A stretch of 56,394 nt of DNA from Psammoneis japonica (lineage: Eukaryota), in assembly GCA_008632985.1 (NCBI GenBank), contig QPGO01000321.1:1-56394 (forward strand), read 5' to 3'. Position numbers and translations under genes: made by a program. Numbering within the stretch: position 1 is the stretch's first letter; the number at the start of each line of letters is the position of its first letter. The notes under the pieces were generated by a model. The model was given only the letters and a program-made list of their open reading frames with translations. It did no database searches and was not told where the DNA came from. Of this stretch, positions 1 to 56,394 are shown piece by piece.

Positions 1-1520
1 CATGGAACGTTCCATGGTTTGTCCGTAAGCGAGCACCGATCTCCAAATGCCTTTAATGTCGTCGACAGACTCTGAGAACATAGGAATGGCGGTAGCCTGG
101 TGACAGGAGGGTTCCAATAAAGACGACGACTCTGCATAAGGATATGCGCAAGGCTGAGAAGAGTCTTCCCGAAGGTCACCAAGCATGGTAGGAAAAGTAC
201 GTTCAAACCTCTTCCTCCACGAGTCGGATGAAGACAGGAGCGGCTGCTTGAAGCGCTCAGAGTGTAAGTGTTTCCTTTCAGATTTCCGCGCTTTCGATGC
301 CCGACCTGTCGACATGTCCACAACTACTGCCAAGCGAGCCATCTCCGTATTGCCTTGATGTTGCAGATGGAGGTACTCGAGAATGTATGGGTCATCCTCT
401 GAACTTGTCGCGGGTAGCTGTGGATGAGAATTCGTTGGTCGAGACAGAAATGTCCATTGCGGTTCTTCCTTGGCGACGGACTCGTCGCCGTCACTGTCGT
501 CAAACTTTCGCTTTCGTACCTTGCGACCACGCTTGGTGGAAGTGACGACTCCGCCACTGCCTCGACGGGAAGGCTGGGATGATGCCCCGTAGTGGCTAAT
601 CATTTGTTGTTTCCAAGCTTCCTCAGCCGCAAACACATCCTTCTCTGGCTGCGACGGGCGCAGCAAACGCTGGCATAGGTGCATAAAGTCGTTTGTATCA
701 GCGTCTTTGGCTGAACTACGACGGTGAACACATAATCCACCACGTTTGGTTGGTGGTCGGTCATGGGTACGTTTGGTACCTTTGTGTACACCACGACGAT
801 GAGCCGGATTGGAATCGACGGTGGAGGCGTCTGTGGCAAACAAACAACCAAGAAACGCCGTAGAACGAGTATAAGTAAGGGAATCAACACATGGGCGGAG
901 CAACAGCGAGAAATAACGTCTTGAAAGTCGAAAGAGCGGGAAAACTATCTGCTACGTCGCAAATGTACCGCTGAAGACGTGGAAGAAGAAACGCAGCAAC
1001 GAAAGAAGGCATGGGTCCGGGGACGCGTTTTGACAAGTCTAAAGCCGAGGCAAAGCTCATGTTGATACTATCATCACAAGTGGTGGAAGCATCGAACTTA
1101 TGCCTGGGATCTTGGCGTCTTCGCCATCCATGGCAGAAAAATAACGAAGTCACGGGTTCGCTGACGGCGAGGGCGTGGCAATACATACAGATGGACAAGT
1201 AGGATCGTTCCAGGCGAGTAAAACAGAAATTTACACAGAAGTGACAAATATGACTCACCTAACGATCGTTTTGTCCCAGAAATCACTTCTTGTTCTGTAG
1301 CGAAAGGCATTTCAGCCGACATGCGAATCGGCAGAGGTCGAGACGACACAAAAGACTTGAGTGGGTTCTTTGCAACCTTTGTCTGAAAGTTCGAGCCCAA
1401 TCGAGGCTTCAAACGCTTAAAACGCACAGGTGACGGGTTGCTTTCGGATAGCTGCTGTCTTATCCATCTGTCTTCGTCTTCTTCGCTCTGTTGAGCGGGT
1501 GAACTATCAGGCTTTGCCAT
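1..1520 (-). CDS. Partial multi-exon hypothetical protein running off the left window edge; possible ELM2-like motif in the first exon
   Basis: ATG at 1520 (MAKPDSSP...RLGSNFQTKV), GTGAGT donor at ~1258. A stop-free minus frame runs from a ..CCACAG acceptor near 831 to position 1 (..KRGRKVRKRKFDDSDGD..). Middle exon structure unresolved. Confidence 0.45.
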
Positions 1521-1976
1521 GGTCGTGTTTTGCACGGAAAATGTGGTGGCTTTGCCAGGAAATGTAAAAGCAAACAGACAAGCGGCGATTTTGCTGGCAC
1601 GTGGACCTCCTACTGTGCTCTACGCACGTGCCTGAAGTCGTACCTCATACGAGATTATATAAATATGTCCATACCGTAATTTATTTAATGTTATCGCTGT
1701 AGACTCACTGGTGCTTCTACGTACACATTCTTCAGTACTGTAGTTACGGGCTGTATTTTAAACGACGAGAATTGGCATTCCATATTCCATGATCCATGTT
1801 GGTGAGAACGTCCGGTCCAGCCGTCGTACGTTCCACCTTCCACTCGAACGCAACTTCCAAACTTCCAAACTTGCGGGTGTGATTTGTGTTTGACCATGAA
1901 GTTCTGCTCTCGTCTAGAGCAACGGGATGCTCGCATCGACGAAGTGAAACTCTCTTCCCTGTAACTCAGTAGAGCG

Positions 1977-4634
1977 ATGGCTTCTCGAAGAAGTCAGTCG
2001 CCATGGCGCAGGGCAGCTGCTCGATCAAGATCAGTGCCCCGAGTTTTTCTCACCTCATCGAGTGATGACGATGCCGACAAACGAGGTGGTGTTTCTGCTG
2101 GGCTCCTGGTTTGGTTGCTGACCCCACAGCACCGGCAAAAGGACAGGACGGCACAGCCGGCATCTTCTAAGAAGCACCGTCCTCTCTTGCGACGAACTCC
2201 TTTCTTGACATTGTTGCTGATTCGGCTGGATGATTGCATACAAAGCTATTGTGAGAAATTGGTAGATCCAACGGTGAAGAACGCTGCTGCGGCATCTGCA
2301 GTACTCGAAGCAACAGCCATGACTGCATCGTCTCCGACGAGTAGCCCTTCTTCTGCGTCAACTCCGACAAACACACCACCTTCTCCAGCCTCTCCCAGAA
2401 GCACCGCGTCGGAAAGAGCGATTGAAGGAGAGTGTCAGAATACGTTTCGCCTCTCATGTTGCTTGCCGGAGCCGAAGCTATCTATGCCAAAATGGAGCAC
2501 GTGCTTGACATGGAACAGTATGGAGCTAGTAACAAACTGCTGTCACTCTATCAGAAAATTGAAAATGATCTCGTAATTGTAAAGGAGACACTGTGCAAGC
2601 CATTTATGGGCAGCGAACCTGAGATGGATACACGCAGCGCTGAAAAGCATTCCGAACTATCTACACATATCATGTCGAATAAGGCTGCATTGTCTCTCGC
2701 CGGTGCGCTTGACACTTTCATGGTTGTCACGAGTGTAAGACGAGAACTGCTCATGTTGCATTCACGACATTTTTCTCGCTTCCAAGGAGAAAGATTTGTT
2801 GGAGCTCTCTGTGCGATGTCGTTCGCTACTCAAGAACCTCCCCGAATCTACCGGCAGCAGCCAGGCTTGTGAGCTGTAATGATGATGATTCAGAGTATTA
2901 AGTCTGAAACCAAGGCCATGGCTGCTGCACTGGCAACGGCTTATCATTTGCAACGTTGTAGGTAAGGAGCATTGTTTCGTTACGTCTCGTCGAGAACCGC
3001 ATGGTATACTGTGAGACCTTTGATCGACTTGTTCATGGGTTCTCAAATCAACCTTGCGTAGAATAGTCATTGCAGTCAAAAAGCACTCATTGTGGCCGAG
3101 AAACATGCACTTCTTTCAAGTTCTTCGCAGACGCCCCCTTCTTGTCGCTCTCACTCTTGCAACCGACAGATGTGCAAAATGTATGTCTAGTGACGTTGCT
3201 GTGATATTTGGCCGGAACATGGGGTGGTCAGTGTTGAATGAGTCTGAAACGCTTGTATCGATTTTACGGCGGTCCAATGAGCCGTCGTACTTGCTTACAT
3301 CTTCTCCTTTGAGTTATTGATCTTTCTTACCATTTTTTACTATTTTCGACACAAGCTTTATGGAAACCGTTGTGAATGCAAATGTTCTCAAGGCTCACAT
3401 GCGAAAGAACGCTTCGACGACCCTTCAAATGTGGTTTCGTAGCACACTAGAACATCTCTTGTGTGTGATGCAGATATTCTTCGACAGAATCGATGCGTTT
3501 TGTTCTCCTCTATATGGTTTCGACAAGACGGAGATGGCCCTGAAAAACCTGAACGATTCCTCAGAAAGGCTTGGATTGGTTCATGATTTTGATTCCGCAA
3601 CTCTAGAGTTTATACGTCGCCAAGGCGGATCACCAATGGCTGTCGGCCTTGTTATAGACGCAGTTCAAGCATCTTGTTATCACGTTGGTCGCGGTTTCGA
3701 AAACGAAGGGCGACACATAGAAACATTGACGGAGCAGTTTCCTGCAGTCTACATGAGAACAACTGTTCACTGTAGTTCTAGCGGCCCGGGCACATTGTCT
3801 TCTGGAGTAAGAGGCAAGTTGGGTATTGCATCCGGTGCATTTCGACCCTCACAAAAGATTCTTAAAAACTCAAGTAGACGTGACGTCTCAGAAGACGAGG
3901 ACCACGCTTCGGGTTTACGACTGTCTTGGTCTGTTGATGGTGGGACCCCAAAGATTAGAAAGCGTAAAGACGCCCGCACGAACGTTCTTGAATACCCACC
4001 AGACTCAGGATCGCCCTCATGGCCTTATGTGGAGTGGGACACTCTTGTGCCTAGTCTGGCAAAGGTGATGCTCCCGAGTTCTGTTGAGACAAGCGAATCC
4101 TTGGTTGAAACTTCCTATACAAACAAAATACAAATGTTTCGACCATCCGATCCTCCTTCGCAAGGGAGCATTGTGGTGGGTGCAGGTTCTGACGGCAAAA
4201 GCAACGCCGGAGGCGCGTCTCCTCCAAAATCCCCGTTATCAATGCCTTGGGTATCTGATGCAGTTCCCAGCAAAGACGTAGGTTCTCCTCCCGCTGTACG
4301 ACGCTCCTCGGGCTCTTCTGTTCATCATGTGGCGCGGCTGAATGAATTCATGTGGTTGATTGTCATGGTTAAAGAAGAAGAATCTAGATGGAACCTACGA
4401 AGATCCAGAGGGAATAGTGACGAAGACATTCACGCCTTCATGGATGACATGTTGTCTAACTTGGGTGTCGATAGGCTTTTCCTTGGAGAGAATGTGATGA
4501 CCGCGAGCAAGAAAGTGAAATCGTCTGGAGCCGAGACTCGCTTGATCAGCTTGAAGAGCTTCGTAGATGACGATGAATTCCAGTTTTTAAGTAAATTGAA
4601 GAAACTTTTGGCTTGCGGCCACAAAGCCCCTTGA
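1977..4634 (+). CDS. KICSTOR subunit 2 (C12orf66/KICS2)-like protein, split by intron(s) and apparent frameshifts
   Basis: Successive ORFs 1977-2576, 2432-2872 and 3360-4634 give motifs in the order I recall for KICS2: LAGAEAIYAKM, LLSLYQKIENDL, WFRSTLEHLLCVMQIFFD, YHVGRGF, FPAVY, WP..W, HVARLNEFMWLIVMV, SDEDIHAFMDDMLSNL. Recalled similarity, not searched. Confidence 0.5.
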
Positions 4635-5068
4635 TGCCTTTGCTTAAGAGCCGGTACCAAGTTGGCGTGTCGGAACAGCGGGGACGCGGCTCAATCACCC
4701 CATCGAGCTCGTCTTACTCCGATGACCTGTTCAACAGCGCTGTTGCCCTTTTCTTCGGCGAAGAGCTGGCGTCTCTCCTCTGGTCCTCGGGTTATTTTTG
4801 ATACCTTTTGGTGCGTGCGTCAGCGACAACGCCTCCTACCTGGTCGAGTTCTCTGCTCTATTCACCGCACGTCTACGTGCGAGTGTGAAGCATTTCAGCG
4901 GGGTGCTGTCACCTTAGTACAACGGTGGTAGCGTCACCGATATATCTCGATCTTTTTTTTCTGAGACAGGTGATGCATTCTTCTCAATGACCGTGAACTC
5001 CTGATGGCCTTTGGCAAAGCAATCTTTACACTATTCTACAATGGAAATCCGACGTAACGCGTGTAACT

Positions 5069-5830
5069 CTAGTACTTCCTTAATCTGTCAAGCTTATTCT
5101 TCTCCGGCGAAGTATCACCCAAAACAACTACAGAGGCCTCCGTATTGCTACTCGGGGTAGATTCTTCCGATATGTCTACAGCTGGCATCTCAACGGTATC
5201 CTCGCCGGAAGTCCCGCCACTCGTGATAACTTGCAAGAGCTCCGCCACAGCAACTGCAACTGCATCTCCAGCTGACTGCCTCGGCTCAATTTCGGCGATT
5301 GCCGCTTTTGCCGTGATGCTGCCGTCATAAATGACTTTCATAATGCCCGGTAGGTAACGATTCATCGTAAAGGCACTTTTACCAATAAGTTCATCAATCA
5401 TCTTCTCCACCAACTTTCCTCCAACGTATTCGATTGATGCTTTGTAACGAATCTCTCCGTCCGCAAAGTCCATTTCAAAATTGCCAATCATAATACCGTA
5501 GTTTGCACGTGTTATGAATTCTGCAATCTCAAGACGCCTTTCACTAGGGACCCTAGTATGACAAATGACGTATACGATCAAGATTTGATCTTCTTCTTTT
5601 AGGTCCATGACAACGGGGCAAATGCCGTTCACGCCATTGTAATGAGTGCGAACCAGGGCTCTGTCCTCGTCAACCGAGTATGCCCAATCTCGCTTTTTAA
5701 GATGGGCAACAATCTTTTTCAAGTCGCTCATAGTAGTCTCACCTGCACTTTGCATCGGTCTTGCGAGACTCTTCTTCCTGACCTTCTTGATTGTCCGACA
5801 TGGTGGACTCTTCGCGATGTTTTTCTCCAC
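5069..5830 (-). CDS. YbjN-domain (bacterial sensory-transduction-regulator-like) protein; true start probably an internal ATG (~5755 or ~5731)
   Basis: Intronless ORF with RRLEIAEFITRANYGIMIGNFEMDFADGEIRYKASI, typical of YbjN-family proteins. Confidence 0.7.
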   Translation of the reverse strand: MEKNIAKSPPCRTIKKVRKKSLARPMQSAGETTMSDLKKIVAHLKKRDWAYSVDEDRALVRTHYNGVNGICPVVMDLKEEDQILIVYVICHTRVPSERRLEIAEFITRANYGIMIGNFEMDFADGEIRYKASIEYVGGKLVEKMIDELIGKSAFTMNRYLPGIMKVIYDGSITAKAAIAEIEPRQSAGDAVAVAVAELLQVITSGGTSGEDTVEMPAVDISEESTPSSNTEASVVVLGDTSPEKNKLDRLRKY

Positions 5831-5998
5831 TAAGCGCTGAAAGAAGTTCGCGAAGCGGTCCGTTTGGGTGACTGGAAGGCATTCTCACGATCGGCTACAA
5901 AATTCCAAAACAAAGAAAGATGTAGAAACCTCAACTGTGGTTCAGAGTGCTGCTGGTTGAATTATGAGAGCAACAAAATGAACAAAAGGCAGTTGATA

Positions 5999-6140
5999 GC
6001 CGAAGTCGCGGGTCGAATGAAATTGAAAGTCGATCGCGGGACGAATGAATGAACAAAAGATATCGTAGTTGATATAATCTAGAGAGCCGAAGTCGCGGGA
6101 CGAATGAATTGAAAGTCGGTCGCGGGCGGGACGAATGAAT
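5999..6140. repeat. Two ~52-55 bp direct repeats, each holding two copies of a GCGGG(A/T)CGAATGAA core, in the divergent YbjN/FMO intergenic region
   Basis: Copies at 5999-6050 and 6086-6140 read directly. Confidence 0.85.
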
Positions 6141-6565
6141 GTATGTATGAATCGTAAGCACGATTGGACTTGCCGTCGTCCGTCAGTAAGGATTTCGGAC
6201 CTACCGTACAGTAACTCCCTGACCGGTACCGACCAAACTCCCGCCAAATAAAAACACGCACTCGATGAGCAGTTTCAAGTTCCAAGTTGGTCGAGATTAT
6301 CCTCTCTCGTAGTCGCTCGTGTTCTAAAAAAAAGGGAAAAGAATTGAATCCACAAAGGAGTTGATGAGATTGCGCTCTTTTGTTGGTTTATCCGGGGATC
6401 AGTTGTTTTAGGGGTGCTGAGTACGGTGTCGTGATTCCTCCAAGACATTGAAGATACCGGCGAATGAGAAGAACAGTCATCGGCTGCTGTTTGCTGTTCT
6501 CATTGGCGTCGTTTATTTCTCCCGCCGTCAGTTTTTCAAGTCTCGGCGAGGAAAGTCGGTTGAAA

Positions 6566-8082
6566 ATGAGTGCATCGTCTTCCTCCTTGAAGGTCGCTGT
6601 AATAGGTGCGGAGCTGCAGGTTTAGCTGCGGCTCGGGTCTTGTCGAGGAACGGCATTGAACCGTTGGTACTGGAGAAAGAGTTGTGGTCAGGTGGTGTGT
6701 GGCATCATATCCGAAACGATCCTTCTCGTCCTATGTATCAAGGGCTTAGAACGAACCTCCCAAGGGAAATTATGGCATATCGCGAGAAACCGTGGGGGTC
6801 AAATGGAGTTGGCAAAAGGTGAGGAACTCTTGTTCGAGGCATCTGCTCTGTGTTTCCACTTTATATCTAAGAATACTTTGTTACCTATTTCATGAACTGC
6901 TGACTGCAGCTTTGTCACACATGAAGAAGTTCTTTCGTATCTGAGGGACTATGAAAACGATTTTGACCTTTCTCGCTTCATGTCCTACGGATGTAGAGTG
7001 CTGCAATTGACGGTTGAAGATGCGTCTTGGTCCCTTGCATCACCGAGTGTTGTAGGTGGGGACAAAACTGCTGAGAAGTGGCCGAGAATAATGCTCAAAT
7101 GGGAAGAAACGCTCGACAACAAAGAAACGCGAGAACAGTCGGATACCTTTGATGCTGTTTGCATCTGTAATGGGCATTATGCGGCGGCGTCCATCCCTCA
7201 TGTTCATGGTCTGAAGGAACACTTCCAAGGAAAGATTGTTCATTCAATAGAATACGATGATCCGTCTATTTACAGAGATCAGACGGTCTTGTGTGTAGGT
7301 GGACGGGCAAGCGGGTCCGATTTGGCTAGGGAAATCTCACTGTTCGCGAAAACAGTGTATCTATCTGACACTGCGTGTCCGCCATTGGAGAATGGAGAGC
7401 CGCAGAGACTTGGAAACATTACGTGGGTGCCAAAGACCATGTCCGTCGAAGCTGACTCATCGATTCGCTTTGATGATTCTTGCACTCTAGCCCCAAAAGA
7501 CGTCGACACTATTATTTTCTGTTCCGGCTATGACTATTCTTTTCCTTTTATCAACGACAACAGTCAGCTCGATCTTGAGGTTGTTCCTGGTGAGCGTCGA
7601 GTAATGCCTCTTTACGAGCAGCTTTGGCATGCAAAATACCCTTCGCTCAGTTTTGTGGGTCTGCCACACAGTGTTGTACCATTTCCTTTGTTTGAGTTCC
7701 AAGCCGAGGCTATTGCCGCACAGCTTCTTGGTGACGGGTCTCTCCCATCGCTCCAAGATCGTCTTGAAAGCGCCAAACGGGACGCTGTTGTGGGGGGTCA
7801 AAGCAAAATGGCAGAGTCCAGGACACTCACTATCTTGGAAGTGCGCAATGGGATTACTGTAGAACAATGGCAAAGTTTGCGGGTCTATATGACAAGAAAG
7901 TAGAAGACTATATCGCAACCAACAAGGCCATTTATGACTACTCGGGTTCGGAGAGGAAGAGTCTGTTCCCTGGCGGGCCTAACGTATACCGCTCTACTTG
8001 CTATGTCAGAGATGATGAGAATCAATCCTTTTCGGTCGTCTCAACTGACAACAAATGTGAAGCTGAAACATCTGTGAACTAG
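6566..8082 (+). CDS. Flavin-containing monooxygenase (FMO family); one intron (6819-6909) and two apparent 1-bp frameshifts (~6610, ~7797)
   Basis: FAD motif KVAVIGA[G]AAGLAAA, GGVW, MYQGLRTNLPREIM, DAVCICNGHY, FMO motif FQGKIVHSIEY, NADPH motif VGGRASGSD, IIFCSGY. Confidence 0.9.
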
Positions 8083-11000
8083 AGGAAGCGAGCGAATCAT
8101 CGAAGTAGTGCAAGTCCACCCAAGTGATTTATATAGAAGAGTTTTGAAACTACCGGTAGAAGTAGGGCTATGTAGATACAGTTAGTAAGCCCAGAGTGCT
8201 CGTAAAGGGGAAAAATTCAAACTTATGGAGGTTCTAGGTAGTTATGGTCTGAATGACCGTGAATGACGGCTCATTCACGAAGCGCATTCCAAAGGAGGTG
8301 CCCGCACTGCTGTAACTCTAGGCAGTTCGGCTCATGCATTGCTGATCAGCAGTGAGGCTCCTCTGCTGGCAGCCTCACTCATGTTGCCAGCACGTAAACA
8401 AGAACATTCACACTTGTTGTGCATGTTGCACCCTGGGGCAGTGTCAAACAGGTGACACACAGATGAGAGCTCTGGGCTTGACCAGACACTTGTGCTCACT
8501 TTTCTCCTCCCCTCCATGCTCTGTGAAGCCACACATGTTTTGGCCCACCTGGTGAAGTCTTCATCATCTCAAGCAAAAAGCAAACAATGGATGCAAGTCA
8601 AAGGAGGATGGACAGGGAAATGCAACTCGCATCTTGCACCAATGTTTGGCACATGTGGGCAATCCAGAAGCACTGTTTTTTGCTGCACTCCCTGAATTCA
8701 CAGCTCGACAACTTGCAAACAAGATGTGGTGCCACACAACAAATGCTCCTGGCTCTTTCAACTGCATGAAGTGCTGCTCTCCACTCACCACTGACAGTGT
8801 CTTTGAATTCATGTGTGTGCCTCTTGAACAATGGGAGAAGGTCAGAGATGAGTGTGTTGGGGCTCCAATGTCTTCTGGCTGCTCCCCAGCCTCAAGAATC
8901 AGTGCTTGTTCTCCATCACGACCATCAAAAGCATGGTGCTTGACATGCCACCTGTGGAGGCTGTTGTCAATCAGAAGCTGATGTCCATCTCAAGCAGCTG
9001 CCAAAGAACAAGAAGCAACAGCAGCCATGGCAAAATCCAAAGTGACACCCACCCCAATGAAAAAAGAAGAAGAGAGCCCAGAGAAAGGTGCTCTCATCAT
9101 GGAGACCTTGACACCACATGCCAGGGCACACCAGCAGACACCAAAACATTTTCATTCAAGTCTTTTGCATCCTGAATGAACACTCAAAGGAGAGCTGGCA
9201 TTGAGAGCAGTGCACACCGCAAAGTGTTGTTGCCAACAGCTTGGTGGTGCTGTCAAGCCTGTCTGTCAGTTGATTCCCATCACTGTTGCTTTTTAAGCTG
9301 CAATTCTGTTTTACCATGTTCATGTTTCATTTTGAAGATTTGAATGTTTTGAAACAACTTGAATGAATCATCAAGTCATTTGTGATTCATCACGTGTGTT
9401 TGCAGTTGGTCAACATCTCACACTGTCACATTGATGTGTTCTTGTCGAGATTGAAATTTTTACACTCATGCTTGCACACTCCATCTTCTTTCAATTGTTC
9501 CAGGACTTCAATCTTTTCCAACCTGCTTGACACCCTCACAACCACCCTTTTGTGACTTGGTGTTGCTCAATCATGCCATCAAAAAAAGAGGACCCAACAA
9601 GGTGGAGGTCGCAACACTCCTGCCACTGGCACTGATGGCCATGGTGGTGGAGGCAGGACTTGCGGAACTCAAGCTCAAGCTTGACCCCAGCCAAGGCAAG
9701 GCACCAGGATCAGCCCTCAGGGACGAGATCCAGGCTCTTTGGCCCAAGCTGCTCCTCCACAGGCTGGGAACCCAGGATCCACTGCTGCTGCTGCCGCCTC
9801 TGTCAATGAAGAAGCCACTCATCTGATGACGGGGTGGATGACCCACATTCTCTGGCAATTCCACCCAAAGATCTTGAATTTCTCAAGCTCTGCAATGAAC
9901 TCCCTTTCTGCAAGACTGCTGAGCTGCTTGAAGCCTCTGAGCACCACACCACATGCACTCTCTTCTGAAACAGCTTGTCCCATGAGGAGTGCAAAATTTG
10001 GCTGTAGTTTTGCTGGCAAAAGCACGCAGCATTTACAAAAACCAACAGGAAAAGATGTGCAAGCTGCTGCAGCAAATGTGCAATGCCAGAGGGGCAAAAA
10101 CAGCAGCTGCCAACCAAACAATCGCCTCTCTCAAGAAAGCCCAGAAACAAACCCTTCATGCCAGTGAAATGATCACTTTGGAGAGCAACGATGTGAGGAA
10201 AGTGAACACCTCAAAGGCAGGTCATGCTCTTTTTTTCTCTCTTGGTTTTCCATCCAAACAAGAGATGGGGAACATGACAAATTTCCAGTCTCTCCTGGAC
10301 ACCAGTGTAAACTCCAAACATCCCTTTGAAAAGATGGTTTGGGAACCTTTCTTTGTGGAAAAGGACAAGTGTCTGAAGAAAAATGCAACAAACCTGCCTT
10401 TTGTAAAAGGTTTTGGGGGAAGGCAGGCCCCTTGGCCTTGAACTTCATGAGTCAAGAACAAAACACCTCAGCAGCTCACCTTTGATCACAAATTGATCAC
10501 ACTCTGCCATCAAAGGCCTGCAGTGCCTTGTTTCCCACCACCCTGCAAAGCATTTTCAACAAATGTCATGGCTTCTGTGGCTCCAATTCTGGCATTGAAG
10601 GTGATGCTTTTTTTTAATTCTCCTCTGAATGTTCTCTTTGCTGCTCATGACAGTGTTTTTGTCCATCTGTCTTTGACAGGTTGGCACACTCATGCAAACT
10701 TGTTCAACAACTCTTCTGTTGGTGTCAAATTAATGGATGAGGAACACAGAGCTGTTGCTTGCTGTCATGATGCAGTCCATCTCTGCACCACCTGCGACTT
10801 TGGACAGATGGCTCCATTTTTGTGAGTGGAATTCTTCTTGCCTCTTGCTGCCACTCTCCACCTGTGTTGCACTTGAATGCCAGTGAAAGACCATGAGCAG
10901 AACCACAACAAAGTTGCCAAATGCTGCAACAAGAACAACGGGCTGACTGTGTCCCACACAATGGAGAGTGCTGTGCAGGAGGCACTTGCACAGTTGATTG

Positions 11001-12086
11001 CTGTCAAGCTTCTTCTTGCCAATGTGCTCCAGGAACACTGTGATGATTTGATTGACAGCCTGCAAAACATGAAAAATGTGCCAGCTGCACCTGAAAGCAG
11101 CAATCTGGCTGCTGAGGACAGTGCTCGAGAATGTGCTCAATTGCAAAATCATTTCATTGCCAATGTCCCATTGGCAAAATCCAAGCAGCAGCATGCTGCC
11201 CAGGACATTGTGTGTTTCATGAAGCATCACAAAATTGTCATCACATCCAACAGGGTGTTGGATGGTGGCCTGAGAATGAATCTCCAGAAACCCAGATTCC
11301 AGGCACAGGCTTGCCTGTTGTTTGTCAAACAACAATTCAGAGGAACAAAACAAGCCAGCTGCCTGTCACCATTGCTGCAGGTGCCAGAGCTCTGGCAATG
11401 GACATTCCAGCTTGGACAATTCTTGATTTTTTGTCACACAATGAAGGAGCAGGCAACAGCAACCTGGTGCCAGTGGAACAAGTTGATTTCCCACACATTC
11501 TGTGCAGGACAATGACAAGATGCATGAGGACCAAATGGAGCCCAAGGATTTTGGCTGGGACAATGAGAAATTGTTGTCCAAGGCTCAGACATCTGCTGGA
11601 GTTTGATGTTTTGGTCCAGATCTCAGCAATGTTCCAATTGCAGCAATCTTGTCACTTTTCTGCAGCTGCACTTCAGAGTGAGTGCTGTCACCAGAGTGAT
11701 TGTCTTTTCTAAATTGCACAATTTTGGATGTCTCACCAAAATCATGAATGGGTTCCATCCCATCCAACTTGTCACACAGACAGATCCAATCCTCATCAGA
11801 GCTTGCACTCATCAGGTCATGCCACTCATTCTGGTTCTTTTGAATTTGATTTGGTCTGTCACCAATCTTTGTCATGAATGAACAAGGTTCAGCATTGCTT
11901 TTGTGATGCACCTTGTCTGCCACATGCACCATCAGCAAGTTCTGTTTGGTGCACCAAGCAAGGAACAGACAATTGCCATTTTTGTCACACTCATCCATCC
12001 ACTCTGGCTTTGGCACAAGAACACAAGGAATTTGGTTGATTTGCTTGCACAGTTGAATGAGTTGTTCAAATGAGCAAGGCAAGTCA

Positions 12087-12317
12087 TGTTGCCAATCCAT
12101 CATCATCCATGGACTGTTTGACAAACACATGAGCTTCATTGCAACAATGTCAACATTTGGTTTTTTTCTGTTGCCAATTCCATCATCATCCATGGACTGT
12201 TTGACAAACACATGAGCTTCGTTGCAACAATGTCAACATTTGGCATTTTTCTGTTGCCAATCCATCATCCATGGACTGTTTGACAAACACATGAGTTTCA
12301 TTGCAACAATCTCAACA
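12087..12317. repeat. Tandem repeat, ~82-83 bp unit x ~2.8
   Basis: Units start at 12087, 12169 and 12252 (TGTTGCCAATCCATCATC..GGACTGTTTGACAAACACATGAG..). Confidence 0.9.
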
Positions 12318-13871
12318 AGATGACAACAAGAGAGTTCTGACCATGTGGCAAATGACTGTCATTCAAACAATCTCACAAGATGCCAGCAAGAACGTAAAAA
12401 CCATGCAGCAGGATTTTTGGACATTTTTCATTCGAACTTGCTGGTTGACCCTTTTCAGAAAACACAGTGTGATGCACTTGATGGCAAACATTTGTGACAT
12501 GATCCAAAGCACTCATTGCCACAATTTGTGTGTTGTTGTCACAACCCACCATCTTGTTGTCTAGAACCACCAAAGTTCATTGTGTGCAGGATGAGGTTTC
12601 TAAATCCAAACAAAAATGATTGCACTCTTGCACAACTGATGCAGGTGTGGAGAAAACTGCTTGAGGACCAGCATTGCACACACCCATCTGAAAAAACATC
12701 ATTTGCCACTGACCAATTTTGAAACAACACACAAGAAAGGATTGACACCCTTGTTCCAATCGGCGGCAGCTGCATGAATTGCCATCATCATGGGCAGAAC
12801 TCTCAAGTGCAGGAAAATTTCCCCACTCACCATGCTGTCATGATGCATTTCCAGTGTTTCATCAATGCCCAACTCTTTGAGAATTTGGAAGGGGATGGTG
12901 CACTGCCCATGACATCCAAGACATTGAATTTGAAGGACAGAATGGAAAATTGCACCATCAAGAATGAGGTCCCTTTGCCATCATCAATGGGCTGGCATCC
13001 CACATGAGAGTGGGACACAAGAGAAAGTTGCCAGCAAAGAGAAATGATCTGCACAGGTTTTCCAGAGAGACCAAGCATCTTGTTCATTTCTTGTTGATTG
13101 GCAACTTTTGCCTGGCTTGGCAGTTTCTCCAGGAAGAGGGATGACAGGATGCAATTTTTTTAGAGTTTGCCAGCAACAGAACCCATGGAATCAACAATCA
13201 GTTGGCCCACGATTGCAATCTGTCAGCACTGGTTTGCCGATGATCTCACCCATGCAAACCACAATCAGCTCCACACCCAACCTGTGGTTTGTTCTGTCTT
13301 TTGTGGCAGCTGCGTTGCACCCACCTAAAAGTGTGATCAACCATGGTCAATTGATGACATTGCATCTTTTTTTTGAACAACTCTCAACCAGAGTTGTTTT
13401 GAGAGAACTTGCACACAACAACTTGTCTGATCACTGAATTTGATCTCAATGAGATTTGTTTGTGGCTTGGTGTGACACAAAATTGTTGATGTTGAAAACA
13501 GGGTGGCTGTTGCCACGTGCTTGTGGTGGATGACACTGTTTGCTGGGGCTGCTTTGCAATTCACATCACCAAAAACAAAAAGCAATGCCGGCTGAGGTGG
13601 GTGTTGCTTGTGCTTTGTTGCTGTTGTTTGCCCCTTGCCAAACAGCATCAAAAGTGAGCTGCACCAACAACAGACAGCCCAAGTGAACTCTCTTCTGTGT
13701 TGAGCTCTGCTGTTGACACACCACTGTTTTGGAGCATTTCCTTGAACAAACACACAAAGAACTCCACAGTGTGTGGCCGTCCTGCAAAGTGAGGAAAGTT
13801 CCACAGATTGATTCTGTGGTGTTGGCAAACAGGTGTCATGTCATGGGCAGGTCACTGAATGAAAACCAAAT

Positions 13872-14933
13872 TTGGTTGCACTTGCAGAGTCTCATTCAGC
13901 ATCACCACCACCACACTCTTTGGGAAAATCAACAATGGAAAAAGAACTTGGCATTGACTGCAATGACTTGTTTCTAGATCATGTCAACCCAGCCCACTGT
14001 TTGTTGCATGGGGAGGGATGGCTGCTGCCAGAAAAGGTGTTGAACAAGCTTTCCAATGGCAAGAGGAAATCTGTGTTTAAAGGGACAGACCAGTTTTGGC
14101 GGGTGATGAAAACAGCACCTGCAGGAGATTTTCATGCACCCAATGGTTGTTTGGAGGACCCACTGGAGATGGATGCAGAGGCTTTCTCTGCCATCAAACA
14201 GACACCATGCTGTGGAGCCCAGAAAATGACACAGTTGATTTGTGAACAGATGGAGCCAACAACAAACTCCAGATGCTGGGCACAACCAAGAACAGAGGTG
14301 CTGCTCTGGTTGATGTGTCACCTTTTCCAATGTGCAGCGGCATTGTCAACACAGAAGTTGGGCACAACCAGAAGACAGGAAAGAAACACACAATGCCAAA
14401 AGTTGCCTTTTTCCATGAAACAACACAAGGAGGTTGTTCAAGCAGCATGGAAAGGGTGCACAAAAGCTCTGTTGCAACACTGCAACCCCTCCAATGTGTT
14501 GTTGCTTGGTGTGTCTTTGGAAAAAGCATTGGAAAATCTGAGCTGCTTCAGTTCATCACATCAGAACTCAAAGCCAACTGCCCAGGATGCTTGCTGCACC
14601 CCAGCTGCAATGCACATTGGGGGGGAAACATGGCCCCCTTGCTGCAGTCATTGTGTGACAAAGCAAACGCATGTTTGGTGCCATCACAATTGTTTTTGCT
14701 GGAAAGGCAACTGTGGCAATGAGAATGAAAAATCTGATGCAAATGCAGCATCTGTGGCTGAGATTGTTGTCAAAGAGGACACTGTTGACAAAGAGCAGTT
14801 GCACTTGGAAGAAGAAGATGCATTTTGTGTTGATGATTCATTGAGTGATGATTGCAATGGAGACAACACCACAAGTGCTGCATTGCCCTTGCAAGAATTC
14901 TCTCTGGATGAGTCTGTCATGGATTCCTCCTGA
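13872..14933 (+). pseudogene. Decayed ORF of unknown origin, probably TE-associated
   Basis: 353-aa frame with no tyrosine and many Cys/His, inside block 1, convergent with the Plavaka-like remnant. Confidence 0.35.
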
Positions 14934-14999
14934 CCCATGACAGATCATGGAAAAACATTCACAGGGTGACTTGCTGTTGATTGAACCTCTTGACAACAG

Positions 15000-17900
15000 C
15001 ACCAAATCTTTGGCATCCTTGGGTCTCTTTCCTTGGAAATGGCAGACCCAAACATTGCACTTTGACAGTTTCCGGTCAGTTGACATTGCAAAGTTGTGGC
15101 ACACTCATTGGTTCACCAGCATTCATCCAAATGTTCAGTGTCCAAACATTCCTCCACATCAAGGAATTAGTTGCATTGCACCAGTCAATTCTTGGTGGTG
15201 GAACAATGACAAAGCAAGTGGCATCCTCTGAACTGTTGGGAAATGGGTTGAGTGGCAACCTTGTTGATGGAAGAACAAAGGCAGCAGACAACACATCCAA
15301 AGCCTCAACAACTCTGATTTCAGACTCTGTTTCATCTCCCATGAAAAAGGTCAAGAGAGAATCTTGGGTTGGTGTGAAGCTCTCAAGCAATTAAATTGCA
15401 CAAACTGTGGATTTCTGTTCCATCATTTGATTTTCCAAGGTTGCCCACAACAACACATGAGCTGCAACCAAATGGCTCTTTTTGTTCTTTTCCCACTTCA
15501 CCATGGCCCAGGTGTGCCAACTCCTTTGTTCCCACGGATGCAAGTGAAAGTTTGTGTGACATCTCAGAACATCATGTTCACCATCAGCTGTGCCCAGAGC
15601 ATTGAATCCAAAGTGAAAGTTCACAACATCAATGGGGAAGGCTTTGTTCTGTTCTGCATGATCCAGCAAAGATGTCACCCAGTCATTGTCACAATGGCCT
15701 GGGACAAACAGATGTGATGGTGTCTGCAGCTGTTTGTCTCCACATTTTAGAGACCATGTGGCATTGTTGCCATTTGTGCAGTTTGAGTCCAGCAATGGGG
15801 TCTGTGCATCGATGACTTGATGATCGAGACACAGGAGCCTTGCCTCTTGTGCATGCAGCCAACCCACCTCCAGCAGATGCTCCTCCAACTCCCTCACCAC
15901 AAGGTCCTCACAGTGGCAATTCTTCATGTCAAGGTCAAGACAATCTTGCCAACTTGTGTTTTGGCAGGTTGTTTCAAAAGCATCTTAAGGTGCATGTGCA
16001 GAAGTGGCACACAGCAGTGCAATGTTGGACAGATTGGGGCTGTGCAATTGACTGCAATTTGGACAACAAATTGCCACTCATCAATGCTGACAATGATGAC
16101 AAGATGACTTTGCAACAGGCACTTGACATGTCAATCAATTGCATCATTGTGAACACAAACATGCAAAGAACCCCCCCCCCCCAAATGAGCTCTTGATTGT
16201 TCAATGGTCAAATGCACAAAATGACTGTAAAAAAACTGACCTTGGTGTTGGCGCGATGTTTTGCTGTTGAATGGAGGTCACTTGTGGGGACTTTCATGGC
16301 CATGACTGAACACATTTTTAAACTTAACAAACTGAATGTGTGCAAGGACATGAGACTCTGGGACACATCGCTGATGTGGCAAACATTGCAACAACACACC
16401 ACATTCATGTTGCCACCTTTTGGTGACATGTGCGCAGCATGCTGCACATTTTGTGCACAGCAGAAATTGTGAAAAATCAAATCATTGTGCCTTCACCAAA
16501 AAATTGCTGGCATTGCCACACTGATGAGTGTAAAACAGAAAGTGAAGAAAACCGTGGAACTTGGACATGTGAAGACCAGACCAAGAATGATGCTCTGGGA
16601 ATGGGCTGACAACAAATTGAAACAATTTGAGACACTGGAGAATGCATTTCTGGAGTGGAGTGAGAAAGCTTTCCTTGTTTGAGGACAGGGCAATGCTCTG
16701 TCCAATCCCAAAGATGTGAACATCAGGTGGGCAAAGTGACTCTCCAGCAGCTCAAGGCTTTCATCTTCCTTTGAAAGCATGCTTTTCAATGCAGCAAATG
16801 TCAAAAGCAACACCAAACCAGGACACTCTTGGCTGGTTGGACAAGTCTGGTCAATGACATTGTTCTCAAATGGAGTTCTTGGCATCTTCCAATCACTTTG
16901 CCTTCTGGACACACGTGCAACAACTCTGAAGTGTCTCTTGAACTCAGCTTTGTCAAAGAGCTTGGGGTGCTCCTTGAAGGTGATGGAAGGTTGGTTGTCC
17001 ATTGTGCATTCCCCATCACCAAAATGGTTGCAATGCTGTGACAACATTTTTTCTGGGACTTGGCATGGGTTGAAGAAGGCACAAAGCAGATGGTTGCAAA
17101 GGCCCAAGCAAAAGGCACACAACAGTTCTCAGGGAAGCATGCCAAACATGCCACACCTTGGTCTGCCATGAGGGATGTCCCAAAACATGGGATGAGCAAA
17201 GTGCTGTGAAATGTCCTTGCACCATTCACAAACTGCAGTCACTTTGCCATGATGCCTTTCCTCCATGACTGGTGTGGCAGCCTCCACTGTCCCCTGGATG
17301 GCAGCTTGTTCCACCAAATTGCAGCCAAACAAGGGATTGTCACCAATGCTCTGTGGTGTGTCACAGCCCCCATTCATCCAAGACATGTTGCTCAAGTGGG
17401 AGCCTTTCATGTTTCCAATTGTCATGCAGCACAATCAAAAGTGGAGATGGGCAAAGCCAAGAGATGGCACCACAATTGGGAAACAAGTCTTTTGCTTTGA
17501 CAGTTGAAGCAACTCAGCGAATGTCTCCTGCAACATGACGTGGAAAAACTTGATGTGCTTCTCCTGTCTCAGCTTCAACTCTCAGTCAGCAATGCACTCA
17601 TTGCTGTTTTTTGGACATGGTGGCACCATTTCAAGTGTTGGCCAAAGGGAGTGCCTGTGGCAACACTTGTCACTCAAATTGCTCAATGTCACAAGAAACG
17701 TGTTGTGCTTGCAGACAACCTGCATTGTCACAAAAGGTGAAATCGTCAAACAGGACAATGGGGCAAACAAAGTGTGACCTGGAAGAAGGGCAGCCATTGC
17801 CCAGTTCAGCAAGGACCAGTTGAGCAAGGGCACATTTGAGATCACACTTGGCTTGCTTCCACCAGTGTTCAGCATTGAGGGAGCCACAAATGTGCTTGTT

Positions 17901-18774
17901 TGTTTTGGGGCAGCACTTTTCCTGGTGCAACCACTGACACAACTTGACAACCTGGGGATCATGGAACACCCTTCTCACACAATGCAGAAAGGAAATTGGC
18001 ACACATGCACTGGGGGGAGCTTGGGCCCCACATGCACAGTGGAGCAAATGGGCTCCAGGCCCACATGATTGCTGGCACACTTGGCTTTCATGTGTTGCAA
18101 GGTGGCAGAGCAGGACAAAAACTTGCACTCATGGTCACTCTCCTTGGCATGTCTGGCCCAAGAGAGAAATGCCTTGCACAAACTGTGAGAGAGACAGCAC
18201 TTCTTCATCATCACAAAACAGACTCTTCCTCCACTGGGTGAAGTTTCTTGGTGGTGTTGGTTTCATGAATGTGTGGAGGTTGCAATGGCTGAGCTTCTTC
18301 CATCTCCTCTAAATCCAGTGCATCAAAGCAGTGCAAGCAATCATCTTCTTCATGGACACTGCAGTTGTTGTCCTCATTGGAGAGGGAAGTGGATGAGCAA
18401 AAATGATGCACTGAGAGAACATCAAACTCCTCCTCCAGAAAAAGCACATCATCACAGCAGAAACCATCATCAGGTGGGTCTTGAGCAATGGAGCTGATGC
18501 CAAGTTCATCCACCACTGATGCATGAGAATCAATGACATTGTCATCAAAGGTGAAATCTCCCCCTTGTTCATTGGGGGGGAGATTGCCATGGGTGGATGA
18601 TTGAAACTCTTGACTGCTGACAGGAGGAAACAAAAAAAGGTGCAACAGATCACCATCATGAAGAGACAGGGACATGAATCCTTTGGTGCTTGAATCAAGG
18701 GAATGATTGAGAGGTCCTGATCCATCAAAAAAGCTTGAGGCACCGTTGCTGCTCAGGGAGTGGTTGGGAGACAA
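15000..18774 (-). mobile_element. Decayed Plavaka-like DNA transposase
   Basis: Fragments across frames: ICGSLNAEHWWKQA, FVCPIVLFDDFTFCDNAGCLQAQ, WDIPHG..CGMFGMLP*ELLCAFCLGL, RRQSDWKMPRTPF..TSQECPGLVLLL, LKQPAKTQ, LRCHTNF..SWHTWAMVKW. These match the Plavaka motif order as I recall it once C/H are read back to Y/R. Confidence 0.7.
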
Positions 18775-20058
18775 AGTTGCATGGTTGAGGCCAAAATGGA
18801 AGAAAGAAGAACACTGGGGACACCTTTGAAAATGTCAGCAGAGAGCACCCTGGTCCTTGTTGTCAGACATCCAACCAGGACAGAGAGGATTGCAACAGGG
18901 GTGTGCCATTGTCATTGGCAGATGTCAAACAGGAGGGCATTTTGTGAGGTGTGCAGTGGAAGGACAGATTTGGCAGAAACAGAGCAAAACAAAAGGGAGA
19001 AAGCTTGCAAATGGAAAGAACAGGGGAAAATGTGTGCGAACTTCACAAGTTGAAAATGTGGATCCAATCGAAAACCATCAAGAAACAAAATTGACATCCG
19101 TGCAAATTGAAGATCTGTGGACACAATCAGCACAGTTGTGAACATTTCAATTGTTGGCAAGTGACGCTCTGGTTGAGCATGGAAACATGTCACAGACTTG
19201 TGAAAGCTTTGCTTTTCTGACAATTCAAACTCAAACTCTTGTTTCTGCACCTCAGAAACACCACTTTCTGCACTGCTCCAACTGCCACCATCGTTGCACT
19301 TGCAGGAGCACAAAAGAGGTGTGCTGGTGAATCACGGACAAACCACAGAGGACAAACAAGCTGTGGATGCTGCAGCAAAACCAACTTTGCCAAAAAGAAA
19401 GAACAATGTTTTTGATCTGGCTCAACAAGCTTCTCCAATTGACAAACCTTTTTCTCCACGTGGTGCTCCCAGCCTTTCTTTCTCTCTCTCACAAGAGAGG
19501 ACAGAGACAACGAGAGCTGCTTTTGCTGGGTGCAGCTGATGCTATGTTCCTTGAGAGGACTTCTGGCAATGAAACATGGTGTGGTTTGGAAATTTCTGAA
19601 CAAGCACGTGGTGTGCTCCTTTCTCTTTTGATTGGGGCGGCAAGACAGGTGGAGAGACAGAGCACACACCAGCACAAGCACTTGGCGGCATGGCTTTGGG
19701 TGTGCTGGAAACAGAGGCAAGGGGAACAAGCCATGTCATTGACTGCAATTGCAGTGCAAGATCGAGCTAAAAAGACTTGATAGAAAGATGCAATCAACTG
19801 CATTGTGAGAGGATCCAGAGAAGCTGCCCACTGCGCTGCGCTGTGCCGGCAAATAAATCAGCCATGCACATCCGTCCGTCCGCCGTCCGCCCGCTCGCAT
19901 CCGTCCGTCCAGATTTGGATTGAAGATCGGTTGCGATGACGGATGACTGGTTATTGACGCGATGAGATTTGCATTATCCAGGCACAACCTTCACCTCCCA
20001 CACCAACGACGAGGCAAGGAGTCATCGGTGGGTTTGATATGAGCCGTTCGCCTAGTAA

Positions 20059-23245
<3,187 letters not shown>

Positions 23246-23480
23246 TGTGGAACGATGTCAGTCCAAGGAAGAAAGGATACATGGTGTAATCTTGCTACGG
23301 TTGTCCTTTTCATATAAGTTGAAAGGTCGGAAGCTGTGTTTCTGCTACATCATGCCGGTAGCATGCCGTCAACATCGCAACGCGCCTCCCTTCCTCTTGG
23401 CTATTTCCCGTCCTCTCGCTAAAGGAGCTTGCTAGAGTATCCCGCTCCCACCCCTTTCACCCATCTATCTTCGACTAACT

Positions 23481-23530
23481 CAAGCTACTAGCTACTCTAC
23501 TCTCTAGAGTAGAGTAGTAGCTAGCTAGAG
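23481..23530. repeat. Short inverted repeat (12-bp arms CTACTCTACTCT / AGAGTAGAGTAG) in a CTAG/CTAC-rich intergenic tract
   Basis: Read directly; 2-nt spacer, imperfect extension with AGCT/CTAG. Confidence 0.7.
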
Positions 23531-23939
23531 ACCTGCCGTTCGTCGTCACGTCGCTCGGTCGGTCGCGTCATGCATGCATAGCATACACAGTGTAATGTTA
23601 GGGTCCTAGCTCTAGAGAGCTACTTTAGTTGTACCGTACTACTGTAGTCTATGTACCAGCCCAGGTTAAGAGTAGAGGAGTCTGTCCAGCGTTCACCGAA
23701 CTTGACCGAACACCGGCCGAACACCCTGCAGTGGCTGGTGGCTGAACCATGGACCATGGTACGGTAGTCTAGTCTACAGCATCGTCACTTCCCACTTCTG
23801 CGTTTTCAATTGATCTCAATCAACCAACCAACATCGCCTCTACAGTATGATACAGCTTCGAAACGCCTCAATCGAACTCGTCCACCGATCGGACCAATCA
23901 CACGTCACACAGCACGCCAGTCACCGCAGCATCAATACA

Positions 23940-24428
23940 ATGAGAGTCTGGCTCACAATATGCTTGAACATCTTGCTCGCTTCAAGTGCCGCTGCCTTCA
24001 TTGTTCTTCCCAAGAAGATTCAGTTGAGCCATCGAACGCTTCTTGCTGCCCGAAAGGACGAGAACGGAGCCAACGACGAACATTACACCTATGTAGAGGG
24101 CGCTGAGTATGATGATATGAAGACAGAAATTGAATCGCTGGGTGGCGACCCTTTCTTTCTTGATGAAGATGATGAAGACGCCGAAGCGTCAGATTCTAAA
24201 AAAACAGAAATTGAATCGCTTGGCGGGGATCCTTTCTTTCTTGACGATGATGAAGACGAGATGGTAATGCCAGGCGTTATGAGCGCCATTGGAGTAGAAG
24301 AAACGATTGAGCGATTGGATCCGAATGGCGAAGGACCATCACCAACAAACGAAGACAGCAGCCAAGAGTACGATGACAGAGCGACAGAAGTTGAATCGAT
24401 CGGGGGAGATCCGTTCTTTCTCGATGAA

Positions 24429-24459
<31 letters not shown>

Positions 24460-24860
24460 CTCTTGCTGCAGGCGTTTTGAGTGTTATAGGAGTAGAAGAT
24501 ACGATTGAGCGATTTGAGGGATTTGCTTCGGCTGGAGAAGGACCAACACCAACAAGAGAAGAGAACACTCTAGACTTTCAAGATAGAATGTCTGAAATTG
24601 AAATGCTGGGTGGAGATCCTTTCTTTCTCGGAGAGGGTGGCGACCACGAGATTGAGCCAGACAGTGCGGGGACGGAAGCCGCTCAAGTTGAATCCTTATC
24701 TAGTCGAGGAGTGATGAGTGTCATCGGAGAAGAAGACACGGAGGAACGATTTGTTACGGACGGCAAGGGCCCAACACCAAAGGGAACAGAGAACACTTTT
24801 TTTGATGGGGAAATGTGGGATGGTACAATCGATGAAGAGGCTCATTTTGACTTTGACTAG
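23940..24860 (+). CDS. Acidic repeat protein (306 aa) with signal peptide and probable plastid transit peptide
   Basis: MRVWLTICLNILLASSAAA-F resembles the diatom ASAFAP cleavage motif. Four E(I/V)E(S/M)(L/I)GGDPFFL repeats; C-terminus WDGTIDEEAHFDFD. Confidence 0.8.
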
Positions 24861-24994
24861 AATAACATGTGGTACCGTAATTATGCATAAGAATTGAAAA
24901 GGCTTTTGGCCACCGTACCGGTACAGTACCTATCATCGGAGACGCCCATACCGTGGAGTAGGTTAAACTCCATACTCAATTATGCTCATCCACT

Positions 24995-26470
24995 TTAACT
25001 CCTGATGGACGCTCGTCTTCGCAAAGCTTCAGCCACGGAGCGTTCTGCGTTGAGAATAAGCGTGAAGGTGCTTCCATGAGTATCCTCGGTCATGGCATAA
25101 ATTGCGTCTCTCAACTCAGAAGCAGATCCCGTTAAGGTTTCTCCATTGAGGTGAGTGACGACATCACCTCTGAGAATTCCTTGTCTTCCAGCTTCGCCTC
25201 TCACCGAGGAGACGAGAACTCGGCCTTTTTCAAAATCTATCCGAGCATCTCCAAACTCTTCGTCAGGATTGCCTTGGCTTAAAACATTTCTCACTCCTCT
25301 GTTAGTTGATCGCTTCTTTGAGACCCCCCATCTAGAAATCGTGATCTTGGAATACGCGTCCATGACCTTAAGCAACGAAAATAAAGAGGACGTGGTTAGT
25401 ATTATATCGATACAATCCAAGCAAGAATAATAATTCGAAAGCCAACTGACACTACCGTCCCATGTATCATCACAAAAGTCTAAACCGAAAAATTTGACCT
25501 TTCCAGGTATCGCCAGCTCCACTTCCTTGGGCATTCGCACGGGGAGTGGATGAAGCTTTAGATATTCCGTTTGTCTCTTGAAAGATGCCTGGAGCTGAGC
25601 TGGGGTTGCCACTGGAGTGGGGTGGTGCGTGATTTTAGGATTACCTTGGCCAGTGATAAAGGCTGCTTCGGCTTCTTCAATGAGTTGAAAGACGCTACTT
25701 CTTTTCTGCGCACCAAATTTCGCCTTGGTCGGTGAGCTTCGCCTTCTCTTGTTGCTTACAATGCCGTGTAGAATTGCAGCTGCATTCGCTAGCTTATCCG
25801 CGTCTCCCGACGTCATAAGTTCGGCAACGTATAGTTTCTCGGGTTCGGTCATTGTGAACTCTAATCCACCAAATAGAGTTTTGTCAATTTTTGGTGGATC
25901 ATTGGGTTTCGTCTTTGGGATCCGAAAGGAATTATGGACTCCAGCAATAATATCTGCTTCCACACCCCACTCCTCGTAGTCAATTTCATCGATTGCGCTG
26001 TCGTAATCATCATCTTCTTCTTCTTGGAGAACAAAATCGGGGTATTTCGATTTAAAGAAGTTGCTTTCTCGCTCTCTAGCCACTTCAATTGCTTTCTTAA
26101 CCTCAGGGTCGTCCATGACGCTTTTCATGCGGAGTTGCGAGGCACTTAGCTCCTCGTCTACCAAGTCTTGAGAAACCAGGAGAAAGTCGGCCTTGCGGAG
26201 AAGCAGGGTCTCACGAATAGTGGGCCCCAAGTCACTCCGACAGTTCGGACAGTGCAGCCAGACCTTGACGTGCATGTTTCCATCACTCGCCTCAACATAC
26301 TCGTCTTTGGAGCTCGTAATGAGCGACTCAATGCAGGTATGGCAAAAGTTGTAATTACACTGCTGCGTCTCACACATCAGTGGATGCTGGTGATCCGAAT
26401 CATGCATCGGATCAAGACAGATAGGGCAATCCACCTCTTCTGAACCTGTAGTAGAGTCAGACGTCATCAT
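24995..26470 (-). CDS. RING-finger protein with C-terminal PDZ-like segment; in-frame 84-nt intron 25367-25450
   Basis: CPICLD..C..CNYNFCHTC..CPNCR; VSSVRGEAGRQGILRGDVVTHLNG; GT..AG boundaries restore DGS/VMDAY. Confidence 0.8.
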   Translation of the reverse strand: MMTSDSTTGSEEVDCPICLDPMHDSDHQHPLMCETQQCNYNFCHTCIESLITSSKDEYVEASDGNMHVKVWLHCPNCRSDLGPTIRETLLLRKADFLLVSQDLVDEELSASQLRMKSVMDDPEVKKAIEVARERESNFFKSKYPDFVLQEEEDDDYDSAIDEIDYEEWGVEADIIAGVHNSFRIPKTKPNDPPKIDKTLFGGLEFTMTEPEKLYVAELMTSGDADKLANAAAILHGIVSNKRRRSSPTKAKFGAQKRSSVFQLIEEAEAAFITGQGNPKITHHPTPVATPAQLQASFKRQTEYLKLHPLPVRMPKEVELAIPGKVKFFGLDFCDDTWDGSVSWLSNYYSCLDCIDIILTTSSLFSLLKVMDAYSKITISRWGVSKKRSTNRGVRNVLSQGNPDEEFGDARIDFEKGRVLVSSVRGEAGRQGILRGDVVTHLNGETLTGSASELRDAIYAMTEDTHGSTFTLILNAERSVAEALRRRASIRS

Positions 26471-26486
26471 TGCTGCCGCCGTCTTA

Positions 26487-26575
26487 GTGATGGGTAAGTG
26501 TAGGTTCTTTCGATGGCAATGAAATCGGTGATGGGTAAGTGTAGAGTGTAGGTTCTTTCGATGGCAATGAAATCG
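26487..26575. repeat. 41-bp tandem duplication; the second copy has a 7-bp internal duplication; upstream of the RING gene
   Basis: GTGATGGGTAAGTGTAG..GTTCTTTCGATGGCAATGAAATCG at 26487-26527 and 26528-26575. Confidence 0.9.
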
Positions 26576-26849
26576 AATTCGCAATGGGGGGAAACATCAT
26601 CTCATCGGATTGGGATACAAAATCCAAAACACGCCGTTCGCAAGATAACGGTCATGATTTCATTTTAGAAGTATTAGAGAATTGATACTTCCATACTATA
26701 ATCATGAACATGATAAATATGCATACACAAATACGTTCATCTGTCTGCCTTTATCGGTACTCTGAAGAGTCAATATCGTACAGTATCGATACAATAGAGC
26801 ATCTGCAAAAGTAATGATGCGCGCGGGGAGAGGGAAAAAACGAATGCAA

Positions 26850-29800
26850 TCGCATTCTTGTCATGTCCCGCCCTGCTGCTCCTTCTTCTCACTTTCTCTT
26901 GTGGGGGTTGCAGACAAATCTGAGGCAAAGAGAGCACAACAATTTTGCAGCAACAAAGAAACCTTGTTATTCAGAGAGCTGGGTTTGAGGGCGCTGGTCA
27001 TCTCAATGTGTCTCGACCCTTGGCATTTCTGAATCTTAGAATGTTGATGACAGCAAGGGGAGAAGAGCAAAGAGCTCTGGACCAGGCCCTGGTGCATGGT
27101 CAGAAGCAGCAGCAGCAGCAGCTGTGCAATAAAAAAGATTCTGAGAGGGAAGCTGAGCCAGCAACACAAGGAAAACATGCAAAGCTTGTGATCCCCAGAG
27201 TGGGGACAACGCAACAACACAGTGAGAGCAAAAGCACAAGCCAGCCAAGCTTCTGACAAGCACATCACAGAGCCATCTCTTGCAACACTTCTTCAGCCAG
27301 TGAAAAGCATCCACATGGCACTGAGAGCATTCCACATAACAAACCAAAGCCAAAACTCTGTGAAAAACTGATGTGAGAAACTTGATGCCAGCCAAGATGC
27401 AATTGAAAAGAAGTCAGTGGACGAGCCCTTGAAAAATGTCCAGTGTCATCACATGCGCCACAGGAAGCAGCAACAAACTCCTCTGTGCTGCTCTGCAGCA
27501 TCACAACAGGGCTGATGCCCCACTGCTGTTGCTGCCACAGAATCTGACATCAAAAGGGGGCAGAAGCAAAAGACAACAAAAAGGTCCAGCACATCACAGC
27601 GGAATCTCTGTTGGGCTTGGATCATTGCAGATGCAGGCACACACAGTCAAGAGCCCACACAATGATGGCATGTTGGGGACAACAGCAGAGGCTGCCCAAG
27701 TTGTTGAGCCAGCACGCATGTGCCAGCACTGCTCACCAACTGGAAAGAGAACCCCAAGAATGTGACACATGCATGCCAGCACACACCGCAACAACAGCGC
27801 TGTTTAAATGAACATTGATGATGACTGCTCAAACAAGGAGCACATGCATCATCACCTGCTGTGCATGTGGCAAAAAAGGATGCTGTGTGAACTCAAAAGA
27901 ATGCCTGAAGAATGAAAGAAGAGGAGGAGGAACAGCAAATGACAATGAAGATGGGGTGACAAACATTGCAGCCACAGTGGACAAAGGCAAGTTAACAACA
28001 CATGGCTTCTGATGACATTTTTTTTTAAAACCACATGAGGCCAAATCACAGGGTGCGCACACTCAGTGAAGACTTGGTGGATTGCAGGAGTGTGCAGTGC
28101 AAGCAACTGGGGGTGACTGCAAACCAAAATTGCACTGGGCACTGGACAACCAGCCCACACATGTGATGAGCTCTGCTGGGATGGCAAAAAGAAGCTGAGC
28201 AAGCTCTGCAAGTCTCAGAAATGGTTGAAGCCAGCAAGACCAAGGTTGAGTTGTGTTGCACCCTTTCCCAGTCATGGAGAAGCGTGGTGTCAACCATGGC
28301 AGCATTGAGAGTTTGTGACCAACATGAGGGCAATCATTTTGCTTGGCTCTGTCAAGCGCAAATCAAGGCAGAGTGCATGAAGTGTGGTGTGTCAAATCTG
28401 TGAAACCCACATGGATGGACAATTTAAGTTCAAATCTCTGTGATGAGCAGGCCTTGCAAAAATGGGGTGTCAACCTCAGCCAGCAATGTCAGCCAGCAAT
28501 GTTTCACTTGAAGAAAATGTTGCTGAGATTGAGCAGTTTGTGCAAACTGTCAAGGACCAAATCTGGAGCCAATGCACAATTTGCTTCCCTCCAATCACAT
28601 GTGCTGTTGCATCCAGTGTTTGAAGCAGCACTCTCTGGGCAGCATTTTTGGCCAAATTGTTTCTTGACCATGTCCAAGAGAGGAGCATTTTTTGATGATG
28701 AGCACAGCCTCCACAGTGCTGCTGTGTTCTGCTGAACAGAAGCCATGAACCTCACCGCTCACAGCCAATTTGAGTTTAAACAACCCACACAGACACACCC
28801 GCCGGGAACATGACAAAAGGACATGGGAGGGAGAGCACTGGGACAATCCACACAGATCTGCCAGGAACATGTCAAACACAGCACAAAGCCAAGGACATGG
28901 GAGTGGGAGCGCTTTCTGTCAGCCCAGCTGCCAGACACCCAAGGTGGTGCTGCCAAGTCAAGAGCAAGTTCAGTGCACAGTGCATGGAACATGGCAGAGC
29001 CAATGATGACATGAATGAAAGAGCAGCCAAGGAGAACAGACAGATGACAAATGAGGAAAGTGCAGCAGCACATGTGGTGAGAGAAAGCAGCACAAAACCC
29101 TGCATCCACCTCAATGTGACCTGCACATGCTGCTGGACATGGGCCACTCACAGCACAACCCAGTGTGATGCCAGGGGCCACTGTGGCTGTCATGGAAAGG
29201 TGCAGCAACCAAGGAAATGGAGCAACTCCTCAAATGTGTGGATGTGCTTGATCCACAACACCAGGGAGAGATGGCACAAGGAAACAACACCACAGTTTGC
29301 CAAAGATGTTTTTGAAACTGCTGAGGTGTGTCAAGGGTGCATCAAAGAACATGGGTGTGTTGGCAATGCTGGAAGACCTGGGTGCAAACACACCCAGACA
29401 AGGGTGCTTCAGTCCCTTCAGCCTGTGGTGAGCAGGTGTCCCACTGCCATGCATGGTCGGCACAACCAGGGGAGAGATTTGTCTTGACAGCACACTTGCC
29501 AGTTAGCTTTTTTTTGTGCAAAATGTGTGCAAGAATGAAACATGGATGCACAACAAGCTTGAAGGTGTGATGGTCAATGTGCACCCAAAATTGACCACAA
29601 GAAATGCTGAAAACTTGTGAGGTGCAAAAACAGCAAGAAATGGCATTTTGATGATTTCAAAATGGTGCTCCAAGTGTGGACTTGAGTGCTGCCCATGACA
29701 AATGTCATCAAAGACCTCAACAAGGAGAACACACTGCACAACAAGTTTTCAGAGCGAACAGCCATTCATGGCAACATGCATGGGCACTTGGGCATGACTG

Positions 29801-29850
29801 TCAAAACTGCAGCAGGAAAGGAAAAGTGAAGTCAACAAGCCTTCGAACCG
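26850..29850. mobile_element. TpA/CpG-depleted block 2: decayed element, family not identified
   Basis: About 10 TA in 3 kb; zinc-knuckle-like CCACGKKGCCVNSKEC at ~27855-27905. Confidence 0.65.
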
Positions 29851-30245
29851 AGTGCTCTTTGGAGTCCCCGAGTGATTCATGTTGGATCGGTCGTTCTTTC
29901 TATTACACAGCCGCACACGTCACTCTCTGTGTCTCTATCATGGGGAATTACTCTCAAGTAATTACTACATTTTTCGAGTATGGTTTTAGTCCTTTTGTCG
30001 TTGTTTGCCGGACGGGTTCTTTCTTCAGTGTGCTGTTACCTATACGATGGCGACGCGATTAACAGCATTCGGTGGCCTACGGCTCGCGAGGCGAGTCCAC
30101 GCGACGACACAGAGGATCGCGGGTGAAGCGCTGCAGCGTGGATTTGTTATCCGGAAAGTCGTCTCTCCGTGGTATTCTCCGCCATATAGCTCCACAGAAA
30201 ACGATGAACGCCGTCGATCTTTTCATTCGATTTGCAGCAATAATC

Positions 30246-31115
30246 TCAAAACGGGGAAGGAATCCGAGCTTCCACAAGCACTCTGTCCACGTATACTTTC
30301 AGGTTTCTAGCGTGTAAACATAGACGGGGTGTCGCGGTCGCGAGTTGCTCTGGCGCATGGAGGGTATCACCGAGGAGAGGGTGTCCGATTGCCTTCATGT
30401 GCAAACGCAGCTGTTGACCACGCCCGGTAAGGGGACACAACTGCACCCGGGTGTAGCAGAATCCATCCTGCAGTTGCAAACGTGCCAGCACTCTCCATTC
30501 TGTCTGAGCCTCACGTGGCTTGGTACCACCAATGACCCATCGATTATATCCTTCGTCCGTCATGGTTTTGCCAATTGGCAAATCGACCACCCCTTGTTCT
30601 TCAATAATGTGGCCTCCTACCAAAGCCGTGTAGATTTTTGTTGTCCGTCGTTTCTCGAATTGTTGGGAAATCTCACGATGAATCTTTGCATTGAGCGCAA
30701 TGGCCAGGACTCCTGAAGTGTCTCGATCCAAGCGATGGCACACCTTAGCCTCTGAATACTCTTCTTGCACTCGAGATATTAAGCAGTCAGGTTGCTCACG
30801 ACCGGGGACTGTAAGCAGCCCCGATGCTTTGTGCACGAAAAGAATCCCTCCCGGTACATCTGATGATGCTCTATCTAGAGTGCATGGTTCTATTCTTTCC
30901 CATTTTTCCGATAGAATCGGCTCGCGATATTTGCCAGGTTGTATCTTATGAAGGGCATCGTTGTGATACACGTATCCTGCCTCCAAGCAGCGTCGAAACG
31001 TCGGTCCGTTTACTTTGATGCCTCTCTTGGTCTCTGGATTAATGACGCTGGTCGGCTCGAGGGACAACGATAAGGTAAAAAGGAGCAAGAGAGCCACAAC
31101 TCTTAGCATCATCAT
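30246..31115 (-). CDS. RluA-family RNA pseudouridine synthase with N-terminal signal peptide
   Basis: VHKASGLLTVPG, VCHRLDRDTSGVL (catalytic Asp), KIYTALV, PLTGRGQQLRLHM, GHPLLGD, RLCLHA; MMMLRVVALLLLFTLSLS leader. Confidence 0.92.
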   Translation of the reverse strand: MMMLRVVALLLLFTLSLSLEPTSVINPETKRGIKVNGPTFRRCLEAGYVYHNDALHKIQPGKYREPILSEKWERIEPCTLDRASSDVPGGILFVHKASGLLTVPGREQPDCLISRVQEEYSEAKVCHRLDRDTSGVLAIALNAKIHREISQQFEKRRTTKIYTALVGGHIIEEQGVVDLPIGKTMTDEGYNRWVIGGTKPREAQTEWRVLARLQLQDGFCYTRVQLCPLTGRGQQLRLHMKAIGHPLLGDTLHAPEQLATATPRLCLHARNLKVYVDRVLVEARIPSPF

Positions 31116-31350
31116 GGTCCCAACGCGATCATTCCGGTACACAAGACAATAGAAACAACAAGAGCAGTGTCCGTCGCCATTATTCATATTCGTTGTCTTG
31201 GCCTTTGGCCTCATATTTTTTTCGGTCGCACAAAGGGACTAGTCAGTCACGAGTGAGCGCTCACATTTTAGTTGAACGCGCACACGCACTGGCTCACAAC
31301 ACATTTTCTTCTGCTGCGGAACCCAACCTCCACAAAAGCAAGGGCACCAG

Positions 31351-32620
31351 CTACCACAGCATGCCACACATGTCATCTACGAGTGGAACATCGACACTCT
31401 TGGGTGACAGTTGCATTAGAGAGATGAAGATCGTAACATCCTCATTGGACCTTTCGACACACTCTCCAACGTTGAGGGAGTCGGCGCGCGTTGGACGCGG
31501 TCGAACTTTGTTTTGCTCTTCTGTTCTCCACAACTCCCGCAGTCCCAACAAGAGCCACAAGACAAGATTTGGTGGTCTCGTTGCCTGGGGAGTTGTGACT
31601 AGAGTCAGGCCACAGGTCTCTGGGTTGTCAAAAAATGAGATGATCTGCTCATCGGTGCAGCGCAGGGAAAAGTGCGCCAAGACCTGAGCTTGAGACAACG
31701 GCGACTGCTTTACAAATGGTGCAAGACCACCCCAGCAAACGTGTCCTTGGCACTTGGCTTCATTGCAAAACTCGTCTTCTAGGCATGTGCATTCAATCAC
31801 AATGACGGGACAAGAAAGGATGAGGCAGGAGCTTGCCACGTCCGGGTGCAATGCTTTGACGGTCGCGTCCAACACGAAACAAAACCTCGACTGCTCTTCC
31901 ACTTGATGCCACACATGGACATCATCTTGACCCCTTTTTTGGGTGGCTTGAATGTTGGCTGCCATTTCCTTTTTGGTTTTGTCCACCAAATGAGGAGCCA
32001 GCTTTTTGGTTTGCATCGGCGGTGTCGCTGGCCAACATCCAACGGAAGAACACATGCCATGAAAGAGCTGTGATGCTCACATCCACAACAGTGTTTGCAT
32101 CTTTTTGTTGACCATTGCATCCCATGAAATGTGCGGCACCAAGCCATGCCAGATGCGGTTGGCTGGATCGGCCAACTCCACAGCGGTGATGTTGCATTCG
32201 ATGCAGTGCAAGCGATCATCTTCTGGAGGGCCTTTGCACTGCTCAGGTGGACTCAATTCTCCTTCCTCTTGTTTGTCAACTTTGACAGAAAAGGTCAGTT
32301 GGGTGCACTGCCAAAGCCTGTGCAAGATGCTGTCTGGGGCCCCAATGTGCACCTGTTGTCCCTTTTGCTGATGGCACAGCAACATGGGCAGGGGGCATGC
32401 ATGTGATCAACATGGCTGTGGGTGATCAAAATGGCCGCCAGTCGCACTCCTGGTCCATCTGTTGGAAGGTCAATTCTGGCATCCACAATGACTCAGAGTG
32501 GGGGCATCTAAAAGCCTGTCTGTTTGAGGGATCAAGAGTGACCGGTGACGGTCCAATCCATGCCAGGAATTTTCCATGAATGGACAAAACATTGGGCCTG
32601 TGGCAAACCACTGGAGGCAA
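31351..32620 (-). pseudogene. Metallo-beta-lactamase-fold RNase Z-like pseudogene
   Basis: WTVTGHS*SLKQTGF*MPPL*VIVDARID, ILITHSHVDH, PVIVIECTCL, GHVCWGGL, VLAHFSLRC. Stops, frameshifts and apparent Y->C/H changes. Confidence 0.75.
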
Positions 32621-32788
32621 AAACGCTCATGGTGTTGTCAAGCAAAAGATGGAGGAAAGATGTGTCAGTGTGTGTGAGCATGAGGTGAAAGACACAAGGG
32701 CGCACTGTGTGTTTGGCTTTTTGAAAAAAAATGGCAGACACCCACGTCCCAACAAGAGGAAGACATTCGAGACGTCATGTTTTTTCTG

Positions 32789-32966
32789 CAGTGGCGGTCT
32801 GTCTGTGCAGTGATTTCTGTGCACATTTTGTGCTTTCATCCGTCCCTGCCACCTCCAGCCCAATCCAGTTGGAGTCAGGTTGGTCGGGTTCAGGCTGGAG
32901 GTGGTGTGGATGGACAAAAGTGCAAAACATGTGTGCAGAAATCACTGCACAGACAGACTGCCACTG
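32789..32966. mobile_element. 178-bp MITE with ~72-bp terminal inverted repeats, Tc1/mariner-like ends
   Basis: Arms 32789-32860 and 32893-32966 begin CAGTGGC and end GCCACTG. Flanks are TG and CG, compatible with a mutated TA target duplication. Confidence 0.75.
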
Positions 32967-35018
32967 CGATTCTTGCTGCAAGTGGTGACACCCAGAGCAG
33001 AAGGCACAGGAACTCTTGCAAGCTGCCGGATTGGTCATGGAATGGGTGGTCAAAATCCATTTTTTGCAAAAGAAGGAGAAGAATGACACCAAACAGGAAG
33101 AAGAAGATGGCAACCAAGAAGACGCGACTCAAGCAAGAGAAGATGATGACAATGATGATGAAGATTGTGAGTGTGAAGAAGAAGACCACAAACCAAAGGC
33201 AGCAACAAAAGAAAAGTCAAAGGCAACATCTGAAATCCAAACCCCATGTGCAATTTTGACTGGATGCAGGCATGCAAGTTGTTAGAGGCTGCAAGTGGAT
33301 CTGTCAAACAAGAGCCATTGACTTGCACTTGTCTGGCAAAGGTGACAATGATGGAGTTCAAGAACTTTTAACACCACCCAAAAAGAGCAGTCACAGGGCC
33401 ATGAAAGCACCACCTTTGATGGGAACAAAATGACAGTCGACACTCAATGCGTGGATGGGCATTCAAACACCCAAAACAAAGGGGCTAAAACAACAAAAAA
33501 TGGACTTGCATGTCACAAAATCAACAGCCAAAAAGGCTCCCATTGGTGCCAGTGCTTCGACTTTGAAAAGCACCGACCTGATGCAGAATTCAATGGCGGA
33601 AAATCCAATCTGCCTTGATGATGATGACGAGGGAGACAGGACTGCACAGGATCAGAAATCACATGATCAAAGCAAAATGAACAATCCAATCAACAGACTG
33701 ATTCTCAAAAGGAATGCCCTGAAATTGAAGCTGATTTCTGTGCCAAGAAGGCAGCAAGAACAGAAAAAGTAGAGTGCTTGTTTGCTGTGATGATTGTAAA
33801 GGCACCACCGGCTGGCCGGCCTGCAAAAGAAATGAACAATGGGACGGTGGCCGTGGACAAGAAATCCTCACAACCATCTTGTGGTGGCAGCAACAAAGAA
33901 CCAAAACCAAGCCACCAGGAGAATGCACTGCCACACAACCCACTCGCAGATGCCTTTGCAGACACAGCTTCGACTGCAAAAAGTGACGTCAAGTTGGAGC
34001 TTCTCCAAAACATCTTCAAGCATGTCACATCACATTTGTTGGAGGAGTGCACATGGACAAGGCAAGAGATGATGACATGTGGATGCTGCTCATGCAGGTG
34101 ATCAACTTGATCCTGGGAAAGCTTTCTGTCATGAGCAACATGACAAAAGGAAACGCAATGCTGCAGGTCAGCTGGTCGTTGGTGTCACAGGCAATCCAGA
34201 CAGTTGCTGATGTTTCAGGTGCCAGGATGAGAGAGGAATGTCATCATTTGGGAGATGCAGGCAATGTTGCCATGGCATTTTTCCATGGAACTTCCATTGA
34301 GTTGTGCTTTGTTGGATCAACCCAAACATGTGGCCTCAACATTTGAGAAGCACACAATTTCATTCAGAAGATTGCTGCTGTTCCGGCCAGTGCAGGGAGC
34401 AGTGCCACATGTCAAAATCTTCTCGTGAGGTGGTTGCACCACTGCAAGGACAAGAACAAGATGCAATTTCTCATAAGAACTCTGCTTGGGAATGTGTGGA
34501 TTGGAGCTGCACTGACATCTGTGATCAAGGTGCTTGCAAAAAGTGTGTTTTCTTCATGTGTGGGTCTGCAAATCACTCAAGCAGCAGTGAGCAAGCTCCA
34601 GTGGTCAGAGCTGTGGACTGTGCAAGCACCCAGCCACCTGCTTGACATTGGCAGCAAGAACCTTGAACCCCCAAGTGTGGAAGAAGGCAGAGCAATCACA
34701 TCCAACACCACAAAGTTGTTTTTTCCATCAGTGCGGACCCACCACCAGCCAGACTTGCAAACATCGATCTCGTTTTTGTGCTTGACCCCAGGCATTGACA
34801 ATCTCAAGAAGTTGGCATGCTGGTTGCACGGCATCTGTGAGTGACTTGAGACCTGTCACTCACCATTGGTGTTGATGAGTTGGACATCATTGTCAAAAAT
34901 GATGGATTGGCCGCGTGCTTCATGTGCCTGCACAAGGAGATGAGGGGCCACAACGGCAGTGCTGTGGCCGTGCACAGCCTTGGAGGAGGTGAGCCAACTG
35001 TTGCCACTCACTCAAAAG

Positions 35019-37506
35019 CAAATGTGAGCACTGCCAGGAGCTCAGCTTGGGGGTGGTCTGGTGGGCTGGCAAGAGCTTCCGGCAGCGTGCCCCACCACCT
35101 GCCTGGAAACTGGTGTGTGGTCGACGACGTGCGACATCACAGGATTGAGGTGGAGCATGAGGCCCACATTGAGGAGGATGCAAGCAGAGCTGAAGTGAAG
35201 ACTGTGGCCAAAGAGAGTGCGGCATTGAAGATGAGAGAACCAAAGCCAGGGCGGGGGGGGGGGGGGGGGGCATGTGGCAGCCCCAAGGCAAGACATCACA
35301 GTCCCCAGCAGCAAGGTTGTTGCAGGAAAGCAATGAAAAACGTGAATGAAAACAGCTCATTCTAAAATGAAAATCTATCCGACAAGTCCCTCAGGATGCC
35401 CAGCAGTTGCATCTCTAGCTGCGGCAGAATGGCAGGAGATCCTTGATGATGTGACAAACTCTAAAAGACTGGAAGTTGCTGCATCATTAGAATCATTTTT
35501 CTTCATTCGAACGGGTCATGGGCTCAGGTCTACACTGTTACTTCAATGTCTCGCATCTGTCGCGGGGGCATCTCAGCGTTGTCTTCTGTCTTCTCCATTG
35601 GCGGCAAGAAGACTCTGTGTGGCTGGTGATCTTGATTCTGAATCCCTTGAGCTGCGCACATTCCAGAAAACAATGTCAACGAGAAAGTGGGGAAAGAAAA
35701 AGAAAAAGCCGCCTCCTGGCTTTGAAGTGATCGAACCTGTGCTTGAGGCTCTTGAGAATGAAATGCGTGACAAGGTGAAGGAAAGTGACGCAGGGAAACG
35801 AAAAACAGAAAGTCCATGGCCGGTGCATCAGATAAATTGGCAGCGAACTCGATGTGTGCATGAGATGCATTGAGCCTGCAACTGCACAAGCAAACAGGTG
35901 TGCGATTTCTGCACTCAACAAGGACTCGTGGATGCACCGCTGATTGCCAAATGGAAAAAGCCAGGTTGTGAACGACTCTGTTCCACACATGTCATCAATC
36001 CAGCTAATTGCAAGTTTGGCACCACATCCATCTGTTGCACCCCAATTGAGGATAGAAGCGACGCTGCCAAAACAGCACAGGATCCAACGGTAAGTTCTTT
36101 CACGCCTTTGCTGTGAGGTCTCTGCTTGTGGTGTCGTCGGCATCTTGGCCATTCAACAGTTTTTGCGATGCAATTTTTTGCGCCTTTCTTCTGGTTTTTT
36201 TCTGTTTTGCTTGGAAAAAAGACCGGGTGCAGAGGCTGCACTTCAGGCAAGGATGCTGGCCCAAATGTGAGCACTGCCAGGAGCTCAGCTTGGGGGTGGT
36301 CTGGTGGGCTGGCAAGAGCTTCCGGCAGCGTGCCACACCACCTGCCTGGAAACTGGTGTGTGGTCGACGACGTGCGACATCACAGGATTGAGGTGGAGCA
36401 TGAGGCCCACATTGAGGAGGATGCAAGCAGAGCTGAAGTGAAGACTGTGACCAAAGAGAGTGTGGCATTGAAGATGAGAGAACCAAAGCCAGGGCGGGGG
36501 GGGGGGGGGGGCATGTGGCAGCCCAAGGCAAGACATCACAGTCCCCAGCAGCAAGGTTGTTGCAGGAAAGCAATGAAAAACGTGAATGAAAACAGCTCAT
36601 TCTAAAATGAAAATCTATCCGACAAGTCCCTCAGGATGCCCAGCAGTTGCATCTCTAGCTGCGGTAGAATGGCAGGAGATCCTTGATGATGTGACAAACT
36701 CTAAAAGACTGGAAGTTGCTGCATCATCAGAATCATTTTTCTTCATTCGAACGGGTCATGGGCTTAGGTCTACACTGTTACTTCAATATCTCGCATCTAT
36801 CGCGGGGGCATCTCGGCGTTGTCTTCTGTCTTCTCCATTAGCGGCAAGAAGACTCTGTGTGGCTAGTGATCTTGATTCTGAATCCCTTGAGCTACGTACA
36901 TTCCAGAAAACAATGTCAACGAGAAAGTGGGGAAAGAAAAAGAAAAAGCCGCCTCCTGGCTTCGAAGTGATCGAACCTGTGCTTGAGGCTCTTGAGAACG
37001 AAATGCGTGACAAGGTAAAGGAAAGTAACGCAGGGAAACGAAAAACAGAAAGTCTATGGCCGGTGCATCAGATAAATTGGCAGCGAACTCGATATGTGTA
37101 TGAGATGTATTATACCTACAACCGCATAAGCAAACAGGTGTACGATTTCTGTATTCAACAAGGACTCGTGGATGCACCGCTGATTGCCAAATGGAAAAAG
37201 CCAGGTTATGAACGACTCTGTTCCACATATGTCATCAATCCAGCTAATTACAAGTTTGGTACCACATCTATCTGTCGCGTCCCAATTAAGGATAGAAGCG
37301 ACGCTGCCAAAACAGCACAGGATCCAACGGTAAGTTCTTTCACGCCTTTGCTGTGAGGTCTCTGCTTGTGGTGTCGTCGGTATCTTGGCCATTCAACAGT
37401 TTTTGCGATGCAATTTTTTGCGCCTTTCTTCTGGCTTTTTTTCTGTTTTACTTGGAAAAAAGACCGGGTGCAGAGGCTGCGCTTCAGGCAAGGATGCTGG
37501 CCCAAA
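35019..37506 (+). repeat. ~1.24-kb tandem duplication (35019-36265 / 36262-37506) with CAAA microhomology at the junction
   Basis: Direct alignment at offset 1240-1243. Confidence 0.97.
35673..36265 (+). pseudogene. BUD31: BUD31 pseudogene (truncated, hypermutated upstream copy)
   Basis: QRTRCVHEMH* versus QRTRYVYEMYY in the intact copy. TGA at 35871-35873; truncated in exon 2. Confidence 0.95.
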
Positions 37507-37909
37507 GAACATCTTTGGCAATAAATATGGACAGAGCCTTGCAGCTGTTCAAATTGCGAGAGAGAAACGTATAGAAGCACAACGAGTAAGTGTTCATAAT
37601 TCAAAGGACATGACGATGAGCAAAATGCGCAAGCACTTCTGTTGACACCATTCCTTGCCTATTCGTTGACCACAGGAGCGGCGTGAAGAACAAGAGAGGC
37701 TCGAGGAAGAAAGGAGGAGACAAGAGGCGGAGGCTCACAATGATGATGCGGGAGATAGCGAGACTGACGAGGAAACGGATGATGAAGACTATGGGCCGAC
37801 ACCGGCTGCCGGGGTTTGGGCGGGAAGCAAGAAGTTGCAAGATGAGAGCGAGAGGATGGGAGAGGACGAAACAGACGAACCTCCGCAGAAGAAAATCCGT
37901 TCAGACTAA
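36913..37909 (+). CDS. BUD31: BUD31/G10 splicing factor with acidic C-terminal extension (exons 36913-37329, 37463-37585, 37676-37909; 257 aa)
   Basis: KPPPGFEVIEPVL, RKTESLWPVHQINWQRTRYVY, LIAKWKKPGYERLC, FGTTSICRVP, GCRGCAS; two in-frame GT-AG introns. Confidence 0.93.
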
Positions 37910-38058
37910 CAGCAGCTGTAGAAATGCTTTTTCTCTCTTTTGCACATGGAATTTCTTTGCACGGTGCGAAAGGAGCAGTTTCGACACGTGTACAGTCGAA
38001 TTTTGGTAGGGACTAAGAATTCTTAACAGACAAATAATAGTTTCGGAGAATGTATTTC

Positions 38059-38828
38059 TCAATCTTTCTTCGCCACGTCTTCATCGCAAGTGCTTGTATT
38101 TGATGCCTTTCTGTGCAATGCTGAGTCCACCCATTTGAAACAGAAGGGGATCACGAGGTAGAAAAGAGCGGTCGAAACCAGCGTGACAGGCAAAGCGTCG
38201 AGCATGGATTCAGGGATAACGTTTAGCAACGATTGAAGAAACGAAGGTGCGTATGCCTCCCAAACCTTTCTTTCGAAGGCAATGATGGCATCATCGACTC
38301 CGACTATCCTGAGAAAGTCGAGGAAGCCCCTAATTATGTACGGAACAGCCAAAATAAGAATAGTGTAGTACAGAATGATCCGCGAAGTAAGCTCTGAGAA
38401 AAGAATCACAATAATGTGGACAAACTCGTCTTCGTCGATTCCGCCGGAATTGTCATCATCAGTGGCATCAAACAGCTGGCCAACAACTTCACGAGATGGA
38501 GGCTTCACACAAAAAATACACGAAAGTTTGTACCTTCGTTAGTCAATCGAGTTTCTACGCAACATGAAACTAAATCGCAAGACGCACTCACATAGCAGGC
38601 AGCCGGCCCAGCATACGCCGCCAACTTGAGATGGACCAAGAGTAGACCGGCATATAATTCTGTCTTGTTGATCGCTCCCGTTTTGTTGTTGTCGCAGACC
38701 TTGAATGCCCAGGTGCAAAGACTCTTGAAAGCGCGAGTTCTCATCCAAAAAGGCGCTGGACGGTTTTTTTTCTTGTCAGCAGTAGGTCCTTGACCGGATG
38801 CGGTACGTGGTATCGTCGCTTCCACCAT
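38059..38828 (-). CDS. EF-hand protein with C-terminal transmembrane helices; intron 38503-38591
   Basis: FKVCDNNKTGAINKTEL and FDATDDDNSGGIDEDEF loops; the splice restores ACY/PPSRE. Confidence 0.85.
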
Positions 38829-41185
38829 TGTTCTGAAAAGCCCGTCTACCGTTCTGGTTGATAACAGATGCTCGTGAGAGAAGGAAGCAGGAAGCCGCTG
38901 GACGCGGTGGCGGTTTCCAGTTTTTGTTGGCGACGACGACATGGCCGCAAGCTTCAAAACCCCAAACATCAGAACGCGAAGAGCGCGCGAAACCCGGCAT
39001 GCGCCAGCAAGGCAAGCGTTGCATCAGTGTTTGTCTGGAGAGGAGACAGCTTTACTGCTGGCACTGTGAAATGTCTTCTGGTGGGAGAGGTGGGAAATGA
39101 TGTTGCCTTGGCTCTCTTGGCTCCTTGCTCTTTGAAAGAAGAGTGAGAGCGTGCCAAGACTTTGCTCTTGCTCCCCAGCAGCACTGCCCTGCCCCCACCA
39201 TCACATGCAGAGTGTCGCGCAAGTCTGCAGAAGCCACTCTGGACAACTGCAAGTCTCTTCAATGTTGCACTCATGTGCACTGCAAAGGGATCTCTTGCAC
39301 ATTTGATGAATCACAAAACCCCTGTTTTTGACAAGATGCACACATCAATCAACTGACATCATGCTGGCACAAAGTTCCCAACAACTTCTGGGAACAAAAA
39401 GCAGAGGGCCATGTCAGTTGCAGAGCTGTTGCTCATGTCTTGCACATTTTGTGGCTCTGCCACAGTGGGGGTCAAAGTCCAGGCCAGCCACAATTCCCTT
39501 CCAAAAACTTTGAGTTGTGTGGGCATGGTTGTGTGGAGTCCAAACCTCGCGTGACTTGTGGTGCAATGACAGAAAGAGTTGACACACCAGCTGTTCTGTC
39601 TGTGTGCCTTGGAAACAACACAAAACCAATTCATGGCTGTGTTCCCTTTTCCAACCATGGCTGGTCTCCTGAGGACAACTGTGTGTTTGACCTCTTCAAC
39701 ACCAAAAACAGGCGCCAAACTTTCCTTAAAAATGAACACAGCACTGCGAGCCACACACACACACTCTTTCATTTTCAGATTGCACACTCACATCTTTTCA
39801 GTCAATTTAGAGCAGATGCAAGCCAGGCAGTGTTTTCAAAATTTGTCACTCTGCAGAGTGACAGCATAAAAAGGATTTTGTCAATGTGCTGTTCAGCTGT
39901 TTTTTTCTGCATTTTCACTCCAGTTCCTTCTCCACCAGTCAGCTGCAGCATGTGCTGCACTGGCAACACACAGCAAGACCCTGTGCAGCTGATCCCATGG
40001 AAGCATGGGGTGTGCGTGGCTCAGCGACTGATGCATTTTGGCAGCGAGCATCCATGCACATGGCATGCACACATTGACAGGTCATCAAGGCAACAAAAGC
40101 ATGATGACACATGAAGAGACAGCACCCATGGGTGTGTGCATGATGATGTGCAAATGGGGTTGGAGAAACTTCAAAAAGGCAGGTTGCGTGTGATCCAAAA
40201 TCTGAGCTGACAGAGAATTTGTGCAACCCCCCATTTGCACAACTCCATTTCCATCAATGAGGCAAACTGGCCTCACAATGTCTGCAATGTGACTTTCAAC
40301 AACCTGCAATTTTCATCACCTGATGGTGCACAAGGCACGGTGCCAGCTTTTGATGGGTTTGATGCTGTCTTGACAACAGTGGATTCATTGGTGTGCTCAC
40401 ACAGCTTGCAGTGAGAGCTGGCTGCAGCAGCGCAAAAGTTGAGTGATGCAACAAGTGATGAGACTGGATGTGGGACAACAACACACCACATTGACCCCGT
40501 GTTTGGCACTTGCCTTTCTGTGACTGTGGTGGGCTGCAACTCAGCAGCTGCTGGAAATCTGGCTGGTGGTGAGCACATGAACAAGAGTCAACATGCAATG
40601 TGCCATCATGAAAAAGGGAAATGCACAACCAAGACAAAGCAAAATGGGGTGTTTCATGGGTTCTTGGCAGGGAGTGGGTCTCCAGTTGGGCGGTTGCAGC
40701 CATGTGGCACCGTGTTGACAAAGATCTGACAAAGCTGCTTTCTGCAATGCCCAACAAGAAATGACAAATGACATTTGGGCACCCCATCTGCAGCAAAAGT
40801 GCAAATGTCAGTTCTGCCTGCAGTGCCTTTTTGTCAATTCTTTTGTGTTGTCACTGTGGCAGCAGCGCGTGTGCACTCACATCCAGAGCATGCCACACCA
40901 GATTGGAGTTGCTTGGAAGAAAATGATCCAGCATTGTCTGTCAGCCACAGCATGAGAAGATTGCACTGTGCAGCCTGATCCACGCAGAAAGAGATCTCCA
41001 CAAGGGGTTTTCTGTGAATTTGGCAACTCTGGGTGCTGCACTTGCAGCAAATGCCAGAGGCAGGCCCCAGGATTGAAGCACTCAGGGTGCAAACTTTCCC
41101 TTTTTGCAGCAGAAGACAAGCCCCACAAACATGCCTCTCTCTGACCTGCTCTTTCCCTGCACACTGCTGTTTGTTTGTGACCATG

Positions 41186-41364
41186 ATGGCATGATGGCAC
41201 TCTTCAGGCCAGCGCAATGGATCTGCTCTTTCGCTGCCACCCCCCTTCCTCCTCCACCACCACAAACATGAGCACACATGCTTGTCAAGCTCTCCGCAGC
41301 CCTCTTGTTTGTGTGTGACCACAACATGGCATGATGGCACTCTTCAGGCCAGCGCAATGGATCT
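41186..41364. repeat. 39-bp direct repeat
   Basis: ATGGCATGATGGCACTCTTCAGGCCAGCGCAATGGATCT at 41186-41224 and 41326-41364. Confidence 0.85.
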
Positions 41365-41577
41365 TTTCTTTTGCCGCCCCCCCCCCCCCCCCCCCCCCCC
41401 CCCCCGCACACACACACCACCACCACACACACACACGTGCACACATGTGCATTGCAGCTGGTGGTGTTCAGGGCATGGTTCACAAGGCTTTCTCCCACCC
41501 TTTCTTGAAAGTGCTGTGAAATGCTCTTTCCTTTTGTCACATGCAGAGAAGCGTGTTGTCCCCCTCTGGCTGCCCCT

Positions 41578-43029
41578 CTCAGTTTGGTTTTACCCATTTG
41601 GGGATTCCCCAAAATGGCCAGGGCAACGGGGAGTCACCTTTCCCTTTCAGGGTGATCCCGGGAAATGAGGGTAATTTTGCGGGAAGGAACGTCTGAAAGA
41701 GGTCAGGGGAGGGGAACAAAAAACGAGTGGAAAGCGGCAACTCTGGATTGATTTGTATTAGGCGCATGTGCTTTTTTATCTTGTGCGGTAGACAGACAGA
41801 ACTTACACACTGCCAGCTAGCTGGCAGCAGCTCCAGTAGAGTGGAGCAGAAAATGTCATTCACACGGCACTCTAGACTGTTGCAATTGCACTTTAAATTG
41901 GTCTACTTCGCTGCTGCCACTGCTGTTGATTCCACTGCTGTTCTCCATCTCCAAAAGCTCCACGTTGACAGAGGCTGGCTGCTCGGTTTGTTGGATCATC
42001 TCAACCAAGCATTCGTTGATCATCCATGGCTCCAACGCTGCATCATCAACTCCACCAGAACCAGCCGAGCAGGCCATGACAGATGTTTGGATCTGTGGAT
42101 GGAGAGATCCAACAGAGCTGCTGCTGCGCCGACGCTTGGCCAATGAGGCAGCCGCTGATGCTTCATTGGCCTCGGCGACATCATCTTTGGCGGCAGCTGA
42201 CGCTCGTCTCTTGGCTGCCATTCGTTCTTGTGAAGAATTGTGCAGCCCACGATGCCAGTTGGCATGGTTCTTGGAGATCTTGGCCTTGCAGGGCTTGACG
42301 TGCATCCTCTTGATCTTGCAGAGATGGGCGGTGGCTTTCGCAGCGTTGGCGCCCTTGCATGAATGCTTGCACCAGCCACACGTCCAGCCGCCTGCGTCCT
42401 CAGACACGAACTCATCGTCCCAGATGCTCGTGATTTCTGAGAGCTCCTCTTCCTCAGCGACAGCAGTGACATTGCTGTCGACACTCATGCGAGCATCACC
42501 CTCCTGCTCTTCGTCACTCATGTGCCAACATGCATTTTTTGAGAGGAAGCGAACCCATGCAATGTGAATGACAAAGATGATGGTGTGCGAAACTGAATGA
42601 AAAGACACGGGTGAGCGCACAAAGTGTGAACGAAAAGACGTTGGGCACACATCTCAGCGAAATGACATGCCGGACACGCGGCATCAAAAAGAAAGACACG
42701 CCATCAACGTGACAGCGAACAGATGCTGCATCAACGTGGTGCGGGGTGACAAAAGAAGGCGTTGCAGCTGTAGAGAAGCCGCAGCAGCTGTCATTGTGTT
42801 GAACGAACGGTGCTCCGAGCTGTTGAGCACTGCAAGTGCAACATCTGCGGGCGATGGGGAAGCACGGGGAATCACCGATGGATGATTTTTTATTCGTGTG
42901 TTAAGCATTTGTACAACGAAGGGCAATTCGTGGCGATTCCCCGGGAAAACACCCTTTCCGTAAAAAAACAGGGTAAAAGGTGGTAATCCTGGGGAGCTCT
43001 GTTCAAAAACATGGCAAAACCAAACTGAG
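41578..43029 (-). mobile_element. Non-autonomous hAT-like DNA transposon (1452 bp) with BED-finger remnant
   Basis: 17-bp TIR CTCAGTTTGGTTTT(A/G)CC at 41578-41594 and 43013-43029. 8-bp TSD CTGCCCCT at 41570-41577 and 43030-43037 (an alternative parse gives a 10-bp TSD). Internal ORF IWDDEF..WTCGWCKHSCKGANAAKATAHLCK..KPC; no DDE domain seen. Confidence 0.85.
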
Positions 43030-43146
43030 CTGCCCCTCCTTTCTGTTGTTGGCTTCACTGGACTTGTCAAGCTCTCTGCAGCCCTCCCAGCCATGAAATG
43101 CAGCACAAGCCTCTCAACCCCCAGAGAGCTGGGTGAGGGAAGGGAC

Positions 43147-43179
<33 letters not shown>

Positions 43180-43499
43180 ATGTTGTTGGGGGGTTGGGAG
43201 GGTGCTGGGGGCTGGACAACAACACAAGATGGTGTGCATGACAAGCCATCAGGTGCTGCAACAAGACACAATTGATGACAATGTTGGGGCAAGCAACAGC
43301 CTCATCTTTGGCACTCACTCTTGCTGATTTGCTTCAATGCTTGCAGTTGCTGGTCAGAATCTTTTTCTTGAGTTTCAAGCTGTGTTGTGTTTCACAGATT
43401 CTCAAACAAGAACAAGTCATGTCTGTGTCAAAAGTCATCCACAGCATGCGCCAACCAACAGAATCAGCAGCTTTTTGTGGCACTGCATGAGATGACCTG

Positions 43500-44200
43500 G
43501 AATGTGACCAAATTTTAAAAGAATTTCATTCTGTGTGCATGGGCTCTGCAACTGGGAAAGGGGTTGCTCCTGGAAATTTGCCAGACCCATGCAGCAGCTT
43601 CAGTGCTGCATTCTCATTCAAGACATTTCAACCAGATTGTTGCATCCATTGCCAGTCTCCCATGGAAGACAGGGACCACGTTCTTCACTGCCCCCATGAT
43701 GAACAATGGTGATGGACATTCCTTCAGGGCCTGCACAAAAAGTGCAACAATGTGCACATCTCTCCTTCTTTGCATGACATGCTGTTGCTGAGTTTGAAGT
43801 CTTGGTTCTGGGAAGAATTGGCACACTCAGATGATGCACATCATGGCATCTGTTCTGTCTTCCATTCTTAAGATGGGACAGGGTGGCGTCACATCTCCAA
43901 TGGCAGGTTTTTGGTGGAATGGAACACAGCTCAGCAGACACACCTGTTGACAAGCGGACATCATGATCAGGAGGTGGCGGTCGGAGATTGGATTGGGCAG
44001 CTGCAATGGGATCATGTGTTTGGTCTCAATGGCAGGAATTGTGGGACTCACACAATGACACAGTGCACGGACACGACTCGGAAACCCAAAAGTCTTCCCA
44101 ACATCATGACACCAAGGCAGAAGTCAAGGCCATCTGCTCCAGAGTCAACAATTGCTTGGCAAAGATAAGGTGCACTTGTTTGATTTGGTTGATGAGCACT
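43500..44200 (+). mobile_element. Non-LTR retrotransposon (LINE) C-terminal remnant
   Basis: CIHCQSPMEDRDHVLHCP zinc knuckle at 43641-43694, followed by W..Q..W..WQELWDSHNDTVHG across frameshifts. Confidence 0.7.
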
Positions 44201-44722
44201 TGACTCACTCTACACACAGGTTGTGAAATTGGTTGACTGTGGTGCACCCTGTGTTCAAGTCTGGCATTCAGGAAGCCCAAGAGGCACTCACACCATTGCC
44301 AGTTGCTTCGGCATGGCACCACCTGATGGTGGTGCCAATGTTGGCTAGTTACTGCAGGCCCCTGCCACACTTTTTGTGAACTGGGGGTGTGGGCTAGCTT
44401 GATGCCGGAGTTGCAGGGTGGAAGTGTAGCAGCACCTAAAACACAGAATTTGGGTTTTGTCATTCAAGACATTTCGCCTGGATCACCAGCGTTCGACCGA
44501 ACCCCTCATCATGAATTGAGATTTGTGACTAGCTAACACTATTGCCGAGGAGGCACACCAAGAGTTTAGTTGTGGTAGATTTGTGGCAGCTATTCTGTTG
44601 CCCATTGACGGAAGTCGTTTGTGTCCCGAGCGATTGATATCCCGCCGCAGTCTTCTAACATGCCAAATGGAGCACGCGAAATTGAAATGCCATAGTGTAC
44701 ATGGCACAAGAGCACTTTTTTT

Positions 44723-45748
44723 TTATGGTAAGTCAATAATTCTAGTTCGACATTTTCCATCAAACCATTCTTGCATCCCTCCTAACTCATCATGGACAAG
44801 CTCGAGCGCTTCGTTCAGTGACACTTCCTCAACATCAAACGCTTCCGAGCAAGCATCCTTTATCGACGAGAAGAATGAATTCTTCCCCAATTTACCGTAG
44901 TAAGTATCCAGCTTCACTAGGAACTCGTCATGAGATCGATCTCCCCTGTAGGCCGGTCGTTTGGACGGCAGTGTCAAGTAGGACATGTGCTCGTCCACAT
45001 AATCCCATAGAAAGCTAGTATGGTGAAGCCACGCACCCTTTGTGATGGCTTGCGCATTGCCACCCATTTTCTTTTCGCCGAGCACGTAATCATTTTCACG
45101 CAAAGAAAATTCTGGGACCTCGCCAACTGGAATATCATCAGTCCGACAAGTCGGGACAGGGATGAGACGCCCAGAATTTTCTTGTCCGCAGGACTTGCTG
45201 TCAACAACTAAAGAGAATTGCTCGCCCTGACTTACAGTATCGCCATTTTCCATAAGTGTCTCGTTCATTTTAAAAAAGCTTGGACCAAAAATTTGATCGG
45301 CCGACCAGTTCATTATGCTTCGAGGATAAGGTTCGACATCCGGGAAGTGTTGGTTCGACCGATAAGGTCGTCCACAGCGAGCAATGATCAAGAACGACGG
45401 TGCCTCCACCCGAAAACCGCTTTACAACAAGCACACCGTCTTCTTTCACCGAGTCAACATTTAGAAGATCCTTGGGCTTTCCGCCGATGCCCATGACAAT
45501 AACACACGACCGATTCGGGTCCTCAGCTGTTGTCTCTAGATAGGACGGAAGTGGATTGTGGTGCTGGAGAAACCGATTGTTTGTTGGTTCGTGAGTCCCT
45601 AGTATAGCCCAACTGCGTTCCTGAGGGTCATTCGAAGAAGAGCTTCTTCTAAACACAGTCGCTCTAAGGCAGACAAAGCCGAGCCTCGAAGATCAAGCCA
45701 AGAAAGACTGACTCGTCGTGACAAACCGGCTGAAACATTCGTCGACAT
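44723..45748 (-). CDS. Lipoate-protein ligase A-like (BPL/LPL catalytic domain); two apparent 1-bp frameshifts (~45632, ~45365)
   Basis: ERLCLEEALLR, IVMGIGGKP, KRFSGGGTVVLD, ENDYVLGEKKMGGNAQ, WLHHTSFLWDY, YRGDRSHDEFL. Confidence 0.85.
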
Positions 45749-46039
45749 CTTTGAGTTGACTGGTAAATTGAAGCCAGATTTTGTTGCCAAAGTCCTGCTT
45801 TTATTGGGAGCTTATCGAGTCTTCTGAAAACTCACAAGTCTAAACCAACAGTTGCCAACAGGAGAAACAGCACTATCATCTCTCATTTTATGCCGTGCCC
45901 CGGCGCGGTCGCTCATTGTGGCGGGAAAACTGTGGTCCGATGCGCGATACTGTAATGCCGGTACTGTGTAGATGGATGGGCAGCTTATGTGCTGACGTCA
46001 CCAAATCTCCACCGCGCCCTCTTGGCTGGCTTCTCACAA

Positions 46040-47700
46040 TGCTGTGATCAAGTTCGTTTCAGCGGATTTGTGAACAATGTGCTGTTGCAATCTTCAATGG
46101 ACCCAGGGACAGCGCCCCAGTCCTCAAGTCCAATGCAAACAAGCCAAAATGAAAAATGTCTGCTTTGAAAACTCTCCACAGCCACACAAGATTGCACAAC
46201 TTTGCTCACAAGATCGAGAGAGGGGCTGTGTCGCCGTGTGAGTGAGTGCATTGCAGTGGATGTTGCAGGCTCCACAACATGTGTGACATTGCAGACATCC
46301 ACAACACAGCATGATGGAGTTGACAATGAAATGCAATGCTTGAAAAGCTTTGCCCTTCAAGGAACACTTGACGTGTGCTTTTTGTGCAAAGATGTTCCTG
46401 GCTCTCAGCGCTCTCGCCAACTGCGCTGCTCAAGAGCAGCCAGATCTCCCGGCATTGCCACAGAACATGGTCAGCTGCTGCAAGACAAAAGTCTCATTTA
46501 GACTTTTGAAAGCAACAATCGGCAAGAGCAGTGCCTGGCAACAGGTGGAATCCAGGGCCTGCAAAGCTGCAAAATCAGGAAAAAACTGGGGCACAAAAAG
46601 AGCAAAGAGCAGCTGACAAGATGCAGGGGGAAGTGGAGGCACTGAAGAGCAGAGACAGCCATGTTGCTGACAAGCACACAGGCAAAAAGGCACAAATTTG
46701 CAAAAATGAAACAGGCAAAGGAGAGAGGAAACTGCGGAGAGCTTTGCGCGCCAGTTTGGCTGGTTTGACATCAAACAATCTGTCTGTGAGCCCATCTGGT
46801 GCCAATCCACACCCTGACACCAGTGACATCTCAAAGCCTGCAAGCAACAACAGCCACAGAAATGTTGACACAAGGGTTGGTTGTTGGGTGGCAAGACAAG
46901 CAGCAGATGCCATTGCTGGAAACCAGGCAATTTCATTTCCACACCATGATTGAGGAAATCTGAATGATCAGCTTTGGTTGACTTTCCACAGCAAAGCTGA
47001 GCTGCCCATGTGTGGTTGGTGCAAAGATTGCCCACAAGGTGGCCATTTGAAACCCAGCACCTGCTGAATTGAAAATGCAAGACAGGCCTCTGCAAGATCT
47101 GTGGTTGGTCAAATCAATTGCAGCTTGCCCAATGAGCAGCACACTTTTGTGTCTTGAGAATGGCTGCACTCACCAAAGAGGGAGTTGTTTGAGTTCAATG
47201 TCATCTCAAAAGCAAGGGAGCTGCACTGCATGGCAGCTCATTGAGCTTGCTTTCTTGCACTCTCATGCTGGAAGTCTTTTGAATCAAGAGCCATCTTCCA
47301 GTGTGAGCATCTTGAGCATTTTCTTCTTCATTGGGAGTGAGACACTTTGATTCCCTTGGACTTGACAATTCTGTGCTTGAGCCATTCACAGACCATTCCT
47401 GGTGCACACTGACAACCATGTGGGCACCAATCCCTTTCTTTTCTCTGCATCTCCTCCAGCAAGCATGTGAGCTGCACTTTGAGTCCCTTCACATTTGCAG
47501 CAATTGGAGTGACCACTTTGGCAAAGATCTGCAACCAGCCAGTGCAGGTGCAGGGGTGACACACAGAGCCTGGGTTGTGGTGGGTTCATCAACTACATTG
47601 TGGCAACATTGCACTGGTGGAACAAAAGCAAGTGAACAGAGAGCACGAAGGAGCAGTTCAATGGAAGCAACAAATGATTGCAAAAGAGTTTGGCACACAA
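46040..47700. other. TpA/CpG-depleted block 5: unidentified decayed sequence
   Basis: Only 2-3 TA seen in ~1.65 kb; Tyr-free overlapping ORFs. Confidence 0.75.
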
Positions 47701-48164
47701 TGATGTTAATTACGAGAGGATTCCACAAAAGCAGCGCAATGCTGGTTACGAGTCATGAGTCTTCTGGAGAAGAGAATTCAATGTGATCCCGGCGGTGGCA
47801 CTTTCCTGGTTGGTCGTGTTCGCAACCAAGTTGGCGTCGGTCGAGCTTTCGCTTGAATCGTGCATTCTCAGTGTAACTCTCATCGAGCGGTTGTTCTCTA
47901 CTAGAGTAGAGGCGGCGAACGTCGCGGTACTGTAGTCATAAATTCCCAGTTTGGGCAGAGTCAGTGAATGACGCGCTTCAACACCTTCTTGAGCTCTCGT
48001 GGGTTGTCCAGAGACATTTCTGGTGCACAAGATTGTTGTGACCGTTGAGGATGAACTGACGTGAGGCTAGATATCATAACTAGAACCTCATACAGCGCAG
48101 AAGTGACACCCAATTTTGGAAGATGCTAGTGAGTGGAAAAACCAAGGCTTAAAAACGTATTTCA

Positions 48165-49718
48165 CTAGCCAGATGTTATGGCTTCCGATAGCCTTAAACA
48201 ATACCTTATGAAAAAAGAACACCCCCTATTATTTAGATTTTTAGATTCTGTTTCTACGAAACACGTCCCAGATTCTCCCTTACACCTAGGACCCCCGCTT
48301 GTCCCAAAGCGAATGCCTTCGTCGGTGTCGATCAGATTCATGAGCTTAGCGCTCTGAATCCAGTAGGTTTGGGGAGATCCTACACCACGAGGCCTTGTGG
48401 TCTTGAGTGACTTGTATATTTTACGAGTCTCATCAGGTATCTCTTGGCACTGCTCAAAATGAAACCTCTGCATATCTGCAACTGTTTGGTAGATGCGGCT
48501 GATTGAAGATGGGTAGCATACAGCGCGCTCTGCACGGTCTTAGGTTGCAAATGAGAGCAATGAATACACCGAATACCAACTTGTCCTACAACAAGCTTTT
48601 GGGCACCTTTTGAGTGGCGCGAGGCAACATCGTGTTCCGAAGCCGTGAATACTTCAACGAACTCAGACCTTACGTAGCACTGCCTGTCCGACAAGCTGTC
48701 GCTGTCGCCGGGTAGCGCGAGAAGCATCCTCTGTGACCGATCTTGGCGAGACGAGATGCCCCGTGCGACGCCTCGCGTCCTTCATACGCTGATAGACGGA
48801 ATTCCTGAAATCTTGGCGACAAGGATGGGTATCGTGGAATATCAGGAGATAGACCACGTCCTTGAAGTGCCCATGTTCCGCCACGCAGAGGGGTTCCAAG
48901 TTGCAATTCCTTGCTCGCGTGGTAAGCAAGCGCCCCAAGCGCACCGGAAGAAGGTGTATTCAAAATGTGCTGCGATTTCCCGAGAGCCATTCCGGGTCTG
49001 CCAGCTCGTCTTAGACGATCCTGATTACGAGAGCACGTCTGCTCATGAGCACAGGCTTCCTCAAAAGTGAGGAATGTTGCGACGCAGCAGTAGTCGCACG
49101 CCCACCGTTTTGGGTGTAGGTGGATATTTGGACTAGTGCCTCCGTATGACGAACCCATATCCATATCTGAGTGACTGTATGGGGATACTTTAGTGTATGG
49201 GTCCAAGTGAGCGCCAGGAGGGTAGTATCCGGTCCTCAGTGACGACGGCTCATTCTTGAGAATCGGTGGAGTAACGATGCTGCCCGACGATGCAGATGGC
49301 GGTGTTTGCGCTGCCAAGTGTTCATGATGAGAAGTAAACGATCGAGGTCTGGATGATTCTAATATAGAGGGAACAATCACATGCTTGGGATAAGTCGAAG
49401 GAGATTCAGTTTCCATCGGATCCTGATAAGACTCCTTTCTGTAGTAGGATTTTTTCGTCGGTGGCACCCGTACATGTTCCTTAGGGGAGTGATCCATATT
49501 CTCATCTGGCTCGCATCGTGCCTGGCGCTTAGACCCTCTAGATGTAGGAGAGAGCGATCCATCGCGTGACGAGTTTAGTTCTTCCTCATCACCACGTTTT
49601 TGGATGACTCGTTTCTCTTTTGCCACTGCAAGTGACCATGAAACATTGAAATATTAAGATTGAAAGTGGCAAATACACTGCGATATTGATACTTACATTC
49701 TTCCTTGGAACGTATCAT
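48165..49718 (-). CDS. Diatom-type hypothetical protein with a CxxC..H..C finger and a VGIRCxHC domain; intron 49626-49696; several frameshifts
   Basis: WACDYCCVATFLTFEEACAHEQTC; LSDRQCYVRSEFVEVFTA..QVGIRCIHC..MQRFHFEQCQEIP..YWIQSAKLMNLID. Confidence 0.7.
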
Positions 49719-50400
49719 GTCAACGCCCTGCACTAATCTTAACTTTTATCCCTGAACCACGTTTACCAAGGACGACGGTACTCCAAGTCGCAGCACAACC
49801 CACAAAACAGTTTGAATTCTTCGAAACCCCTTTACGATGATATCTTCACTGCTTTTCCCCCAACAATTCCCCGTAAACTTTGTCAAGAGGCAAGAGGTGC
49901 GAACGCCCGACAATATTGTGTGCAAGGATGAAAGAAAGATGTGATGCAGTAAGCTTTCATGAAATTTACGCCCCAACGCATTAGAGGTCGTGCGTTCAAA
50001 ATTTCAAAAATGTTTATTTTAATTTTCGTGACTGACTAAATTAGATAAAGTATTTGATACAGAATTTTTGTTTTCCTGTCCATAGCATATTCGTCGTTGC
50101 AGAACATAAAATTGTAATCCAACGGCCCCTTCTAAGACTAAAAAATGCGATTATTGCCTAAATTTTCTCATTACAGCCCTTATTTATGGTCAATGTACTT
50201 ATGGAAGCCATTTCGATGACCGCGCGGTTGTGACGTCGTACATAGATCGCGCGAGATGCACGATGGTGAATGGTGAACGAGTGAACGAACGCTGAACGGC
50301 GAACGAGGAATGGTGAGCCGCTGGTTGCCGTTTGTTCAAACAACGAAGACGAGTGACGCGCTGCTTGTGACGGAGGAAGAGGTGCCTTTCGGCGGGCACA

Positions 50401-52593
50401 ATGAATTCAAACAATGAGTTGGTCTCGGCCACTGATACGAAAGTGAAAAAGCGGCGTTTGGAAACACCGACAGCAACTAAGGAAAGCCTCAAAAAGGAAA
50501 AGAAGGCAAGGTTGCAAGGCTCTCGAGATGCGAAACGGACGGACGCGGACATTGACGTAAAGATGGAAGAGAAGAAGAAGGAAAGGAAACAGAAGAAGAA
50601 AAAAAAAGAGAAAAAGCGTAAAAACAAAAAGAAGAGCAAGAAAAGGAGTGAGCTCGTGGCTGAGGAAGAAAAGTTTCTAGGCAGCAATGAGGAGAAGAAA
50701 GTGAGAAGTAGCGAAGACGAAGCTGCAGCTCGGCAAAGAGACGAAAAAGAGGGTGATCTCGTGACTCATCAAGAGAAGCGACGAATCGTCGTTGAGGATG
50801 ACACTCCGAGTGGTAAGAAAACCGAGGACAAAGCACCAACCCAGCAGCACGATGATCATCGGATAGTTCAAAGCTCCGCGCTTGATTTCGTTCCGGCTCA
50901 AAATGTCTCAGAGAATGATACGAGTTTGTTGCTATTTTATCAATATGTGGAGCCGGCTTGGGATACTGAATTTTACAACAGGACAGTTCTCGTTCACATG
51001 AACAAACTGGGAGCCGATTTGGAGCTCACGGGACGAATGAGAGTCGCTAGAGAAGGTTTGAACTGCACGTTGACAGGATCCCATGACAGCATTCTTTCCT
51101 ACTGTCGCCACTTGCGAAAGTTTCATCAGGGTGAGTTTGCAGCGACAGAATTTAAGATCACAAAGGACTTGCCGAGGGCGCAGAGATTTCCTAATCTTAA
51201 GGTAATCCCAGTCACTGAACTGGTTCACTATGGATTAGAAGGCGAAAAAACTCCCTCCATGCGTACACTGGAAACCACTTAGAGCCAGTTGAATGTAAGT
51301 TTATTCTCTTGAGATACAGTATCTTTGTATGCATTGGGGTGGATACCACCGCTAACCTCTTGACGTCTCGTTGATGTTCAGATCATAAGAAGTTAGCGGA
51401 AGAGGGAACAGTTGTTATCGATGTTCGGAACCACTACGAAGCGGCGATTGGGCACTTCGAACCACCTGCTGAGGGTGCCGAGTGGTTGGACCCTGAGATG
51501 AGAAAAAGCACGGAATTTCCTGTCTGGCTGAACAAGCCTGAAACGAAAGAAAAATTGCGTGGAAAACAAGTTCTCATGTACTGGTGAGTTATATTCACTT
51601 TCAATTATTCGTCGGCGTCGGTCTTCATCTTCGACTTACGATTGCCATGGTGGCTTATTATCTTTGACCTGTTCACGGTGGTAGCACTGGGGGCGTTAGA
51701 TGTGAAAGAGCATCAGCTCTTCTCAACTACAAGATCGAAACAGAACCGGACGTAAAAGATCTTGGCATAAAAGTATTTACTCCGTCTACACTCCTGTGTC
51801 CTGGTCATACTGGAAACTAGACTCACTCGCCGAGGCTTCTATTGCGTTAGGAGTTTATCAATTACAGGGTGGAATAGATAAGTATTTCAAAGAAATACCG
51901 ACGAGGCTTCTGGAAAGGTAAAAACTATGTTTTTGATAAAAGATTCGCACATGCTCCGCCAAAAATTGAAGCTGAGGAAAGGGTACAGAAGTCGAAGAGC
52001 GAACAAAGAATGGGGAACTGTGAAGCTTGCGGGAAGCCGTGGGACATGTATAGAGGCAAACGACGATGTCCCACCTGCGGTGTACCAAGTCTTATTTGTC
52101 GTGACTGCTTCCAGGCACATCGCGACGGCACCAAAAGGATCGGTAGGGACGTAAGATGTGACCTTTGCGTACAACAAAACATTTCTCGAAGGCACAGATT
52201 AGAGAGAGGGAAGAGAAAGAGCTTCAAGAGTACGAGTCGGCTCGGTCGAAGATCGCAGCGGGCGTCGCAGTTCCAAAATCTATGCAGGCGTTGGTGCCAA
52301 ATCCGAATGGTGTGACAAGGTTGCTGCTAAAGAATATGTGCAGACGAAAAATGGACGACGCGACATTGATGGAGGCTCTCCCTGGCATAACACACATCGT
52401 GTGGAGGACCGATCGGAGGACTGGCCAGTTCTACGGGTCGGGTTGGGTTGAGATGGCATCAGCAGAAGACGCGGCGAGAGCCGTAGGGATGAACGGACTA
52501 CGAGTGCTTGGAAGGCCGATGCAAATAATGTACGATCCTCCAGACACAAAAGATTCGTGGCCTCCTCCCAAAAGTGCCGTCGCTAGGTATTAA
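50401..52593 (+). CDS. TSTD2/TrhO(YceA)-like rhodanese protein with Lys-rich N-terminus and C-terminal RRM; introns and apparent frameshifts
   Basis: LLFYQYV, GRMRVAREGLNCTLTG, VIDVRNHYEAAIGHF, VLMY/CTGGVRCERAS, YQLQGGIDKY, WKGKNYVFDKR, CEACGKPWD..CPTC..CRDC; RRM-like TRLLLKNM..GQFYGSGWVEM. Confidence 0.85.
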
Positions 52594-52670
52594 ACTTAGA
52601 ACAACTCCTCACGACACCCTTGGCCTCTTCTCAAAATATTGAAAGGATATGTGTCTTCGTCTCTCTAACG

Positions 52671-55600
52671 TTATCGCAGACGGTCTTGGAGACTCTCTCC
52701 GAGCAGCTCCTCTCCTATGCTAACACACTCCTGTGCAATCCTGGCGATCTCTTCGTCACTGTCCTCCAGCAACTCCGCAAGGGTAGGCAAGCATTCGGGA
52801 AGGAGCACCATGTACTCTTCGCCCAAAGTTTTCATAAGCGACAACAGGCAGCTCACACCTGCCATTCTTACTTCAGACCTTCCGTTGTCACATGCTTCTA
52901 GAACTCGATGATTCAACGGCTTCCAGAGCTGCTCGTTACCTGCCGCTGCAGCCAAGGCTGTCAAACACGCAATCACGCTTCCGCCATCGTCCTGTCCAGT
53001 GCCCAAAACAACTCGTTGAAACGGATTGTATGTCTCGCTAGGAGACTCTCGGTTTGCCCTCTCGATTAGCAAATTAGAGGGGATTCTGCATTGTAACAGC
53101 ATTCCAAGTGGAGCGAGCAGTGCATTGAACCTATCCCCGTCGTCTGCTCGTGACCAATTACCACCCTCATGTGCATCTGACTTGAGCGCAGACTCTAAAC
53201 AGAGTAAGAGAGGTCGCAGATGCAGGAAGGAGTTAATGGCAGAGGTTTCTGCGTCATCTTCCACGGTCATTGCAAGGCGACGCCTTTTGTGCCCCCCTGA
53301 AGACTTTTCTGAAGTCTTGCTGCATAAAGAGGAGGCAGCAGAATTCTGACAAACAGGAGATCAAAGGGCGAATATTAAGAAAAAAACAAACAGGCAGCAA
53401 CTTGGAATTGAATAACACTTACAAGCTCCTCGACTGCATCGGTAACTACGGTCGTCATACAAGGAAGAAAAATCGACCTGAGCTCCTTGGCGAGGACTAG
53501 GCTCCAAAATGCGAGTCTTCTTGATGCAACGTGCTTGTCACTATTTTCGGGTCAATAGAGCCTCTCCATTCACGGAGTTCCGAGTATAGAGGGCGCAATA
53601 GCGCCTCTGAAATCTTAAAAACAAGCGCGAGAAGCAACTTGTGACCAGCATCAAATATCCGATCACCATCGACATCAATTCCACCCCGCTCGTACACAAT
53701 TTTCAGCGCCTTCAGAACCCCCCGTGTCAACGAGGGAATTTCGCCTTTCTTCGCAGACTTGACAGAAGCTTCGACAATTGCTAGCAGCGACTGCAACTCT
53801 ACACAGCCCCAATCATCCCTTCCTAAAGCCCCGCAGGCAACTGGAACCAGCTGGCGAGAGGGTGTACGAGACGCAAGGGTGCCTTGAATGAGCTCCACCG
53901 TTGATTTAACGGGCGTATCCTGATCACCTTCGGCAATTCGAAGCGCTCTTGACGGCAGCCCTAGAGGTGATAGCAGCTTACCCAGGTATGGGAGAAGAAA
54001 CTGAGGAAGAGCTTCCAGCAACTCTCCCACTGCGCGAAGGCTTGACACTTGCATCATTTTCATTGTAATTCTCTCTTCCTTTCTTCCGACAGCGGAAGTT
54101 GAGATAAGATAAGTGTTTGCGGAGATCAATGATGTTATCAGCGGTTCAACAATTTTCGGAAGAAGAGGAAGGCATCTCACTTGTAGTACACGCACAAGCG
54201 TCGACGAGCACAATGCAGCAGTACACTGCAGCTGGACGGCTTCGTCGTCGGCCACAGATAAACCATCTTCTGACATCTCGACAAATCGCTTGCTGTCGAG
54301 AATCTCGGAAACCTTTTCCAGAGCGGAGAGAAACTCTTTGAGTGCGTTGTAACGGGCTTTTCGGGAGCCGAATGAATGTATATGGATCGTGCAAAGTGCT
54401 CAATTGCAATAAGAGCTGACTGGCGCAACAGAGTCGCTGATTCTCTTGTGTTATCAGTTGACGGCGCAAGTAAGCTAACAAACGTCGGCAGCATGTCAAG
54501 AAAAATTGTAGCTTCAGCTGAATGAGGTTCAGCTTCGGCGGCCTTTTCTGCCACGAGCCTCACCGCCCTGGCGCGAAGCTCCTCGCTAACGGTTTCTTCC
54601 CGAATGAGTGACGACGCCGACGCAAGAAATGTGTGAGCCGGTAACAGATTCTGCAGACTTTCGAGAGCTTCGGTAACAAGCTCTTTAATTGACTCCCAAA
54701 ATCGGTTTTCAATGGAAGAGGATTCGTCAGATGAGGGCAATGGCTGCAGGTCGAACACGGTAGCCTGTATACACAACAAATCTTGCCAAAACTTCAAGCA
54801 TAGCGCAGACCCTAGACCCTCACTGTTTTTGAGAAGCCTTGAAACCGATCCCGACGACAGAGTATCCATTATTAGAGCTACGATGCCTGTACTCAGCCTC
54901 ATAACGTGGCATCGCTCTTTGAAGCTGTAATCTTTGCCTCGACTTTCGACATCTCCATTCCGCTCCAACCCATGTAATGCTAGCTTCTCTATTTCATCAA
55001 AAGGGACTACCATTGGATCTGCTGTCGCATCGTTCGAGTCCATTTCTTGATCAGATTCTGCTGTTGGAGGTGCCAGCTTACCAACAAACTGATTCAAGTA
55101 TCGAAGAAGTTGAAGTATACCATCTATTTGAACATCTGCCGGTGCAAACGCAATCAGATTAGAGGCAAAAGTTACCACGCTTTCGTTAACCCCGCTTTCT
55201 TCGAAAGAATCGACGCGACTTGATTCTTCCATATCGTTTTGGCTTTTGTACAGCTCGCTCGCAAGGAAAGCAGCTACAATGGACCCTACGGAAGCTCCAC
55301 CTCCGTCTGATTTCTTTGCGGAAACAACGGCATCAATAAGATTTTCATACATGAGCAGCTTGTCCCCGTTCTCGGTGAATTTCTGGCATTCAGAAATGAA
55401 ATCAACGACAAGGTGAAAGAGGGGACCATGGCTGCAGAATACCGGTATTACACCCATGAAGGCGTCGCGGGCTCCCCGAGAGGCTCGTACATTTTCACCA
55501 TCGCTATAGGATGCTGAAATCATCGTTGCCATCAGCGCTGGAACAAGCGCGTTCACTACAGCCGTTGGGTTCATGGAGCAAAGGTTCGTAAGCAACGAAA

Positions 55601-56394
55601 TGGCACTTGACTTTGCTTTGATAGAAACAAATGGTCGGACGCGCGAGCCATCTGTGCCGCTGTTATCAACGGAACCACCAACCAGCCCAACAATTAGTTT
55701 AACGTGCCCAGTCAATTCTGCTGAACGACTGTAGCTCCCATGGAGTCTTTTGAAGATTGAGATAATGCAAATAGACTTTGAAGAATCGCGTAACGTGTAT
55801 ACTCTGATTCATCGATGTCAACATTGCGTTCGCTTGTTGCGGACGAAAGGGAAGAGAGAATTTCAAAAAAGGCAGATACCAACTGCGATAGATCGCTGTC
55901 TTGAATCAAAGCCATCGCGTTTGTTCGTACCCAATCGCTTAGAAACGTAACCATTAAAAGATATTCATCCCCTGGATCTGCATCTTTGAGGACAAGATAT
56001 ATCAGAAGCACGTAAAGGAAGTTCTTGAAGTGCCATTTCCGCAACAGCGTCTTCGGTGAAAACAGAGAGTAGATTCAACAAACAAGAACCAAGTTCTCGG
56101 CGTTTCTATCAGGAAGTTCTTTGAACACTCCCTCTCCCATGACCTAGTGAAAACATTATTTAGCACTCCCAGAATGAGCTCTCGAGCAAGCGGATTCTTT
56201 TGATGCGTTTCGTGTAAGTGGGGCGATATGCAAGCAATTAAAGCTTTGAACATATCATCAGGATATGGCTTAACATAAGAGACACCTTCCATTTTCCCCA
56301 CAGAGTACGATCTGACCCGTCCACCTTTTCTATCAGTCCAGTCGATATCACTACACTGGATTGAGGGAGAGATCGTGCATCAGTAACCATAACG
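52671..56394 (-). CDS. UTP10: HEAT-repeat U3 snoRNP protein UTP10/HEATR1, 5'-partial, with intron(s) and frameshifts
   Basis: C-terminal WKPLNHRVL..EVRMAG..LGEEYMVLLPECLPTLAELLEDSDEEI..LGESLQ and BP28CT-like LVFKISEALLRPLY..LREW. Confidence 0.88.

Follow-up and report, generated by a model that had tools for sequence, protein, structure and literature searches.

Loss of TpA by transition in a dead BUD31 duplicate and in discrete domains of a Psammoneis japonica contig

The tandem BUD31 duplication

The window analyzed here is the whole 56,394-nt stretch of contig QPGO01000321.1 from P. japonica, and no tRNA genes were found within these 56,394 nt. In the assembly, a 1.24-kb unit that spans the BUD31 promoter with the first exon and intron is present as a tandem duplicate, and a fragment of a DNA ligase gene lies upstream of it. 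The relevant features are as follows, with coordinates referring to the window:

33001–34553, plus strand: truncated DNA ligase pseudogene, matching residues 26–405 of an 892-aa ATP-dependent ligase (P0124)
35019–36261, plus strand: upstream unit, dead copy (copy 1), with 28 of 38 ancestral TpA changed to TG or CA and 7 of 46 CpG altered
35673–36089, plus strand: dead BUD31 exon 1, with 9 of 9 Tyr codons lost
36262–37506, plus strand: downstream unit, intact copy (copy 2), running on into the remaining BUD31 gene
36913–37329, plus strand: intact BUD31 exon 1, 139 aa (P0001), Pfam BUD31 E 2.1e-49
37330–37462 and 37586–37675: introns 1 and 2 of the intact BUD31 gene

Besides a TpA-free spacer of 341 nt, copy 1 carries the promoter region of BUD31 together with exon 1, intron 1, and ~45 nt from the start of exon 2. 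The protein encoded by the intact gene had 78–81% identity with its best relatives, and the named matches, at 71–76%, were diatoms. The GT..AG joints of BUD31 were present in contigs of run X2, which is RNA-like and spans the intact exon 1; the exon 1–exon 2 joint in these contigs is equally compatible with copy 1 and copy 2. There was no TpA in the first 341 nt of either unit, so this region is uninformative on the mutation event, and in copy 2 TpA occurred at normal density from position 36603 on.

Mutation spectrum of the dead copy

The two units (35019–36261/5 and 36262–37506) were globally aligned over 1248 columns, which gave 42 substitutions and 4 gap columns. Over the sub-range 35361–36265 versus 36601–37506, the same approach yielded 39 substitutions and one indel, the total of 40 differences that the initial annotation had counted by hand. 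With copy 2 taken as the ancestor, the 42 substitutions comprised 16 A→G and 12 T→C changes at TpA, one adjacent T→A, seven CpG changes, and six others. Thus, TpA accounted for 29 of the 42 substitutions, and 28 of these 29 were transitions. The aligned counts also reproduced those made by hand: 74% of the TpA sites of copy 2 (28/38) were altered in copy 1, 16 to TpG and 12 to CpA, and the CpG changes again numbered seven (four C→T and three G→A), equal to 15% of the 46 CpG in the whole unit (39 in the sub-range).

The changes were strongly specific for the dinucleotide. A→G affected 16 of 38 TpA adenines versus 1 of 306 other adenines (Fisher p = 2.7e-16), while T→C affected 12 of 38 TpA thymines versus 3 of 256 other thymines (p = 1.4e-9). 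The TG and CA outcomes were unclustered along copy 1, forming 18 runs versus 14.7 expected (z = 1.3). This spectrum supports the earlier description of a polarized, strand-symmetric, TpA-specific A:T→G:C burst in the dead copy, as well as the statement that the burst runs opposite to RIP and differs from CpG decay. Since the intact copy 2 retained normal TpA density, the hypermutation was spatially targeted, and the proposed locus targeting held in this spatial sense. Biased gene conversion was considered and rejected, as it is not dinucleotide-specific.

A→G at TA is part of the WA motif, and error-prone repair in methylated chromatin, for example by Pol eta, could in principle produce such changes; the accompanying decay of CpG in the domains described below suggests methylation and hence repair traffic. 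Nevertheless, none of the 120 ApA adenines was altered, and A:T transversions were nearly absent from copy 1, with just one T→A and one A→C. The loss of TpA in the domains was also near-complete (O/E 0.03), with TTAA surviving. The earlier suggestion of Pol eta acting at WA motifs does not fit the ApA result, and we regard this explanation as very unlikely.

The changes were unevenly distributed at one end of the unit. Of the eight TpA sites in the 5′-most 180 nt of the TpA-bearing part of copy 1, two were altered, versus 26 of 30 in the rest (p = 0.0017). This low-hit part counts against a model in which the process simply spread out of the older domain upstream, as such a model does not predict it.

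Polarity from conserved residues

The nine Tyr codons of the intact exon 1 read C, H, H, stop, C, C, C, H, and C in the dead copy, so that all of them had become Cys, His, or stop, as originally noted. In 16 stramenopile BUD31 proteins, Y61, Y67, Y99, R122, and V123 were invariant, and Y63, Y77, and Y113 were conserved in at least 90%; every one of these residues was altered in copy 1, with the invariant Arg122-Val123 pair replaced by Cys-Thr. Because copy 2 retained the conserved tyrosines, the polarity is fixed as TpA to TpG/CpA, and the argument first made from the tyrosines alone was borne out across the 16 proteins. At non-coding TpA sites and in most of the domain sequence, the polarity was assigned by parsimony.

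In ascomycete fungi, RIP changes C to T at CpA, thereby creating TpA, and mutates both copies. A RIP-like process could therefore be imagined to have made TpA in copy 2, as the differences are formally CpA or TpG versus TpA and diatoms reportedly carry DNMT4 (RID-like) methyltransferases. This reversed polarity is refuted by copy 2 itself, an expressed intact gene that keeps tyrosines invariant in the 16 stramenopile proteins. Moreover, just 27 of 234 CpA/TpG would have been affected, and the domains are free of TpA, contrary to RIP products. We consider the reversed reading practically untenable.

The ligase pseudogene carried similar codon changes. Its similarity to the ligase was found by phmmer (E 2.3e-12) and by tblastn (E 6e-63, 55% identity over 175 columns), and P0124 was also examined by Pfam. 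The four aligned Tyr had become C, C, H, and E, three of them thus Cys or His, and 14 of 25 Arg were altered to Q, H, C, W, or stop. The pseudogene is thus a second polarity record. The next open reading frame, P0123, had no ligase similarity, which places the end of the pseudogene near 34553.

Mutated bases in sequencing reads

Logan contigs of run X1 (public DNA; platform not on record) with a depth of 24–90 were compared with the window. X1 represents a single sample of a single study, possibly the one from which the assembly was built, and the check it provides is therefore not fully independent. Among the matches listed, copy-1-specific contigs covered 35389–35524 (one mismatch), 35495–35687 (none), and 35938–36078 (none), and these matches took in at least 14 of the 28 TpA sites altered in copy 1. 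The contig at 35495–35687 held TG and CA outcomes interleaved. Since both occurred within a single contig, they represent fixed base pairs rather than misreads of one strand.

The X1 contigs differed from the window at four places in 3 kb. At position 35488 in copy 1 the reads had C, and the single TA→CA change formerly assigned to the other copy consequently vanished. At position 37017 in copy 2 the reads had G, with which the TpA count becomes 27 of 37.

A modified base at heterochromatic TpA could be misread as G or C during sequencing or assembly, and this explanation gains some room from the single-sample origin of X1, perhaps shared with the assembly, and from the platforms of both being not on record. 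However, short, deep, k-mer-based contigs (depth 30–90) reproduced copy 1 with zero to one mismatch, and strand-specific misreads would yield all-TG and all-CA versions, whereas single contigs mixed both. The ligase pseudogene showed matching codon-level changes, and the same signature was reported de novo in Illumina-sequenced lines of Bigelowiella natans (bioRxiv 10.64898/2026.01.13.699255). The initial annotation had held that amplified reads with TA at these sites would mean an artefact; the X1 contigs carried the mutated bases, and the artefact explanation largely failed. A base-calling artefact is unlikely, and we give a sequencing or assembly artefact as a whole a very low probability.

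In X1, contigs specific to copy 1 and to the upstream flank were about half as deep as those from copy 2 and from the flank downstream. Half depth would suit a duplication that is hemizygous or domains with high heterozygosity, although contig depth is not equivalent to copy number.

TpA- and CpG-depleted domains

Six domains with sharp edges, together 23,691 nt or ~42% of the window, had only 55 TpA left and had lost almost all CpG:

8396–19542: D1, TpA- and CpG-free, 11 kb; TpA O/E 0–0.11, TG+CA O/E ~1.5–2.15
27000–29900: D2, TpA- and CpG-free
31781–36602: D3, TpA-free; CpG O/E 0.15–0.7, an intermediate CpG decay
39054–41590: D4, TpA- and CpG-free
41905–44165: D5; in its 42001–43000 part, TpA O/E 0 and 0.23, CpG O/E 0.7–1.0
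45987–47593: D6, TpA- and CpG-free

D3 comprises the ligase pseudogene, a spacer, the dead unit (copy 1), and the first 341 nt of copy 2, which are likewise spacer. The CpG O/E of D1 was mostly 0–0.17, with 0.30 in the last bin (19001–19500). TpA made up 0.23% of dinucleotides in the domains versus 3.86% elsewhere in the window, and CpG 1.06% versus 5.69%, while the share of TG+CA was 23% versus 14%. The total YpR was 0.243 in the domains and 0.236 elsewhere, and the shares of AT, GC, AC, and GT were unchanged. The constant YpR together with the gain of TG/CA indicates that TA and CG were converted into TG/CA purely by transition. Overall, the domains had a TpA O/E of ~0.03 and a CpG O/E of 0.04–0.2; for copy 2 and the neighboring genes, the TpA O/E was ~0.55. 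In a like-for-like scan with a 500-nt criterion, 93 of 224 bins were flagged in the window versus 0 of 1471 in 80 loci around BUD31 relatives, these control loci being metagenome contigs biased to gene-dense DNA.

The domains were unrepeated within the window. The initial annotation had called the process a "reverse-RIP," that is, repeat-induced, and this did not gain support: just one of the two BUD31 copies was altered, and ~24 kb of domains unrepeated in the window share the signature.

A six-frame read-through of D1 (8501–19502) matched zero Pfam families, and 80 domain open reading frames gave a sub-threshold DNA_ligase_A_N match and one chance match in Pfam, with no viral or transposon family. 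No homologues were found for the open reading frames at 41859–42653 (minus strand) and 13863–14930 (plus strand), and the one at 39332–40111 (plus strand) had no relative in a viral-contig scan. Heavy decay could mask a foreign origin of the domains.

Editing of RNA by an ADAR- or ADAT-type enzyme with a 5′-U preference, followed by reverse transcription and insertion, was also weighed, as a 5′ U/T preference is typical of RNA adenosine deaminases (bioRxiv 10.64898/2026.01.13.699255). Such a course is highly improbable: the dead unit retains 650 nt of upstream sequence and its intron and lies in tandem, both strands were affected without clustering, and 11-kb TpA-free domains are not retrocopies.

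Order of decay and sequence context

The depleted regions could be arranged in a series. Copy 1 had lost 74% of its TpA and 15% of its CpG; at 42001–43000, which marks a young stage, TpA was gone and CpG was kept; D3 was intermediate, with a CpG O/E of 0.15–0.39 in this series; and in D1 both were near zero. TpA loss therefore precedes CpG loss. The ratio of the rates of TpA and CpG loss was estimated at ~8, and by an indirect estimate TpA loss was ~240 times as frequent as other substitutions per base. The 7 of 46 CpG altered in copy 1 and the low domain CpG O/E match CpG→TpG/CpA decay, which leaves the TpA loss unexplained.

The 3′ neighbor of the target adenine influenced the outcome, with TAC most affected and TTAA resistant. 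Target adenines followed by C were altered in 13 of 21 cases, versus 15 of 55 with other neighbors (p = 0.008). All three TACG targets were altered on the predicted strand, although these numbers are small. Among surviving TpA, TTAA made up 18 of 55 in the domains versus 46 of 1171 outside. The natural site of bacterial TadA is U-A-C-G.

Proposed mechanism

The spectrum of the mutations, their polarity, their restriction to domains, the more rapid disappearance of TpA relative to CpG, and the influence of the 3′ neighbor were directly observed. The account that we consider probable is that this diatom has a domain-restricted process of TpA→TpG/CpA transitions accompanied by slower CpG decay, to which an adenine deaminase and chromatin silencing are added as putative parts. 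The process would be confined to chromatin domains, where TpA would be converted to TpG or CpA by transition on a random strand at roughly 10^2–10^3 times the background rate, and CpG would decay more slowly to TpG/CpA in the same domains. The dead upstream BUD31 copy would then be the youngest target caught, and older targets, among them the ligase pseudogene and unidentifiable intergenic DNA amounting to several kb, would have been driven to near-complete loss of TA and CG.

As to the chemistry, the changes would be explained if adenine in DNA were enzymatically deaminated to hypoxanthine within a 5′-T-A-(C/T) context. An adenine deaminase is the most likely candidate: a TadA/ADAT2-like or orphan deaminase may be recruited to silenced, probably cytosine-methylated chromatin, as has been proposed for B. 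natans. Its role would be the inactivation of non-functional, foreign, or duplicated DNA. A function in defence is conjecture, since the domains yielded neither a viral nor a transposon family.

The alternative with a low but appreciable probability is directed at thymine. 5-Formyluracil mispairs with G, and in some protists modified T occurs preferentially at TpA. A TET/JBP-type dioxygenase could oxidize the thymine of TpA in silenced chromatin to 5-hydroxymethyl- or 5-formyl-uracil, which would mispair with G and yield T→C, read as A→G on the opposite strand. As TpA is palindromic, every outcome observed here fits this route equally well, and the sequence alone cannot separate it from adenine deamination. 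No feature of the sequence favors it, however, and the 3′-C preference with three of three TACG targets altered reads more naturally as a TadA-like context. Adenine deamination is also what the authors of the B. natans preprint proposed (bioRxiv 10.64898/2026.01.13.699255).

Comparison with known systems

The closest known case is that of the chlorarachniophyte B. natans, in whose mutation-accumulation lines local TpA→TpG/CpA hypermutation was described (Mettrop et al., bioRxiv 10.64898/2026.01.13.699255). The targets there were silent integrated giant-virus and virophage DNA, and the rate in discrete silent regions was ~1000 times the background (bioRxiv 10.64898/2026.01.13.699255). As described in the preprint, the two cases share almost exclusive A→G/T→C change at TpA on either strand in discrete regions, a long-term trace of TpA depletion and CpA+TpG gain in clustered windows, and a host in the SAR supergroup. 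They differ in that the host here is a diatom, and the identified targets are host-type gene fragments (the BUD31 duplicate and the ligase pseudogene) together with unidentifiable DNA. The depletion here is much stronger, with a TpA O/E of ~0.03 over 42% of a 56-kb window, versus a rho of 0.45 given in the preprint for the NCLDV region. CpG was lost in the same domains here, whereas the main text of the preprint does not mention CpG, and its main text likewise has no counterpart of the 3′-neighbor effect on TAC and TTAA. Finally, the events were reported there as seen de novo, while ours were inferred from standing sequence.

The initial annotation had regarded the process as undescribed. For the signature as such this no longer holds in view of the 2026 preprint, but it stands for diatoms, as our literature search found no report of TpA hypermutation in them. 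One candidate hit, PMC4504042, was discarded: its "TpA" match was "Tpase" (transposase), and its remark on TA concerns nucleosome positioning.

Like RIP, the process consists of dense, context-specific transitions that inactivate a duplicate and leave a dinucleotide scar marking silenced DNA. Unlike RIP, which creates TpA and affects both copies, it destroys TpA and affected one copy, the apparent copy-2 change at 35488 being absent from the reads. Decay of 5mC at CpG explains the seven CpG→TpG/CpA changes in copy 1 and the low domain CpG O/E, with methylation here presumed; it permits no TpA change, was ~8 times slower here, and was absent at 42001–43000, where TpA was already gone.

DNA editing by deaminases of the TadA/ADAT2-ADAT3 type has been cited for amphioxus and Trypanosoma (in bioRxiv 10.64898/2026.01.13.699255). 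Adenine base editors are a further instance of such activity. These enzymes may resemble the putative deaminase in having U/T before the target A, the 5′ T being absolute here, and in their context, with TAC the most affected trinucleotide and TACG altered in three of three (small numbers). Their natural substrates, however, are tRNA loops and not chromatin domains. Somatic hypermutation by AID/APOBEC and Pol eta is similarly enzyme-driven, locally targeted, and dependent on a short motif, but it produces C→T in WRC/TC or mixed WA changes, whereas here the target was the TpA adenine, ApA was altered in 0 of 120, and strand-coordinated clusters were lacking.

Implications

We know of no natural enzyme established as a mutator of chromosomal-DNA adenine for genome defence or silencing, and to our knowledge the signature has a single prior report, the 2026 preprint on one chlorarachniophyte. 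To this, the present locus adds a duplicated gene of known ancestral state in which before and after are cleanly recorded, a decay series in which TpA was lost ahead of CpG, a 3′-neighbor rule that is a fingerprint required of any candidate enzyme, and evidence for the rewriting of a large share of intergenic DNA.

A broader reading, which we offer only tentatively, is that diatoms, and with Bigelowiella perhaps SAR at large, combine chromatin-guided DNA adenine deamination with 5mC deamination to erase TA and CG from silenced DNA. If this is true, dead host gene duplicates would be targeted as well as invaders, and the process would be a functional counterpart of fungal RIP with opposite chemistry. 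Further consequences would be a limit on gene duplication, large TG/CA-rich "ghost" domains in the genome, and a naturally occurring adenine editor for double-stranded DNA with the motif T-A-Y. The spread of the process across SAR algae, its recruiting cue (repeats, silencing marks, or foreignness), and the choice between deaminase and dioxygenase are now directly testable.

Domains free of TpA and CpG will mislead gene finders and repeat annotation, and in them the protein homology of old insertions is erased; the same domains could offer a simple means of recognizing silenced chromatin from the genome sequence.

The BUD31 tandem duplication and its substitution spectrum

A 1.24-kb unit is repeated in tandem at positions 35019-37506. 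TpA is absent from the initial 341 nt of both units, and this stretch is followed by about 310 nt that precede the gene for the splicing factor BUD31/G10, and then by its exon 1, intron 1, and the first 45 nt or so of exon 2.

35019-36261, forward strand: copy 1, a truncated dead BUD31 unit
36262-37506, forward strand: copy 2, intact and continuous with the remainder of the BUD31 gene
36913-37329, forward strand: intact exon 1, encoding P0001 (139 aa; Pfam BUD31, E 2.1e-49)

P0001 was 78-81% identical to its best database relatives, and the named relatives were diatoms (Pseudo-nitzschia, a 'Thalass...' transcriptome) with 71-76% identity, which places the host among the diatoms or their very close kin. 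From 37463 on, the gene encodes an acidic C-terminal extension beyond the G10 domain, which a protein alignment indicated to be common to other stramenopile BUD31 proteins. A poly-G run (35253-35270 vs 36495-36510) differed by two bases between the copies; its length is uncertain, and one contig of the public sequencing run X1 terminates inside it.

The alignment of 35361-36265 with 36601-37506 contained 39 substitutions and 1 indel, reproducing the 40 differences reported in the initial annotation, while the whole unit contained 42 substitutions and 4 gap columns. The 42 substitutions were classed with the intact copy 2 taken as the ancestor.

Table. Substitutions in copy 1 relative to copy 2.
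A->G at the A of TpA: 16/42
T->C at the T of TpA: 12/42
T->A beside a TpA change: 1/42
CpG->TpG/CpA: 7/42
Other: 6/42

Realignment bore out that 28 of the 38 TpA sites were altered in the dead copy, and all nine Tyr codons of exon 1 had indeed become Cys, His or stop, as initially claimed. A->G changes affected 16/38 TpA adenines vs 1/306 remaining adenines (p 2.7e-16), and T->C changes affected 12/38 TpA thymines vs 3/256 remaining thymines (p 1.4e-9). None of the 120 ApA adenines was altered in copy 1; the earlier suggestion of Pol eta acting at WA motifs therefore failed. CpG decay accounts for the minor change class only, and an edited retrocopy was rejected because the dead unit retains its promoter and intron.

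The direction of change, originally read from conserved BUD31 tyrosines, was upheld when 16 BUD31 proteins from stramenopiles were aligned: Y61, Y67, Y99, R122, and V123 were invariant, and Y63, Y77, and Y113 were conserved in at least 90%. All of these residues were lost in the dead copy. The reverse polarity, a RIP-like C->T change at CpA in copy 2, would require 27 of 234 CpA/TpG sites to have mutated while exactly restoring conserved residues, and was rejected. Fungal RIP itself has the opposite chemistry and mutates both copies, whereas only one was mutated here.

Support from sequencing reads

One public sample contains the stretch. Its run X1, whose platform is not on record and which is possibly the same sample as the assembly, was compared in the form of short Logan contigs with a depth of 24-90. 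The contigs spanned 30/30 bins and differed from the window at four places in 3 kb. The copy-1-specific pieces 35389-35524, 35495-35687, and 35938-36078 had 0-1 other letters, so that a comparison akin to the artefact check proposed earlier reproduced the mutated bases; at least 14 of the 28 changed TpA sites were present among the pieces listed here, none of which bridged the tandem junction. Piece 35495-35687 holds TG and CA outcomes together, unlike a one-strand misread of a modified base, so that these changes are base pairs fixed in the DNA.

At three of the four places that differ, the reads were fixed for another base:

35488: window TA, reads CA, which removes the single exception in the initial annotation
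37017: window TA, reads TG, by which the TpA tally becomes 27/37
37664: window CG, reads TG

In the contigs of X1 and the RNA-like run X2, these differences fell into the same classes (TA/CA, TA/TG, CG/TG), and they could be strain differences from the same processes or assembly errors. Within 34800-37800, contigs specific to copy 1 and the flank upstream had a depth of about 30-42, compared with about 62-89 for those of copy 2 and the flank downstream. A duplication in the hemizygous state, or domains with strong heterozygosity, would account for this, although contig depth does not equal copy number.

TpA- and CpG-depleted domains across the window

The TpA-specific event was confirmed, and its extent was larger than first noticed. 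A dinucleotide scan resolved the window into a mosaic with six domains nearly free of TpA and CpG, totaling 23,691 nt (42%):

8396-19542
27000-29900
31781-35018, extending through copy 1 to 36602
39054-41590
41905-44165
45987-47593

Table. Dinucleotides in the domains and in the remaining window.
TpA count: domains 55; remaining window 1166
TpA share: domains 0.23%; remaining window 3.86%
CpG count: domains 251; remaining window 1718
CpG share: domains 1.06%; remaining window 5.69%
TG+CA share: domains 23%; remaining window 14%
Total pyrimidine-purine steps: domains 0.243; remaining window 0.236

The four purine-pyrimidine dinucleotide shares and G+C were the same inside and outside the domains, which together with the stable pyrimidine-purine total is the prediction of a pure TA/CG -> TG/CA transition conversion. 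The borders were sharp, with the shift completed inside one 500-nt bin. Between the domains lie genes for an FMO-like protein, GH2 beta-galactosidase, pseudouridine synthase, BUD31, lipoate-protein ligase, rhodanese/UPF0176, RRM, and BP28CT proteins. One fixed criterion flagged 93/224 window bins. Applied to 397 kb of metagenome sequence surrounding relatives of BUD31 (80 loci), it flagged 0/1471 bins; these contigs are gene-dense, which makes them an imperfect control.

The sole recognizable domain content was a gene fragment directly 5' of the BUD31 duplication:

33001-34553, forward strand: truncated ATP-dependent DNA ligase pseudogene (phmmer E 2.3e-12; tblastn E 6e-63)

Otherwise, Pfam searches of the 11-kb domain in six frames and of 80 domain ORFs, homologue searches with two ORFs, and a viral-contig scan with one ORF gave no family or protein match in the domains. 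The fragment corresponds to residues 26-405 of P0124, an 892-aa ligase homologue (55% identity over 175 columns), without the adenylation and C-terminal domains. Judged from sequence, the domain content is a host-type gene fragment without a recognizable virus or transposon, and an intact ligase paralogue is presumably located elsewhere in the genome. Over the 370 alignment columns, the homologue's four Tyr were replaced by C, C, H, and E. Only 5 of its 25 Arg were kept, and 14 had become Q, H, C, W or stop, as CGN->CAN/TGN changes would produce. Both processes, with unchanged polarity, are therefore recorded in the older domains as well.

Some smaller features were also recorded. A 300-nt island of normal TpA content (41591-41904) separates two TpA-free domains, and neither a tRNA nor a protein family was found in it. 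An 83-nt tandem repeat with 3 copies lies in the 11-kb domain (12096-12340), the second and third copies being 96% and 67% identical to the reference copy; differences between the first and second include one CA vs CG. At 24091-24639, an ordinary gene, for which Pfam gave no family, contains four diverged 81-nt in-frame repeats ('...EIESLGGDPFFLD...').

Order of loss and proposed process

Copy 1 had lost 74% of its TpA and 15% of its CpG. At 42001-43000, TpA was gone at a CpG observed/expected ratio of 0.7-1.0; this ratio was 0.15-0.39 in the ligase domain, and both dinucleotides were near zero in the 11-kb domain. The two losses are separable, and TpA loss is consequently not a by-product of CpG decay. 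Read as an age series, these regions indicate that TpA disappears roughly 8 times faster than CpG. As a rough inference resting on the 6 'other' substitutions, per-base TpA loss was about 240 times that of other inter-copy substitutions.

The findings are best explained by a transition mutator that is directed at TpA, is restricted to domains, and acts on silenced DNA, beside which a slower CpG decay would proceed; the dead BUD31 copy would then be the latest sequence struck. The chemistry is most likely adenine deamination; a thymine-directed chemistry at TpA, with which the sequence is also compatible, is less likely. The process may be induced by repeats, may serve in defence, and may be linked to methylation.

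The process had been proposed as undescribed, which holds for diatoms, where a full-text literature search found no report of TpA hypermutation, but not for the process itself. In mutation-accumulation lines of Bigelowiella natans, 231 de novo mutations were nearly all A->G/T->C and all on TpA; they were located in a virophage region and in an integrated giant-virus region that is silent, and arose at a rate roughly 1000-fold that of the background (bioRxiv 10.64898/2026.01.13.699255, 2026 preprint). The main text of this preprint does not deal with diatoms, stramenopiles, CpG or trinucleotide context. Its host is a chlorarachniophyte, whereas the present one is a diatom, and our estimate of about 240-fold is of the same order of magnitude as its measured 1000-fold excess. 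The present data add a new phylum and new features to a phenomenon described only months ago.

Sequence context of the proposed mutator

Every TpA was scored as two potential target adenines. Those with a 3' C were altered in 13/21 cases, compared with 7/20 for T, 4/18 for G, and 4/17 for A (TAC vs all other neighbors, p 0.008), and TACG targets were altered on the predicted strand in 3/3 cases. The bacterial TadA site is U-A-C-G, a resemblance that is only suggestive. TTAA made up 18/55 of the TpA surviving in old domains vs 46/1171 outside, and TpA followed by T in one strand or the other was nearly gone (5/542; AT, CT, GT, and TT classes pooled). The T-A-Y preference and TTAA resistance provide a concrete signature for testing candidate enzymes. 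TG and CA outcomes in copy 1 were unclustered (18 runs vs 14.7 expected), indicating that the strands were struck independently, without long single-strand tracts.

The 5' 180 nt of the TpA-bearing part of copy 1 (35363-35539) kept 6/8 TpA, whereas 26/30 were lost at 35547-36208 (p 0.0017). The opposite would be expected if the process had simply spread from the older domain upstream. The retention could reflect a recent gene conversion of this 5' part, or a boundary, of chromatin or of transcription, close to where transcription starts.

Follow-up and report, generated by a model that had tools for sequence, protein, structure and literature searches.

One copy of a tandem duplication covering the 5' part of BUD31 in the diatom Psammoneis japonica has been rewritten at most of its TA dinucleotides, while the adjacent copy, which carries the complete gene, is nearly untouched. 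Taken with a 4.76-kb element of the same genome, some copies of which were hit and others not, this pattern makes it probable, though well short of certain, that a local state and not pairing between copies selects the copy for a TpA-specific A-to-G rewriting.

Results

A hemizygous tandem duplication of BUD31

The window, the whole 56,394-nucleotide stretch analysed here, is contig C320 (QPGO01000321.1) of a 91-Mb assembly (GCA_008632985.1). G000:C5 is colinear with it at 98–99% identity over most of the window length, and on that ground we read C5 as the other haplotype. Self-BLAST identified a direct tandem duplication with a unit of about 1.24 kb, 35019-36265 (copy A) and 36262-37506 (copy B), the two copies being 96.3% identical. 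The features of the duplication and of the intact gene are as follows.

35019..36265, + strand: copy A, upstream, 3'-truncated and hypermutated; 96.3% identical to B, with 36 private substitutions
36262..37506, + strand: copy B, downstream, running on into the rest of the gene; at most one TA lost
36262..36265, + strand: duplication junction, a 4-bp microhomology common to both breakpoints
36913..37329, + strand: exon 1 of the intact BUD31; PF01125; protein identical to the allele's
37463..37585, + strand: BUD31 exon 2; GT..AG joints in read run X2; open frame; the duplication ends inside it, at 37506
37676..37909, + strand: BUD31 exon 3 with the stop codon; no counterpart in A
36222..36605, + strand: exon-2 stub of A; its frame stays open over the junction and the TA-free DNA beyond, ending at a stop in the upstream region of B

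The allele on C5 carries a single copy, and the duplication is thus present on the window haplotype only. Many indels and substitutions relative to the allele are common to A and B, so the duplication arose on the window haplotype after the haplotypes split. Since B carries A's differences from the allele throughout, overwriting or repair of B from the known allele was ruled out.

The gene in B is BUD31, with three exons encoding 257 aa (Pfam PF01125, E 2e-49), in agreement with an earlier note on this DNA, made from its letters alone, that the adjacent copy keeps BUD31 intact. Both introns are visible as GT..AG joints in run X2, the exon protein is 77–80% identical to named diatom proteins, and diatom homologues, in a search limited to proteins of at least 245 aa, have about 250–300 aa, like B. 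The duplicated unit ends inside exon 2, and A thus lacks the last exon and the stop codon. With A 3'-truncated and fused to TA-free DNA, the sequence indicates that the two copies were unequal from the start and never equivalent, a point overlooked in the earlier note.

TA-poor DNA around the duplication

TA-poor blocks make up about 42% of the window; their borders are sharp, and they are also CG-poor. Residual TA sites within them are mostly of the YTAR type (175/323, vs 378/1994 in normal DNA), and most of the TA-poor DNA sampled has repeat relatives. Two TA-depleted stretches adjoin the copies of BUD31.

31500..35360, no strand: TA-poor domain upstream of A; 10 TA in 3.86 kb
36262..36600, no strand: the TA-free 340-bp head as repeated ahead of B; no TA in either copy or in the allele

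The last 340 bp of the upstream domain are part of the duplicated unit, and the second copy of this head abuts the cut end of A, upstream of the promoter of B. Since the head has no TA in A, B or the allele, its erasure is older than the duplication, as previously claimed, and probably also predates the haplotype split. An 86-bp motif spans the TA-free border in both copies (35320-35404 and 36560-36644); it is 80% like a TA-normal intergenic sequence, G000:C7:702939-703024, and is possibly a promoter element or a short repeat. A MITE-like inverted repeat of 180 bp at 32788-32967 has matches on several contigs.

For 33000-35360, the sole match in a genome search, which old repeats can escape, was its own allele. 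Over 33000-35000 the identity of the alleles falls to about 91%, with 44 adjacent double differences that we read as mostly CA vs TG; these could reflect independent decay on each haplotype, from CG or TA alike. At 44015-44461, the edge of a TA-poor block beside a lipoate-ligase-like gene, the window haplotype has lost eight TA and the allele none. The segment 41579-43030 is a TA-poor insertion without counterpart in the allele. It is bounded by short terminal inverted repeats and what looks like a 10-bp target duplication, and has relatives at 71–94% on at least eight contigs; it has mostly lost fewer TA than its closest relatives.

Mutations are nearly confined to copy A

The polarity of the A/B differences was set with the allele as outgroup. 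Among 42 substitutions, 36 are private to A and three to B, and three are unpolarisable owing to gaps in the allele. The A-private changes comprise 25 at TA, seven at CG and four others. In all, A has lost 27 of 38 ancestral TA to TG or CA, on both strands: 15 outcomes are TG (one of them actually AG, TA>AG) and 12 CA, corresponding to 15 events on the plus and 12 on the minus strand. At most one TA was lost in B, a plausible TA>CA at 36728, which adjoins an allele gap and where the read contig is a probable A/B mosaic. The asymmetry of 27 vs 1 (binomial p 2e-7) bears out the earlier observation that one copy was hit and the other nearly untouched. Site 35776/37016 was dropped, the allele reading TG as A does, i.e. 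a gain in B; site 35488 was counted as a TA kept in A. The changes are distributed within A as follows.

35361..35545, + strand: promoter-side segment of A, at -312 to -128 relative to the ATG; 2/9 TA and 0/4 CG changed
35546..36262, + strand: riddled part of A; 25/29 TA and 7/35 CG changed; both strands
35673..36089, + strand: dead exon 1 of A; every tyrosine codon changed; stop at 35871-35873

CG decay accompanies the TA losses in the downstream part of A and is zero in B. Most TA sites in exon 1 yield an amino-acid change in at least one outcome. A signature of a processive or transcription-coupled enzyme was sought in A and rejected (strand asymmetry p 0.70; 18 runs vs 14.3 expected).

Contigs of read run X1, which may be the source of the assembly itself, match A without any other letter at 35495-35687 and 35938-36078; the changes there are therefore not assembly noise. 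Reads were not used for sites 35488 and 37017, where contigs collapse copies or alleles. Run X2 gave a B/allele-type contig at 36893-37329 and no listed cover on most of A; this missing cover is no evidence that A is silent.

The promoter-side segment of A, whose promoter role would follow from its position, lost far fewer TA than the rest of the copy. The earlier figures of 2 of 8 vs 26 of 30 were reproduced with the border at 35546 and TA sites taken from B, and became 2/9 vs 25/29 after outgroup correction. The p value rises from 7e-4 in a naive Fisher test to 0.008 with the border scanned and to 0.04 when stratification by sequence context is added. Five of the nine promoter-side TA sites are of the resistant YTAR type and none is RTAY, the type changed at 11/11 sites downstream of the border. 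The sparing in A thus appears to be partly an effect of sequence context and is weak alone; the claim of a spared promoter side gains from the replication of 5' sparing in the element described below.

Hit and unhit copies of a 4.76-kb element

The genome contains a young dispersed element of 4.76 kb, with at least 15 near-full copies at 96–100% identity and an older family at 75–89%. The copies were taken from the top of one search, the best 40 of 96 candidates having been scored, and are known from the assembly alone, in which polishing may have homogenised some.

G000:C5:874693-884225: tandem pair of element copies
C69, C150, C52, C64, C215, C110, C172: further element copies
C290, C330, C11, C314, C8, C21: further element copies

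A long frame begins about 260 bp into the element. Its ORF pieces gave no Pfam match, and a resemblance to DUF6729/KDZ transposases (score 0.92) is a lead only.

Of about 189 TA sites, the 15 copies have lost 0, 0, 0, 0, 1, 1, 1, 1, 6, 16, 21, 29, 82, 102 and 124, counts that hold with one real copy as reference. Other substitutions number 0–6, except in the older C290 variant. Losses are near all-or-none per copy (variance/mean 71), and the eight dispersed copies with 0–1 losses are nearly identical (99.6–99.8%); likeness to other copies is therefore not enough for a hit. At sites hit in two copies the outcome was the same in 35/60 and 53/89 cases. Shared sites thus often differ in outcome, and the hits are therefore largely independent. 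Read from these sequences, the hits come as copy-specific bursts.

The spectrum is narrow. In the five hit copies, with 21–124 TA lost, TpA>TpG accounts for 358 of 406 substitutions and CpG sites for 30; across six copies, 364 TA edits were counted vs 11 non-TA A>G edits. The edit rate is 0.18–0.29 with a pyrimidine 3' of TA and 0.08–0.10 with a purine. At symmetric sites 94 outcomes are TG and 61 CA, a mild sense-strand excess (p 0.01; per site 30:18 with 14 ties). Same-strand runs in the five copies were no fewer than expected by chance. A TA edit is found within 5 bases of five of the 11 non-TA edits, numbers too few for use as a bystander pattern.

The first 400 bp of the element were spared. 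All five hit copies together show 9 losses there vs 21.9 expected (p 0.003), and four of them show 0 vs 13.7 (context-stratified permutation p 2e-4), C172 having been set aside post hoc, with the data already seen. In C172, which is flanked by TA-poor DNA on both sides, the 5' end was not spared (9 losses vs 8.2 expected), but that of C110 was, despite a TA-poor 5' flank. Sparing of the 3' end was not significant in the element (p 0.18–0.61). The 5' test left out the split copies C19 and C20, the older variant C290, the lightly hit C5_Y and every relative at 75–89%. Protection of the 5' end is thus real in the element, and to call that end a promoter would be to judge by position.

The earlier note had stressed that the hit BUD31 copy is enclosed by TA-free DNA. 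Of the hit element copies, three lie in normal flanking DNA and are not known to be truncated, and C314 is unhit although its 3' flank is free of TA and CG. Such enclosure, as far as these copies indicate, is neither required nor, on one side, sufficient.

Other duplicates

In the tandem element pair on C5, which has normal DNA on both sides, the copies have lost 81–82 vs 4–6 TA; hits in the first run from 1027 to its end, those in the second fall mainly at 497-1054, and the two ranges sum to about one unit length. A self-comparison of 811 kb (eight small contigs, 280 kb of C5, the window and 12 loci) contained no identifiable second host-gene duplicate, so BUD31 is its only host-gene case (n=1). 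An older 257-bp pair has lost 12/19 TA in its second copy only, and two identical (100%) direct repeats of 347 bp have kept all 19 TA. Loss was thus one-sided in the C5 pair and the 257-bp pair. A 6.8-kb tandem pair inside a TA-poor block was hit about equally (16 vs 11, plus 24 CA/TG sites), which we count in favour of a choice of target by local state.

G000:C322:2006-8125 and 8424-14994 are adjacent elements with long direct terminal repeats. The older has a TA-poor interior, and its second repeat has lost 12/19 TA, the outermost four being kept; the fresh one has identical terminal repeats and normal TA.

Discussion

Comparison with known systems

The closest counterpart is found in Bigelowiella natans, where integrated NCLDV and virophage DNA undergoes TpA hypermutation (Mettrop et al., bioRxiv 10.64898/2026.01.13.699255). 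As far as the main text of that preprint reports, a single-copy, silent region was mutated in only some lines, at a per-generation rate raised about 1000-fold as measured by mutation accumulation, and an ADAT-type (ADAT2-like) deaminase is proposed. Set against that text, the diatom pattern agrees in consisting almost only of A>G/T>C transitions at TpA (364 vs 11), in affecting both strands, with TpG and CpA as products, and in being uneven, between lines there and between equally young copies here (0–124 losses). The process in B. natans is described as regional, with no second copy needed; here the domains are sharp, and the one match of 33000-35360, in a search that old repeats may escape, was its own allele. 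B. natans is a rhizarian alga studied in mutation-accumulation lines, and its targets are viral; here the evidence is one assembly and one read set from a diatom, and the targets are a host BUD31 copy and copies of an element whose transposon-like nature is a lead only. The preference for a 3' pyrimidine, the sparing of 5' ends and the accompanying CG decay are the diatom features to be set against that account. The words 'diatom', 'promoter' and 'stramenopile' do not occur in the main text of the preprint, as distinct from its supplements, and none of the papers listed in our literature search was a report of TpA hypermutation for diatoms.

RIP, in Neurospora and other ascomycetes, likewise kills repeats and gene duplicates by dense dinucleotide-specific transitions, and acts before meiosis. 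It is reported to convert CpA to TpA, striking both members of a repeat pair that is 400 bp or longer and at least 80% identical (PMC3017866; bioRxiv 10.1101/344036). The change seen here, TA>CA/TG, is the reverse of that mainly CpA>TpA chemistry; one copy is hit and not both (27 vs at most 1 in A/B, 82 vs 6 in the C5 pair); and the eight of 15 element copies with 0–1 losses contrast with a trigger by likeness. The earlier conclusion that the process is neither RIP nor dependent on homology pairing is upheld by the reversed change and by those eight copies.

CG methylation leads to CpG decay. In Phaeodactylum tricornutum, CG methylation by DNMT5a is reported to mark transposons (bioRxiv 10.1101/2021.06.11.447926). 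Small RNAs are described as mapping to methylated TEs and some genes. Methylation of this type would explain the CG>TG/CA changes and offer a silent state; it yields no TA>TG/CA, the larger and faster part of the pattern.

Proposed mechanism

The sequences show a microhomology-joined tandem duplication on one haplotype that placed the promoter and 5' part of BUD31, lacking a proper 3' end (A), before the complete gene (B). A was then rewritten by a TpA-specific A-to-G process acting on both strands, with a 3'-pyrimidine preference and in single-copy bursts, and slower CG decay followed. The target would be picked by local state and not by pairing. For want of its 3' end, and fused to silenced DNA, A was probably silenced; it may then have been CG-methylated and so brought within reach of the mutator. 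A silent, CG-methylated state may thus select the target, the CG decay in A being its only trace here. Promoter-side DNA would resist the mutator, and B would have remained an active gene, also kept by selection as the sole full-length copy on its haplotype. The trigger proposed for A is not general, given the three hit element copies with normal flanks and no known truncation.

The enzyme may be a TadA/ADAT-like protein, brought to silent chromatin, that deaminates adenine in DNA, as hypothesised in the B. natans preprint. The deaminase genes found in the genome are an ordinary set, including an ADAT2-like gene on our own reading, and such genes are universal. The 3'-pyrimidine preference of the element presumably resembles the 'TAY' preference of TadA. 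Polymerase eta makes A>G errors at WA. An error of that type is disfavoured (358 A>G changes follow T and 7 follow A; transversions almost none), and a deaminase is favoured over an error-prone polymerase because AA>AG and transversions are nearly absent. An open frame at G000:C79:87000-90170 joins, judging by motifs, a putative deaminase domain and an apparent 2-oxoglutarate dioxygenase domain.

Alternative explanations

A simpler account dispenses with any chromatin difference between A and B: a burst might strike either copy at random, and haplotypes hit in B would be purged. The near all-or-none losses (variance/mean 71), the position of B as the only full-length copy on the window haplotype, and the predominance of amino-acid-changing TA sites in exon 1 are all in line with it. 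The synonymous and intronic TA sites surviving in B had been held to speak against protein-level selection, an argument that does not stand: with hits coming in per-copy bursts, selecting one unhit full-length copy keeps its neutral sites too, and selection may well have contributed. However, the other haplotype has an intact exon 1, so that loss of B would be masked in a diploid; why the host-gene copy was targeted but the single-copy allele beside the same TA-free DNA was not is left unexplained; and the account covers neither the 5' sparing in dead element copies, for which selection alone fails, nor the CG decay confined to A. We consider it unlikely, though worth keeping in view.

The remaining accounts concern pairing, exchange or assembly. 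That the extra unit, looped out for want of a partner on the single-copy allele, is edited as unpaired DNA, a mutational analogue of meiotic silencing by unpaired DNA, would suit a hemizygous duplication and the complementary hits in the C5 pair (1027-end and mainly 497-1054, summing to about one unit). We judge it improbable: DNA present on both haplotypes was also hit (8 vs 0 TA at 44015-44461), TA losses are scattered within blocks common to both, the insertion at 41579-43030, though hemizygous, is mostly less depleted of TA than its closest relatives, and the B. natans lines are described in the preprint's text as mutated in clonal culture. RIP-like homology sensing with another chemistry is largely refuted, with little probability left to it. 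A became a target only after the duplication, most TA-poor DNA tested has repeat relatives, and RIP propensity is reportedly higher near the linker of direct repeats; but RIP hits both copies, here 27 vs 1, eight element copies at >99.5% identity are unhit, the 347-bp pair at 100% keeps its 19 TA, and B, carrying A's differences from the allele throughout, was not repaired from it. Exchange with an unhit, related single-copy haplotype could have produced the spared 5' part of A, as it could the complementary pattern of the C5 pair. The front end of A, however, has the indels of B and not of the known allele, as well as two hits of its own, and four unlinked element copies are spared at that end too, which makes this very improbable. 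Finally, mis-joined haplotypes might mimic two copies, and among the 15 of 40 read-contig pieces listed none was seen to span the junction; yet the other haplotype is assembled separately and is colinear, indels relative to it are common to A and B, A-specific letters are matched exactly by read contigs in two stretches, and contig depths step at about 30/60/90 where one, two and three copies are alike, which is a hint only. We give an artefact scarcely any credence.

Significance

The sole report of such mutation that we found, a preprint, deals with viral inserts in an alga that is unrelated, and offers neither a targeting rule nor a proven enzyme. New here are a polarised before-and-after comparison on a host gene and the truncation of the hit copy, and the 4.76-kb family offers, within one genome, a ready panel of the same sequence in hit and unhit form, on which a targeting rule is testable. 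Should the enzyme prove to be a DNA adenine deaminase, it would represent a naturally occurring equivalent of engineered adenine base editors, with consequences for what becomes of duplicated genes in diatoms. We advance tentatively, and with rather less than even confidence, the broader idea that diatoms and Rhizaria share a natural DNA adenine editor, brought locus by locus to silenced chromatin and shut out of promoters. Besides killing transposon copies, it would settle young gene duplications by destroying the defective copy and sparing the good one, and would thus be a pairing-free counterpart of RIP, with the opposite chemistry, that leaves the parent gene unendangered.
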